DNA from: Takakia lepidozioides
Taxonomy: Eukaryota; Plantae; Bryophyta
Length of the DNA: 64,000 bases
Assembly: GCA_030704615.1 (NCBI GenBank)
Contig: CM060731.1
Span: 3,844,001 to 3,908,000, forward strand
Reading direction: 5' to 3'
The position numbers and the translations under genes were made by a program. This document shows positions 1 through 64,000 of the stretch, piece after piece; position 1 is the stretch's first letter; every line of letters starts with the position of its first letter. The notes beneath the pieces are model-generated. The model had not been told where the DNA came from. It worked only from the letters and a program-made list of their open reading frames with translations, and ran no database searches.

Positions 1-1960
1 GCCGTCAGTTGCACTCCTCGTGTTGCCGTGCTCGCGGGCTGAGAGTTATGGCGTCTGAGCTCTGTTGCTACCCTGTCTGTTGCTTTGTGCCCATGCCGGA
101 CGAGCTCCTGGGGATGCGCAATGGCGGTGTCTTGTCTCTTCTCACAGGCGGGGACCCGTGTGATGGCATCATCTCTTTCCCTCCTCTGGCTTTTATGTTT
201 CGCAGAGGCGCTTGGGTGGGGAAGTATATATCTCTCTCTCCCTTCTTAAACCTAGCATTTGTATGCTTCGCTTCTCCTTAGCTGTGCTGGAGGTGGCTTG
301 CTGGTGGCGATGGCGCAATGTTACCTTCCCCAATTGCTCAAGGTGCTTTTGGTGATGAGGGTTCCTTTTAATCCATATCTTTCTCTCTTGTTTTTGGGGT
401 TCTTAGTTGACATCGATGACAAGTGTAGGGGTCTGTGATTCACCTGGGGTTCCACAATCCTCACTAACCCATTGGTTTTTGTGGGGCTTGTGATGGACCA
501 GGTGAGGATCCCTACCTACTTTGAATTCTCTTGAGTTTGCAGATAAGGATGTGGCAAAGGAACCAACTGCTGCTGCCTGCAGCCCCGTTTTCGGCCCACT
601 TGCTCCCGGTTTGACATGATGATGCTTGCTTTTGACCTCTCTTTTGCTGCTGCTGATGGAGCATTTCGGCCTGGCAGCCCTGTCTTATGCAGCACAACAT
701 GTGAATCCTACCCTATCTTGAATCTTTGACAGCTTTACCCGTGGATTTGTAGTCTAGGTTTCTTTTTTTTGGCCTTAAAGAGGATTGATGGTGTAAGGGT
801 AAAGTCATCAGTGGCTGTTTGGCTCTAAGGATGAGGAGATCTGGTTTTTGTTAAAGAAGACAGCCTGATAAGGCAATGGCACGCCGTTTTTAGACCTGGA
901 TTTGTTGTGGAATGGAGCATAGTGAGGTTCTATTTGCAAAACATGGCATTGGCCTCCTGTGAAATAGTGACGGTAAGCTCTAAAGGACTCTGGCCAGTGA
1001 TTATTTACTTTATTTTGCCATATGAACAGCCACCTGCATTGTATGATTTATCTTGGCCAAGAGACTTGGTCTTGGGCACTCAAATTGTATGTGTGTCCAT
1101 ATCTTGATGCTGTGACAGGGCAGACCTTTCTTCCATGCCAAAGTGCCTTATATGATGCATATCTTGGGGCAACTGTCCATGAGGTAGAATGTAGTTGCAA
1201 TCAGTCTTGTCATGCCCAAAGTGTTCACTTGGTTGCATATTTGGAGTCTGATTTACTGCAGGCTGGGCCAGCAAGAGTCCTATGTGCACAGGTCCTGAAT
1301 ATGTACAATGACAGGCTGTTCTTACATACCCAGAAGACCTTGCACGATGCATGCTTTGGGGTGCTTACATTTGACTAAATGTGAAGCTGCAATATGGCTT
1401 GCCATGCCCAAGAAATGTATTTGGTGGCAGGCCCGAAGTGTAATTAATTGCAGGCTGGTCCTTCCTGCTGCCGGTGTGAACACTCCCTGAATGTGTTGTA
1501 GGGCAAGCTGTTCTTACCTACTTTGCATAATGCTTGTCTTGGATCACCTCAAGGTACTTGTGTATACATATCTTGGATTTGTAATGTGACAAGATGTTCT
1601 TATATGCCCATGATATCTTGCATGGTGCATATCTTATGGATAACTATGGATGATGTAATCTGAGGCTGCAATCTAACTTATATTGTGCAAGAGGGTCACT
1701 TGGGTACATGACAGGAATTTGATTATGAACATACCCCGCCCTCCCACCCTGTTTTATCATGACTGATTGGTATGTTATGACAAGACTGGAAATGTTAGAT
1801 GGTGCCCTGTCATGGGGCTGTTTTTGTCTTTAATTGACAATGACCCTAGTTGGTCTTGTCCATGTCTTGACATGACATGAATATCTTCCATCTCTCTTAT
1901 TAACTTTTCTACCCCCTCTTTCCTTCTGTGGTTTTTTTTTTTTTTTTGTGAGCAGCACGA
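1..1960. repeat. Segmental duplication copy A (continues beyond window start); paralogous to 4847-7560
   Basis: Near-identical sequence: gccgtcagttgcactcctcgtg at 1 vs gccatcaactgcactcctcgtg at 4847, collinear to tttgtgagcagca (~1955 vs ~7555). Duplicated short ORFs appear in the track (9..281 vs 4894..5130; 907 vs 5759). Confidence 0.9.
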
Positions 1961-2209
1961 AAGAGAGGAAGATATTCATGTCATGTCAAGACATAGACAA
2001 GACTTAATAAAAGTTATTGTCAAGAAAAATGGCCTCATTACAAGGCATTGTCAAACATCTCCTTACATGTACAATCCCAGAAAAAAGATCCTTAAATTAC
2101 AAGGTATCCTTATATCATCATGTTAACACTTCCCCTCCATAAATAGTTCATCTTAAATAAAAGAGACTGGATTTCAAAGTTCTTGAAATCATAGGGTGGG
2201 AGGGTGGGG
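1733..2209. repeat. Fold-back / MITE-like inverted repeat
   Basis: gtcttgtccatgtcttgacatgacatgaatatcttcc (~1853-1889) is the reverse complement of ggaagatattcatgtcatgtcaagacatagacaagac (~1967-2003) with one mismatch. Outer ccccgccctcccaccct (~1734) pairs with agggtgggagggtgggg (~2193). Confidence 0.6.
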
Positions 2210-3706
2210 TCTTCTAAAAAAACAAACACATAGCATGAGCATGTAGGGTTCTGAAGAATATATGCACGTTTGCATACAGTCAATCAATCAAAGTCTGAAC
2301 CACTTTATTTAAAACATACTGAGTTTTAAATAAGAGTTGTACGTGTTCCAGTGGCTACAACAACCAAACAGAGGGCAAATGTTGTGATGATCATACAAAA
2401 ACCCGTAAGTCATTACCATGTCACATTCCCAATCTCTCGGGGGAGCTTAAGAATACAGTTCGTAATAAAAAAAAGCCCTTTAAAAATACTGGCTTGGTAA
2501 TTCTTGGGTTCAAATAGCTTAAACAAGTATGTTGTAAGCTCAACAGGTATTTGAGAAAACCATTCCAGCAGACCTAAGAGTGAGAGCTTTGATGAAAACA
2601 ATTCCCTATTACAGCTTTAAAGGACTTGTATGTTCCTAAAAGCACAAGCTGAACTGATTGTACTCCCCATAAGTAGATGCAGGGCTATGGTATGTATCCC
2701 AGGGCCTTATCCAATCACTCTGCCCAAGTTTTAGAGAGATCCTCAAAAAATACCAGTCTGTAATCAGGTTATAATCTCCATGGGGAGCCTGAAAGAATGT
2801 ATGTGTTCTTAAAAGGCTTACCCAATGCCTTACTAATACATTCTAAACTGGTGAGGCATAAACAGCACTGTCTGACTCTCCAAAAGGCCAGAAAACAGGT
2901 CTGGAAAAATGCATCCAATGTCACACTTGCCACCACCAAACCTTGTCATCACAACAGCCCGAACCTTCACAATAAGGTCTGATTTCTAGGAGGCCCAGCC
3001 CATTTACTTCCTGACTTAACAGATTTGGTTACCAAAGAACCAGAAATCAAAGTAAAGGTTTTAAGGCATATCCCCTTGAAGCAGCTTTGAAGCAGAAAAT
3101 TGCAACAACGGCAGCTTGCAGCATATCTTATCCTCCTGTAGTAACCAGATCATCTGCAAACCAAGAGTTCATGCCAAGTGAAATCCCTCACCTGCGCCCG
3201 TCCCAAAAACAAACACAAAAAATGTTTTGTGCGTTAGTGAGGATGCGCGAGGTGAATTACAGGATTTCACAGTTGCTATCCATGTCAGTTATGAGCCATA
3301 AAGCATGCAAAGATCACAGAACCAGCAGAAGAAAGCATAGATGTGACACCACAAAGAACCTCAATCTTTTGTGGAGTAGGACGCTGCAGTGTTCATCATC
3401 TGAATTTGAACGAGCACAACAGAATGCAACGGGAGGAGAGTTGAGGACAGGTTGTATCTTGTAATACAGGCCGCTTCCCCACCTCCATAACCGCCGCTGC
3501 TTCATCAATGAGGAAAAAACGTAGGCAAACACAATAGTATGTCATTTGCCATCGCGGGAGATGAAAGTGTCTGCCGTCATCGCGCGTTCAACAAACAAGA
3601 ACACACCCGTTCGGATCTTGCTGCTCGGGCATTCAGCCGCCATCGAGCATTCGTCCGCCATTGCCCTCTTCCAGAGAAAAAAACACGCACGATATTGTTC
3701 TGTGTC

Positions 3707-4833
3707 TAGGGCAGAGAGACACTTAAAGGAAAACCACCCGCGATTTCATCCACCATCCGGTATGGATGGTATCAGACCAGGATGAAAAATGGGCATTCAA
3801 TAGGTTTAAATCAAAGGAGCATAAACCTAAAATGCATTGAAATGCATATCTGCCTATAAATCATCCAGTTATGGTTATAACAGACATTTCATCCAGTATG
3901 GATGAAACCGTAAAAAATTGGGATTAAAAATATATAGTATTTCCAAAATAAGTATTATGGAAAAAAAATTGATAATCCCAAACAAGTAGTTGGAGAGAGG
4001 GAGAGAGAGGGAGAGAGAGAGGGAGTGAAAGGGAGAGATCAGGAAACAAAAAGAAAAAGAGGAAGGTGGGGGGGGGGGAGTGACTGAGTAGCAGCTGCTC
4101 AGTCACCCCCAACCTTTTTGTTTTTTCTTTGTTGCCCCCTCTCTCCCTTTGTCTCCCTCCTCGGAATTGGCTGGTTGCATCAGTGTTCTTTTCATGTTGT
4201 TCCATTTGTACCAGATGGACTCTAAACAGTGTTTTCAACTGCTTTATAAAGGTTTTCTATCCATACCAGAAGAATTACCTGGGTGGACACTAAAATACCT
4301 CTAAAAAGGGCCTATAATTTTTCATTCCTCTTTTATTGACTTTCATCTATACCATATGAGTCACCAGAGAATGAGGAATTACCTCCGTAGGGGTTGTGAC
4401 ACTGGCATCCTATCTATAATTTTTCCATCCATACGGGATGAAAAATACCAGGATTTGAATTCGTTTTATTCCTCCTTTATGCTTTTTTCCATACTGGATG
4501 ATGCTTTATCTTAGGGGATGATGAATTACCTGTTAGGATGAGAAACCGCTGCCTTGGATGATGTGTACTGATTTTTCATCCTTCTGATGGACCTCCTCCA
4601 AATAAATGAACCTATTTTTTTTTTCATCTGAACCGGATGAAAAAAAACAGCTTATGATGGCCCTGGAGAATTGTTTAATTACCCTTAATTACTGCTAATT
4701 AAGGAGTGAAACCCTAACCCCTACCCTATAATCTATTGTTTAAACCTAGCTAACGGATGACATCCGTCGGGTTTTCGAGACAAAGGGTGTTGATTATTCA
4801 TCCTCCGCGGATGAAAAATCGGGCTTTGCCCTA
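3707..4833. mobile_element. Putative non-autonomous hAT-like DNA element
   Basis: Ends TAGGGCA...TGCCCTA. Many internal GGATGAAA/TTTCATCC motifs in both orientations, no coding capacity. TSD only partial (ctgtgtct / gggtgtct). Confidence 0.4.
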
Positions 4834-4846
4834 GGGTGTCTCTCCT

Positions 4847-7560
4847 GCCATCAACTGCACTCCTCGTGCTTCTGAGTTTGCGGGCTGAGAGTTATGGCGT
4901 CTGAGCTCTGCTGCTACCCTGTCTGTTGCTTCGTGCCTATGCCGGATGAACTCCTGGGGATGCGCAATGGCGGCGTCTTGTCTCTTCTCACAGGCGAGAG
5001 ACCCCGCTGTGATGGCATCGTCTCTTTCCCTCCTCTGGCTTTTATGTTTTGCAGCGGCGCTTGGGTGGGGAAGTATATATCTCTCTCTCCCTTCTTAAAC
5101 CTAGCATTTGTATGCTTCGCTTCTCCTTAGCTGTGCTGGAGGTGGCTTGTTGGTGGCGATGGCGCAGAGTTACCTTACCCAATCGCTCAAGGTGCTTTTG
5201 GTGATTAGGGTTCCTTTTACTTCATGTCTTTCTCTCTTGTTTTTGGGGTTCTTAGTTGACATCGATGACAAGTGTAGGGGTCTGTGATTCACTTGGGGTT
5301 CCACAATGCTCACTAACCCATTGGTTTTTGTGGGGGCTTGTGATGGGACCAGGTGAGGATCCCTACCTGTTTTGAATTCTCTTGATCTTGTAGATAAAGA
5401 TGTGCGCAAAAGGAATATACTGCTGCTGCCTGCAGCCCCGATCTCGGCCCGCTTGCTCCCGGTTTGACTTGATGATGCTTGCTTTTGACTTATCTTTTGC
5501 TGCTGCTGATGGAGCATTTCGGCCTGGCAGCCCTGCCTCATGCAGCACAACATGTGAATCCTACCTTGTCTTGAATCTTTGACAGCTTTGCCTGTGGATT
5601 TTTAGACTAGGTACTTTGTTTGGCCTTAAAAGAGGATTGATGGTGTAAGGGTAAAGTCATCAGTGGCTGTTTGGCTCTAAGGATGAGGAGATCTGGTTTT
5701 TGTTAAAGAAGACAGCCTGATAAGGCAATGACACGCCGTTTTTAGACCTGGATTTGTTGTGGAATGGAGCATAGTGAGGTTCTATTTGCAAAACATGACA
5801 TTGGCCTCCTGTGAAATAGTGACGGTAAGCTCTAAAGGACTCTGGCCAGTGATTATTTACTTTATTTTGCCATATGAACAGCCACCTACATTGTATGATT
5901 TATCTTGGCCAAGAGACTTGGTCTTGGGCACTCAAATTGTATGTGTGTCCATATCTGGATGCTGTGACAGGGCAGGCCTTTCTTCCATGCCAAAGTGCCT
6001 TACATGATGCATATCTTGGGGCAAATGTACATGATTTAGAATGAAGTCGCAGTCAGTCTAGTCATGCCCAAAGTGATCACTTGGTTGCATGTTTGGAGTC
6101 TGATTTACTGCAGGCTAGGCCAGCAAGAGTCCTATGTACACAAGTCCGGAATATGTACAATGATAGGCTGTTCTTACATACCCAGAAGGCCTTGCACGAT
6201 GCATGCTTTGGGGTGCTTACATTTGGCCAAATGTGAAGCTACAATATGGCTTGCCTTGCCCAAGAAGTTTACTTAGTAGCAGGCCCGAATTGTAACTAAT
6301 TACAGGTTGGTCCTTCCAATTGTCTGTGTGAACACTCCCTGAATGTGTTGTAGGGCAGGCTGTCCTCACCTACATTGCATAGTGCTTGTCTTGGATCACC
6401 TCAAGGTACTTGTGTATACTGGATCTAAAATGTGGCAAGATGTTCTTATATGCCCGTGATATCTTGCATGGTGCATATCTTATGGATAACTATGGATGAT
6501 GTAATCTGAGGCTGCAATCTGACTTATATTGTGCAAGAGGGTCACTTGGGTATATGACAGGAATCTGATTATGAACATACCCCGCCCTCCCACCCTGTTT
6601 TATCATGACTGAATGGGTGGTGTCACTTGGTGTGTTATGACAAGACTGGAAATGTAAGATGGTGCCCTGTCATGGGCTGTTTATGTCTTTAATTGACAAT
6701 GACCCTAGTTGGTCTTGTCCATGTCTTGACATGACATGAATATCTTCCCTCTCCTTCTCTCTTTTTAACTTTTTCTGCAGAGGGGTCAACTCTGAGGTTA
6801 AGAAAACCATGCTTTGTTGCATTATTAGACCTGCCTCGGAGTACGGATCTGCAATATGGGTTGATAAATCTGACTTAGAGGTTGTAGTGTCCAAAGCCAT
6901 GTCTGTTGCCATGAGATTGTATGATGAAAATGAAGTTAGGCAGAAAACTTCCCTGAACTTGTTTCTAGTCAGTGACATGGGGGTGGACATCTTGGATGAC
7001 CTCAAGGGTCTACCAACTCTCGGCACTAGACTGAAATTTAAACTCAGGGCAGGAAGCCTACCTTTGAACATCAAACAGAAGCAGAGAGGAAAGGGAGAGT
7101 GCAATTGCCCGTTGTGTGGGCAATCTGAAGACAGTACTCATTTTCTGATACACTGTCCGGGGTTCTCTCACCAAAGAGGCGCTCTCTTCAAATCTATCAA
7201 GGGAATTGTGCCTACACCTCTGTTTACCAACTTTGGAAGTCTCAAGGTTGAGCCAAAAGCCCAGGCCCTCCTGAGGCCTAGTTATTGGGCAAATCACAGA
7301 CAATAGATTGATGCTTGTGTGAAGGGATTTCTAGAGGATATCTGGAAAACCCAGATTAATTCTATATATGAAGGCAAGTCTTACTACCAACGTCAGCCCT
7401 TGACAGAGGCAGGTTCTGTCCCTTTTGTTTCCACTCAAATTGGGCGTGAGGTCAATGGCCACAAGGCTACGGCAAACAACGTCTTATCAGTACAATCTTT
7501 TTAACTTTCTCTACACCCTCTATCCCTTGTGGGTTTGTTTATTTTTGTGAGCAGCAAAAA
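4847..7560. repeat. Segmental duplication copy B, interrupted by a LINE fragment
   Basis: Collinear with 1-1960 apart from the 6773-7495 insertion. Confidence 0.9.
6773..7495 (+). mobile_element. 5'-truncated non-LTR retrotransposon (3' end of RT ORF with CCHC zinc knuckle)
   Basis: ORF 6809..7306 has RPASEYGSAIW and CPLCGQSEDSTHFLIHC. It is flanked by the direct repeat TCTTTTTAACTTT (6760-6772, 7496-7508), is absent from duplicate copy A, and is nearly identical to 23039-24056. Confidence 0.88.
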
Positions 7561-7649
7561 AAAGAGGGAGAGAGGGAGAGGGAGAGAGGGAGAGGGAGAG
7601 AGGGAGAGAGGGAGAGAGAGGGACAGAGAGAGGGAGAGATCAGGAAACC

Positions 7650-10600
7650 AAAAATAAATAAAAATGGCTTGCACTTAATCACATGCTCATTACTTTTGAG
7701 TAAACGGTACCCTTGTCCACTGGGTTTGTTTCTGTAGCTGAACGAGCATTAGTTTCCGGTGAATGAGGTTGTCATGAAGAAGAGGGAAATATGCCATACT
7801 GTTTCACTCGAAGTGCAGAGTGCCTGCCATGGCCAACCATACTATGTCGTGAAAGATGAGCCTGTCCCGGATGTATTCCATGGCTATGCCACAAGACCCG
7901 CATTCTGGCGAATGCACACAAGAAAGACCACAGTGGAGGGGAGAGGACTTCCATGCAGGGACATGAGACTGTAGCATGATCCCTTTCATGTCAAGGGTGT
8001 TGGTGGCCGCCTTCTCTGGCACGGTACCTCCTGTCCTTCAAGTTTCGCCCCACCATCTCCATCACCCTTGTGTCACTCCAATTGCCCGGAAACCGGCGGT
8101 CTAACTCATAGGCATACGCCCGCTTCGCGCCAAAGTGCTGATCAGCCCACTCGATGTGCAAAGGGAACCACCTCAATGCGAGTTCAAAGGCTGGCTTCTT
8201 CATAGCCTCCCAGAACGCACCGCAAGGGTCACCATGGCGATTCACCTCCACCGGTGGCACCACGATCTTTGCCAACTCCACGTCATGTATCGCCAAAGGC
8301 ATGTTCTTCTTCCCACCCTCTCTCTTCTTTGTAGCCTCCTTCCCCTGCTCCTTTGTTACCCCACTGCCCTCCCCCGCATGCACACTCACCCCTTCCTCTC
8401 CATGGGACTTCTTCTTCTTCTTCTTCTTTTCCTTCCCCTTCTCCACGACCATCTCCTTCCCCTTCCCCGCTACTTCCTCTCTCTCCTTCTCCCTCTCCCT
8501 TCTCTCTCTCTCCTCGGCAGCCCCTTCATTGATGGTAAAAGGGATCTCGGGAGATCGAGGCCTCTTCTTCTTACCTTTGGTGTTCGGGTCCTTCATGAAC
8601 ACCGCGTGCTCTCCCTCATTGGCAACCCCACTGGACTGTACCAATGAGGCCAGCCATGTTGCTGCCTCCTGAAGACAAATAACCCCTCCAAATTCAAAAA
8701 AAGAAACAAACAACAAAGAAAATCATGCATGCAAACGAAAGGATAAATCATGGAACAAGGTGCGACAGTTGTACCTTTGCAAGCTTGTCCGACTCGCCCC
8801 CGGTGTCACCCGATGTGGCAGGAGTCCCCATTGCCGAATGTGCCCGCTCTATCCCCTCCCGGAGCGCCACTGGAAGTAGATTCCAGATGTGGAGCATAGC
8901 CGGCGGCGGCGCCCCGTAGTCCAGGCCCTTCTTTGCTGACCGCTCAGGCTCAAGGGGCGGTGTTGCTGATCGGCTAGGCTGCTCCGAACCGGCCCATACC
9001 TCCTCCTCTCCCCCCCCCCCCCCCCCAAATGCGTATCAGGGTAGAAGCCCTCACCCGGCTTGACTTCTTCAAGGCGCTTCACTATCTTGGCCACTTCATT
9101 GGCCCTCCTCGTCTCCTCCTCCCTGATCGACAACAATGGGCTGGCAATGGAGGCTTTCAAAGGCCCTTGAACCTGACGTTGGGCCTTGGCAAGTGCAGCC
9201 TTTGCTGCGGAGGAAGGGGTTGCTATGGGGGTGACATCCAAAAGTTGCCCATACTGGGCCCCCGAACGGGTGATGTGTTTGCCAAGGTACATTTCACCCG
9301 TCTTGGTGGCCGGGGGTGTGCTCAACTGAGCATCCGGCTCAGCAATAACCTCCCGAATAGGAGAGCTGGTTGAGCCGGCCCCTGGCGCATCCAAGATGTG
9401 GACAAGAGGGGGGTACTGGCCTCGGGGGGCAGACGAGCCCTCCGGCTGCGGCTGTCGACGGGGCTAGTTAACCGTGAGAAGCCCTGGCGCGTCACATGTG
9501 CCGGTAGAGCAAACGGATTGTCCGCCCCTTTCTTTGGGGCAGGGGACTTCTTCTCTTTCCCCATAAGCTGGCACCTGTCATGCAAACCTACAAGTTGGCG
9601 TCATTAGGAAACAACCTCTACATTCCAGATCAAAAACAAAAAAAAACCAAGCATGTCAGGGGCTAAGAGCAGCTAGTGCTCGGGGTCTCGAGAGGGGGCA
9701 ACAAAGAAAAGAAAAAGGTTGGGGGGGGGGTGACTGAGCACCACCAACAGCTGCTAAGCACCACGGGCTCAGTCACTCCCCCCCCCCCCCAGTAGGAAAG
9801 AGAACAAATGCAGATGAAAAGTGAGAAACGTACCGGCCCAGCACCTCCTACCCGTGGTTGTACAAATGTTGGATTCAAGTAAACATCTATGTAATGTGTC
9901 GTAAAGCAACCACTCCCAAGGAGAGACCTGTTGGGGGACAGGGGGATACAACCACACGCGGGGGGCAGTGGCGTTCTTCCATTGGAGGCTCGGGGGTAGA
10001 AATCCTCTGGAAAGTGCCCAGAAACGTGCAAACAAAGGCTTCAGCATACTGTGAGTATGTGACCTTTTGACACTATTTAAATGGAGGTACCGCTTCCCTT
10101 CCAGAATGACGGCACTCTAGTGCGATCTGCACATGACAATTGCAAACAACGGAATTAGAACATGAATGCACTCATGACACTGAGAATACAACACCGATGT
10201 GTGATATAGGGTAGCATGCAGCAGAGTACGTACGCATATATAACAGGAATAATTATGGCCTCCACCCAATCACACTGAAGGTAAGGAAAGCGTTCTTGCA
10301 TCCACTGTAGAATAGAACGAGCGCCCGCACCGGATTCCTTGTAGTGGTCACAAAGGCATATCCAGGTAAAACTGTCAAGAAGACGTATCTTATTTTGTAC
10401 ATGGACGGGAAGGGACAGTAATTTCATTTGCAAATAGAAATCCATGACTCTGTAACTTGTCCACCCCTTGGGGTTAATCAGGAGATCTGCGTCGTCTAGT
10501 CTAAGGGTGATATTGGGGCCTACACAGTTCTGGAAAAACCAGACGTTTGATGTCTGTTTTACTTCTGCACCAGCTGATATCCTGGAGACATACACCATCA

Positions 10601-11345
10601 CAAATACATGTCAAACGTATGCACAGTGGCAAGTAAAGTGCATAATGCAAAAGATTACCATTTGAATTCAACGAAAATAGGACGATTGTTGACTCGCATC
10701 GTTTTTTTCAGCCCTTCGTGAAGTCTGCAATGACATACAACACATTCATGTCAAAAAAAGTATGCCGGCAAAGGGGTTGCCCAAGCAGAAGTAGGATATG
10801 TAGAATTGTCAGATGCAAAAATAGGGCATTCAATACTAACGGGGATGTGTGTAAATGAGGAGGCTCCGATTCCATCTTCTCTTCTGTTCTGTGGACTGTG
10901 CGCCATGAAACAATATCCGCACACGCACTCGTTGATGCTCCCATAGTGCCCACCTCACTGCCACGGACACCTGTCAATGTTGGCCAAGGCAGAGCTCTGG
11001 ATGAAGGAGCTCCGAGGGCGTTCTTTCCTCCAAAACGTTCAGTCACAACCTCGCTTGAATGCAATTCGATTTACATTTGAGTAAGAGCACCTGGTTCAGT
11101 GACATTAATGCCAAGGAGGGTAAGGTCTGTGGCGGCGGTGTCATGGTTACACAGACGACCGTCATGTACATGGTCGGGCTTTGCTGCATCATCGGCCCCA
11201 ATGCGTTCATGTGCAAGTTTCCCTTCCACTCCAGGTGTGGGCTCAGCGTCTTGTAACAACTCTGTAGGCATGACTGGAAGGGGCTGATTGTAAGCACGTT
11301 GCACGACACCACAATCTACTTCATGAGAAGGCAAAGCCTAAGGGG
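7650..11345 (-). mobile_element. Decayed DNA-transposon-associated coding region (TnpA-like low-complexity exons plus Ulp1 protease)
   Basis: Minus-strand exon-like ORFs 8849..9394 and 7991..8716 (E/K-rich tract then WEAMKK...ELDRRFPGNW...GRNLKDRRYR, reminiscent of CACTA accessory proteins) lie next to a Ulp1-like relic. No termini identified. Confidence 0.5.
9890..10601 (-). pseudogene. Ulp1/C48 SUMO-protease-like domain, degenerate
   Basis: LLINPKGWTSYRVMDFYL...LLDSFTW...AIIIPVIY, then after an intron SH*SAVIL...HLNS...VPQQVSPWE. This matches the IP..HW, DS and PQQ...C layout of C48 proteases, with W changed to TAG. Confidence 0.7.
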
Positions 11346-11349
11346 GTGT

Positions 11350-11919
11350 TGTGACTTTACCATACTGGAAGTCAATGTCAAGGACGAGAACATGACTGAA
11401 CACAAACAAGAGATCATACTAGAGGTATAAGACTAGACAAGAAGTCAAGGTCGGCGTGGCCGAATGCACGATGAGTAAATAGGAATCAAGACGATCTTTA
11501 TAACAATGAACAAGAGTACAAGTTATTGGAACACAACTTGAATACTGGAATGCTGGAAACTGGACTAGAGTACCAGATATTGGAAACTGGGCTAGAGTAC
11601 TGGGAACTCGAAACAAGAGTAGCTTAAACTGGTGTTGGCGAGACTGAAGAGTGTCCAGTCTCGCCTCCTATATATACTGGCTACTAAGAAACTTCCCTAA
11701 GAAGCTTCCCCTATGGAGGTTTCTTGCTGGAGAAGTTTCTTGAGCAGTTTCCCAAGTTACTCTTGGTAATTTGATAAACTCCCGGTAACTTGGTAAGTAA
11801 TGATAAATTATGGTAGATTATGATAAATCACGGTAAGTCATGGTAACTTTTGATAACATGGTAACTTGGTAACTTCTGGTATTACTCCTGGTAAGTTCCT
11901 CTGGGCTATGTCCGTGACA
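11350..11919 (-). repeat. 3' LTR of the Gypsy element
   Basis: TG...CA ends (TGTGAC at 11350, GTGACA at 11914-11919), adjacent polypurine tract at 11923-11933, TATA-like cctatatata at ~11667. Confidence 0.75.
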
Positions 11920-14900
11920 TCACCCCCTCCTCTAGCACTGAGTTCCTTGAGGAGCGGTAAAATCTTAGATTTGCTTAGAGTTGGAGAAATCCAAAATCCG
12001 GCGAATGGTACTTGCCAAGTATTCGGCTTTTCGTTCTTGACTCAAATGGTTTATACGTCCCTGCAACCATTGATAGTGTCAAACACCTTGAACTTGGGAC
12101 CACGCAGTGATTTGAGCATTCTGATTTTCGAAGCTGCCTTCAAACATGATTTTGTTGCCCTCTGGGTCCGAAGCCTCAACCTCCAACAGAATTATCAAAC
12201 TTCGAATAGACTCCACTTGCCGTCGTACGGAGTCCAGACGAGGAAGTACACGTCGCATTGGTGGCCCATCGTCTCGAGAGCGACGACGTGATGTTGAAGG
12301 TCGTGACAGTCGGAACGGCTGATCTGGTAGTTGGGTAAGTGACAACTTCAATGTATCTGGTTCCTATGACTCCATGCTGCCAATACAAGATGCAAGAGTA
12401 CTGGAAGTGTAGCTATATATACTGATGTGTGGTGCTCCTCCCTCCTTAGTGTGTATCAGGTACATTGAATGTGGAGTCTTCGCCTTGAAGCTAACTTGAC
12501 TGACATCATCGTTGCGACGTCTTATTGACGTTTAGCTCGGGGCTTAGCTGGATATCGTTGATGAAACTCTTGGACTTTGTCAGATGCATTGGCGAGGTTA
12601 GATGAAGGTTCCCATGTTCGTTCGCTGATGTCGTAGCATTTCCAATGTCCGAAATACTTAAGATGTTTATACTTGATGCGAGCGTTTAGGACTTCATCAA
12701 CTTCATACTCGATTTCCTGATTGACTTCGATTGGTGGAGATGGTACGGAGACTCTCCCTGGATATTCGATGGATGATACAATCCCAATAATGAAACATGA
12801 AAGATGATGGATGCGCATACTTCGTGGGAGGTCAAGCCGAAAACTGACCGGATTTATTTGTCGAATAATTTGAATGGTCCTAAGGCGTAATAATCCAACT
12901 TCTTGATGGTCGCGAGGTTTGTATGTCCCGTCGAAGAAGCCAACACGATCCCCCAACCCTTCAACTGGGGTTGGAGTTGGCGACGTTGATCTGCATACTC
13001 CTTGTATTGTTTTGAGCTTTGGTGAGGTGAAATGTAGCCATTGTGAATCGTAGCAAGATGAGTAGCAAGGTTTTCTGCAGCAGAGGGCTTCCATAGCTTC
13101 ATGTGGAAAGGGTTTGCTCGAGGATGATGACACTAATTGGAGAAAAATGGAGTTTGCTTGGTCGAAGAATGTATAGTGTTGTTGTAGGCAAACTCAACCA
13201 ATGACAGAAGGTCCGTCTAATTATCTTGGTCATAATTTCTCATACAGCGGAGATATTGCTCCAAAATCTGGTTACCGTTCGGTTTGACCATCAGTCTGTG
13301 GATGATAGCTGTAGAGAGGTTGATCTTAGATCCAATATGTGAAATAAATCCCCTCCAGAAATTTGATATGAACTGTGGTCCTCGATCAGATACGTTGACC
13401 TTCGGGAGTCCATGAATGTGGTAGATATTATTGAGGAAGAGTATTGCAGTTTCCTCGTAACGTCTTATACATGGAATGAAATGTGTCATCTTCGTAAAAA
13501 CGATCTACAATAAAAGGATTGATGAATCGGTGGTCTTGGAAATTGGAAGGTCCGTTATAAAGTCCATAGACACGGACGACCATGGACCCTTGGAAGGTAA
13601 TGGTGAAGAAGGCCGTAGGTGATGTCGTGGTTCTTCGCTTCTAGCACATGGGTCGCAAGATGTTATTTATAATTTTTTCAGAGGTTTTACATCTGCGGCC
13701 CACCAATAGTCCCTGGATATCAATTCCATTGTTTTGTGAAGCTGAAATGTGGCAGCGGAGGAAGGAAGATCATGAATGTTTGAAGAATTCGAAGTCGTGT
13801 AGGTCCTAGAGGTACATAGAGAAGTCCCTTGAAATAAAGTAAGTATCTTTTAATTCGAAGTCGTTTGTAACATGTGGGTTATCTCGAGATCGATTTAGTG
13901 ACTTGTAGTGTCGTAACAAATTAATCGCTCTTCAGTGCTTCCTGAATCTCCTTAGATCTATCTACATCGTCATATGTGGACATGGATAACATATTCAAGT
14001 GGAGATTGCTAGTTTCAAGATGATGGCTTTCTGTTGGTCAAAAACTACATCCCATTCTTTTGCGCAAGATACGATCGTCGAGAAAGAGCATCTGGTTTTC
14101 CTGAAAATGTCCGGGACAGGAAGTACTAACAAAATCAACCTGCTAGTGACATACTCCATCTCGCTTGAGTCGATTCAAACACCGAGCAATATAAATACTC
14201 GAGGTTTTGTGATCGGTATAGGACTGTGACCTGATGTTTAGCTCCCTCTAATAGAGACGCCACTCCTCAAAAAACATCGATAATCGTAGAAGTTCTGTGC
14301 ATGGATTCATAATGACTCCGCAGCGGAAAAATTTGCGAGAACGAAAAACCAAAGGGTGAAGTTGGCCTTTTGTACGTAGTGAGAGAGTATTCGCGCCAAG
14401 TGCAAAGTCCGAGCATCTGCTCCAAAAAGAATGGTTTGATGGGTATGTCATGTACAGTATTGGAGCCATTGTAAATGTCTGCTTCAGCCTTTCAAATGCT
14501 TGGTCAGCCTTCTCGTCCCATACAAAATTGTCATTCCCTGTGGTGTGTCAAGATGCAGCGATTTGGAGTAGTCTTGATGAAGATTCTATAAAAATTACAA
14601 ATCCTAGAAAAATTGTACATCCTCGGACAGAAGTGGTTTAATCCACTCGATGATGGTTTGTATTTTCTTCTGATCCATAAATACTCATTTGTCGGAAATA
14701 ATGTAGCCCAAAATTCGATTTCGAGATTGGTGGAAAAGACATTTTCCAACTTGTTTATATCGTTCTTTTTCTCCAATTATCAAAGACAAGCGTACATGAC
14801 GACCATGTCTCTCCATTTGTGAAAAATATCCAAATGTCGTCCAAATAGATGGACTACAAAGTCATCTAAAAATTCTCGAAATATGTCATTCATTATGTGT

Positions 14901-16260
14901 TGAAAAAATTGCTGAAGCATTTGTAAGACCGAAAGACAAACACTTATTCGAAATGTCCGTACCTTGTGCGAAAAACAGTCTTCATTCGTCTCATTCTTTT
15001 ATTCATACAGGTTGTAAGCTCATCTCAAGTCGATCTTGTGAAAAAATTTGCTCGTCCAAGTTGTTCGAGGGTCCGGAAATCAGCGGTAATGGGTAACGTT
15101 TTTATAGTGACTTTGTTGAGCCCACGATAGTCCTACACATGCGTAACGATCCGTCTTCTTTCACAAATAAGATAGGTGCTCCGGGGTGTGATTTCAAATG
15201 TCGAATGAACTTCTTTGACAAATTTTCATCAATGTATTCGCGTTACGCAGCCAGCTCCGTTGAGATAAATGTAGATCGGGCCGAATGGTGGTTTGAGTTC
15301 TTCTTGCAACTCAATTGCACAATCATAACGGGCGATGTTTGGCAACATATCTGCATTTTTTTTCTCGGGAAGACATCCTTGACATCTGATATTGAGGGGG
15401 GTAATGTCGAAGTACCTGGTCTGTTTGGTTTTTGATCGGTAGTCGCATAAAGTGCAAATGTCGCGTTTTTTTTGTAGCTCTTATGAAGGCTTTAGCTCAA
15501 GAAACAGGGGTTGACTAACCTTTGGTACTTTGCATTTTTTGTCTTGCCGAATTTTTGTGATTGCTAGTCGATGTCCGGATTATGAAGTACAAACCAAGGA
15601 AATCCAAGGATCACAGGATTCGTTGGAGACTGGATGAATTGATGGAAAACAATCTGTGATGCTGATTGATTTTAAGCTTCACTTCAAGGGGTCGCGAGTT
15701 TCATGGTCAATATTTCCTGATGCTAACGATCGTCCATCGATGACTTCAACAGGGGCCGAGAATTTCTTTCTTACGAGCGTTAAATTGTGTTGCTTCGCAA
15801 AGTCTTTGTCAATAAAACGCGAAGCGCCTGAGTCCAAAAGTGTTTCTACAGAGATATCTCCGATTTTGCATCATGATCTTTACTGGAACTATGAAACAAG
15901 GTAATTTTGATTGGAGGTAGAAATAGACCTTTTTGGTGAGGAATTTGGGGTGTCCAGCCGCATGGTTTCTAAAACAGGGTACATTTTGATGACACCTTCA
16001 CCTTCCCCATGCTTCATACAACCATCCATCATAATTACTCGAAAAGTGACTCCCGATGCATGTTGGCAACAAGATGATCGGCAAGTTCAGTTTTTTTTTA
16101 TCGGCATAAAGCAGATCACAGTGTATGCATCTGTATTGTCGTCTATTAGACGCACCAAGTTCATGGACCCTTGCCCTCGTGTAGGCCTCGCATATGAGGA
16201 CTCATATTCATCAGTATCATTGTATCGCGGTATCCCTCCGGTTCTCTATCATTTGCCTCC
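11350..16260 (-). mobile_element. Degenerate Ty3/Gypsy chromovirus LTR retrotransposon (5' part missing)
   Basis: Minus-strand order: protease (LLDSGAS, ~15830), RT (~15250-14700), RNase H (DFALGA, HPLVFRSRKF), integrase (SDRGPQFISNFW), chromodomain (EYEVDEVLNARI...WEPSSNL, 12522-12720), PPT AGAGGAGGGGG, 3' LTR. Many frameshifts. Confidence 0.93.
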
Positions 16261-17499
16261 CTCATCGTGAATGCGCAGTCTCCCCAACAATTGCAGCGCC
16301 AACGTGAAAAACCTAACATTCCAATATCTAGCATAACTCACGCAACGACATTTTTGAACCCTGAAATTGCATGCATGGGCGTTCAACCCCCTAAAACCTC
16401 TAACAATGGAGTGCATGAGCCTAAACCTAAACCCTAAACACCAAACCAAAATGAAAGGACTTCAAATAATATGAAATATCTCCGTAGGAGAGTGTCATGG
16501 CCGCCATATGTGCACGTCCTGCAGCTCACAACTAAACTATGGAAACAACCCTTATCGAGGTCGCTCTTTCAAATACCAAGCAAAGAATCATGCAATAAAG
16601 TTGTACTCACGTACAATTTGTAACACACAAAAGAATAAGCGTCTACCCTAAACTCCATATGAAAAAAGTGTGAGTGTTCACCTCAGCTTCATGTCAATGC
16701 TTGCATGAGTGCCCATAAGTACCAACAGCCCCACTTTGCAGTTTCCTAAGTAGGTAGTGAGAAAACGATACAGACGGGGCGGTAGTGTGCATTAAGGCTA
16801 GCACACACATACTTATCTAGTTCACTCATTTACCTGCTATTGCCCTGATTGATCTGTTCCCTCCTTTTCAGTATCTCTACTTTGGAATGTCCCACATTTC
16901 TGAACCTATGCATAAATATAGTGAAAGTACCCACAAAGAAGGGAACCTGCGAAGAGATTGGGTTGTCGGGATGCTCGATGCAGAACTCACTCACCCACAG
17001 GACCTGCACGCAATTCAGATTTGGAGTGGAAGCGGTGCAACCATTGAAGACGGCCACAACATCCTGCTTCGTATGCCGATTCTCCATTCCTATCCACAAA
17101 CTCGACCTGCATGACGGGACACGGTACGCCAACGCCATCAAGCGCAACGATAGCGACATTTTGCGATGCCTGCCAACAACGCAACGTCCTGTCTCATCTG
17201 ATACGTCTATTCCACCTACCCTCATCATTTTACATGCAATGCCATACCATGTATGCAATGGATGCAAGCTGTGGCATGGGGAGGATGAAGGCATGCAGGG
17301 GGATGGGGGACGATGCCATGCATGAGGTGAGGATGGGAGGCGGGATGGGGATAGGTGAGAGGACATGTGTCATGTCCTGGCAGAGGGTACATGAGGCACG
17401 GGAGGGCTGCCGCGCGGTTTGCGGGCGACGGACTGGGGGGGTGGGGCGGGGTCCACGCTGGTTGAACCGGCTCCCTCGCATTGAACTCCAAGGCACCAT

Positions 17500-17591
17500 C
17501 TATTACTTGGCCACTTGCACACACACACAGGAGATTGCACTTGGGCTTAGATGACACTTGACACTTGGGCCAACGGCACAGGCTACCCTAT
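17500..17591 (+). mobile_element. Helitron 3'-end fragment, same family as 52950-55210
   Basis: ggagattgcacttgggcttagatgacacttgacacttgggccaacggcacaggctacccta matches 54620-54670. Confidence 0.65.
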
Positions 17592-17764
17592 ATAAGTTAA
17601 TCTGCTTGATAATGTCATGGTGTTTGTAGCTGAATAAAGGAACCTCCCAGGGTTGAACCCCAGACCCACCGGCCAAAGCAATATGTGTGAGCGGGCTCTA
17701 GGCCAAGCGAATTTGAACCCATGACTACCTGCCAAGCAGGCTCGTTGTAAGAGGAGGCGTCTGC

Positions 17765-18911
17765 ATGCGGAGCAGAGCGATGGCGGGGTGGTTGGGTGCG
17801 CTCCTCCTCCGCAGGGCAGTGTGGGCAGCGGGCAGCCATGGGCCGGGAGGCCTCGCCTCACGCACCACATTCCTGCTCCCGCATGTGGAGCTCTACAGCT
17901 TGCTAATTTCGGGGTCTAGTCCCTGGCAAGTGTTTCCTTCCCAGGTTGCAGGGATACCGAGGAAAGGTGTGGATTTGCCGGTTTTCGTTGCCGTCTTTTA
18001 TTTGGGGTCTCAGCACTATAGAGGATTCAGGCATGATGGCATAAACTACGCCTCCTTTGGCAGAAGAGGATAAATCTTTGGTCGTTCAAGGGCTCTAATC
18101 GACATCCTTGTACACCTCTGGTAGCTCTTGAAAAAATGTACAGCAGCAAGACCACATTGAATTTCTATGAGCGGCAGAGAGATTTTCATGGCTTGCTTTT
18201 GGCCACAGCCCTTTTGGATACCTTTTTCAGGAATACGCACGAGTTTTTTTTGGAGAGACAGAGAGAGAGAGATTTTATGGTGTTCTAAACTAGCATTTCT
18301 CAATGAACTCAGGCCATCAGGAGCTGCTACAGATTATATCCGGTGTGTGCATGCAGGCCTAGCTATAAGCATAGAACATCTTTGGCAGGAGTTCACGTCA
18401 GATGCTTCACACTGGTGGGACAACAGGCCTGACAAGGTGGGGCTATCTCAATTTTACCCAAATCATTTCTAGTTTGCAGAATAAATTGGCTTCAATATTA
18501 ATTCGCCCAAACCTGGGATATTCTTGTTTTTGGGACTGGATCACAGTTTCAGGTGATGCAGTTGATGACAGGCAAGTCTGTCGCACCTGCCATAGCGGTT
18601 CTCATAGTTGGGTCAGTCTATTGCTAATCCATGATACATTTATATTGGTTAGTCAATGTTGTGTCCAGTTGTTTGAAGTGATGCTTGTGGAGCTTTGGTG
18701 TTTGAACCTGATGCTCAGCTGCAAATGTGTGATTTTTACAGAAAAGTCGAATACCGCAGAACTCCAGATATAAGAACACAAAGGAGGTCCTATCGACTAG
18801 TGTTTGGCTGAATCCCCCTTGGCTGACATCAGAGCTAGTGGGCATGATACAAGGTGGAGAACAACTTACTGTCGATATACGCCATACAGCTGCAGGCCAA
18901 GAATACAATGG
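17765..18911 (+). CDS. Upstream exons of PPR paralogue 1: targeting-peptide-like exon plus OSB-type PDF motif exons
   Basis: Exons 17765-17966 (MRSRAMAGWLGALLLRRAVW..., phase-1 GT), 18357-18436 (LAISIEHLWQEFTSDASHWWDNRPDK) and 18742-18911 (KSRIPQNSRYKNTKEVLSTSVWLNPPWLTSEL...) are all GT-AG and mutually in frame. The homologous acceptor of the PPR exon is AT rather than AG at 19118-19119. Confidence 0.7.
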
Positions 18912-19105
18912 GTATTGTTTTGGTGGTGATTCAGGGGCTCTCTATGCTTGAATACATAATCTGTGACATGCTTCAATTTAAAAATTGGCACATTTACTCT
19001 CAACGTAGAGGGCGACAATAGTTTTTAGCCCTGTTAATATGTTGCAAGAAGGCTAAGTGAGATATGATGGGAGTTGGAGTGTAAAGGCTTACAGTACTTA
19101 AGAGT

Positions 19106-21274
19106 TTGGAGTCATGCATGACAGAAGGGATGAATAAGACAAATTCGTTTGTCAGCCATCAGGATGGCACCAGGGGTAGTGCATCCACCACCACCAGTGT
19201 TGTTGAAAGAGGCTCAATGGAGGGAGTCAACGGAAGCTCTTTTGGAACTTGTGAGGATGTGAGGACAACATGTAAGGCAGGACGGCTGGAAGAGGCGCTG
19301 CACATTTTGAGCCAACGGGGCCGTCAAGCAGACTGCACCACTTATCTCTGTCTCTTGCAGGAGTGCATCAATGTGAAAGCCATAGCAAAGGGAAAGCAGG
19401 TGCATGCCCACATTATCCAAAATGGATTCAAAACAAACACCCTTCTGCTCAATACCCTTGTCAACATGTATGCCAAGTGTGGGAGCCTGGTAGATGCCCG
19501 CCAAGTGTTTGAAGAAATGCCTGAACGAGATATGTTTACATGGACAATAATGATAACCGGATATGCCAAGCAAGGGTATGGTAGGGAGGCTTTGAAGATC
19601 TATGAGGAAATGCGATGGGAAGGGGTGATTCCTGACAGGGTCACGTTCAGTTGCATTCTCAATGCGTGTGCCAGCCTAGGAGCCCTGGAACAGGGCAAAC
19701 AAGTCCATGCGGACATTGTCAGAGCTGGATTGGTGTCAGATCTCATTCTAGAGACCTCCCTCGCCGATATGTATGCCAAATGTGGGAGCATGAAGGACGC
19801 TCGAAAAGTATTCGATAATATGGCTAAAGGAGATGTGGTCACATGGAGTGCAATGATCGCAGGATATGCTAAGCATGGGGGCGGTAAGGAGGCATTGGAG
19901 ATATATGAGCAAATGCAACAGGAAAGGGTGACCCCCAACAGAGTCACATTTATTTGTGTTCTTAATGCGTGTGCCAGCCTACAAGCCCTCGAAAAGGGCA
20001 GAGAGGTCCATGGTAATATAATCAATGCTGGAATTTCACCATATATTAATTTGGAGAATACCCTTGTGGACATGTATGCTAAGTGTGGAAGCATGAAGGA
20101 TGCACATGGTGTCTTTGACAATATGGCTAAGCGGGATGTGGTGTCTTGGAGTGCAATGATTGCAGGATATGCTCAGAATGGTTGTGGTAGGGAGGCTTTT
20201 GAGATATATTTGCACATGCAACAAGAAGCGGTGATGCCTAACAGAGTCACATTCATTTCCGTACTGAATGCATGTTCCATCCTAGGACAGCTTGAAAAGG
20301 GCAAAGAGGTCCATGTTGATATCATCAATGCTGGAACTGCACCATATATAAACTTGGAGAATGCCCTTGTTGACATGTATGCAAAGTGTGGGAGCATGAA
20401 GGATGCACGCCAAGTGTTTGACAAGATGGCTAAACGAGATGCAGTCTCATGGAGTGTGATGATTGCAGGTTATGCTCAGCATGGGTGTGGTCGGGAGGGT
20501 TTAAAGATCTATGAACAAATGCAACAAGAAGGAGTGACACCTGGCAGTGTCACATTTATATGTGTTCTAAATGCGTGTGCTCGGCTAGGAGCCCTGGAAA
20601 AGGGCAGTGAGATCCATGCTGACATCAATAGAGCTGGAATTGCCTCATGTGTTGATCTGGAGACTGCCCTTGCCGACATGTATGCCAACTGCGGGAGCAT
20701 CAAGGATGCACGCCAAGTGTTTGAGAATATGGCTGAACGAGATACGGTGTCATGGAGTGCAATGATCAGAGGATATGCTCAACATGGGTGTGGTAGGGAG
20801 GCGTTGGACATATATGAGCAAATGCAACAAGGAGGCATGCAGCCGGACAGTGTCACCTTTATATCTCTTCTCTCTGTGTGCAGCCATGCGGGCCTAGTGG
20901 ATGAAGGCCTTCATTACTTTGAATCCATGAGTCAAGATCATGGCCTAACTCCCACAGTAGAGCATTTTGGCTGCATGGTGGACCTTCTTGGCCGGGTAGG
21001 GCAATTGGATGAGGCAAAGGGCTTCATTCACAGAATGCCCATGAAACCAGATGCTGGGGTGTGGATGTCCCTGCTTGGTGCCTGCAGAATTCATGGTGAT
21101 GTAGAGGGAGCAGAATGTGCTGCAAAAAGCATTCTTGAGAGTGATCCACAGCATGCTGCAGCTTTGGCGCTGCTATCAAACATCTATGCTGCAGGTGGCA
21201 GGTGGGACAATAAAGCAAGGATAAGAAGAATGATGGAGGCCACAATTGTCAGCAAGGAGCCAGGTTACAGCTAA
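19106..21274 (+). CDS. PLS-class PPR protein (paralogue 1), E domain, stops at the PG box; DYW lost
   Basis: 722-aa ORF with regular P-L-S triplets (5x MYAxCGS), [36 protein letters not shown]; ends KEPGYS*. Confidence 0.92.
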   Translation: MESCMTEGMNKTNSFVSHQDGTRGSASTTTSVVERGSMEGVNGSSFGTCEDVRTTCKAGRLEEALHILSQRGRQADCTTYLCLLQECINVKAIAKGKQVHAHIIQNGFKTNTLLLNTLVNMYAKCGSLVDARQVFEEMPERDMFTWTIMITGYAKQGYGREALKIYEEMRWEGVIPDRVTFSCILNACASLGALEQGKQVHADIVRAGLVSDLILETSLADMYAKCGSMKDARKVFDNMAKGDVVTWSAMIAGYAKHGGGKEALEIYEQMQQERVTPNRVTFICVLNACASLQALEKGREVHGNIINAGISPYINLENTLVDMYAKCGSMKDAHGVFDNMAKRDVVSWSAMIAGYAQNGCGREAFEIYLHMQQEAVMPNRVTFISVLNACSILGQLEKGKEVHVDIINAGTAPYINLENALVDMYAKCGSMKDARQVFDKMAKRDAVSWSVMIAGYAQHGCGREGLKIYEQMQQEGVTPGSVTFICVLNACARLGALEKGSEIHADINRAGIASCVDLETALADMYANCGSIKDARQVFENMAERDTVSWSAMIRGYAQHGCGREALDIYEQMQQGGMQPDSVTFISLLSVCSHAGLVDEGLHYFESMSQDHGLTPTVEHFGCMVDLLGRVGQLDEAKGFIHRMPMKPDAGVWMSLLGACRIHGDVEGAECAAKSILESDPQHAAALALLSNIYAAGGRWDNKARIRRMMEATIVSKEPGYS

Positions 21275-21615
21275 ATTTACTTCACAAGCAGCTGGATACA
21301 TTCTTTGCATAGGACAAAAACTGCAACCCCTAATCAAGAAATTTATGCTAATCTCAAGGGATTATCGAGGCGGATGAAGGTGGCCAAGTTTGTCCCTGAC
21401 ATGTGGTTGGTACTGCATGATTTCGAGGAGGAGCAAAAGGAATTCTTGGTTTGCCTCTACAGTGACAAGAATGCAATTGCTCTTGAGCTGGTCAGCCCCA
21501 CCAGGATGTTTATACCTCCACAATGGTGACTGTGTTGTTGGAACAGTTTTTGTATGAGACGCCAACCACTGTCACTATTTTCAAGATCTGATTTGTCTTC
21601 TGTATGTTACTAGTG
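21275..21615 (+). pseudogene. Decayed DYW domain of paralogue 1
   Basis: QEIYANLKGLSRRMKVAKFVPDMWLVLHDFEEEQKEFLVCLYSDKNAIA (HSE changed to YSD), then frameshifted remnants of RDANRFHHF. Confidence 0.85.
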
Positions 21616-22374
21616 AAACAACAATCGGCCATGAAAGAAAGTCTGCCAGGCTAAACATGAGGATGGGAATGTCATAATTCTCAATGTGTTTCAAGTGAAA
21701 AGTGTAGTGAATGGAAACCATGTGGTACAGTCAAACCATGTGCTGCATCTACTGTGCGCTGCCCAAAGTGATGATCATGGTGTACGTATGGTTATCAAAC
21801 AGATGCAGTGGAGTAATTGGAGTAACATTATAGCAGAGGATATTTTGAGAGATTGAAGGGTACAGTATGCATGGAAAAGGTCCTGCCAAAGGTGTTGATC
21901 ACTATTTACTTATGGTTATCAAACAGAAGCACTGGAGTCTTGTAAAACCTTATTGCACAGGATACTTCGACAGATTGCAGGGTACAGTATGCATGAAGAA
22001 GTTCCTGAAGTCAATGGGGGTTGAAAGTTTTGCACCAGAAAATTTGAACAAGACTGCTCAAGAGTACTGAGGTATACTATTTCAAAGGTAAATTTCCTTT
22101 GGGCAGTGTTTAAATATCTATTGATACATGAGCTTCTACTTGCATGGGCATCTACCCTGGCAAGGCTGCAAGTGATACCTGCTCAGCCTTGGGAATCCAA
22201 AGAATGGTACAAATGCAATTCTTCATGGGTCTAAAAGCTGTGTGTGTTGAGCAATCCAGGCTCACGTTGGTGTGGACCCATATTTCTGATATTGTGGCCT
22301 TTTCGGTTGAAGGAGTACACTTCATATTGGATTTCTCATTCTTCTATTCATTTTGAGTGTGTGATGGATGGGGA

Positions 22375-22560
22375 GAGAGAATATACTCATGTTTGCGGTA
22401 TCATTGTGGCCATAGATGTGGGGCCTTGTGCCCTTGTGCCGAGCTTGGACGGAAACAGAGGGAACGGACAGTATCTTTGCGAGGGGCTCACTCCAGTAGG
22501 GCAAGAATACCCCGGACAATGTATCACATGGTTATTGTCTGCAGGTTGCCCGCCCATCGG
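22375..22560 (-). mobile_element. Short 3'-end fragment of a related non-LTR element
   Basis: Reverse complement ggagtgagcccctcgcaaagatactgtccgttccctctgtttcc...atctatggccacaatgataccgcaaaca matches 32126-32216. Confidence 0.6.
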
Positions 22561-22816
22561 GCAATTACAATTCTCTGCATATGCTTTTTGTTCAAAGGTA
22601 GGCTCCACGCCCTGAGTTTAAATTCTGTCTACTGCCGAAGGTAGGTAGGCCCTTCAGATCACCCTTAAGGTAGGGCCCATATCATAGACTGGAAAGGGGG
22701 GGAGAGAGAGGGAGAGCTTTGGCCTCTTCTCCTCTTTTGTTAGGGTCACCTTCTCTGGGGATGTTGTTTGACCACTCTCCTCTCACAGGTCTTTCTCTGT
22801 CTTTGATCTTTGGGGG

Positions 22817-24056
22817 CTAGAGGCTAATGTCAGCAAATGTGCAGTGGTAGCATTCAACGACAGAGGAGAGGGAGGAAGTGATCTTAAGTGGCAGTGGGGT
22901 AGCCAAGAGATCCCGGTCCTCCCTTCCTACACTTACCTGGGCGTTGAGTTTTCCTCCAATTGTAATTGGGATGCACATATCCGGAAAGTTGTTCAAACTG
23001 GCAAGGGCAAAGCTCTGGGGCTCACTAAATTTTTCCACTGCAGAGGGGTCAACTCTGAGGTTAAGAAAACCATGCTTTGCCACGTTAATAGACCTGCCTT
23101 GGAGTACGGATCTGCTATATGGGTTGATAACTCCAACCAGGCTAAGTCTCTAGAATCCATTCAAGTGGGGGTGCTTAAGGAGTGTATGTCAGCATGCTCC
23201 AAAACAGCCAGTGTGGCTGTTCGGGGTGAGTTTGGCATTCCGTCCTTAAGCTCCCGATGAGATGAATTCAAGGTCAGATGGTGGGGTCAGCTGCAACATA
23301 TGCCCAACACCAGATATCCTAAGTTAGAAACAGGACCGCCCTGTCAAACAGGCTAAGTCCTGGCAGAAGAGAGTAGAAGAGATTCTCAAGGACCTGGACC
23401 TGGATCTGCAAGTCTTGACCCTGCTGGATAAATCTGACTTAGAGGCTGTAGTGTCCGAAGCCATGTCTGTTGCCATGAGATTGTCTGATGAAAATGAAGT
23501 TAGGCAGAAAACTTCCCTGAACTTGTTTCCAGTCAGTGACATGGGGGAGGACATCTTGGATGACCTCAAGGGTCTACCCACTCTCGGCACTAGACTGAAA
23601 TTTAAACTCAGGGCAGGAAGCCTACCTTTGAACAGCAAACAGAAGCAGAGAGGAACGGGAGAGTGCAATTGCCCGTTGTGTGGGCAATCTGAAGACAGTA
23701 TTCATTTTCTGATACACTGTCCAGGGTTCTCTCACCAAAGAGACGCTCTCTTCAAATCTATCAAGGGAATTGTGCCTGTACCCGTTTACCAACTTTGAAA
23801 GTCTCGAGGCTGAGCCGAAAGCCCAGGCCCTCCTGAGGCCTAGTTTTTGGGCAAATCACACACAGCAGATTGATGCTTGTGTGAAGGGATTTCTAGAGGA
23901 TATCTGGAAAACCCGGATTAATCTATATATCAAGGTAAGTCTTACTACCAACATCAGCCCCTGACAGAGGTAGGTTCTGTCCCTTTTGTTCCCGCTCAAA
24001 CTGGGCGCGGGGTCAATGGCCACAAGGCTACGGCAAACAACGTCTTATGAGTACAA
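22817..24056 (+). mobile_element. 5'-truncated non-LTR retrotransposon (RT thumb plus CCHC), frameshifted
   Basis: YTYLGVEFSSNCNWDAHI, RPALEYGSAIW, CPLCGQSEDSIHFLIHC; same 3' end (ggcaaacaacgtcttat.agtacaa) as 6773-7495. Confidence 0.9.
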
Positions 24057-24532
24057 TCTGTCCCCTGGGTAGACATTTCTGGCTTGTCAAGGTTGTGCTC
24101 ATGGAGGTTTTTGGGTTGTGAAGTTTGATCTGGGGTGTTTCCTCTTCTCCCGCATAATTACAAGAGAGCAACATTGTTTTTCATGGCTTACTTGCGCTGC
24201 TGTTCTCCTTAAAAAATACTCAACAGTTTTATCTCAGGGTGGTAGTTATGACAAGGCTTGCGCATTCCCATGTACATTCCCCTGCAGTTAGATGTGGTGC
24301 AAGAAGAAAAGCACTCTACCTGATAATATCTCAATTTCCCCCTATTTTCTAAGGCCCCTTGCTCTTTTTAGAAATAGAATTTAAGTACCGCAGAGTAGTT
24401 TTTACCACATTAACACCCATTGTTGCAGTGCAGAGCCACAGTTGCCAGTCATGTCAACGATTGGGTACAAGAGATGGCCTGATTGACATTTCATAAGTGG
24501 CGATGTGGAAAGTATCAGATTGTGCAGCAAAT

Positions 24533-25045
24533 AGCGAGCGATCCACAGCATACTGCAGCTTATGTGCTGCTATTGAACATCTATGCTGCGGCTGGTAGAT
24601 GGGAGGATAAAGCAAAGGTCAGAAAGATGATGGAGGACGGGGGTGTGAGGAAGGACCCAGGGTGTAGCTACATTGAGATCAATACCAAGGTGCATACATT
24701 TGTTTCAGACCCATCCACAAATTAAGGAAATCCAGGCTGAGCTAAAGAGGTTGTTTGGGCTGATAAAGGAGTCTGGGTATATGCCTGACATGCACTGTCG
24801 TGCATGATTTGGAGAAGCAAAAGGGTTTTCTCTTTGCTGACACAGTGACAGACTGGCTATTGCTTTTGGAATCATCAGCACACCCCCTGGGACATCTATC
24901 CGCATCATCGAGAACCTTCAGTGGTGACTGCCACACCGCTACCAAGTTCATTTCAAAGATTGCTTGGTGGACTGTTGTTGTGAGGGGTGCCGTTCATTTT
25001 CACCACTTCGAAGATGGGGCTTGTTCATGTGGGGACTACTGTTGA
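24533..25045 (+). pseudogene. Orphan E2/PG-box/DYW fragment without PPR array
   Basis: [46 protein letters not shown]...[10 protein letters not shown]...[13 protein letters not shown]...[16 protein letters not shown], with several frameshifts. Confidence 0.9.
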
Positions 25046-25909
25046 AACAAGCGAAGTATGCAAAAAGGCAGCCCACTTTGAACATGAGGCTACAAAGGAA
25101 GTTTTTCTTAGTATTTGGTAAGCAAATAATAAAGATGTAAGAGGACAAAGAATTGTCATTGAACTACCCATGGTGATGATCACAGTTCACGCTTGGTTAT
25201 GGAACAGCAGCAGGGTGACCTTATTGCAGAGCATGTTTTCTAGGATTGCAGGGAAAGAATACACAGGGAAGGGAGTGACAGGGGGCACCAAACAGTTGTT
25301 CGCAGCTAGTCCTACTCATCAAAGAGCGGGACAGATGATAGCACACAAGGCACTGATGTGCCACAGGGCACCTGAAAAGGTTTAGGTGTAGTGCAATTGG
25401 CCTTTCTGAGCCTTGCTCAATGCAACACAACTGGTTTAGTCAGTCTTCACAAAGAACTGTGCTTCTTGCCACAAATGTCCGAGATGCTCATTGCTTGGCT
25501 TGTGTCTTATTCATTGAGCTCTGACTAGATTCCATGTGTGTGATGGCTGGCCGTTGCTCAACTGTCATATATGCAGTAGATTTGTCTTGTGCCCAAATCC
25601 TGGATCAAATCCTATGATCATGATGGCTCAAAAGATCTTTGGTTTGGCAACAGATGGTCTTACAGCACATTGGCTTGGCACAAATGGTATCTCAAGATGT
25701 GGTGTGGATGGTGCTTCAGTGTATGTGTGCCTGGATGACCGCTAAAAAGTTTACTTCATGTTCTCTCTAGCAAGTCACACTGTAGTGCGATCGCAGCCCG
25801 AAAGCAAGTTACATGTACAGGATCTGCAACTTATACCTCAGTCCTTTCCTCTACAAAACAAATGCAACAAGGAGCCACTCCATCTCCACTCAAACAAGGA
25901 ACAAAGAAG

Positions 25910-27315
25910 TGACACTCCATCTCCTTGATACATGTTTGACCGCTCAGTGTCAAAGTTCTAAACATCGGCTTTTCGTCGTGAAGCCGCTCTCTTAACCAAC
26001 CACGACATCCACCAACATTTTGTGATGCACATAATGATCCACCTACTCAACCACCAACCTTTTGTGATGCACCTAATGATCCATCTACTCAACCACCTAC
26101 TAAGCCATATCCACCATCTACCTTTTGATGCACCTGCTGGTCCAGCTACTCATCTACTTAGTACTGATCCAGCTTGATGCACCTAATGATCGGTAATGAT
26201 CCACCTACTCATCCAGCAGAATCCACCTATTGATCCAGCTATTGAAGTGAGCTATATATATTGGATTAGAACATTTGGCATTGGAAGGTGCAAGAGATTC
26301 GGGATATTATGCCAAATCGATTGTCTCTATGCACACATGATATCGTGGAGATCGTGTACACTTAGTTACTGAAAGTAGAAGCATACTTAAGTAGAAGCAT
26401 TGAGTACGAAGACAAATCTTGAGACAAACAAGGCCACTCTGGCCACTCTTGGGGAGGGGTTAAACAGAATCAAGCAGGAGGTAGACCGGTTTTGTCATCC
26501 ATACAAGACTATGGAATCTGAAGAGGAGGTGATTGAACTCATGGACAACTATGAAAGCTTCGGCTCATCTGTGCTCATCTGAGAAAGAAATATAGCAAGG
26601 AGAAAATAAAATTGTGGCACAAGTGAAAGCTTGGGAAGCAGAATTTGTTACTTACCGAAATGAGCTCATTCAGCAGAAGGTTGCTATGACGAATTGAACT
26701 CCAAAATGAGCTCATTTTGGTAAGAAACAAACTCTGCTTCCCATGCTTTCACATGTGCCAAAAATTATTTTCTACTTTGCTATATGTCTTTCTCTAGCGT
26801 GTGCAAATGATCAAAGAGAGCTTCAAGGTCGTATTCGAAGTTGTCATAGTTGTCCATGGGTTCAATCACCTCCCCCTCAGAGTCCATAGTGCTGTATGGA
26901 TGACAAAACCGGTCTACTTACCTCCTGCTCGATTCTGTTCAACCTCTTGGCCTTGTTTGTCTCAAGATTTGTCTTCGATGATTCTGCTTTCAATAACTGT
27001 AAAAGAGGTTCTCCTACAACATCTAGAGGTGACAAGGATGTGTCTAAGGCCATAGGGAAGAGAATGGTAGATAAGGGAGAACGATAGAAGAGGAGGAGAA
27101 GCGGAAAGAGAATGAGATAGATAGGAGAAGGAGGAGGAAAGGAGCGACACTCAAAGAACACTGCATAAGGTTGCTATGACCAAGGACTATGACTTCACAG
27201 ATTGCGTTTGAGGATGCAAAGAAGCGACACTCCATTTCCTTGATACATGTTTGATCGCAGTGTCAAAGTTCTAAACATCGGCTTTTCTTCGTGAAGCCGA
27301 TCTCGTTAACCAACC
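25910..27315. repeat. Composite repeat: ~90-bp direct repeats enclosing a minisatellite and a ~270-bp-arm inverted repeat
   Basis: gacactccat.tccttgatacatgtttga...taaccaacc at 25910-26001 and 27226-27315; gatgcacctaatgatccacctactca repeats at 26020-26240; inverted arms 26407-26670 / 26705-26977. Confidence 0.85.
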
Positions 27316-27503
27316 GCGAGAAGACTCTCGTAAAATTCAAACACGACTCTCTTGCCGTGATGAAAAATGTCAGAGAGATTTGTGCATGCACTGTTGTGAG
27401 ACTTTGAATTGTCTATTCTTCGAGTATGCAACCCACAATGTTAGTAGCACACGAGGCGAGGTTGCTCTCTTGTGCCTGCACTGCATGCTTCTCTCTCACA
27501 GGG

Positions 27504-28665
27504 ATGATGGCAATGGGCTCGCATGCTCGTCAGCGTGCGCAGGGAGAGGCCATACCGAAGGTCCTGATCTCCCTTTGCGGTGGATGGGTGGGAGGCGTCA
27601 CGTCATGCAGCGGGTTGACAGGCCAGGCTGTGGAGCTGAAATGGGCATCCGAGTCTGCAATGCCATGCGCAACACCCTTGCATGCGATTTCGGCCCCGTC
27701 TCCCGGGAAAGCAAAGGAAGGTATGAAAGTGCAGCTCTTTACGGATTTTTAAGGTCTCGAACTTGGGTGCGCTCGGACCTTCATATGATTGTCCTTATAC
27801 CCTACCTGCAAATGCTACACTCCTTTCGATCGATCAGACAAGGGCTGTAAACAAATTTGGGTTCAATCGAGACCATCATCTATCTGAGTGTTCTGTTTGT
27901 TTTCTGTACCTTAATGGCATCTGTGAGATAGATTTTTCTTTGCATGGCCTTGAATCAATCCTTAGGATTAATTGACAAGTAGTTTACATAGTAGTTGAAT
28001 GAGGTGCAGTCATGCTGACAAGCTGTCACTGCCTGTCAAATGTGATGAAGAGCTTGTACTGGGAAGACTGCACTAGCAGAGATCTGCTAAAGAGGTGTTT
28101 GCATGCAGGCCACACAATAAGCGCAGAATGGCTATGGGAGGAATTAATGTCAGATCCTTCCCAGTGGTGGGACAACAGGTCCGACAAGGTGAGGCTATCT
28201 CTATTGTTGCCTGGTCATTTCTAGTTTCTACTCTCAAGAGGACTTTGGTTTGCTTATGAATGACGCTGGTATTTGAAGTGATCTTGCAGACGAGTTGATT
28301 CTCTAGGTCATCTTATGAATGACAATTCAGATCTGACCTGAGGCTTCTTCTTGCTGGGTCAGTTAATTTCTACACCACGGTATCATTGAAGCTTGTCAGT
28401 TCCTTGTTGTGGCATGTTGTGTGAAGCAATGCTTGTGGAGCTTTGGTGGTTACAGCCTGGTTGATATGAGGCTGTGGTTAAAGTTTCGCTGCTCAACTGC
28501 ACCCCGTTGGCTTTTTACAGAAGAAGCCAAGTTCAGGAGACTTCAGACATAAGTGCAGAAAGGAAGCCCTTTGGATTGAGACATTGCATTGTACTGATGG
28601 TATTGAAAACTAGAGAATGAGGAACGTCCATGTGCACCATGCTTCTCCTGGTAAAAATGCAGCGG
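27504..28665 (+). CDS. Upstream exons of PPR paralogue 2: leader exon plus OSB-type PDF motif exons
   Basis: Exons 27504-27720 (phase 1), 28109-28188 (HTISAEWLWEELMSDPSQWWDNRSDK), and from 28521 (KKPSSGDFRHKCRKEALWIE...). There is an in-frame TAG at 28611-28613 unless the GT at 28600 is used. Confidence 0.65.
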
Positions 28666-28874
28666 GTATTGGTTTCATTAATTAAAGAGTTGCAACTGAA
28701 GCAGATATAATTGGTACGGTTTATCTACATGCACGTGACTAGTAGAATTTCAAGGCTATAAGACTACTGTCAACGACATCAGGAATCTTGTGGCAAGTAG
28801 CCTATCGTCATGGAACTTTGTAGTGTTATGACCATGTCAAGTATGCGCAGAATTTTGTAACTAAAAGTTGAGTC

Positions 28875-31418
28875 ATGCAGGAAGCAGGGTTGAATCAGGC
28901 ACAGGTGTTTGCGGGACGTCATGCTGGTGGCAGGGGTAGCATCTCCAGCACTTCTTTTGAAAGAATACCTAGGGTGGCCATCGACAAGATCTCTTCTGGC
29001 ACTTGTGGGGATGTGCAGAGACTATGTAAGACGGGACAATTGAAAGCTGCACTGCAAATTTTGAACCATGGAGGGATTCGAGCAGACTGCAATACATATG
29101 TCTGCATCTTGCAGGAGTGCATCAATACGAGAGGCCTAGCAGAGGGCAAGCAAGTGCATGCCCACATTATACAAAGTCGATTAAAGCTGAACACATTTCT
29201 ACTCAACACCCTTCTCAACATGTATGCTAAGTGTGGTAGTGTGGTGGATGCATGCCAAGTGTTTGACAAAATGCCTGAACGAGATATATTTACATGGAAT
29301 ATAATGATAGCTGGATACGCCAAGCACAAGTGTGGTAAGGAGGCTTTCAAGATCTATAAGCAAATGCAACAGGAAGGGGCTGTGCCAGACAGGGTAACAT
29401 TCACTTCAGTGCTGAATGCATGTGCCATCCTCGGAGCACTGGAAAGGGGGAAAGAGGTCCATGATGATATCATGAAATCTGGAATTGCACCAGACATCAT
29501 TTTGGAAACTGCCATTCTTGCCATGTATGCCAAATGTGGGAGCATGAAGGATGCACGTCAAGTGTTCAACAGTATGGCTCAACGAAACGTGGTCTCATGG
29601 AATGCCATGATCGCTGGATGTGCTCAGCATGGACATGGTGGGGAGGCTCTGGACCTTTATGAGCAATTGCAACCGGAAGGGGTGATGCCAGACAAGGTCA
29701 CATATACGTGTGCTCTGAATGCGTGCGCCAGCTTAGGTGTTCTGGACAAGGGCAAAACAGTCCATGGACAGATTGACAAAGCTGGACTTGGGTCACATAT
29801 AGATTTGGAAAATACCCTTATTGACATGTATGCCAAATGTGGGAGCATGAAGGATGCACGCAAAGTGTTTGACAATATGGCGAAACGGAATGTGGTCTCA
29901 TGGAACTCTATGATCAGTGGATATAATCAGCATGGGGGTACTGGGAAGGGTTTCGAGATCTATGAGCAGATGCAACGTGAAGGGGTTACACCGAACAGGA
30001 TCACGTTCATTTGCGTCCTCAATGCGTGTGCCAGTGCAGGAACCCTGGGAAAGGGTAAGGAGGTGCATGCTGATATCATCAAGAGTGGAATTGTGCCAGA
30101 TATTATCCTGCATACAGCCCTTGTTGACATGTATGCTAAATGCGGGAGTATGGAGGGTGCGCGTCACGTGTTCAACACAATGACTGGCCGAGATGTGGTC
30201 TCATGGAGTGCAATGATCACAGCATGTGCCCAACATGGGTGTGGTAAGGAGGCTTTTGAGGTCTATGAGCAAATGCAAGAGGAAGGGATCATGCCTGACA
30301 GGGTCACATTCATCTGCATTCTTAATGTGTGTGCCAGCCTGGGTGCTCTGGAAAAGGGCAAGGAGGTCCTTGCGGACATCAGCAAAAGTGGGATTGTGCC
30401 AAACATTATTCTTGAGAATACAGTTGTTGACATGTATGCCAAATGCGGGAGCATGATGGATGCATGGCAAGCATTCAATAAGATGGGTAGACGGAATGTC
30501 ATTTCATGGAGTGCAATGATTGCAGGATGTGCCCAGCATGGGTGTGGCAGGGAGGCAGTGCAACTATTTGAGAAAATGCAACAAGAAGGTGTGAAGCCGA
30601 ACAGTATCACCTTTATATCTCTTCTCTCTGCATGCAGCCATGGGGGCCTGGTGGATGAAGGTTGTCGGTATTTTTATTCCTTGAGTCGTGATCATGGCCT
30701 CACTCCTACAAAGGAGCATTTTGGCTGCATGGTGGACCTTCTTGGTCGTGCAGGGCAATTTGATGAGGCAGAGAAGTTTGTTAATGAAATGCCAATTAAA
30801 CCAGATGTTGGTGTGTGGATATCCTTGCTTGGTGCATGCAGAATTCATCGCAATGTGGAGGTAGCAGAACGTGTCTCAAAAAGCATTATGGAGTGTGATC
30901 CACAGCAGGCTGGAGCTTTTGTGCTGCTATCAAATATCTATGCTGCGGCTGGCAGGTGGGATGATAAAGCAAGGATGAGAAAACTTATGGAGGACAGAGG
31001 TGTAAGAAAGGAGCCAGGGCTAAGCTGCATTGAGGTTGACAAACGGGTGCATCGATTCGTTGTAGAAGACAATGTGCACCCACAAATCATCGAAATCCAT
31101 GCCGAGCTGAAGAGATTGGCTGTACAGATGGAGGCGGCTGGGTATGTGCCTGACATGCGCTTTGTATTACATGATTTGGAGGAGGAAAAGGAATTTTCTC
31201 TTTGCCACCATAGTGAGAGGCTGGCCATTGCTTTTGGGCTCATCAGAATATCCCCAGGGACGCCTATCCGCATCATCAAGAACCTCCGTGTGTGTGGTGA
31301 CTGCCATGCCGCCACCAAGCTCATCTCCAAAATTGTTGGCCGGACAGTTGTTGTGAGGGATGCCAAGCGCTTTCACCACTTCAAAGATGGGGTTTGCTCT
31401 TGTGGGGATTACTGGTGA
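28875..31418 (+). CDS. PLS-E-DYW PPR protein, C-to-U RNA editing factor type (paralogue 2)
   Basis: 847-aa ORF with PLS triplets, PG box [24 protein letters not shown], and terminal CSCGDYW. Confidence 0.96.
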
Positions 31419-31764
31419 AACAAGCTACATGTGTAAAAGCAAATGTGCCAGTTCGAATGTAAGGGACGGGTCAATATCTGTGCTTAAAAACGAAAAACCA
31501 CAGAGTTAAACAGGGTGCCCGTGAATGCACCACAGTCATGTATCATAATCAAACAGCAGAGCAGTGAAGTCACAGAAATGTCATTGCAAAAGATTTGTTG
31601 ACAATGTGGAGAGAGCAGTAGACACGAAGAATAGTCATATGAGGGGTTGAAAGTATTTGCACCAGAGTCGAACAACTGGATCCCGATGCAGGGAGACACC
31701 TATTACTCCTACATGCCACCATAGCTGGACAAAGTTTGCAATCAACAACTCTCTACTATGGTTC

Positions 31765-32228
31765 CAAAGTATTAGGCCGGTCTTGGAGTGCGCATCTGCT
31801 GTGTGGTTCGACAATTCCATCCATGCTAAATCTCTAGAATCCATTCAGGTCGTGGTGTTTAAAGAAAGCATGTCAGCTTGTTCTAGAACAGCTAATGTGG
31901 CTGTTCGGGGTGAGTTCCGCACACCTCCATTAAGCTCTCGACCTGATGAATTCACGGTCAGATGGTGTTGTCGGTTGACATTGTCTCTCACCACAGAGTA
32001 ACCCTCTTCAGAATGATCAAGAAATTGTTCCTGCACCTCTGTTCACCAACTTTGAAAATCACGTGTTGGGGTCTAGCTTTTGGGCAACTCACATGTGCAG
32101 GGTTTGCTAGATAAGCCTCACTACCGGAGTGAGCCCCTCACAAAGGTAGTGTCGGTTCCCTCTAGTTCCACCCAAACTGGGCACCGGATCTATGGCCACA
32201 AGACTGCGGCAAACAACGTCTTATTACT
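31765..32228 (+). mobile_element. Older, internally deleted copy of the same non-LTR family
   Basis: IRPVLECASAVWFDNSIHAKSLESIQVVVFKESMSACSRTANVAVRGEF is homologous to 22844..23260; same 3' terminus. Confidence 0.8.
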
Positions 32229-32710
32229 ATGGTTCCAATTGAGCTGTATGCAGAACCACACAAAGAAATGAAATGAAATGGTACTTTACGAAGAAATACA
32301 AGCTCCCGGCAGTATCTTGAGTCTAGTGACAGAGAAGACACTTGCAGCACATAGTCTGGAAATGCAAGAGCAGTGATACTATGAACAGCAGGATCACGCT
32401 TCAGTTTCTACTTGTCAAGATGGCTTCGCAAAGCGCTCCTCGCAATTGCTACAATGTAACGTCATTAGCCACTGCAGGTCATGTGAACTTCATTCTTTCT
32501 GCTTGGATCACCTAATGCGCACAACAAGACTAGCAACATTGTAGCACGCATGACATGTCCCCAAGCTATAGTGATGATCTCACACCAGAAAATTTGCAAA
32601 CGGCAGACTCTATTCCATGCTTCATCTGACAATCACTCTCTTGCGAGAAGCCACACCGAAGAAGATCTGAGTCTCGCTGTGACTCTACGGAGGCTTGATT
32701 CCATGTAGCA

Positions 32711-33297
32711 GATCGGCGGGCCACGCCATGGAACTGAAATGGACCTCCAGTTTGGCAATGCTGTGTCGAAGACCGTTGCAAGTGATGGCTATGACGCCTA
32801 CCCAGCCTCGATGGCAGCCGAAAGCAATCAGCCAGAAAGCCCTCTCGCAGGAATGCTTGTCAGCGTCTCCACAGTGGTGGCGGAACAGGTCTGAGAAAGT
32901 GGGGTCAGCTCGTTTTGTTCAGAAAGGCCCATGTTTAATTCGTGGACTGGATAGTCTTGATGATTCTGGTATATGGCGTGACAAGGCCGCAAAAGCAAAT
33001 CTTACTGTTGTTCTTCGTTGCTAGCAACTCACAGAGGAGATTGTTGAATGCTGTTGTTCCGCGTCATTTCAAAGATGCTTGCGCTTGGGTAGTTATAGCC
33101 TGGTCTAGGCAAAGTTGTAGTTCAAGCTATTTGACTGTAGACATAAGTCTACAATGGAGGTCCTCTGGATTGAGGGATGAGTGAGCCCTCCTTTGCTGAC
33201 AAGGGAGCGAACTGCCATGATACAATGTCAAATACGAATTTGGGGCTCTCTCTTATGTCAATGTTCACCATGGAACTCCAGGGGGAGAATACAACAG
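32711..33297 (+). pseudogene. Degenerate leader/PDF exons of PPR paralogue 3
   Basis: AMELKW...SPQWWRNRSEK|GT (donor 32899). Exon 33121-33297 reads FKLFDCRHKSTMEVLWIEG* (TGA 33178), then frameshifted VNVHHGTPGGEYNR|GT. Confidence 0.7.
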
Positions 33298-33511
33298 GTC
33301 TTATTTTGATGATGGTCCATGGGTTCCAACCGGAACAGATAGAAATGGTACAGTTTATCCTCCAAATTGATAAATGTAGTAATTTTCTACCTCGCAAATA
33401 TGCTAAGGAACAAGCAAGTCCTCAGAGGGAGATCGTAGTTGTAATTATCAACTAGCTGCCCGATATCTTGGAGTGTAAAGGTTGATAATCAAGATGTTTT
33501 ATTTGTGCAGG

Positions 33512-35926
33512 ATGGCAGGGTTGAATCAGGCACATTTGTCTGGTGGACATCAGGCTGGTGTCAGGAGAAGCACCTCAACCATCACCATTGGTTTTGATAG
33601 AGAACCAAGAGAGAGAATCAACAGTAGATATTTTCAGACTTGCGGGGATGTGAGAACAGTATGTGAGAGAGGACAACTGAAAGAGGCGCTGGACAACTTG
33701 AACCAGCAAGGCACTCAGGCAGATTCCAATACTTATGTCTCTGTCTTGAAGGAGTGCATAAAAATGAAGGACCTGGCAGAAGGAAAAGAGGTGCATGCGC
33801 ACATTATCCAAAGTGGGTTCAAGCCGAATATTGTTCTACTCAACACCCTTGTCAACATGTATGCAAAGTGTGGGAGTGTGGTGGATGCACGACAGGTATT
33901 TGACAAAATGCTTGAACGTGATATGTTTACATGGACTACAATGATAGGAGGATATGCCAAGCATGGGTATGGGAGGGAGGCTTTGAAACTGTATGAGCAA
34001 ATGCAACAAGAAGGGTTGGCACCAACCATGGTCACATTCATTTGTGTCCTCAATGCATGTGCCAGGCTAGGAGTGCTAGAAAAGGGTAAAGAGGTCCATG
34101 CCGACTTGGTGAAAGCTGGAATTGAGCCTGATGTCATGCTCGAGACTGCCCTGGCTGATATGTATGCTAAATGCAACAGCATGAAGGATGCACGTCAGGT
34201 GTTTGACAACATGACTCACCGAAATGTGGTTTCATGGAATGCTGTAATCACAGGATATGCTCAGCAGGGATGTGGTAAGGAGGCTTTAGAGATGTACAAT
34301 AAAATGCAACAGGAAAGGGTGGTGCCAGACAGAGTCACGTTCACATGCATTCTCCTTGCATGTTCCAAGCTAGGAGCCCTGACAAAGGGCAGAGAGGTCC
34401 ATGCTGATATCATCAAAGCTGGAATTGCCCCAGATGTCATTCTGGACACTGCCCTGGTTGACATGTATGCCAAATGTGCAAACTTGAGAGATGCTCGGAA
34501 AATGTTTGACAATTTGGCTAAACGAAATGTGGTCACATGGAATGCCATGATCACAGGATATGCTCAGCATGGCTGTTTTGACGAGGCGCTTGAGCTCTAT
34601 GTGCAGATGCAACGGGATGTGGTAACTCCAGATAGAGTTACATTTGTTTGCATTCTCAATGTGTGTGCCAGCCTAAGAGCCCTGGAAAAGGGGAAGTTGG
34701 TCCACGCTGACATTAGCAGAAGTCAAATTGCACCAGATATAATTCTAGACAATGCCCTTGTTGACATGTATGCCAAATGTGGGAGTATGAAGAATGCCCG
34801 ACAAGTTTTCAACAATATGGTTCGGCAAGATGTGGTCTCATGGAATGCCATGATTACAGGATATGCTCAGCATGGGCTTGGCAGGGAAGCTTTCGAGACG
34901 TACACCCAAATGCAACAGGAAAGGGTGAAGCCCAGTACTGTTACATTCATTTCCATTCTCAATGCGTGTGCCAGCCTAGGTGCCCTGGAAAAGGGAAAAG
35001 GGGTCCATGCTGACATCATCAAAGGTAGAATTGCATCATGTTTTGATTTGGAGACTGCCCTTGTTGACATGTATGCAAAATGTGGGAGCATAAAGGATGC
35101 ACGCAATGTGTTTGACACTATGGTGCAGCGGGATGTGGTCTCATGGACTGTGATGATTGGAGTATACGCCCAGCATGGGTGTGGTAGGGAGGCTTTCGAG
35201 ATCTATGAGCAAATGCAACTGGACGGGGTGACACCAAACAGGGTCACATTCACTTGCCTTCTCAAGGCGTGTGCCAGCCTAGGATCCCTTGAAAAGGTCA
35301 AAGAGGTCCTTGCTGACATTAGCAAATGGGGAATTGCACGAGATATCATCCTAGAGAACACCCTTCTTGACATATATGCCAAATGTGGGAGCATGGAAGA
35401 CGCACGTGAACTGTTTGATAATATGGCTCTACGAAATGTGCACTCCTGGAGTGCAATAATTGCTGGCTGTGCCCAGCATGGTCATGGTAAGGAGGCAGTG
35501 GAACTATTTGAACAAATGCAACGGGAAGGCTGTAAGCCGAACGGTATCACCTTTATATCTCTTCTGTTTGCTTGCGGCCATGGGGGTCTAGTGGACGAAG
35601 GCCGTCAGTACTTTAATTCCATGAGCCGAGATTATGGTGTTACTCCTACAATGGAGCATTTTGGCTGCATGGTGGACCTCCTTGGTCGTGCAGGCCGATT
35701 GGATGAAGCAGAAGATTTTATTTGTAGAATGCCAATTGAACCAGACGCTGGGGTGTGGATGGCCTTGCTCAGTGCCTGTAGAATTCATGGTGATGTGAAG
35801 GTAGCAGAACGTGCGGCAAGAAGCATTGTCAAGAGTGATCCACAGAATGCTGCAGCTCTTGCGCTGCTATCCAAGATCCATGCTGCAGCTGGCAGGTGGA
35901 ATAATGAAAGAAGATTAACAACATAA
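33512..35926 (+). CDS. PLS-class PPR protein (paralogue 3), truncated in E region; decayed DYW relic to ~36245
   Basis: ORF 33482..35926; acceptor tgcag|G ATG at 33511; 6 S-motifs; ends AAAGRWNNERRLTT*. Downstream EEQKELSL/HSE/TTKFIS remnants are out of frame. Confidence 0.92.
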   Translation: MAGLNQAHLSGGHQAGVRRSTSTITIGFDREPRERINSRYFQTCGDVRTVCERGQLKEALDNLNQQGTQADSNTYVSVLKECIKMKDLAEGKEVHAHIIQSGFKPNIVLLNTLVNMYAKCGSVVDARQVFDKMLERDMFTWTTMIGGYAKHGYGREALKLYEQMQQEGLAPTMVTFICVLNACARLGVLEKGKEVHADLVKAGIEPDVMLETALADMYAKCNSMKDARQVFDNMTHRNVVSWNAVITGYAQQGCGKEALEMYNKMQQERVVPDRVTFTCILLACSKLGALTKGREVHADIIKAGIAPDVILDTALVDMYAKCANLRDARKMFDNLAKRNVVTWNAMITGYAQHGCFDEALELYVQMQRDVVTPDRVTFVCILNVCASLRALEKGKLVHADISRSQIAPDIILDNALVDMYAKCGSMKNARQVFNNMVRQDVVSWNAMITGYAQHGLGREAFETYTQMQQERVKPSTVTFISILNACASLGALEKGKGVHADIIKGRIASCFDLETALVDMYAKCGSIKDARNVFDTMVQRDVVSWTVMIGVYAQHGCGREAFEIYEQMQLDGVTPNRVTFTCLLKACASLGSLEKVKEVLADISKWGIARDIILENTLLDIYAKCGSMEDARELFDNMALRNVHSWSAIIAGCAQHGHGKEAVELFEQMQREGCKPNGITFISLLFACGHGGLVDEGRQYFNSMSRDYGVTPTMEHFGCMVDLLGRAGRLDEAEDFICRMPIEPDAGVWMALLSACRIHGDVKVAERAARSIVKSDPQNAAALALLSKIHAAAGRWNNERRLTT

Positions 35927-36894
35927 TGGGAGGAGAGAGGGTCAGAAGGGACAAAGGACCTAGCTCCATGAGTGACCCATTCCTAGAAAGAGACAATTCA
36001 AGGATGCCCATACTGATAGTTAGGGCAGACAAACAGAGGCCAGGTACTTACGTTCCAAGCTTGTGGAGGAGCAAAAAGGAACTTTCGCTTTTGACCACAG
36101 TGAGATTCCGGATTCCCCTCAGCACGCCCTCATTTGCATTGTCAGAAACAATCGCCATACTACCACAAAGTTCATCTCAAGTTGCACAGGATCTGAAGCA
36201 CACTTTACACTTCCAAGACAGCAGCTGTGTTTGTGGGGTGGTAAAATGGGCACATGCATGATTGTGCACCGCGCCAAACTTCAGGTGAGTGTGGAGGTGT
36301 AATGATTGGTAATTGATTTGGCGGAAGATTCAAGTAAAATAAATAAGTTGTGAATTTGTGTGATTAAATGTGGCAGGCAGTACTGTACTTCTGGCTGCTC
36401 TGATGACAATTTCCGCAACTTCCGCGATGCAGGGCATTGTTATTGCAGAGGATTTGTCAAGGGTGGGCATGGAGCAAGCTATGGGCATCCCTGATCTAAA
36501 ACCTGGGAGCAATTATGACTGAATAATTGATGGGGTGGAGTGGGTTGGTGAGTGATAGAAAAGATGAAGAGAGAAAGGTGGAGAGAAGGGAAGAGGGAAG
36601 CAGGGGCAAGGGGCGGCGCCCGAATTGTAGAGCTATTTTGCAATTTTCGTTCTTTGGAGGATTTCATCCATATCCCACAAATGGACATGGATTTAATGTG
36701 TAACTGGTGTGCACAACACCCATTTCAGCACTCTGTTCAGGCCTTGCATGCTACCACAACATTTATAAAGGGAACTCCTAATCCTTCCCCAGATTTGAAC
36801 ACCGACCCCATGTTTTAAAGTGTGATTTTGTTTGCAACCTATCTTCTAATAAGCAGAACAATCTGCACACTTTCTTTGTTGCATGTTTCTGAGT

Positions 36895-38805
36895 TCACCA
36901 GTAATCCCCACATGAACAGTCCCCATCTTTGAAATGGTGAAACCTGCTGGCATCCCTTATAACAATTGCTCGTCCGACAATCTTTGAGATGAACTTTGTG
37001 GCTGTGTGGCAATCACCACACACCCGAAGGTTCTTGATTATGCGGATAGGAGTTCCAGGAAGTGTGCTGATGAGCCCAAAAGCAATGGCCAGCTTCTCAC
37101 TGTGGTGGCAAAGAGAAAACTCCTTGAGCTCCTCCTCTACATCATGTAATACAAAGCGCGTGTCAGGCATATACCCAGCCTTCTCCATCTCCCCAGACAA
37201 TCTCTTCAGCTCAGCATGGATTTCAGTTATTTGTGGGTGCCATTTGTCTTCTACAACAAAGGTATGCACGAAGTTATTAATTTCAATGCAGCTGCGCCCT
37301 GGCACCTTCCTGACACCTCTGTCCTTCATCATCTTTCTCAGCTTTGCTTCATCATGCCACCTGCCAGCTGCAGCATAGATGTTTGATAGCATCACATAAG
37401 TTGCGGCATCCTGTGGATCCCACTGGAGAAGGCATTTTGCCACATGTTCTGCTAGCTGTAGATTGCCATGAATTCTGCAGGCACCAAGCAAGGCCCTCCA
37501 CACCCCAGTATCTGCTTCGATTGGCATTTTGCTAATGAAGTCCTCTGCCTCTTTTAATCTCCCAGCACGGCCAAAGAGGTCCACCATGCAGCCAAAATGC
37601 TCTACTGTAGGGGTGAGCCCATGATCTCGACTCATGGAATTGAAATAGTGATGGCCTTCATACACTAGGCCCACATGGCTACAGGCAGAGAGAACACATA
37701 TAAAGGTGATACCCGTCGGCTTTGAGCCTTGCTGTTGCATTTGCTCAAACAGTTGCAAAGCCTCCATACCATACCCATGCTGAGCATATCCTGCAATCAT
37801 TGCATTCCATGTGACCACATCTCGCTGAGCCATATTGTCAAACACTCTCCGTGCATCCTTCATGCTCCCACATTTGGCATACATGTTGACAAGGGCAGTG
37901 TCCAGAATTATGTCTGGTTCAATTTTGGCTTTGATGACGTCAGCATGGACCTCTCTGCCTTTATCCAGGGCTGCCAGGCTGGCACACGCATCGAGAACAC
38001 TAGTGAACGTCACCAAGTTGGGGGTTATTCCTTCCCGTTTCATTTCCTTGTAGGTCACTAAAGCTTCCCTACCACACCCATGCTGAGCATATCCTGTAAT
38101 AATCACACTCCATGAGACCACATTTCGGTGGGCCATACTGTCAAACACGTGACGCGCATCTTTTACACTCCCGCATTTGGCATACATGTCAGCAAGGGCA
38201 GTCTCCAATATGATATCTGGTGCTATTCTGGCTTTGATGATGCCAGCATGGACCTCTTTGCCCTTTTCCAGGGCTCCTAGGCTAGCACATGCCTTGAGAG
38301 CACAAATGAATGTGACCCTGTTGGGTGTCACCCCTTTTCGAATCATTTCCTCATAAATTTCCAAAGCCTCCGTACCACACCCATGCTTTGCATACCCTGC
38401 CATCATTGTAGTCCATGTGAACACATCCCGTATAGGCATTTTGTCAAACAGTTCGCGTGCAGCCACCATGCTCCCACATTTGGCATGCATGTTGACAAGG
38501 GTGTTGAGTACAAAGATATTTGCCTTGATTCCACTGCGAATAATGTGGGCATGCACTTGTTTTCCCAGCTCTACATCCTTAACTTTGATGCACTGCTGCA
38601 AGAGACAAACATATGTTTTGGAGTCTGCCAAAATGACTTGTTGGTTTAAAATGTTCAGCGCTTCTTTCAATTGTCCAGCCTTACATAGAGTCCTCACATG
38701 CCCAAAAGTGCCAGAGGAGTCCTTATGAACTTTCTCTCTTTCAATAGCATTTGTGATGGTGGAGGTGCCTGCTTCCCACAACTCTGCCTGAATCAACCCT
38801 GACAT
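36895..38805 (-). CDS. PLS-E-DYW PPR protein, C-to-U RNA editing factor type (paralogue 4)
   Basis: 636-aa ORF with 3 S-motifs, KVPGRSCIE, HSEKLAIAFG, CGDCH, CSCGDYW; splice acceptor gtgcag immediately before the ATG. Confidence 0.96.
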   Translation of the reverse strand: MSGLIQAELWEAGTSTITNAIEREKVHKDSSGTFGHVRTLCKAGQLKEALNILNQQVILADSKTYVCLLQQCIKVKDVELGKQVHAHIIRSGIKANIFVLNTLVNMHAKCGSMVAARELFDKMPIRDVFTWTTMMAGYAKHGCGTEALEIYEEMIRKGVTPNRVTFICALKACASLGALEKGKEVHAGIIKARIAPDIILETALADMYAKCGSVKDARHVFDSMAHRNVVSWSVIITGYAQHGCGREALVTYKEMKREGITPNLVTFTSVLDACASLAALDKGREVHADVIKAKIEPDIILDTALVNMYAKCGSMKDARRVFDNMAQRDVVTWNAMIAGYAQHGYGMEALQLFEQMQQQGSKPTGITFICVLSACSHVGLVYEGHHYFNSMSRDHGLTPTVEHFGCMVDLFGRAGRLKEAEDFISKMPIEADTGVWRALLGACRIHGNLQLAEHVAKCLLQWDPQDAATYVMLSNIYAAAGRWHDEAKLRKMMKDRGVRKVPGRSCIEINNFVHTFVVEDKWHPQITEIHAELKRLSGEMEKAGYMPDTRFVLHDVEEELKEFSLCHHSEKLAIAFGLISTLPGTPIRIIKNLRVCGDCHTATKFISKIVGRAIVIRDASRFHHFKDGDCSCGDYW

Positions 38806-39250
38806 CCTGCACCACTCAAAAGTTGTACATTAGAAAACTTTCATACTCAAAATTCACTTACTGTATGTCAAAGCTCCTATGTACCTGCAAGATCTCTTCA
38901 TTAGGACGAGGTCCTTGATACAGTATGAGATTCTTTGACAGGATTCCAATACCGTCTACTTACAGCATGAAGGTGCATGCTTGCAACAAATGTACCAATT
39001 CGTGACACCAGCTGCAGTGCCATTACTGTCCTTTTATGTTTGGACTACCAAAAACGAATTCTGACACACTGACACAGAAATATGACATAAAACTTGTGCA
39101 AATCTTCCCCGTTTGTAACCTCTTATGTACCCCACATTACAACTTTTCAGCTCTGAAACTAAATATCTCATACCTTCAAAACATACAAATTTTCTGCTTA
39201 GTTTGCAATGGGATGCTCATGTCTCCTCATGAAAATGATATTGAGAGTAC

Positions 39251-40782
39251 CTAGCAAATACCCCACGCAACTAACAAAGAGAGATCACAAGTCTGGAGGT
39301 CTGCATCTTTAGAAGAGGGGCTGTCATACTGGAAGTGCCTCGACAATCGCCCTCCACCAAGACTGCCCTCAGACTTTTGCCTAGCTGATTCCAGCTTCTG
39401 CAACGGTCCAACTAACCCCACAGGTTCCTTGTAGCTATCAAACCACAGTGCCTCGTTGGTACTCCTATGCTGGAAATCTGGTGCTCTGGGATTGATCTGC
39501 ACCTACAATCCATCCCTACCTCCTCAGCAACTGAAATCATCGAATTACGAGTATTGAGTGTTGATTTAAGGGTTGGCATTGACATCACACTAGGCCACAC
39601 GTCAGGAGCTCCCCACTTGTGTCACAAACCCCACTACAAAAATTTATCTACCCGCACGCTCCCACAACACAAACAGGTAAAAGTGATTAGTAGAATGAAG
39701 GAACCTAATGCTCCTCCTCCTCTTAAGTCCTTGCCGTATCCAGATGAGATACTGATGTGAGGTTGAAGGACAAACGAAAGTAGCACTGACCTTGGCAATT
39801 TTTACAGGAATCTTGTACATATCTACATAGAAGTCCACAGCCAAACGCACTGTAACATAGATCTGGTCCCCTATCTTCACATGTTGCCCTCCACTCTCAG
39901 CCAGGGCATCCCAAATCTCCAACTCCAACCTGTCATCCAGCTATATCAATTACATATATGTGTAGCACATTACAAACAGGGTCCATGATACCTTTTGAGG
40001 GACAATGGAAGTTCATACAATAAAAAGTAACAAGAAGGCCTTCTACTTCTGACATAATAGCAAGAATAGCACTCTTCGCCAATGTAATTGGAACGACACC
40101 CATACATGCGCAATCCTAGTGTTTTTCCAATCGAATCGGACAATGACGACCTACTGCACCCACCAACTGAGAAGTAGCGGGTTAGATTTCTTGTTCGCTA
40201 CACAAATCAACCTAATATTTTCTTCTGCCATTACAGAACCCCTTATAGCCCCTCTCTATGTGTCCTTTTATATTTTTTTGGTATGAGAAAAATAGCTCAC
40301 CAGCTCAGAACATCTGTCTTAGTAGCAGGCTTCAGCAGAGCAAGGCTGGATTTCGCCAAGACTTTTCCAGTATTCAAATACTTGATCTGTATGTCACGAC
40401 CCACAAGGCCAATGAGGTGAACTATGTTGGCCAATTCTTTGCTGAATCTGACCACGGGTGGCCATGGCCACTTAGTTTTCTCAAGCTCCAGGTGGCCTGC
40501 TTGCTCATCCACCTGTCCATAACCCTGGTCCTCCTCTATTGGTGTCCACTCCCCCGCAATTGGCTTAAAACTGTTTGAAACTGAACTCAACGCAATGCAG
40601 TTCGGAAAATGCAGATGCGTGTACAGCCCCGTCCTCGAAGGTTTCAGCCCACGGCCAAGCTTGTAAGCCGCGTAGACTCGAGGAGGCTTGTGGGGCCATC
40701 CCGAGATGCCTCGAGAACATGCCTTGGAGGAGGCCACCAAAGGGATGATGGGCAGGGCAGCCGTGTCCCCAACGGGTGCCAT
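39251..40782 (-). CDS. OSB: OSB-like organellar single-stranded DNA-binding protein (SSB OB-fold plus partial PDF motif), possibly the 5' part of the PPR-DYW gene
   Basis: In-frame GT-AG exons: 40782-40301 (transit-like N-terminus; ELANIVHLIGLVGRDIQIKYLNTGKVLAKSSLA...SW), 39929-39791 (LELEIWDALAESGGQHVKIGDQIYVTVRL) and from 39496 (INPRAPDFQHRSTNEALWFDS). No WWDNR exon is visible. Confidence 0.85.
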
Positions 40783-42165
40783 ACGTACTGTATGCGCTAC
40801 CCTTTCGGCTCCTTCTCCACCTGTTCGAACAAACTAGATTCTGGGAGTTCTTCTCAGTAAAGAAGAAAATTGAGGCAAGTACTAGAAAGAAAAGAAAGGC
40901 TAAACATGTACCCAGAGATCCTCTGATCAGAGTCTGAGAATACAGCGTCACCTCCTGCATCTTTCAACCCAAGCCTTCCGCAGGGCGAGCAGAAGTATCG
41001 ACCCACCACCGACCCCGGGATAACGTGAAATGCCCATGCCCTGGCAGCATTGCTCTCATAACAGCACGATGCGTACAGTGACATATGCCCAACATCAGCC
41101 TTTCCAAAAAACTGATTTCCTGCTTGCTTCTCCATGCACAATTCCTCACATCACGAGTGCTCAGCTCTTCTGCATCGCCTGAAGTCCCCTCTGAGAGCGC
41201 AATGTAATCTCCTGCTCCTCACATCACTAGTGCTCTCAGCTCTCCTCCACCCATGCAGTCCCCTCTGAACCTGGCAATATTGAGCTGAGCTCTTTCATCA
41301 AAAGTGACGCCTTGTACTGCAATTTTATGTCTGGCTGATCAAACATTTGCTCATTCTCTTGCCACAATGCAGGCATGCCTGTGCAACGCATTGTACTGTC
41401 CTGCCTGTTGTTCGATTGCCAACGCTGCTTGTGATGCCTGCCATGGGGCCAGGCTTGGCTCAAATGCCTGATTGGTGGATGGCTGCTGTGATTAGAGGGC
41501 ACCCAATCGCCCAATCGGGTTCCCATGGATGGATGGCGCCATATTTCAGAACAGCGTTCCCGATCAGGAAGAAAAACATGTGATTGCGTGGATCTCTGAA
41601 ATCTGCATGTAGACACTACACACCTCCTTGACAAAGGAGGTAGCCCTTTAGAAAATTCGATGGGAGTTGTAGGGCCTCTGCATTGGAGTTGAATTCCAAG
41701 TTGAAGGCCACAAAGAAAATTTCATATTGCAATCCATTCAGTGAAAATCTCTGAAAATGTATGTGGAGACAGATGTCGGAGGTTGTCGGTAAGAACGTTC
41801 CTTTCTATAGATCTAGGGTGGGCAAAGACATGGCCAAAAAAGTGAGCTTTGGTCATGAGTCTGCAGTGCAGTGGCATTTTGGTGAAACTTGGAGCATTTG
41901 GGTGAAGCTGACAGGACATGCCCAATCAGCTTTGTCTCTTGCAGAGTGTGGCCATGGGTGAACCATTTCTTATTCTTGTGTATCTTGTGTATTCCTGTTG
42001 GATTTTTTTAATGAGCAGAAGACATGGTTCGACAGATTTCCACTGTAGTCAGTAGGAATCACTTTAGGATGTCTCATAAAGTCATGCTTCTTCCTCCTCT
42101 CACACGCACCCATCCTCCACAAATTTTCACATGTTTGCAGTGTTGTCCCACCTACCAGCCACATC

Positions 42166-45100
42166 CTAGATGTTTGGTAGCAGCATATAAGCTGCAGGGT
42201 GCTGTGGATCACTCTTGAGGATGCTTTTTGCTGCACGTTCTGCTGCAGCCACATCACCATAGATCATGCAGGCACCAAGCAAGGCCATCCATACCCCAGT
42301 GTCTGGTTCGATTGGCATTTGGTTGATCAAGTTCTCTGCCTCATCCAATCGCCCTGCGCGGCCAAGGAGGTCCACCATGCATCCATAATGCTCCACTGTT
42401 GGCGTGAGGCCATGATCGTGGCTCATGGAATCGAAGTAATGACAGCCTTCATCTACTAGGCCAATGTGGCTACATGCAGAGAGAACGGAGACAAAGGTGA
42501 TCCCATCTGGTTTGACACCTTCCCGTTGCATTTGTCTATACAATTGGAGGACCTCCTTATTACATCCATGCTGGGCATATCCTGCGATCATCACACTCCA
42601 AGAGACCACATCACGTGTGGCCATATTGTTGAACACTTGAATTGCATCTATCATGCTCCCACATTTGGCATACATATCAGCAAGGGCAGTCTCCAAATTA
42701 CTACATGATGCAATCCCGGCTTTTATTATGTCAGCATGGACCTGTTTTCCCTTTTCAAACACTCCTAGGGTGGCACACGCATTCAGTATGCAAACGAACG
42801 TGACCCTGTCTGGTGTCACCCCTTCCTTTTGCATTTGCTCATAGATCTCGAATGCCTCCCTTCCACACCTATCTTGAGCATATCCTGCGATCATGGCACT
42901 CCATGAGACCACATCTCGTTGAACCATATTGTCAAACACTTCCCGTGCATCCTTGGTGCTCCTGCATTTCGAATACATGTCAACAATAGCGGTTTCCAAA
43001 TTCATATGTGGCACAATTCCAGCTTTGATGATTTCAGCATGGACCTCTCTGCCTTTTTCCAGATCCCCCAGGCTGGCACAGGCATTGAGAACCGAAATGA
43101 AGGTGACCCTGTCAGGCATCAACCCTTGCTGTTGCATTCTCTCATAGATTTCAAAAGCGTCCTGACAAAACTCATGCTGAGCATATCCTGTGATCATGGC
43201 ATTCCATGAGACCACATTTCGTTCAGCCATATTATCAAATACTTGACATGCATCCTTCATGCTCCCACATTTGGCATACATGTCAAGAAGGGCAGTCTCC
43301 AGAATGATATCTTGTGGAATGCAAGCTTTGATCAAGTCTTCATGGACCTTTTTTCCCTTTTCCAGGGCTTTTAGCCTGGCGCACGCATTAAAAATGCAAA
43401 TGAACGTGACTCTGTTGGGTATCACCCCTTCCCATTGCATTTGTTCATACATCTTGAAAGCCTCCCCACCGCCCCCATGCTTGGCATATCCAGCAATCAT
43501 TATATTCCAAGTTAACATATTTCGCTCAGGCATCTTGTCAAACACTTTGCGTGCCTCCACCACACTCCCACATTTAGCATACATGTTGACAAGGGTATTG
43601 AGAAGAAAAACGTTTGGCTTGAATCCAATTTTGACAATGTGTGCGTGCACCTGCTTTCCCTCTGCTAGGTATTTCATGTTAATGCACCCCTGCAAGAGAC
43701 ATGCATAAGTACTAGAATCTCCTCGGATGCCATGTTGGTTCAAAACGTGCACAGCTTCTTTCAGTCGCCCTGCCTTACATAGTGACTTCACATACCCACA
43801 ATTGCCAGAACAACTCTTGTTGAGTCCCTCTCTTGGTCCTCTTTCAGAACCAGAATAATTGGCGGGGCTACCCCGGCCCCCATTCTGATGCCCAACAAAC
43901 AATTGTGTTTGATTCAACCCTGCCACCCTGCATGACAAAAAATTCATAGATACAAACCTTCATGCTCATATTTCTTATTTCTCCTAGATACTTCGAGGAA
44001 AGATATTGCCATGAGACAAGCTTCTTGCTACACATTAAGAGGATGAGGAATCTACTGCAGTCGCCTACTTTGATTGTAAACCCTATCAATTTTATATGTT
44101 TCATTTTGAGCCCTTGAAGCATCATCAAGACAATACCTGTTGAATTCCCCGCCTGGAGCTGCATGGTGCATATCATCACGAGGACTATCACAAGATTGCG
44201 GTTGACTTTGTATCATGACAGGAGAGTCCGACCAACTTGCAATCCGAAGGATGTGTTTACGTCTCAAGTCTGGAGATCTTGAATCTATCTGTGGAAACCA
44301 CAAGGGTGCTGCTGAGCAGCAATATCTTTAAGCACAGCTTTGTACGACCAGGTTACAAGTTACAACCACTGAAGCTCCAGGAGCATTATTCCCACAACTG
44401 GGGACAACCTTCAACAACCCAACTTCATCCCTGCTAGGGATTAATATTGACTGAGCCAACTTTACAATCAGTATGGTGGGTGTGAGAGACAAAGCTCCTA
44501 ATTATCTCTTATCAAAGCAACTGACACCAGGGTTCAGTCCTCATCGTCAGAATGGCTTCACCTGGAAACAATCGGCTATCTTTGTCCTGAAGGTAGGAAT
44601 GACTGGCACCATAGATGTAGCCTCACCTTATGAGCCCTCTTGTCCCACCGCTTCAAAGGATTCGATAGAAACATCTGCCAAAGCCATTCTAAGCCTATTG
44701 TTTGGCCTGCATACCAACAGTAGTAAACATCTTCAGCAGCTCCCAAAAGTCTCCGTCAGTGGGTTTCCTCTCTCCCCTTCTCTCCCTCAAACACATTGTG
44801 ACTGGCAATGCAATCTCAGGCACATGTATCACTTCTGTATCAGATTGGGGGCAGCCAGAGCATGAGTGCATTGTGTTTTGCTAGCAGGACATCAACACCA
44901 GCTATTAGATCCACATTCAATTCCCTGGAACTGCATTGTTGATGTCTGTGCAGGAGCCTTATTGTTGTAGTCGGGCTCAGTTCCATGCCCTGGTGGGGTA
45001 GAAGTTAGAAACCTGACAGCTGGTCTTTCTGCCCTTTATCCATCCCTCATTGTGACTGGCAATATGTGGTTCTGCAGTACTCTGCAGATGAACCACAGCA

Positions 45101-45528
45101 AGTTTATGTCACATCAGTGGTGACTAGTCCTCTACAGTCAGAAATGAGCTCAAAATGCTTGCATGTCTTGCTGCAGATATTGAAGGAGATCCTGAAGGAG
45201 CTGAAGGAGGAAAGTGCATCTACTACTCCTCTAACACTTAACTAAATTTCTCCGACCGCATGAGGGCTGTTGCTGCTGGGGTGGTTCAAGGACAATATGC
45301 ACCCCGGATAGCTCCGAAGCACACAGTTTAGAAACCCCAATTAAGCGCAAAGAGTTGCATGTCTATACCTTTCATCGGTTTCCCCGCAGGCTGGGGAGCT
45401 GTGACTGGCAAGGGTCTCGGTCGCACAATTGCCAGGCAAGAATTCAGCTCCACAGCCTCGGGCGGGAATCTGCTGCATAATATGGCGAAGCCCTGCGGCC
45501 GCGGAAGAACGTTTAAGCGCGCTGCCAT
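42166..45528 (-). CDS. Four-exon PDF-motif/PLS-PPR chimeric gene (paralogue 5), ~717 aa, stops in E region
   Basis: Exons 45528-45369, 44706-44627 (QTIGLEWLWQMFLSNPLKRWDKRAHK), 44288-44137 (IDSRSPDLRRKHILRIASW...) and 43927-42166. Phases 1/0/2 all match, total 2154 nt, no internal stop. The PPR exon is certain; the upstream exons are predicted. Confidence 0.85.
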
Positions 45529-46068
45529 CCCTCTGCCGGTGCGAAGAAGACGACAGTTGGGCCTCTGCCATCCCAAAATCAACAGCTCACGTCTCAAACT
45601 TCTTGACCCACTACGTCACTCACAACCTCTTGACATCGCCATGGAGTCTCTTGTTACCTCTGTGTATACAGACTTCACATCAGAAGTTTGACACCACAGC
45701 TCGGAGATGATGCAGAAACGTTATGGGCAACTTCCCCTAACTTTGCATTTCGGCTTGCGGGTCCTGTCCACGTCCCTGGGAAAGGACAAGGAAAGAACCA
45801 ATAATATGTGAAGCGATGAGAAGCGGTGGGACCCACGATGGTGACGACTGCGCAGCGGCGCGTGTAGACTCGGTGCTTCATCAGACACTTTGCTGGCGAC
45901 TTGCTCTCGCTTCTAGGATTTTTCGCGGATGCTCGTTCACAGTATAGGTGGTGGGTTTTGTTTGGATTATTTGTGAGGTGTTCAGTTGAGGCAGAGACGC
46001 TGGTCATTCGTAGAAGCTTGGGAAAGAAGACGGAGGCACGGGGACGGAGAAATTTGTAAGGTAGAGAG

Positions 46069-49000
46069 ATGGATCCAGCAAAAAATAATAAAGTGCTGAT
46101 GCGGGCCAGGATGAAGGAGGCCGCTCTGAAACGAGAGAAGCGCATCGATTCTCCTCTAGTCAGGTATGCCTCGCTTTGCAATCTCTCTCATTCTCTCGCA
46201 TTCATATTCAGCTGTCCGTCTGTCTTTCACCAAACCCACGATCAGACAGAGCACTTTGGTGATCTGAAGAGCTCCTTGGATACGCTTTGACACTTTCGAA
46301 ATTAAGCTGCACGTACTTTCCTCCGTCCCCAACACTTAACTCAAACCCTAATCCTAAAGCGGATGCTGAATTCCTAGCAGGCGTTGTGCTAGATTTAAGA
46401 GAAGGTTTTGCAACTGCAGTAGGTAGGTGTTAATCTGCGTTCTCATTAGATACATTGTGGGAAGACAGTGCCGGATTTCCCTTGTGAAACTGCCAGTGCA
46501 TTTTTTTGCTGAACGTAGATTTCTGGTGGTGCATTGTTGCTGATTTAAGCACAGTCAGTGTCATGAGCCAGGAGTGTAGTTGGGGTACAGACAGACTATT
46601 GCAGGAGTCTCACCTTCAAAGATATCTGTGCTGAGTCTGCCCCGCTGCTGACTGTGCAAAGTGTTACCCAAACAAAAGATTGGTTTCTATGCGCGCCTTG
46701 TAAGGTGCCATTCTCACGTTGCTGCTGGATATCCGTTCGAATGCTGGCAGGTACAATGAAATTGGGCAAGCGGTATGCAAGGTGTGTAATGTGGTCATCA
46801 AGTCAGAGACCATGTGGGCCCCACATTTGGCTTCCCGATCTCACAAGGAGGTATTATCTGTCTTTTGCTCCCACCTGCCCCTTTCCTGTCTCCTTTTCGA
46901 ACTGGGTGCGCCCACTTTCTTAAGATGAGGTTGCTGTAACCGTGGAACATTGCAGATGGTAGGGCTCTCAAGGTCTTGTTGTTTTGGTGACTCACTCTTG
47001 CCCTGATACATTTTTGGTGCCATGAAGCTTAGACCAGTGAGCTATTACGCTTTCTTCAATGGATGGCTGCTTCCAAGCTCACCTCCTGGTTGTCACCTCC
47101 CAATCACTTCCTTTTCCACCAAGTGATTGTTTAGGGACCTTAGCATACAATCTGGGCTGTTTTCCTCTCAACTTTGGATCTTTGAATGGGCAAACTCTTA
47201 TCTCTACGAAGTCACGGCCAGTATTCAGAGGGAAATTCGAAGTCCACAAGCCTATGGAAATCTGTCTTATCTAGATGACATCTCTTGTTCTCAGGCTCTC
47301 TCTAAGCATCCTCAACTATTGGAGGGCATCCTTTCTGCTTGTGAGTGGCTGGGCAACAATTGACTCACTGACTGTAGCATCATCATGCTGCTGTCCGCAC
47401 ATGGTCTATGGCCAACAAGGCTATGGCTAGCAGGGTTCACTGACTATGTCGTGTCCCAAAGTGTTTGAACAAAAAACTGTGGGAGGGTTTTCCGAAGCAG
47501 AGATCAGTGACAGATGTGTCTGTGTGGGCATGATAGGCGGCTGAGCAATTGAAAGCACGTGCTGCCAAGCCAGTACAAGTAGCGGGGACCACCGAGAGCC
47601 AAGCACATGTTGCGGCGGTGCCAACCAAGCGCTCATCGCACTTGCCTTCAGACTTCTTTGATTCTTCAACACCCTCTTCGACTACGAAAAGATTGCGCCC
47701 AACTGGTGCGGTCCTCTCTTCCTCACTCTTACAGTAAGACAGAAGTCAACCTATTACAAATCGTTTCCTTCTGGTTGATATCCAGCATTCAGCTCTGTGC
47801 AGTGTTAGAGAAGTCCATTGGCACATGTGTCATCTACACAATCGTGCAGAAGATACACTTGTGGAGGACGGACCATGATTGTTTCTAACAGAATGCCGAC
47901 AGCAAGAAAGAAGAAAGAAAGGAAGAAAGGAAGAAATTTATTATGTTCATGGGAGGTCCAAAAGGCCCAGGAAGGAGATAGAGGGAGAGAGTTCTACATG
48001 CAAGTCTTGATTTGCAAACAATCTAGTGAGTTGGGGGTGTGGAGGGAATGTCACTTGGGCATTCCTCACTGTTGGAAATGCGGACAGCAGGAGATGAAAC
48101 ATCTACTTTGACAAAAGATATGTTTAAGGTACCAAGGGAAGAATCAAGACTGGGCACAAGAAAGAACGGAGCTCATGAAAAGACACCACCTGGCAGAAGT
48201 GGGCAGGGTGGTGGGGTGTCTGAAGAAAGCAGTGCGAAAGTCAAGGACCAGACAGCTACTGAGCAAGTGGGAAAACCTTCATCCCTGCCGGAAGGCTTTT
48301 TTGATAGCGTTGATGCTGACCACCGAGCTCGCGGGTTAGAGCCTCCCAAACTTGATATGAAGTAAGCACTATCCCTCTCTCCCCCTCCCTCTCCCAACCG
48401 CACAAAGGAACATCAAGGTTCGTTTAAAGAGCTTTTTGATGCTGGTCACCAGACCAAAGTTCAAAATAAGAGTAGGTTGCCTTTGGAGTGAGCCTTCCAC
48501 AGTGCTCTCCTGCTGTCCCCTTCCCTCCTCTATTTCCGTTCTCTGCTCCATTCCCAGTGGTTGTGGGGTTCATGACCATAAGGTTACAGCAGGCAGTACG
48601 TAACGAGGATACATGTCTGTCTTTTGGTGTATCTCTGACCTTGGTTTCAGTTGTTCTAGCATGCTCAAATTTTTTCGTTTCTCTTTAGTGTTTGAACCAA
48701 ACTGGGTGGGAATGATGTAGAGATGAGTGGAAAGAGTTTCAGAAGTCCATACGTGATGATTTACACGAAGTTGACTATAGGCAACAAGAGGAAGAGGTAT
48801 TTATTCTGTGTTCTCTTAACTATTGATTTAGTTTTCTGCTGGATTTCATTCCGATCTTTATATTATCAGCTCAATTACCCAGGCCTGATGAGCTTGCTGA
48901 AAAGCTAATCATTTATACCAAATGTATTGTAGTATGAGGCTGCGGAGGAGAGAGAGGAACGGGAGCAAGTGGAGCAAAGGTATCTTGGCAGTTACGCTGA

Positions 49001-49347
49001 ACATCTTTTATCGAGAGGTTTGGTTATTTGGGGGGTAACTGCTCTTTCAGATATTTCCCATTTCAAATTGGACATGAAACTTTCTGAACTGTGTTCATAT
49101 GTACTTTAATCTGTTGTTTTCAGGAAGAAGGCTCTATTGACCCATTTAAGTTTCTCTCTGTGACAGAACATTTTTGGAGCGAATTGAGATGTTTCGGAAA
49201 CAGAAACAACAGAAGGCTTCTCAGGCTCAGGCAGCACTGGCCTTTCCTGCTTTTGGGGCTGAAAGTGATGCTTCCGCTTCCGATGATGATGGCAGTGATG
49301 ATGAAAATCTATTTATAGATTGGCGGGCAAAGCAAATTTCACTTTGA
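46069..49347 (+). CDS. ZNF830: Zinc finger protein 830-like (C2H2/U1-type zinc finger, coiled coil)
   Basis: Seven phase-compatible GT-AG exons: 46069-46163, 46751-46850, 47537-47705, 48088-48361, 48721-48796, 48933-48979, 49167-49347. Motifs RIDSPLVRYNEIGQAVCKVC...HLASRSH, LPSDFFD, LPEGFFD, DEWKEFQK and C-terminal DWRAK. Confidence 0.92.
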
Positions 49348-49503
49348 TTTTAACAGGCAAGAGAAGACAACTATGTGGTCTGAGAAGAGGAAAGGAAGCT
49401 TAGATCTCTGATGTAAAATGAGAATGAGGCTCAGATTTGAGGACAAATAGTGCTTTAGAGTGGTGAACAATGATAGGAAGGGGATGTTTTTAATCCTGGT
49501 TAG

Positions 49504-52104
49504 ATGACCAAAGGTGATGAAGTGTACTTTGAGAATGCTGCTGGCACTTGTGGAGATGTCAGCAAACTGTATAAGGCAGGACTATCACAACAGGCACATC
49601 ACATTTTGAACCTGCAACCACACACTTGGGCGGACTCCAATGTCTCTGTCTTTTCCTTGCGAGAGTGTATCAATATGAAAAGGATATGCAAAGCATGGGC
49701 ATGCTGAGGGGGCTTTGGAGATCTATGAGCAAATGCACAGGGAAGGGGTGATGCCAGACAAGGCCACAGTCACTTGTGTTCTCAATGCACGTGCCAGGCT
49801 AGGAGCCCTGGAAAAGGGCAAAGAGGTCCACGCCGACATCATCGAAGCTGGAATTGCACCAGATATCATTCTGGAGACCGCCCTTGCTGATATGTATGCC
49901 AAGTGTGGATGCATGAATGATGCGCAACGAGTGTTTGATAATATGGCCCATCGAAATGTGGTCTCATGGAATGCAATGATAGCAGGATATGCTCAGCATG
50001 GGTGTGGTAAGGAGGCTTTCAAGATCTATGAGCAAATGCGAAGGGAAGGGGTGATTCCTGACAGGGTCACGTTCACGTGCGCTCTCAATGCATGTGCTGG
50101 CCTAAGAAGCCTGGAAAATGGCAAAGAGCTCCATGCTGGCATCATTAATGCTGGAATTGCACGAGATATTACTCTGGAGACTGCCCTTGTTGACATGTAT
50201 GCCAAGTGCGGGAGCATGAAGGATGCGCGTCAAGTGTTCGACAATATGGCTACACGAAATGTTTTCTCATGGAATGCCATGACCGCAGGGAATGTTCAGC
50301 ATGAGTGTGGTAGGGAGGCTTTGGAGGTCTATGAGCAAATGCAACGGGTAGGGGTGATTCCTGATAGCATCACCTTCACTTGCCTAGTCAATGTGTGTGC
50401 CAGCCTGGGAGCCCTGGAAAAGGGCAAAGAGGTCCATTCTGATATCAGCAGAACTGGAATGCTGCCACCAATCACCCTTGAGAATGCACTTATTGATATG
50501 TATGCCAAATGTGGGAGCATAAAGGATGCACGGCAAGTGTTGAACAGTATGTCTCAAAGAGATGTGGTATCATGGCAATGATCGCAGGCTATGCTCAGCA
50601 TGGATGTGGTAAGGAGGCTTTCGAAATTTACGAAAAAATGCAACAGGAAGGGGTGGTGCCCAACAGAATCACATTCACCTGCCTTCTCAATGCATTTGCC
50701 AACTTGGGAGCCCTCGAAAAGGGAAAGGAGGTCCTTCACAACCTCAGAGGACGTGGAATTGTGCCAGATATCATTCTCGAGAACACCCTTCTTGGCATGT
50801 ATGCCAAATGCGGGAGCATGAAGGATGCACATCAACTGTTTGACAACATGGCTCAACGAAATCTGATCTCATGGAGTGCTATGATAGGAGGAAGTGCACA
50901 ACATGGATGTGGTAGGGAGGCCTTGCAACTATTTGAACAAATGCAACAGGAAGGCTTGAAACCAAACAGTATCACCTTCATATCTCTCCTCTCTGCCTGT
51001 AGCCATGTGGGCCTGGTGGATGAAGGCCAGCACTACTTTGATTCCATAAGTTGCATTCATGGTCTCTATCCTACTGTGGAACATTATGGCTGCATGGTGG
51101 ACCTACTTGGCCGTGCAGGGCAATTGGAAGAGGCAGAGGATTTCATTAATAAGATGCAATCAAACCAGATGCTGGGGTGTGGAGGGCCTTGCTTGGTGCT
51201 TGCAGAACTCACGGTGACATAGGGGTAGCAGAATGTGCAGCAAAAAGACTTCTCGAGAGGGATCCGCACCATGCTGCAGCTTATGTGCTGCTATCAAACA
51301 TTTACGCCGCAGCTTGCAGGTGGGAAGATAAAGCAAAGGTGAGGAAATTGATGGAGGACAGAGGTGTCAGAAAGGAGCCAGGACAAAGCTGCATTGAGAT
51401 CGACAAACGGGTGCATAGATTTGTTGTACAAGACAAAGTGCATCCGCAAATAGAGGATATCCATGCTGAGCTGAAGAGGTTGGCTGGGCGGATGAAGGAG
51501 GCTGGGTATATGCCTGACACGCAATTTGTATTGCATGATGTGGAGGAGGAGCAAAAGGAACTTTCTCTTTGCCACCACAGTGAGAAGCTGGCCATTGCTT
51601 CTAGAACACCTATTCGTGTTGTCAAGAACCTTCAGGTGTGTGGCGACTGCCACACTGCCATCAAGTGTATATCTAAGATTGCTGGGCGAGAATATGTAAA
51701 CCCAAGTTTCAATCAAGGAAAATTGGCGAGTGACTAGCTAGCACGATTGAAGTGGGGGGGCTAGTGGAGAGGCAGGGGAAAGACACGCAGGGGCGAGAGA
51801 AAAGGGGGGGCTGTCGAGTAGACGGGTCCGGGCTGTAGGGACACCTAGAAAGAGGGGGGAGGGAATGCTTTATTTATAGAAGGTAGGAAATAGGCCCACC
51901 ATTGGATCAGCCAGTGGTGGGTTACAATTAGAGTTTTTATGGGCTTGGAATTAGTAGGAAAGTGTCAAAGGGTGGGGTGCTTTATGTAGAGTAGGACACG
52001 TGGGGCTGTCTTAGAAGTATGTAGGGTCTTCTGGAAGTTGTACGTGATACGAACCGCTTCCACCATTTCCAAGATGAGGTTTTTTCCTGTTGGGAGTACT
52101 GGTG
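49504..52104 (+). pseudogene. PLS-E-DYW PPR pseudogene (paralogue 6)
   Basis: ORF pieces 49504, 49715, 50509 and 51177 are joined by frameshifts. First L/S motifs are deleted; HSEKLAIA with a downstream deletion; CGDCH; terminal VVRDTNRFHHFQDEVFSCWEYW* (52037-52104) is separated by an insertion. Confidence 0.9.
51694..52036 (-). mobile_element. ~340-bp insertion in the DYW domain, resembles a partial LTR
   Basis: Interrupts IAGRE/VVRD. Starts near TGTAAACCC and has a minus-strand TATA box (tttatttatag, 51869-51879) with purine-rich flank. Confidence 0.55.
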
Positions 52105-52949
52105 AAGCAAGCACTGCGCATGCAAGAGATTGTGTCACTCCAAATTTGAGGGCAGAAAGCTAAATGATGTGCGATGTCTTAGAAGTAATTTCTAAAGATT
52201 AAAGAAACAACTCGTTCACTGCATCTGACATTCAGTAGTGTGCTTCTATGGGTTACACATGGTAATGACCACCAGTCACATATGGTTATAGATTGCTGTC
52301 TAGTGTCCCTGCGTTGGATCACTTTTCAGGCATCAATGTTTGTGTAATAGAGCCACAGACACCAGTTTCTATGGACACCCCGTCCTCTACATGCTGACTC
52401 TGCTGTAATGGGCGCTGTTTCCTTTGCTTCTCCATCAGTCACAAACTAGGCCCAAACAGTAGGAACAGTAAGAATGGAGAAGATCCTGCAGTTCTTCGGG
52501 TTGTCAGTCCTTTCTTATATAAATGTGAATCTGGGGATCCGATAAACATTGAAGAGGGTGATTTTATTGTCTTGGGACTGACTGGGCTACACCCAGTACT
52601 TTGCATTGTCAAGCTGGCCACTTTCTTAACCTGGATCTGAGTTCTGAAAATGTTTGGTAGACAGAGAGCGCCGTGATGTAAGACAGGGCTGGTTTTGCAC
52701 GTTGTTTCTGGATCATGGGCTTCGTAAGACATCCCAATGATTGAACTCACTACAGAAGTGTCATTTTAGAACTACATCGACTTACATCGGGAGAGATCCA
52801 CTATAGCAGTGCCACACGCGCTGACTTAAATACACCTCGGTGAGATGTTTCAAAAAACTCATTTGAGGCTCAACTGTGACGTTTTTTGATACCCCTCAGG
52901 AAAACCTCAAAATTTCCAAAAGATTCTGCTGCTAAACCTACTAAGCCAA

Positions 52950-55210
52950 TCAATATATGAAGCGAGACGTTTGTTTTGTTTTGTTTGTTTTGTTTGTAGC
53001 GTCGCTGAGATCTCCCAAACCGCGGGCCCCAGCGCGGGTGCTTGGTGCCGTTGGAAAGCCCTCGATGAGGAGGGGTGCAGCGGCTTGGTCTCATGATTTT
53101 TGGACCAGCGGTGTGGAAGATATGGAATTTCAAGTGCTTTGGGTCGCTGGAAATTCGGGAAAAATAGCAAAGTGGGCTTTCCTGGAGCAGTGATTGGTCC
53201 TTCACGTGGCAAATTTGGAATTTCAAGTACTTTTGCTCGCTGGAAATCCGCGAAAAATAGCAAAATGGATATATCAATATATGAAGCCTCGACAGGGGAG
53301 ATTGCAGAAATAGCAAAGTGGCTCTGTTGGAACAATGACGTGGAGATCTCCCAAACCGTAGGGTCTCTGGATGCATAGGGGATTGCACTGGCACTTAGAT
53401 GATTAGACACTAGAGGTCACACTTGGGCCTCTACATATATAAGAGACGCACTTGGATACATAGGAGATTGCACTTGGGCTTAGATGGCAGTGGACATTTG
53501 GGCCTCGACACAGGAGATGCACTTGATACATAGAAGATGGGCTTAGATGGGCCTTGACATAGGAGACGCACTGGGATACATAGGAAATTGCAATTGGTCT
53601 TAGATTTCACAAGCTACCCTAGAGGTCGCACTTGGGCCTCGACATAGGAGACACTGGACACTTGGGCCAACGGCACAGGCTACCCAGAAATTCGGGAAAA
53701 ATAGCAAAGTGGGCTTTTATGAGGCGAGACGTTTGTTTTGTTTTGTCACGTTGAGATGTCCCAAACCGCAAGGCCCTAGCCCGGGTGCTTGGTACCGTTG
53801 GAAAGCCCTCGACGAGGAGGGGTGCACGGGCTTGGTCTCAAGATTTTTGGACCTACAGTGTGGGAGATGTGGAATTCCAAGTCCTTTTGCTCGCTGGAAA
53901 TTCACGAAAAATAGCAAAAATGGCAAAGTGGGCTTTCTTGGGACATTGAATGGTTGGAGCCTCGACGGGAGAGATATCAAGGGAAAGGTCTCCGGTTCAA
54001 ATCTAGTCGTAGGCTCTATGGAAAAAAATTGATTAGATGACATTGGACACTTGGGCCAACGGCATAGGCTACCCAGAAATTCGGGAAAAATAGCAAAGTG
54101 GGCTTTTTTGGACAATGATTGGAGCCTCGACGGAACATATATCAATAATGATTGGATATATTACTACTCAATAACTTCATGAAAAAAATTAAATTGGGCC
54201 TTAACATGGGAGAAGAACTTGGATACATAGGAGATTGCACTTGGGCTTAGATGACATTGGACACTTGGGCCTCTACAGAGAGATGCACTTGGATACATGA
54301 ATAGAAGATTGCACTTGGGCTTAAATGGGCCTTGACATAGGAGACGCACTTGCATACATAGGAAATTGCACTTGGTCTTAGGTTTCAATTCTTCACACAT
54401 AGGCCAAAGGCGTAGGCTACACTAGAGGTCGCACTTGGGCCTCAACATAGGAGATGCACTGGGATAGATAGGAAATTGTACTTGGTCTTAGATTTCAATT
54501 CTTTACACACATGGGCCAAAGGCACATGCTACCCTAGAGGTCACACTTGGGCCTCGACAGAGAGGACGCGCTCGGATACGTAGAAGATCTTACACTTGGG
54601 CTTAGATGAGAGTGGATCTTTGGGCTTAGATGACACTGGACACTTGGGCCAACGGCACAGGCTACCCTAGTCAATATATGAAGAGACGTTTGTTTTGTTT
54701 TGTTTTGTAGCGTCGTTGAGATCTCCCAAACCGCGGGCCCCGACGCGGGTGCTTGGTGCCGTTGGAAAGCCCTCGATGAGGAGGGGTGCACCGGCTTGGT
54801 CTCATGATTTTGGGACCCGCGGTGTGGGAGATCTGGAATTTCAAGTGCTTTTGGTCGCTGGAAATTCACAAAAAAATAGCAGAAATGGCAAAGTGGGCAT
54901 TCATGGGACAATGGTTGGAGCCTCGACGGGAGAGATATCAAGGGAAAGGTCTCCAGTTCAAATTTGGTTGTAGGCTCTTTGAAGAAAAAAAAATGATTAG
55001 ATATGGGATTGCACTTGGACTTAGATGACACTTGGGCCTGTACATGGGAGATGCATTTGGATACATGAATACAAGATTGCACTTGAGCTTAGATTTCTAT
55101 TGTTCACACATGGGCCAACGGCATAGCTACACTTGAGGTCGCACTTGGGCCTCGACATAGGAGACCCACTTGGATACACAAGAAATTGCACTTAGGCTTA
55201 GATTTCAATG
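52950..55210 (+). mobile_element. Tandem non-autonomous Helitrons
   Basis: 5' a|TCAATATATGAAG at 52950. The 3' gggccaacggcacaggctaccCTAG ends at 54670 and is immediately followed by a new TCAATATATGAAG. Internal cacttgggcttagat subrepeats and three copies of the gtttgttttg...ggaaagccctcga block. Confidence 0.7.
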
Positions 55211-55633
55211 TTTGAAAGGGGGTGTGGGGATTAGAGAGTGGTCCAGGAATTATGAAGCGGGAGTTATAGTAAGCTACAGCAGTAGTTCAATTAATAACTG
55301 TCATGTAAAGGGGGGGGGGGGGGAGACAAGAAGGTAAGACCTATTAAATAGGGATGGTTCACGGTTAGATTGGGGTTAGGCGTGGTGGTTTCTAGGAGTG
55401 ACGTGTGTCAGGGCAGCCATCTAGAAGGTCCCACCGCTTCAGGGGTCTGCGGCCTTCTAGAAGGGTCCACCGCCCCATTAGGAGAGCGGGCTCTCTTCCC
55501 CTGCATCGTATACGTACTAGTACCTAGGGGGCTGTGCACACGCAAGGCCCCAAAAATAAAAGCAAACCATGACATAATAAATTAATAAAAGTAGAGGTAA
55601 TGATGAATAAGCCCCCCAAGTTTGGGTGGGGCC

Positions 55634-58290
55634 ATTTTATTTTATTTTTATTTTATTTTAAAGAGAAAGGACCTCGGCCCTGAAACTTTATTATAATAAT
55701 TATTTGTGGGAAAAAAAAATTAAAACCCCGTTGAAACGCCATACAGGCACACACACCATAATCAGTGAAGGTGGAACTGTCCTCCTATAAGGAGTGTATC
55801 AATGTGAGAACAACTAGCATCAACCTAGATGGATGCAAAACATCTCCCGGAGTGGTTCTGTGAAATAGTGTTGGCCACATTGGCCATCCATCCAATCCTG
55901 GATGAAAACCATTCTCTCAGTGTTGGATTGCTTTCCGAGAGAAGTGTTTTGACGAGCCCTAAGGTCTGAATGCTTAGGGGGTCGGGGTGGACGAGCAAGA
56001 GCTCTACGGACTGCAGACTAGGATTTGTAGCTGCGTTTCAAGGTAAGCATCACTATGCGAAGATTCAGCTAAACAAGATTGGCTACATTGCTTGGGTCTA
56101 TTGGAGGATATGAAGTTGTCTAACGAAACCTGAGCCTGGCAATCGTCTTGATGTGCCTCCAGTTAACATCCCTGTCAAACTCTGGGGATGCCTCCAAGGA
56201 TTGCTGTCCCGAGATCCCTCCAAGAGACGGGAGGGGGAGTGTTGACCAGTGGCATGTTGATCGATCGATGGTAATGCAGAGGTGCCCACCGACTGCCCAA
56301 GTGCCCCGGAATGAGGCATGCAATCCTGCTGCATTTTGGGGGGGCCTTCGAATATCTGCACACAATTTCAACCATGCCTTTCTTGCCTCAATTTGCAAGT
56401 CCCAGAATTTTTTTGAGAGCAGTACAGACATAGAGCATGTTGAATGTAACAGTGACCAGGCACACCGTGATTTCCATATGTGCCATAGAGTAGATGCTCG
56501 AAGAGACTCGAAGACCGGACAGTGTATTGTTGTGCTTTTAGAGTGAGTGTCATAGTGAAGCAGCAGCTTGATGGGTGACAATGGTTGAGGGTCCCAATCT
56601 CTGTATAGTTCTTTCACTAGGGTCCAGATTTTTCTGGGAGCGTGGCAGCGTAGAAGGCAATGCTCGAGCATTTCCAGCAAGCTTGAGGTACAACATTTGC
56701 ATAAAAGAGCTTCCTGAAATTGCAGCCACTCTCCCACCTTGAGCACCCTGTTTGCAATCTGCCAGAGGAATGCAGATAACTTTGCAAGCCTAGTTTTTTT
56801 CCATATAGCTTTCCAGTTCTCATTGTTGAAGCCATAGGATTGCCATTTGGTGTTCCATTTATCCTGCAGGGGTTCCGGGGCTGCCATGGCTCTGTATGCC
56901 TTCCTAGTGGTATATGCAAAGAAGGGGGTTGGGGTTCCTCTGAATGACCAGCTCCATTCCTTGGGGTCAAATTGCAGGTCTGCCAGAGGCCTTCCCAGAA
57001 CCCAGAGGAAGGTGGAACTCGCCAACCAGGTATGAATGGGCATAGCAGGGTCTGGCTCCGGGTTCATATCCTTTGAGTTTGAGGATCTATGGTCGACCAT
57101 CTGGCATGCATGGGGAAGGCTAAGACCTTTCCTCAAAAAATCTGAACCACTATCCTATGACGAAACCATGAGGCAACATTTATTTCTAAACAACAACAAA
57201 CCATCTCAAGCTCAACGAACCCAGGCAAAAAGATGGTCTTCTTGGGACAGGGATGGGGTCACTCAAGTCAAAGACATTTGGTTCAACCACTTATTTAAGG
57301 ACCATACATCCATAGCTCTCAAAATTGGCAAGGCGAGGGCTGCAAATGCCTACCAGGCTGTCCAAGACTCTATCCCATCTTCCTGGCTTGCAATTTTGCA
57401 ATCTGGAGGCTCATCTCCAAACACTACCTTCTGGACTCTGAGAATTGTGAACAACACCCTCTCGGTCTTCTTCATTCAGGATAGAGTTCAAAATGCCCTA
57501 CTTGGATTTCCATTTTCAATCCACCCAGTTACAATGATTCTATCCCTTCAAAGCCAGACCCCGTTTTGTGTTTGAATCCTTGTGTCACCCAGCGAAAGGA
57601 TGAGTTCCATAAAGAGTGTCTGAGAGGCGAGGAGGTTTGGATACTCCCTGCCACCAGGAATTTCCACCATCCCCCTTCTGGGCTGAAGAAGCGTGGTATC
57701 CATTTACCAAGTAGGGCCGTGATTTGTGTGTCTGGATCGATTAGGCCAAGGCCCCCTAATTTTTTGGGGAGGCGGATTTGCTTCCAAGATACTTGTGGTC
57801 TTTTGCGATTTGAGTATGAATCTTTGGCTCCCCAGACAAAGTTCCTAAGGAGAGCTCTGATCTGTTTAGTTTGGGATGGATTAGGCTTCCACGATGAAGA
57901 GAAAAACCAAATTCCAGCCGAGTGAATCTGGTTGGCTGTCAGAACTCTACCCGTTAGGGAGAGGTGTTTTGACCCCCAGAAGGCAAGTTTATTTTTTAGC
58001 TTTGTCAGAGTTAGAGCAAAGCGTTGCTCATCTGTGAGATCCACTCCAAATGTGTAGCCTAGGTATGTTGTTGATTGACCGGGCTGCAGCCATGAGAGGC
58101 CTAGTTGGGCACCCCATGTAGGGATGGTGCCTATGGAGGATGTTGTTGTATTCCCCGCCAGGATTGCGCATGTTTTGGTCTAGTTAACTTTGAACCCCGA
58201 AGCTCGACAAAATGAATCCAGAGTTTCTGATGTGCTATTAAGGTTTGCTGTGGTTGCATCCAGAATTAGAAGAGTGTCATCTACAAACAT
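55634..58290 (-). mobile_element. L1-type LINE, 3' half of ORF2, with internal inversion; cut off by a CACTA element
   Basis: MFVDDTLL (RT), TYLGYTFG, LSLTGRVLTANQI, LPKKLGGLGL, zf-RVT-like FLWQIANRVL...CKCC...EHCLLRC; A-rich tail at 55634-55660. Confidence 0.9.
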
Positions 58291-60240
58291 CACTACAGGA
58301 AAAGGGGGGCCTTTGCGACGCCCAAGCCGCACCGCAGTGTCGGGAAAACGCCCTTTCTCGGGCAGGGGGCAGGCGCAGAATTTGCGACGCCCGGCCGTCG
58401 CCCGGCAGTCGCATGGGCGTCGCCAAAATGACGTCGCAAAAATGCGACGTATGGGGGTCGCGAGCCCCCGCCCCAACTCCCGCGACTGTCGGACGTCGCT
58501 TTTCGGGCCGTCCACGCCGATGGCAGGGGCCTCCGTCGAGCGACGTCTCGCCGTCGCGGCCCTCCAGCCGACGGCGTTGGTGGGGGCGCCGGCGCGGCGT
58601 CGCCTCCCTTTTTTTTTCTAACCTGCCCGGGAGTCCCATCATAAAACCCAAAAACACATGGCGTAAGCCGGGTGGTACGCCAAGCGACTATTGGGCGTGG
58701 CAAAAAAAAACAGCAGGAGAAAAGTCGGGCTCCGCCACGCCCGGGAGTGGGTTTTGGCGACGCTCTGCGTCGCTTTTTTATATTTTATAATTTATATATT
58801 TATTTAATAATAGTAATTTATAATATATATATAATTAAAAAAACGTGGCGCAGGTAGGGTGGTTGGCTACGCGACGCCAGGGCGTCGCGGCTTGCGACCC
58901 CCGGACCAAAAAAACACGTCGCAGGGGGTGTCGGGGGTTGCCGCCCGCATTGGGATTGGCGACGCCGGTCGCGCGGCGTTCGACCCCCGCCCAAAAACAC
59001 GTCGCCATTGGCGACGTCCTGCAGTCGCGAGGGCAGCCTGGTGGGGGGGGGGGGTTTGGGGTTGATTTTGGGGTGAATTGGGGGTGGTTTTTTGTTTTTT
59101 GCCTGGTTTTGTTTTTGGGGATGGGAGACGTTACAGTTGCATTTCTCTGATTTAGCAGGTACACAATTGAGCAAGCATGAATCAAGGGTGAGGACGGTGC
59201 GACACATGAATAAGTTGGAAAGATGGAAAGATGGAAATATATTTACATGAAATGAGATGAAAAGCTCACAAGGTTCAGTAGGCTGACCCTGGGACCTACA
59301 TGCACTAGGACTAGTCATCCTCATCCTCATCCTCAGTGGAGGACTCAGAGCTATCCAATGAGCCTGATGACTCCGCGCCCTTTGCCAGAGCACCTAAATG
59401 AGGCGGCGTTCCCCTAAGTCCCACAGAGCTCTCATCCAATCCCTGGCCATGACCCCCAACCTCATCCATACTAGTGCCCTGTAGTACACTCATCCCCTCC
59501 GTGTTGGCCATGTTCTTCATGAGGGATTGCCAACCATGTTCCTTGACGTAGTTGTACTCTACCGGAGATGGCTTCCTCTCAAACGCGCGTTGCTACACAT
59601 GCCACAAATTAAAGTCAGTTCTTCGCGATGATGGAGCCAGAAAGAAGACATAACAAAATACATAGGGAAGTACGACTTACAAATCGCAAGATAAAACCCT
59701 TGGATCCGCCAGCGCCCCACTTGTGTGTGGATTCGTGCTTGTCAAGGTGGACTGTTGTTGCTTCGCGTGCCCGGTCAAATTTGGCTTTGTTTGCAGCATC
59801 AGTCTCTCCCGCAATGAGTGCATCCCATGATACCTATGCCCCCCCCCCCCCCCCAACAATTAGTGAATTACACACATACATTGCATCGAATCCACCTCAT
59901 TAATGCACATGCGACAAATGGAAGGTGACATGATTCAGGATTTGCCAACCTGTGTAATTCCATAAGGTGGTTTGGGTATGGCCCCATTTTCCATTGCCCT
60001 CCGAATAATCTGTCTCCTTTAGGAAGTTGTCTACAACATTTGTGAGCATTATGATGTACACTCTATTTTTTCACTCTACAAAGTAAAGTTTTATGAATGA
60101 GCCAATCAATGTATGTAGGTTAGTACATGGCAGTCTGCACATAGAATTGAGGAGGCCAAATCTGTTGTAACTCATGAAAATCTTGCTTTGATGTGTTCAT
60201 TCATTATAATGTAAGTGCATACTCATAATCTTCTAGGTCC
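58291..60240. mobile_element. CACTA (En/Spm) element end with subterminal repeats and terminal exons
   Basis: CACTACAGGAAAA at 58291 exactly where LINE homology stops. Dense GCGACG/CGTCGC repeats at 58310-59030; minus-strand acidic-tailed exon 59311-59595. The other end is not in the window. Confidence 0.85.
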
Positions 60241-60590
60241 AGTGAAAAGAAGTGGTATGTAACATGGGATAGTACTGCCCCTGAATGGGGTCACATTGAT
60301 GGTGTCACCCGTAAGCCCAGGGTCCTTGCCTTACCCTTCCTGCTAGGGAACTATCTCCGATCGCTGCCAGAGATCGGGGCTCACTTTCATATATCGGGTC
60401 CATGAATGTTGTGGATCCTATTGAGCTGGAGCCTCGATTATCTTTCACATCGGGGCCTTACCCTGGTGGAATGGTGAATGCCCTTACACAGTGGTGGATG
60501 CCCTTACCCTATAGAGTGCCCACACAATTCTTCACCAATTCAGTTTTTTTCTCACTTCATGCATGATAGGGTGCATCCACAGTTTTTTCT

Positions 60591-60975
60591 CAGGGATGAA
60601 TGGGATGAATGGTGACGACGAAATATGGAGGCAACATGGATAGGGGTGGAATGGATGGGATGAATGGGATGAATGGTGACGACGAAATACGAATGATAAC
60701 ATGGATAGGGTTTGAATGGATGGGATGAATGGGATGAATGGTGATGGCGCAATATGGATGAAATGAGGATAGGGTTCAGATGGATGGGATGAATGTGATG
60801 AATGGTGATGTCGAATACGGATGATAACATGGATAGGGATGAATGGGATGAATGTTGACGACGAAAATCACATGATAACATGCATAGGATTTCCTATGAA
60901 TTTCAGAATGGGATGAAGGTGATGGCCTGAATACGGATGAGGATGATAATATGCATAGGCTTGATATGGATGAAC
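60591..60975. repeat. Minisatellite built of GGATGAATG units (~60-bp higher-order period)
   Basis: gggatgaatgggatgaatggtgacgacgaaata...atggataggg repeated about 5 times. Confidence 0.85.
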
Positions 60976-62258
60976 GGTTTGAGGGTTCCTCTTCTCATGT
61001 CCGTTGCATTGTATGCATGTCCCTGTTTCCATGGCTGCAATGCTAGTGAGTAGCCGTTCATCAGCCAGCCTACGAGGTGACCACTCTACCACTATGTAGG
61101 ATGCATATGGAACAATGTAATGTACATGGTTTAAGGATGGTTGAGGCAAATTATGTCTTGTATCCTTCTATGCATTTTTGCAATGGTGTTGCAGTGCCAA
61201 AGTCTGCAAAGCAATATCCATTGTGAGGTTTTATGAGAGCATGGAATGAATGAATGAATGAATGAAATGAATGCAAACACCCCTGTGGGAATAACACATT
61301 AGACATGCCATGACATGAAAATTAACCCAAACACAGTCCAGAATCCATGCAATTTCATATCAACCGCCTTCATGATTAGCACTAACCACATAATGTATGG
61401 TAATTGTAGCCTACATATCCACACAATTTGGAAGCAAAGTCACAGCATGAGAACGAAAACATATCATGAAGCATGGCACGTCATGGGAACATTAGGATTG
61501 CCAATGTGGGACCAATGTCATGGTGGTCAAATAACTTCCATGGCCCCATCTATTACTTGGCATAACAAACAGGGCAGCGTAGCTACGGCGTGAGCCCAGC
61601 CCGTGAGCCTGGGAGTGAGCTCACGTGTAGCTGCAAACGTGAGTGAGCTCACGCTCCAAGGGAAGCGTGAGCGGCCAAATTGCTGGAGAAGCAGGTCTTA
61701 TAGGCGAGGATTGCAAGAAGAGGGCCTATTACCATGGACCAAACAAAGGGGGCCCCATGCACCATGTCTGCAATGCCTGCACAAAAGAGGCATATGAAAA
61801 TATGGCAGAATTGAGCTCAGAATGATTGACACACTTTATTTCAATTCACAGATAGGCGCTTACAATGAATGGCAGTGCATTTGCCCTGGTTCCGTAAACG
61901 AAATGTATTTTTTGTTGTCGGAAATGCAAAGTCTTCACACGGTAAACCTGTAAACCAGCATGGAAGCGGCCAAGGGCCTCGTATATGTGTTTTCAAAGAG
62001 AATTTGTGGCGGAGCCCACGTGAGGGGTCCCGCCCTGCAGAAGGGTGATGACTTCTTCCAGCCAATGTGGCTTGTGAATGAATTGGTCCTCTTTCTTACC
62101 GTCCGCAAACACATAATTAAAAGGTATAATAGTACTATGATGCTTGTCAGGGGAAACCCACTTCCCTCTCCATGAAAATAGTTCCGAGAGCGCCCTCACA
62201 CTCATCGTTTACGCAAAATCCGGACAAGGCAAGTAGGGAATTCCTCCCCACGGTAACC

Positions 62259-64000
62259 TTATATTCTTTGCCATGGAAGAACTGAGCCAATAGACAGCAC
62301 TGTGTAAATCCGTCCATACCCCGGGCAGGACTTCGTGATACGAGCCACCCGAGCCTGCCAAAATTCTAGCCGTTCCATCTTGCATTCGTGAGCTGCTGCA
62401 CCTGAAGCAGCCGACACGGCGCACTGTTTTTCCTTCCATCTCTTTTTGTTGGGTGGGAGTCGGCACCGGGTGGATGCATTGCCGAGATTGTGGCACCATC
62501 TGTGCCAACAGTGCACAAGGGCACACTCGGGAATCGGGCAAGACAAAACCCTCCCTCCTCCACCTGCTATCTCGGTTGTTTGTTTTGACAGCGACGTCCC
62601 AAGTTTCACAGGCCAAATTGCGGGGGGGGAGGGGTTTTCATCATCACCGAAGGACGAAACTGTCCCTTGACGCATCATGCCCTCATCCGTCTGGGCAGAA
62701 CCAGAAACTTTGTCCTTTTTGACTCCCCCACTATGATAAAGGTCGAACAACCCTGTGAATGTTGGAGCTGGAGTCTTTGCATATTTTGATTTGCATTCTT
62801 GAAAGAGGGGGGCCGAATTGCCATGCAAGCAACTTCTAGATCCTGGTGGGGGTGCGTTCTATATGCCACCACTATCAATGCAATCAGATTCCTGCCACCA
62901 TGGCCACCACCTCCTCCTCCAATGGATTCTTGTTGCTGTGCTTGCATGTTCTGCACCTGCTCACAGGAGGAGGACCCACCTGGGAAGGGGCCGGCACACG
63001 ACTTAGTCTGCACTGGAGACAACCTTTGGCACAGAGAAATTGGACCTTGTCTGGGCGATGGGAATCTCCATCTGACCCTGGAAGAGTGTTCAATCCTTTT
63101 TGCATGATCCAAATCTTTCCTCGCTTTCCAAATGAGGGAGCCTGGATTGCAAATGGGAGCCTTTAGTGCACCTGTTCAGAGCTCTGGCCATCTTGGATGG
63201 GTCTCCGGACCTACTCACAGCCCTTAGCATCAACAAAGTCGTACCGGGGCCCTTGCCTCCACCCCGTCCCATCAGAAAATGGCGCTACCTGGTTTGTTTT
63301 GTGTAAGTGCCCGCACCATGTCATCATCAGCATGGCCACATACAAGTCACGACCTGCTTTGGTAGATTGCTGCATCCAGGCGTTATGAACAGTCTCCGCC
63401 AAATTACAGGATGGCATGTCGGCCAAGTCCTCATGCAAGCGACAATCCAAGAACCCAAAATGAAGAGGCACGATGCAAAATTTCTGATTTTGGGATTCAA
63501 GAGGCTTACGTCGTCATGAAGCTCCCCACTGTCTGTATCTGAAGTGCCAGAAAACCAACCAGTCCTCCAACTCCTTTAGGGTGGATACCAGTAGCAGCAC
63601 CAGAGGAGAACCACCAAGCTCGGATTGCTTGGTAAGTGCTCTCAGCTTCTCCCATTGAGTTTGCATTTTTGTACTTGAAACAGAGCCTTCTGTGCTCCAA
63701 CTGAAGGTCAGGGCGAATCAGCGCTTTGTATGACGTGCCAGAGATTGACTCCAATGGAAGAGGCATGTGCGCTCCCTATTTTCCATTGGGACCTTAGGAT
63801 CCCCCGAACCAAACACGCGCCGCACTGCATTGAAATTTGCTTGTGCACTATCCAGCCATGAAGCCCGCAAATTTGTGTTCTGTATTCCATTGCGCTACAT
63901 GACGGCCAGGAGCGAATTCCCATGAGCATCTGGGATTCAAGTGTCCTCCGACTGCCCATAATCACAAATTGCTATTGAGAGCACACGCTGGTACGCTGGA
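62259..64000 (-). pseudogene. Mutator-like (MULE) DDE transposase, frameshifted; continues past window end
   Basis: Minus-strand translation across frameshifts: GFMA/DSAQANFNAVRRVFG...RERTCLFHWSQSL (CxxH) ... CNLAETVHNAW (catalytic E context); Cys-rich C-terminal region. Confidence 0.75.

Follow-up and report, generated by a model that had tools for sequence, protein, structure and literature searches.

The PPR-DYW gene analysed here, from the genome of Takakia lepidozioides (Bryophyta), is part of a real, transcribed OSB-PPR chimera, which is out of frame in the sole isoform seen and in which both domains of the OSB part are broken. It appears to show a PPR editing gene in the course of acquiring 5' exons from an organellar gene that is unrelated to it. 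The genome of this species has 325 Mb (PMC13120521) and encodes 2,016 PPR proteins (PMC13386178). The chimera lies in the window, which is the whole stretch of 64,000 nucleotides that was analysed (contig CM060731.1 of assembly GCA_030704615.1, positions 3,844,001 to 3,908,000), and its parts are listed in Table 1. A preliminary description of this DNA had placed three OSB exons about 445 nt before an intact PPR-DYW exon on the same strand, and its exon layout, phases and gap hold, as do the TAG at 39251, which ends the unspliced reading frame of the OSB part (ORF1) at the end of exon 3, and the integrity of the PPR-E-E+-DYW reading frame (ORF2).

Table 1. Parts of the OSB-PPR locus, in positions of the window
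Feature	Position	Strand	Description
Leader or upstream-gene read-through	40783..41600	-	Long, unspliced, transcribed, 5' of ORF1
Exon 1, coding part (OSB exon 1)	40301..40782	-	Begins with ATG, ends in phase 2, spliced to exon 2 in RNA; encodes a transit-peptide-like N-terminus and the first half of the SSB-like OB fold
Exon 2 (OSB exon 2)	39791..39929	-	139 nt; middle of the OB fold; ends in phase 0
Intron 2	39503..39790	-	288 nt; site of the missing OSB exons 3 and 4
Exon 3 (OSB exon 5)	39251..39502	-	Second half of the PDF motif (PDFQHR), whole OSB C-terminal tail, ~35 nt of former 3' UTR
Putative vestige of the native OSB stop (TGA)	39285..39287	-	From by-eye alignment with moss OSB gene ends
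TAG that ends ORF1 (290 aa)	39251..39253	-	Final three bases of exon 3
Intron 3	38807..39250	-	444 nt; junction seen in RNA
Exon 4	36895..38806	-	One G, then ATG at 38805, then ORF2 (636 aa)
PPR-E-E+-DYW ORF2	38805-36895	-	636 aa, intact
DYW cytidine-deaminase domain	36898..37176	-	HSE, CxxC and terminal DYW all intact
Transcribed 3' UTR	36430..36894	-	Depth 12.5, close to that of the junction contig

The transcript data are assembled contigs of two runs (X1 and X2), which were taken to be RNA. In run X1 intron 1 and intron 3 each hold one whole bin of zero depth, so the signal of this run comes from spliced RNA. One 902-nt contig of run X1, with a depth of 15.1, joins the three OSB exons to the PPR-DYW exon. 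It aligns as four pieces (40485-40299, 39927-39789, 39500-39250 and 38805-38481), which give, after the letters shared by neighbouring pieces have been resolved, the borders ..40301, 39929-39791, 39502-39251 and 38806... The start of exon 3 at 39502 lies 6 nt upstream of the OSB-homologous acceptor, and run X2 agrees with it. The last junction is 39251→38806, with the donor GT (39250-39249) directly after the TAG and the acceptor AG at 38808-38807, and it reads TAG-G-ATG: the stop of ORF1 is followed by one base and by the start of ORF2 in another frame. The preliminary description had dismissed this acceptor as unfit and had expected a junction between 39262 and 38798 or 38806; the RNA uses the dismissed acceptor with a different donor. 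Instead of separate OSB and PPR transcripts, which would speak against a link between the two parts, the contig splices the OSB exons to the PPR exon.

The 902-nt contig has more than 240 letters on either side of the last junction and matches without gaps. Among the contigs listed, this junction is carried by one contig in one run, and run X2 has no coverage there. Contigs lose rare isoforms and 90 joints lie outside those listed, so 39251→38806 is shown to be the main splice form, not necessarily the sole one. The contigs upstream (40484-41600) and the 3' UTR contig, which reaches 36430, have depths similar to that of the junction contig (11.6 in the leader and 12.5 in the PPR 3' UTR). The upstream RNA may be a true leader or read-through out of a gene that ends at 42166. 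The junction is bridged by one contig, and no single piece reaches the end of the DYW domain. An assembly indel at the junction was considered and rejected, since the RNA contig matches gap-free and comes from a sample that differs from the assembly at a few other sites.

The OSB part was searched exon by exon, and its exons were combined solely for frame counts, the simulation and one tree. Exon 1 and exon 2 match the Pfam SSB model weakly, below its cut-off (E 0.074 and 0.007, respectively). Exon 1 has 47 matches in 1.84 billion proteins (HMMER; best E 6e-22, longest 481 aa), and the best 26 of these 47 relatives are OSB-type proteins or fragments, the top ones from mosses, without PPR sequence. 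In the ESM Atlas, SSB leads for exon 1 are found only below 0.9, and exon 3 gives no lead. The exact window proteins are absent from the protein collection searched, and a homologous-protein search with the OB part of exon 1 and the N-terminal linker of the PPR gave no match, a length-limited result that is silent on fusions. In a tree, the OSB part falls among moss OSBs, beside Sphagnum (83/75; moss group 76/76, unstarred), on a long branch (0.82, against a median of 0.19), and it shares 56% identity with the Sphagnum OSB over 161 aligned columns. Against other mosses its dS is saturated and dN/dS is unusable.

By both sequence and intron positions this part descends from an OSB gene. The OSB genes of mosses are built of five exons (phases 2, 0, 1 and 0), and the window copy keeps exons 1, 2 and 5 with borders and phases as in those genes; its exon 2 compares with 136 nt in Sphagnum and Physcomitrium. 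OSB exons 3 and 4 are missing, and no remnant of them was found in intron 2. In the model of the Sphagnum OSB, exon 3 gives residues 204-211 of the last OB strand (197-211), and exon 4 gives the first helix and the WWDNR strand of the PDF motif; the end of exon 2 falls midway in that last OB strand. The loss of these two exons cuts the last OB strand and removes half of the PDF motif, and the OB fold of the window copy is incomplete, without the second half of this strand. A deletion of the last OB strand and the WWDNR exon had been noticed before; the exon is indeed lost and the strand is cut, with two OSB exons missing and not one. The 50-aa PDF motif is incomplete as well, with 8 of 18 invariant positions deleted with the lost exon and 3 of the 10 others changed. 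The changes in the window copy affect the conserved K, W and V of the remaining PDF half and one Gly of the OB fold.

Exon 3 holds the whole moss OSB tail (LQKLESARQ ... DADLQ versus LEKLEAARQ ... GADFKDF), and the native OSB stop probably survives behind it as an off-frame TGA, after a 1-nt deletion at ~39293-39292. With this vestige upstream, the donor in use and the donor proposed earlier would both lie in the old OSB 3' UTR. The composition of the first 60 residues (1 acidic, 8 basic and 8 S/T) resembles that of a targeting peptide, and ORF1 would encode an organelle-targeted protein of 290 aa whose OB fold is broken and whose PDF motif is halved. No terminal inverted repeats, target-site duplications or transposon ends were found flanking the OSB part.

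ORF2 has an acidic N-terminal linker, 11 PLS repeats (L-S-P-L-S-P-L-S-P2-L2-S2), E1, E2/E+ and DYW, so that its array ends in the order P2-L2-S2-E1-E2 and is followed by a deaminase domain with HxE, CxxC and terminal DYW motifs. Its code residues are canonical, and its DYW domain gives a dN/dS of 0.14 against the intact sibling at 28875-31415. Five of the first 40 residues are acidic, which is unlike a transit peptide, and the sole junction seen gives the PPR-DYW protein no in-frame N-terminal targeting sequence. The window holds seven related PPR copies, of which only ORF2 and the sibling at 28875-31415 have an intact DYW domain; in the other five the C-terminus is broken. Homology to the siblings covers the PPR exon, its acceptor and the final 150-245 nt of intron 3. 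The 3' part of this intron matches the siblings' last intron (38929-38778, nhmmer E 9e-13; pairwise to ~39051) and its 5' part has no homology to sibling introns, and the seam of the chimera is, as judged from these alignments, within ~39050-39250. No remnants of sibling 5' exons were found at the locus. Two sibling PDF exons, at 18742-18911 and at 44288-44137, have a phase-2 end, and the one at 44288-44137 fits the conserved acceptor in frame.

A scan of metagenomes, based on the PDF alignment, found eleven loci in which a PPR array follows immediately on a PDF motif. Nine of these loci have DYW, and none of the eleven has an SSB match. Sphagnum-type OSB genes are present too in the samples behind most of these loci, which suggests Sphagnum as their source. 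High-GC contigs with SSB and PDF were considered as bacterial in the same context and rejected, as their reading frames look algal. No description of OSB or PDF linked to PPR proteins was found in the papers searched. The window copy belongs to this PDF-PPR family by its PPR exon and last intron, which are homologous to those of the members, and differs from them in that no full PDF motif precedes its PLS array in frame. Within the PDF motif of the siblings the intron sits where it does in OSB genes, and therefore the family derives from an OSB gene.

It had been proposed that the locus is the ancestral OSB-PPR fusion behind this family, from which sister copies later lost the OB fold. The OSB derivation of the family agrees with such an origin, and one clade of the window exon and the PDF-PPRs is not rejected by an AU test over 48 columns (p 0.095 and 0.156). 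However, the siblings hold the WWDNR exon that the window copy has lost, and the window PDF exon, which is of moss-OSB type with a full tail and a probable stop vestige, is 58% identical to the Sphagnum OSB and only 12-27% to its own siblings. In the best PDF tree, built without one algal row and two sibling rows that were very long, the window copy stands with moss OSBs, and two siblings stand apart with SSB-less PDF-PPR-DYW genes (95/87). A tree of the kind that had been suggested as a check thus favours their separation, and the AU test keeps the alternative. The window donor would lie downstream of the old stop, and the donor of the siblings lies inside coding sequence; this, with the lack of SSB in the eleven metagenome loci, speaks further against the proposal. 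An origin of the family from the window copy is unlikely, and the version with an ancestral fusion at this locus is the least credible of all the readings weighed here. Because of the best tree and the siblings' WWDNR exon, the PDF-PPR family looks older than the chimera.

More than 100 GT/GC-AG pairs in the region give an open frame, and therefore frame fit alone is no evidence for a join. The join 39262→38798 of the preliminary description is such a pair: it is in frame, with a product of 921 aa, and it is not the junction in the RNA. Donors after 39330, 39276 or 39267 also give open frames with the acceptor 38806, and they match the U1 consensus at 5 of 9 positions, the same as the donor in use. 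Between the in-frame and the out-of-frame state there is a frame difference of one base, within 39252-39272. ORF1 has stayed open despite ~0.1 excess dN and the loss of invariant residues; in a simulation of neutral decay this has P 0.045 when stops are counted and 0.001 with indels. In the same way ORF2 would seldom be open past ~2% neutral divergence (P 0.06). Read-through of the ORF1 stop was rejected, as in three-frame translation the ORF1 frame meets a further stop ~21 codons into exon 4. A stop that is followed by more than 2 kb may invite nonsense-mediated decay. This pathway exists in moss (PMC6009662). ORF1 contains 14 AUGs, where a codon shuffle predicts 10.4 +/- 2.4, so AUGs upstream of ORF2 are not depleted, and 22 more were counted 5' of ORF1 within 40783-41616. 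With these 14 AUGs in ORF1 and up to 22 in the leader, leaky scanning to ORF2 is unlikely by the criteria of PMC11892635.

The locus is best explained, with a probability of roughly 0.58, as a secondary chimera, in which a PPR gene captured the promoter and the transit peptide of an OSB gene and which is now out of frame. A DNA-level duplicate of a moss OSB gene, which kept its introns and lost exons 3 and 4, would have been placed before the PPR exon of one member of the tandem PDF-PPR cluster, replacing the 5' exons of that member. Transcription from upstream of the OSB part runs through into the PPR exon, and a GT in the presumed old OSB 3' UTR is spliced, as the RNA contig records, to the conserved acceptor of the PPR exon. 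In the resulting mRNA, which is out of frame, ribosomes would translate ORF1 and then stop; ORF2, behind the stop and behind 14 AUGs and without a targeting peptide, would yield little or no editing enzyme from the 39251→38806 isoform. Since both reading frames are open, the OSB part may have served until recently as promoter and transit-peptide or linker donor of an in-frame fusion, or may still do so through a minor donor. The in-frame state would have been lost by the one-base difference within 39252-39272 or by a donor shift, and the gene would by now have begun to decay, as most of its neighbours have. The earlier suggestion that a PPR exon co-opted the promoter, transit-peptide and PDF exons of an OSB copy comes close, as these exons are joined in RNA, except that half of the PDF motif is lost and the join is out of frame. 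A single SSB-PDF-PPR-DYW protein, also suggested, does not agree with the only junction seen, which keeps the stop and is one base out, nor with the two incomplete OSB domains.

A working fusion could still be made through a minor 5' splice site in exon 3, spliced to 38806, and would be a protein of 900-920 aa with a transit peptide, a degenerate linker of OB fold and half PDF motif, and a PPR-DYW editor. Such a form is rather unlikely, and less likely by 39262→38798 than by the other donors. The alternative donors, with open frames and a U1 match equal to that of the donor in use, the loss of the native OSB stop, which permits them, and the intact state of ORF1 and ORF2 all agree with it, but no such junction is present among the contigs listed, and the depth of the run X1 bin 39096-39276 is fully covered by the out-of-frame contig (2.25 x 181 = 27 x 15.1). 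In its product, too, neither the OB fold nor the PDF motif would be complete. Independent translation of ORF2 from the ATG at 38805, with the OSB exons as leader or as first reading frame of a two-ORF mRNA, is improbable. It could proceed by re-initiation at TAG-G-ATG, where a single base separates the stop from the start, or on a shorter transcript that begins in exon 3 or intron 3, and an intron-3 RNA contig of run X2 (38887-39058, depth 2.5) is consistent with the latter. It also fits that ORF2 is intact, with canonical code residues and a low dN/dS in its DYW domain, and that the PPR exons of three siblings likewise have an ATG at their start or close to it. However, re-initiation drops as uORF length grows (PMC11892635), the AUGs of ORF1 are not depleted as in leaky-scanning algal bicistrons, and the acidic N-terminus of ORF2 is unlike a transit peptide.

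The two parts could also simply adjoin each other: a truncated paralogue of OSB and a PPR pseudogene that has no promoter, joined by incidental read-through splicing without ever having formed a functional fusion. In line with this, the junction is out of frame, the donor appears to lie in what was the OSB 3' UTR, and a frameshift only two codons ahead of a stop would be near neutral. Against this stand the spliced join as the main path of the contig, the depth, which is alike from leader to 3' UTR, and ORF1 itself: with neither domain intact, it is hard to see why it should have stayed open on its own. This reading is very improbable.

As a secondary chimera, the locus suggests a possible route of gene growth, in which capture of a promoter and a transit peptide is followed by splicing from a 3' UTR. 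This route may explain how the PPR families of early land plants, which are very large, gain targeting signals and extra domains, and the undescribed PDF-PPR family may have started in a parallel way. It is doubtful, though worth stating, that the locus by a minor splice form, or close paralogues, makes an organelle-targeted fusion of OSB-derived OB/PDF and PPR-DYW, or that stop-start re-initiation gives both proteins. If the fusion were true, it would be a second, independent recruitment of an OSB gene onto an RNA editor in one lineage, and the choice of 5' splice site could switch between an OSB-only and a fusion product. The locus as it stands is no evidence for a deaminase targeted to ssDNA. 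In-frame joins drawn from genome sequence may be wrong, as the RNA here uses another junction.

OSB proteins are known from Arabidopsis (OSB1-4) and from Physcomitrium, which has a single OSB (PMC6963530, PMC4166229), and ORF1 follows their order, from a transit-peptide-like N-terminus through the SSB-like OB fold and the PDF motif to the tail. Exons 1, 2 and 5 of the OSB genes are present in the window copy with identical borders, but exons 3-4 and the first half of the PDF motif are absent, the native stop is bypassed and the remainder is spliced to a PPR exon. ORF2 has the same PLS, E1/E2/E+ and DYW motifs as the PLS-class PPR-E-E+-DYW C-to-U editors (moss PPR56, PMC10482289; synthetic PPR-DYW, PDB 9kfx), and differs from them as the second reading frame on the observed mRNA, without an in-frame transit peptide. 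With the PDF-PPR(-DYW) genes in the window the locus shares the PPR exon, the acceptor and the 3' end of the last intron. Members of this family, which include the metagenome loci L015 and L022, have a full two-part PDF motif in frame with the PPR and no OB fold, whereas in the window copy the 5' exons are of OSB type, the PDF motif is halved and the join is out of frame. The bicistronic nuclear mRNAs of green algae (PMC11892635) carry two long reading frames with hardly any spacer between them, as the spliced RNA of the window would, but the window mRNA has no AUG depletion in ORF1, has a long, AUG-rich leader, and its arrangement is known here from one species. PPR and DYW modules are often joined to other nucleic-acid-binding domains, as in the RRM-PPR, MORF-PPR and RRM-DYW fusions of a survey of editing-factor fusions (PMC13386178), which has no mention of OSB or PDF; those fusions are in frame, while the OSB-PPR join of the window is out of frame.

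The PPR copies of the window form a birth-and-death cluster (table). In the sibling copy upstream of the OSB-PPR locus, the PDF exon joins the PPR exon in frame, while a stop in the E region ends the reading frame and no remnant of the DYW domain is present. The sibling with an intact DYW domain carries a stop and a frameshift in its PDF exon, has an in-frame ATG at 28875 within the last bases of the intron, and is a second example of an intact editor severed from its own 5' exons. At about 48930-49350 (+), upstream of one of the broken copies (49519-52102), there are spliced coding exons that are not PPR and end in ...DWRAK.

PPR copies of the window and PDF-PPR genes of two metagenome loci
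Feature	Location	Strand	State
Upstream sibling PDF-PPR	45528-42166	-	PDF exon 44288-44137
Sibling PPR	28114-31415	+	DYW intact; PDF exon damaged
PPR copy	19106-21496	+	broken at/after E domain
PPR copy	24507-25039	+	broken at/after E domain
PPR copy	33515-35941	+	broken at/after E domain
PPR copy	49679-52102	+	broken at/after E domain
PDF-PPR-E-DYW	L015 3623-6628		single ORF, intronless
PDF-PPR-E-DYW	L022 1439-4063		single ORF, intronless

The transcript of the upstream sibling may read through into the transcribed leader of the OSB-PPR locus. This leader contains a degenerate tandem duplication at 41143-41268, with a period of about 73 nt and 83% identity over a core of 54 nt, and an intron-like GT...pyrimidine tract...AG segment (40910-40821, -), which is retained in contigs from both runs taken as RNA, X1 and X2. 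The PDF part of exon 3 (39372-39502) has in run X1, by bin arithmetic, about 65x contig depth above that of the junction contig itself, which suggests an expressed paralogue of at least 90% identity, either the native OSB gene or another OSB-PPR copy. The assembly base differs from both runs at 36663 and 40748, through either a strain difference or an assembly error, and X1 likewise departs from the assembly at 38732-38733.

The PDF-PPR-E-DYW genes of the metagenome loci, which are probably from Sphagnum, lack the intron that divides the PDF motif in OSB genes and are retrocopy-like. Five other loci (L016, L027, L052, L055, and L083) have ORFs with the SSB and PDF architecture of OSB. Their contigs, from marine and freshwater metagenomes, resemble green algae; OSB is listed for none of the green algae examined in PMC4166229. 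In Ceratodon, a second moss OSB-like paralogue (KC19_11G152900, P0072) has the SSB domain without the PDF motif, thus PDF loss among OSB duplicates is also found in mosses other than Takakia.
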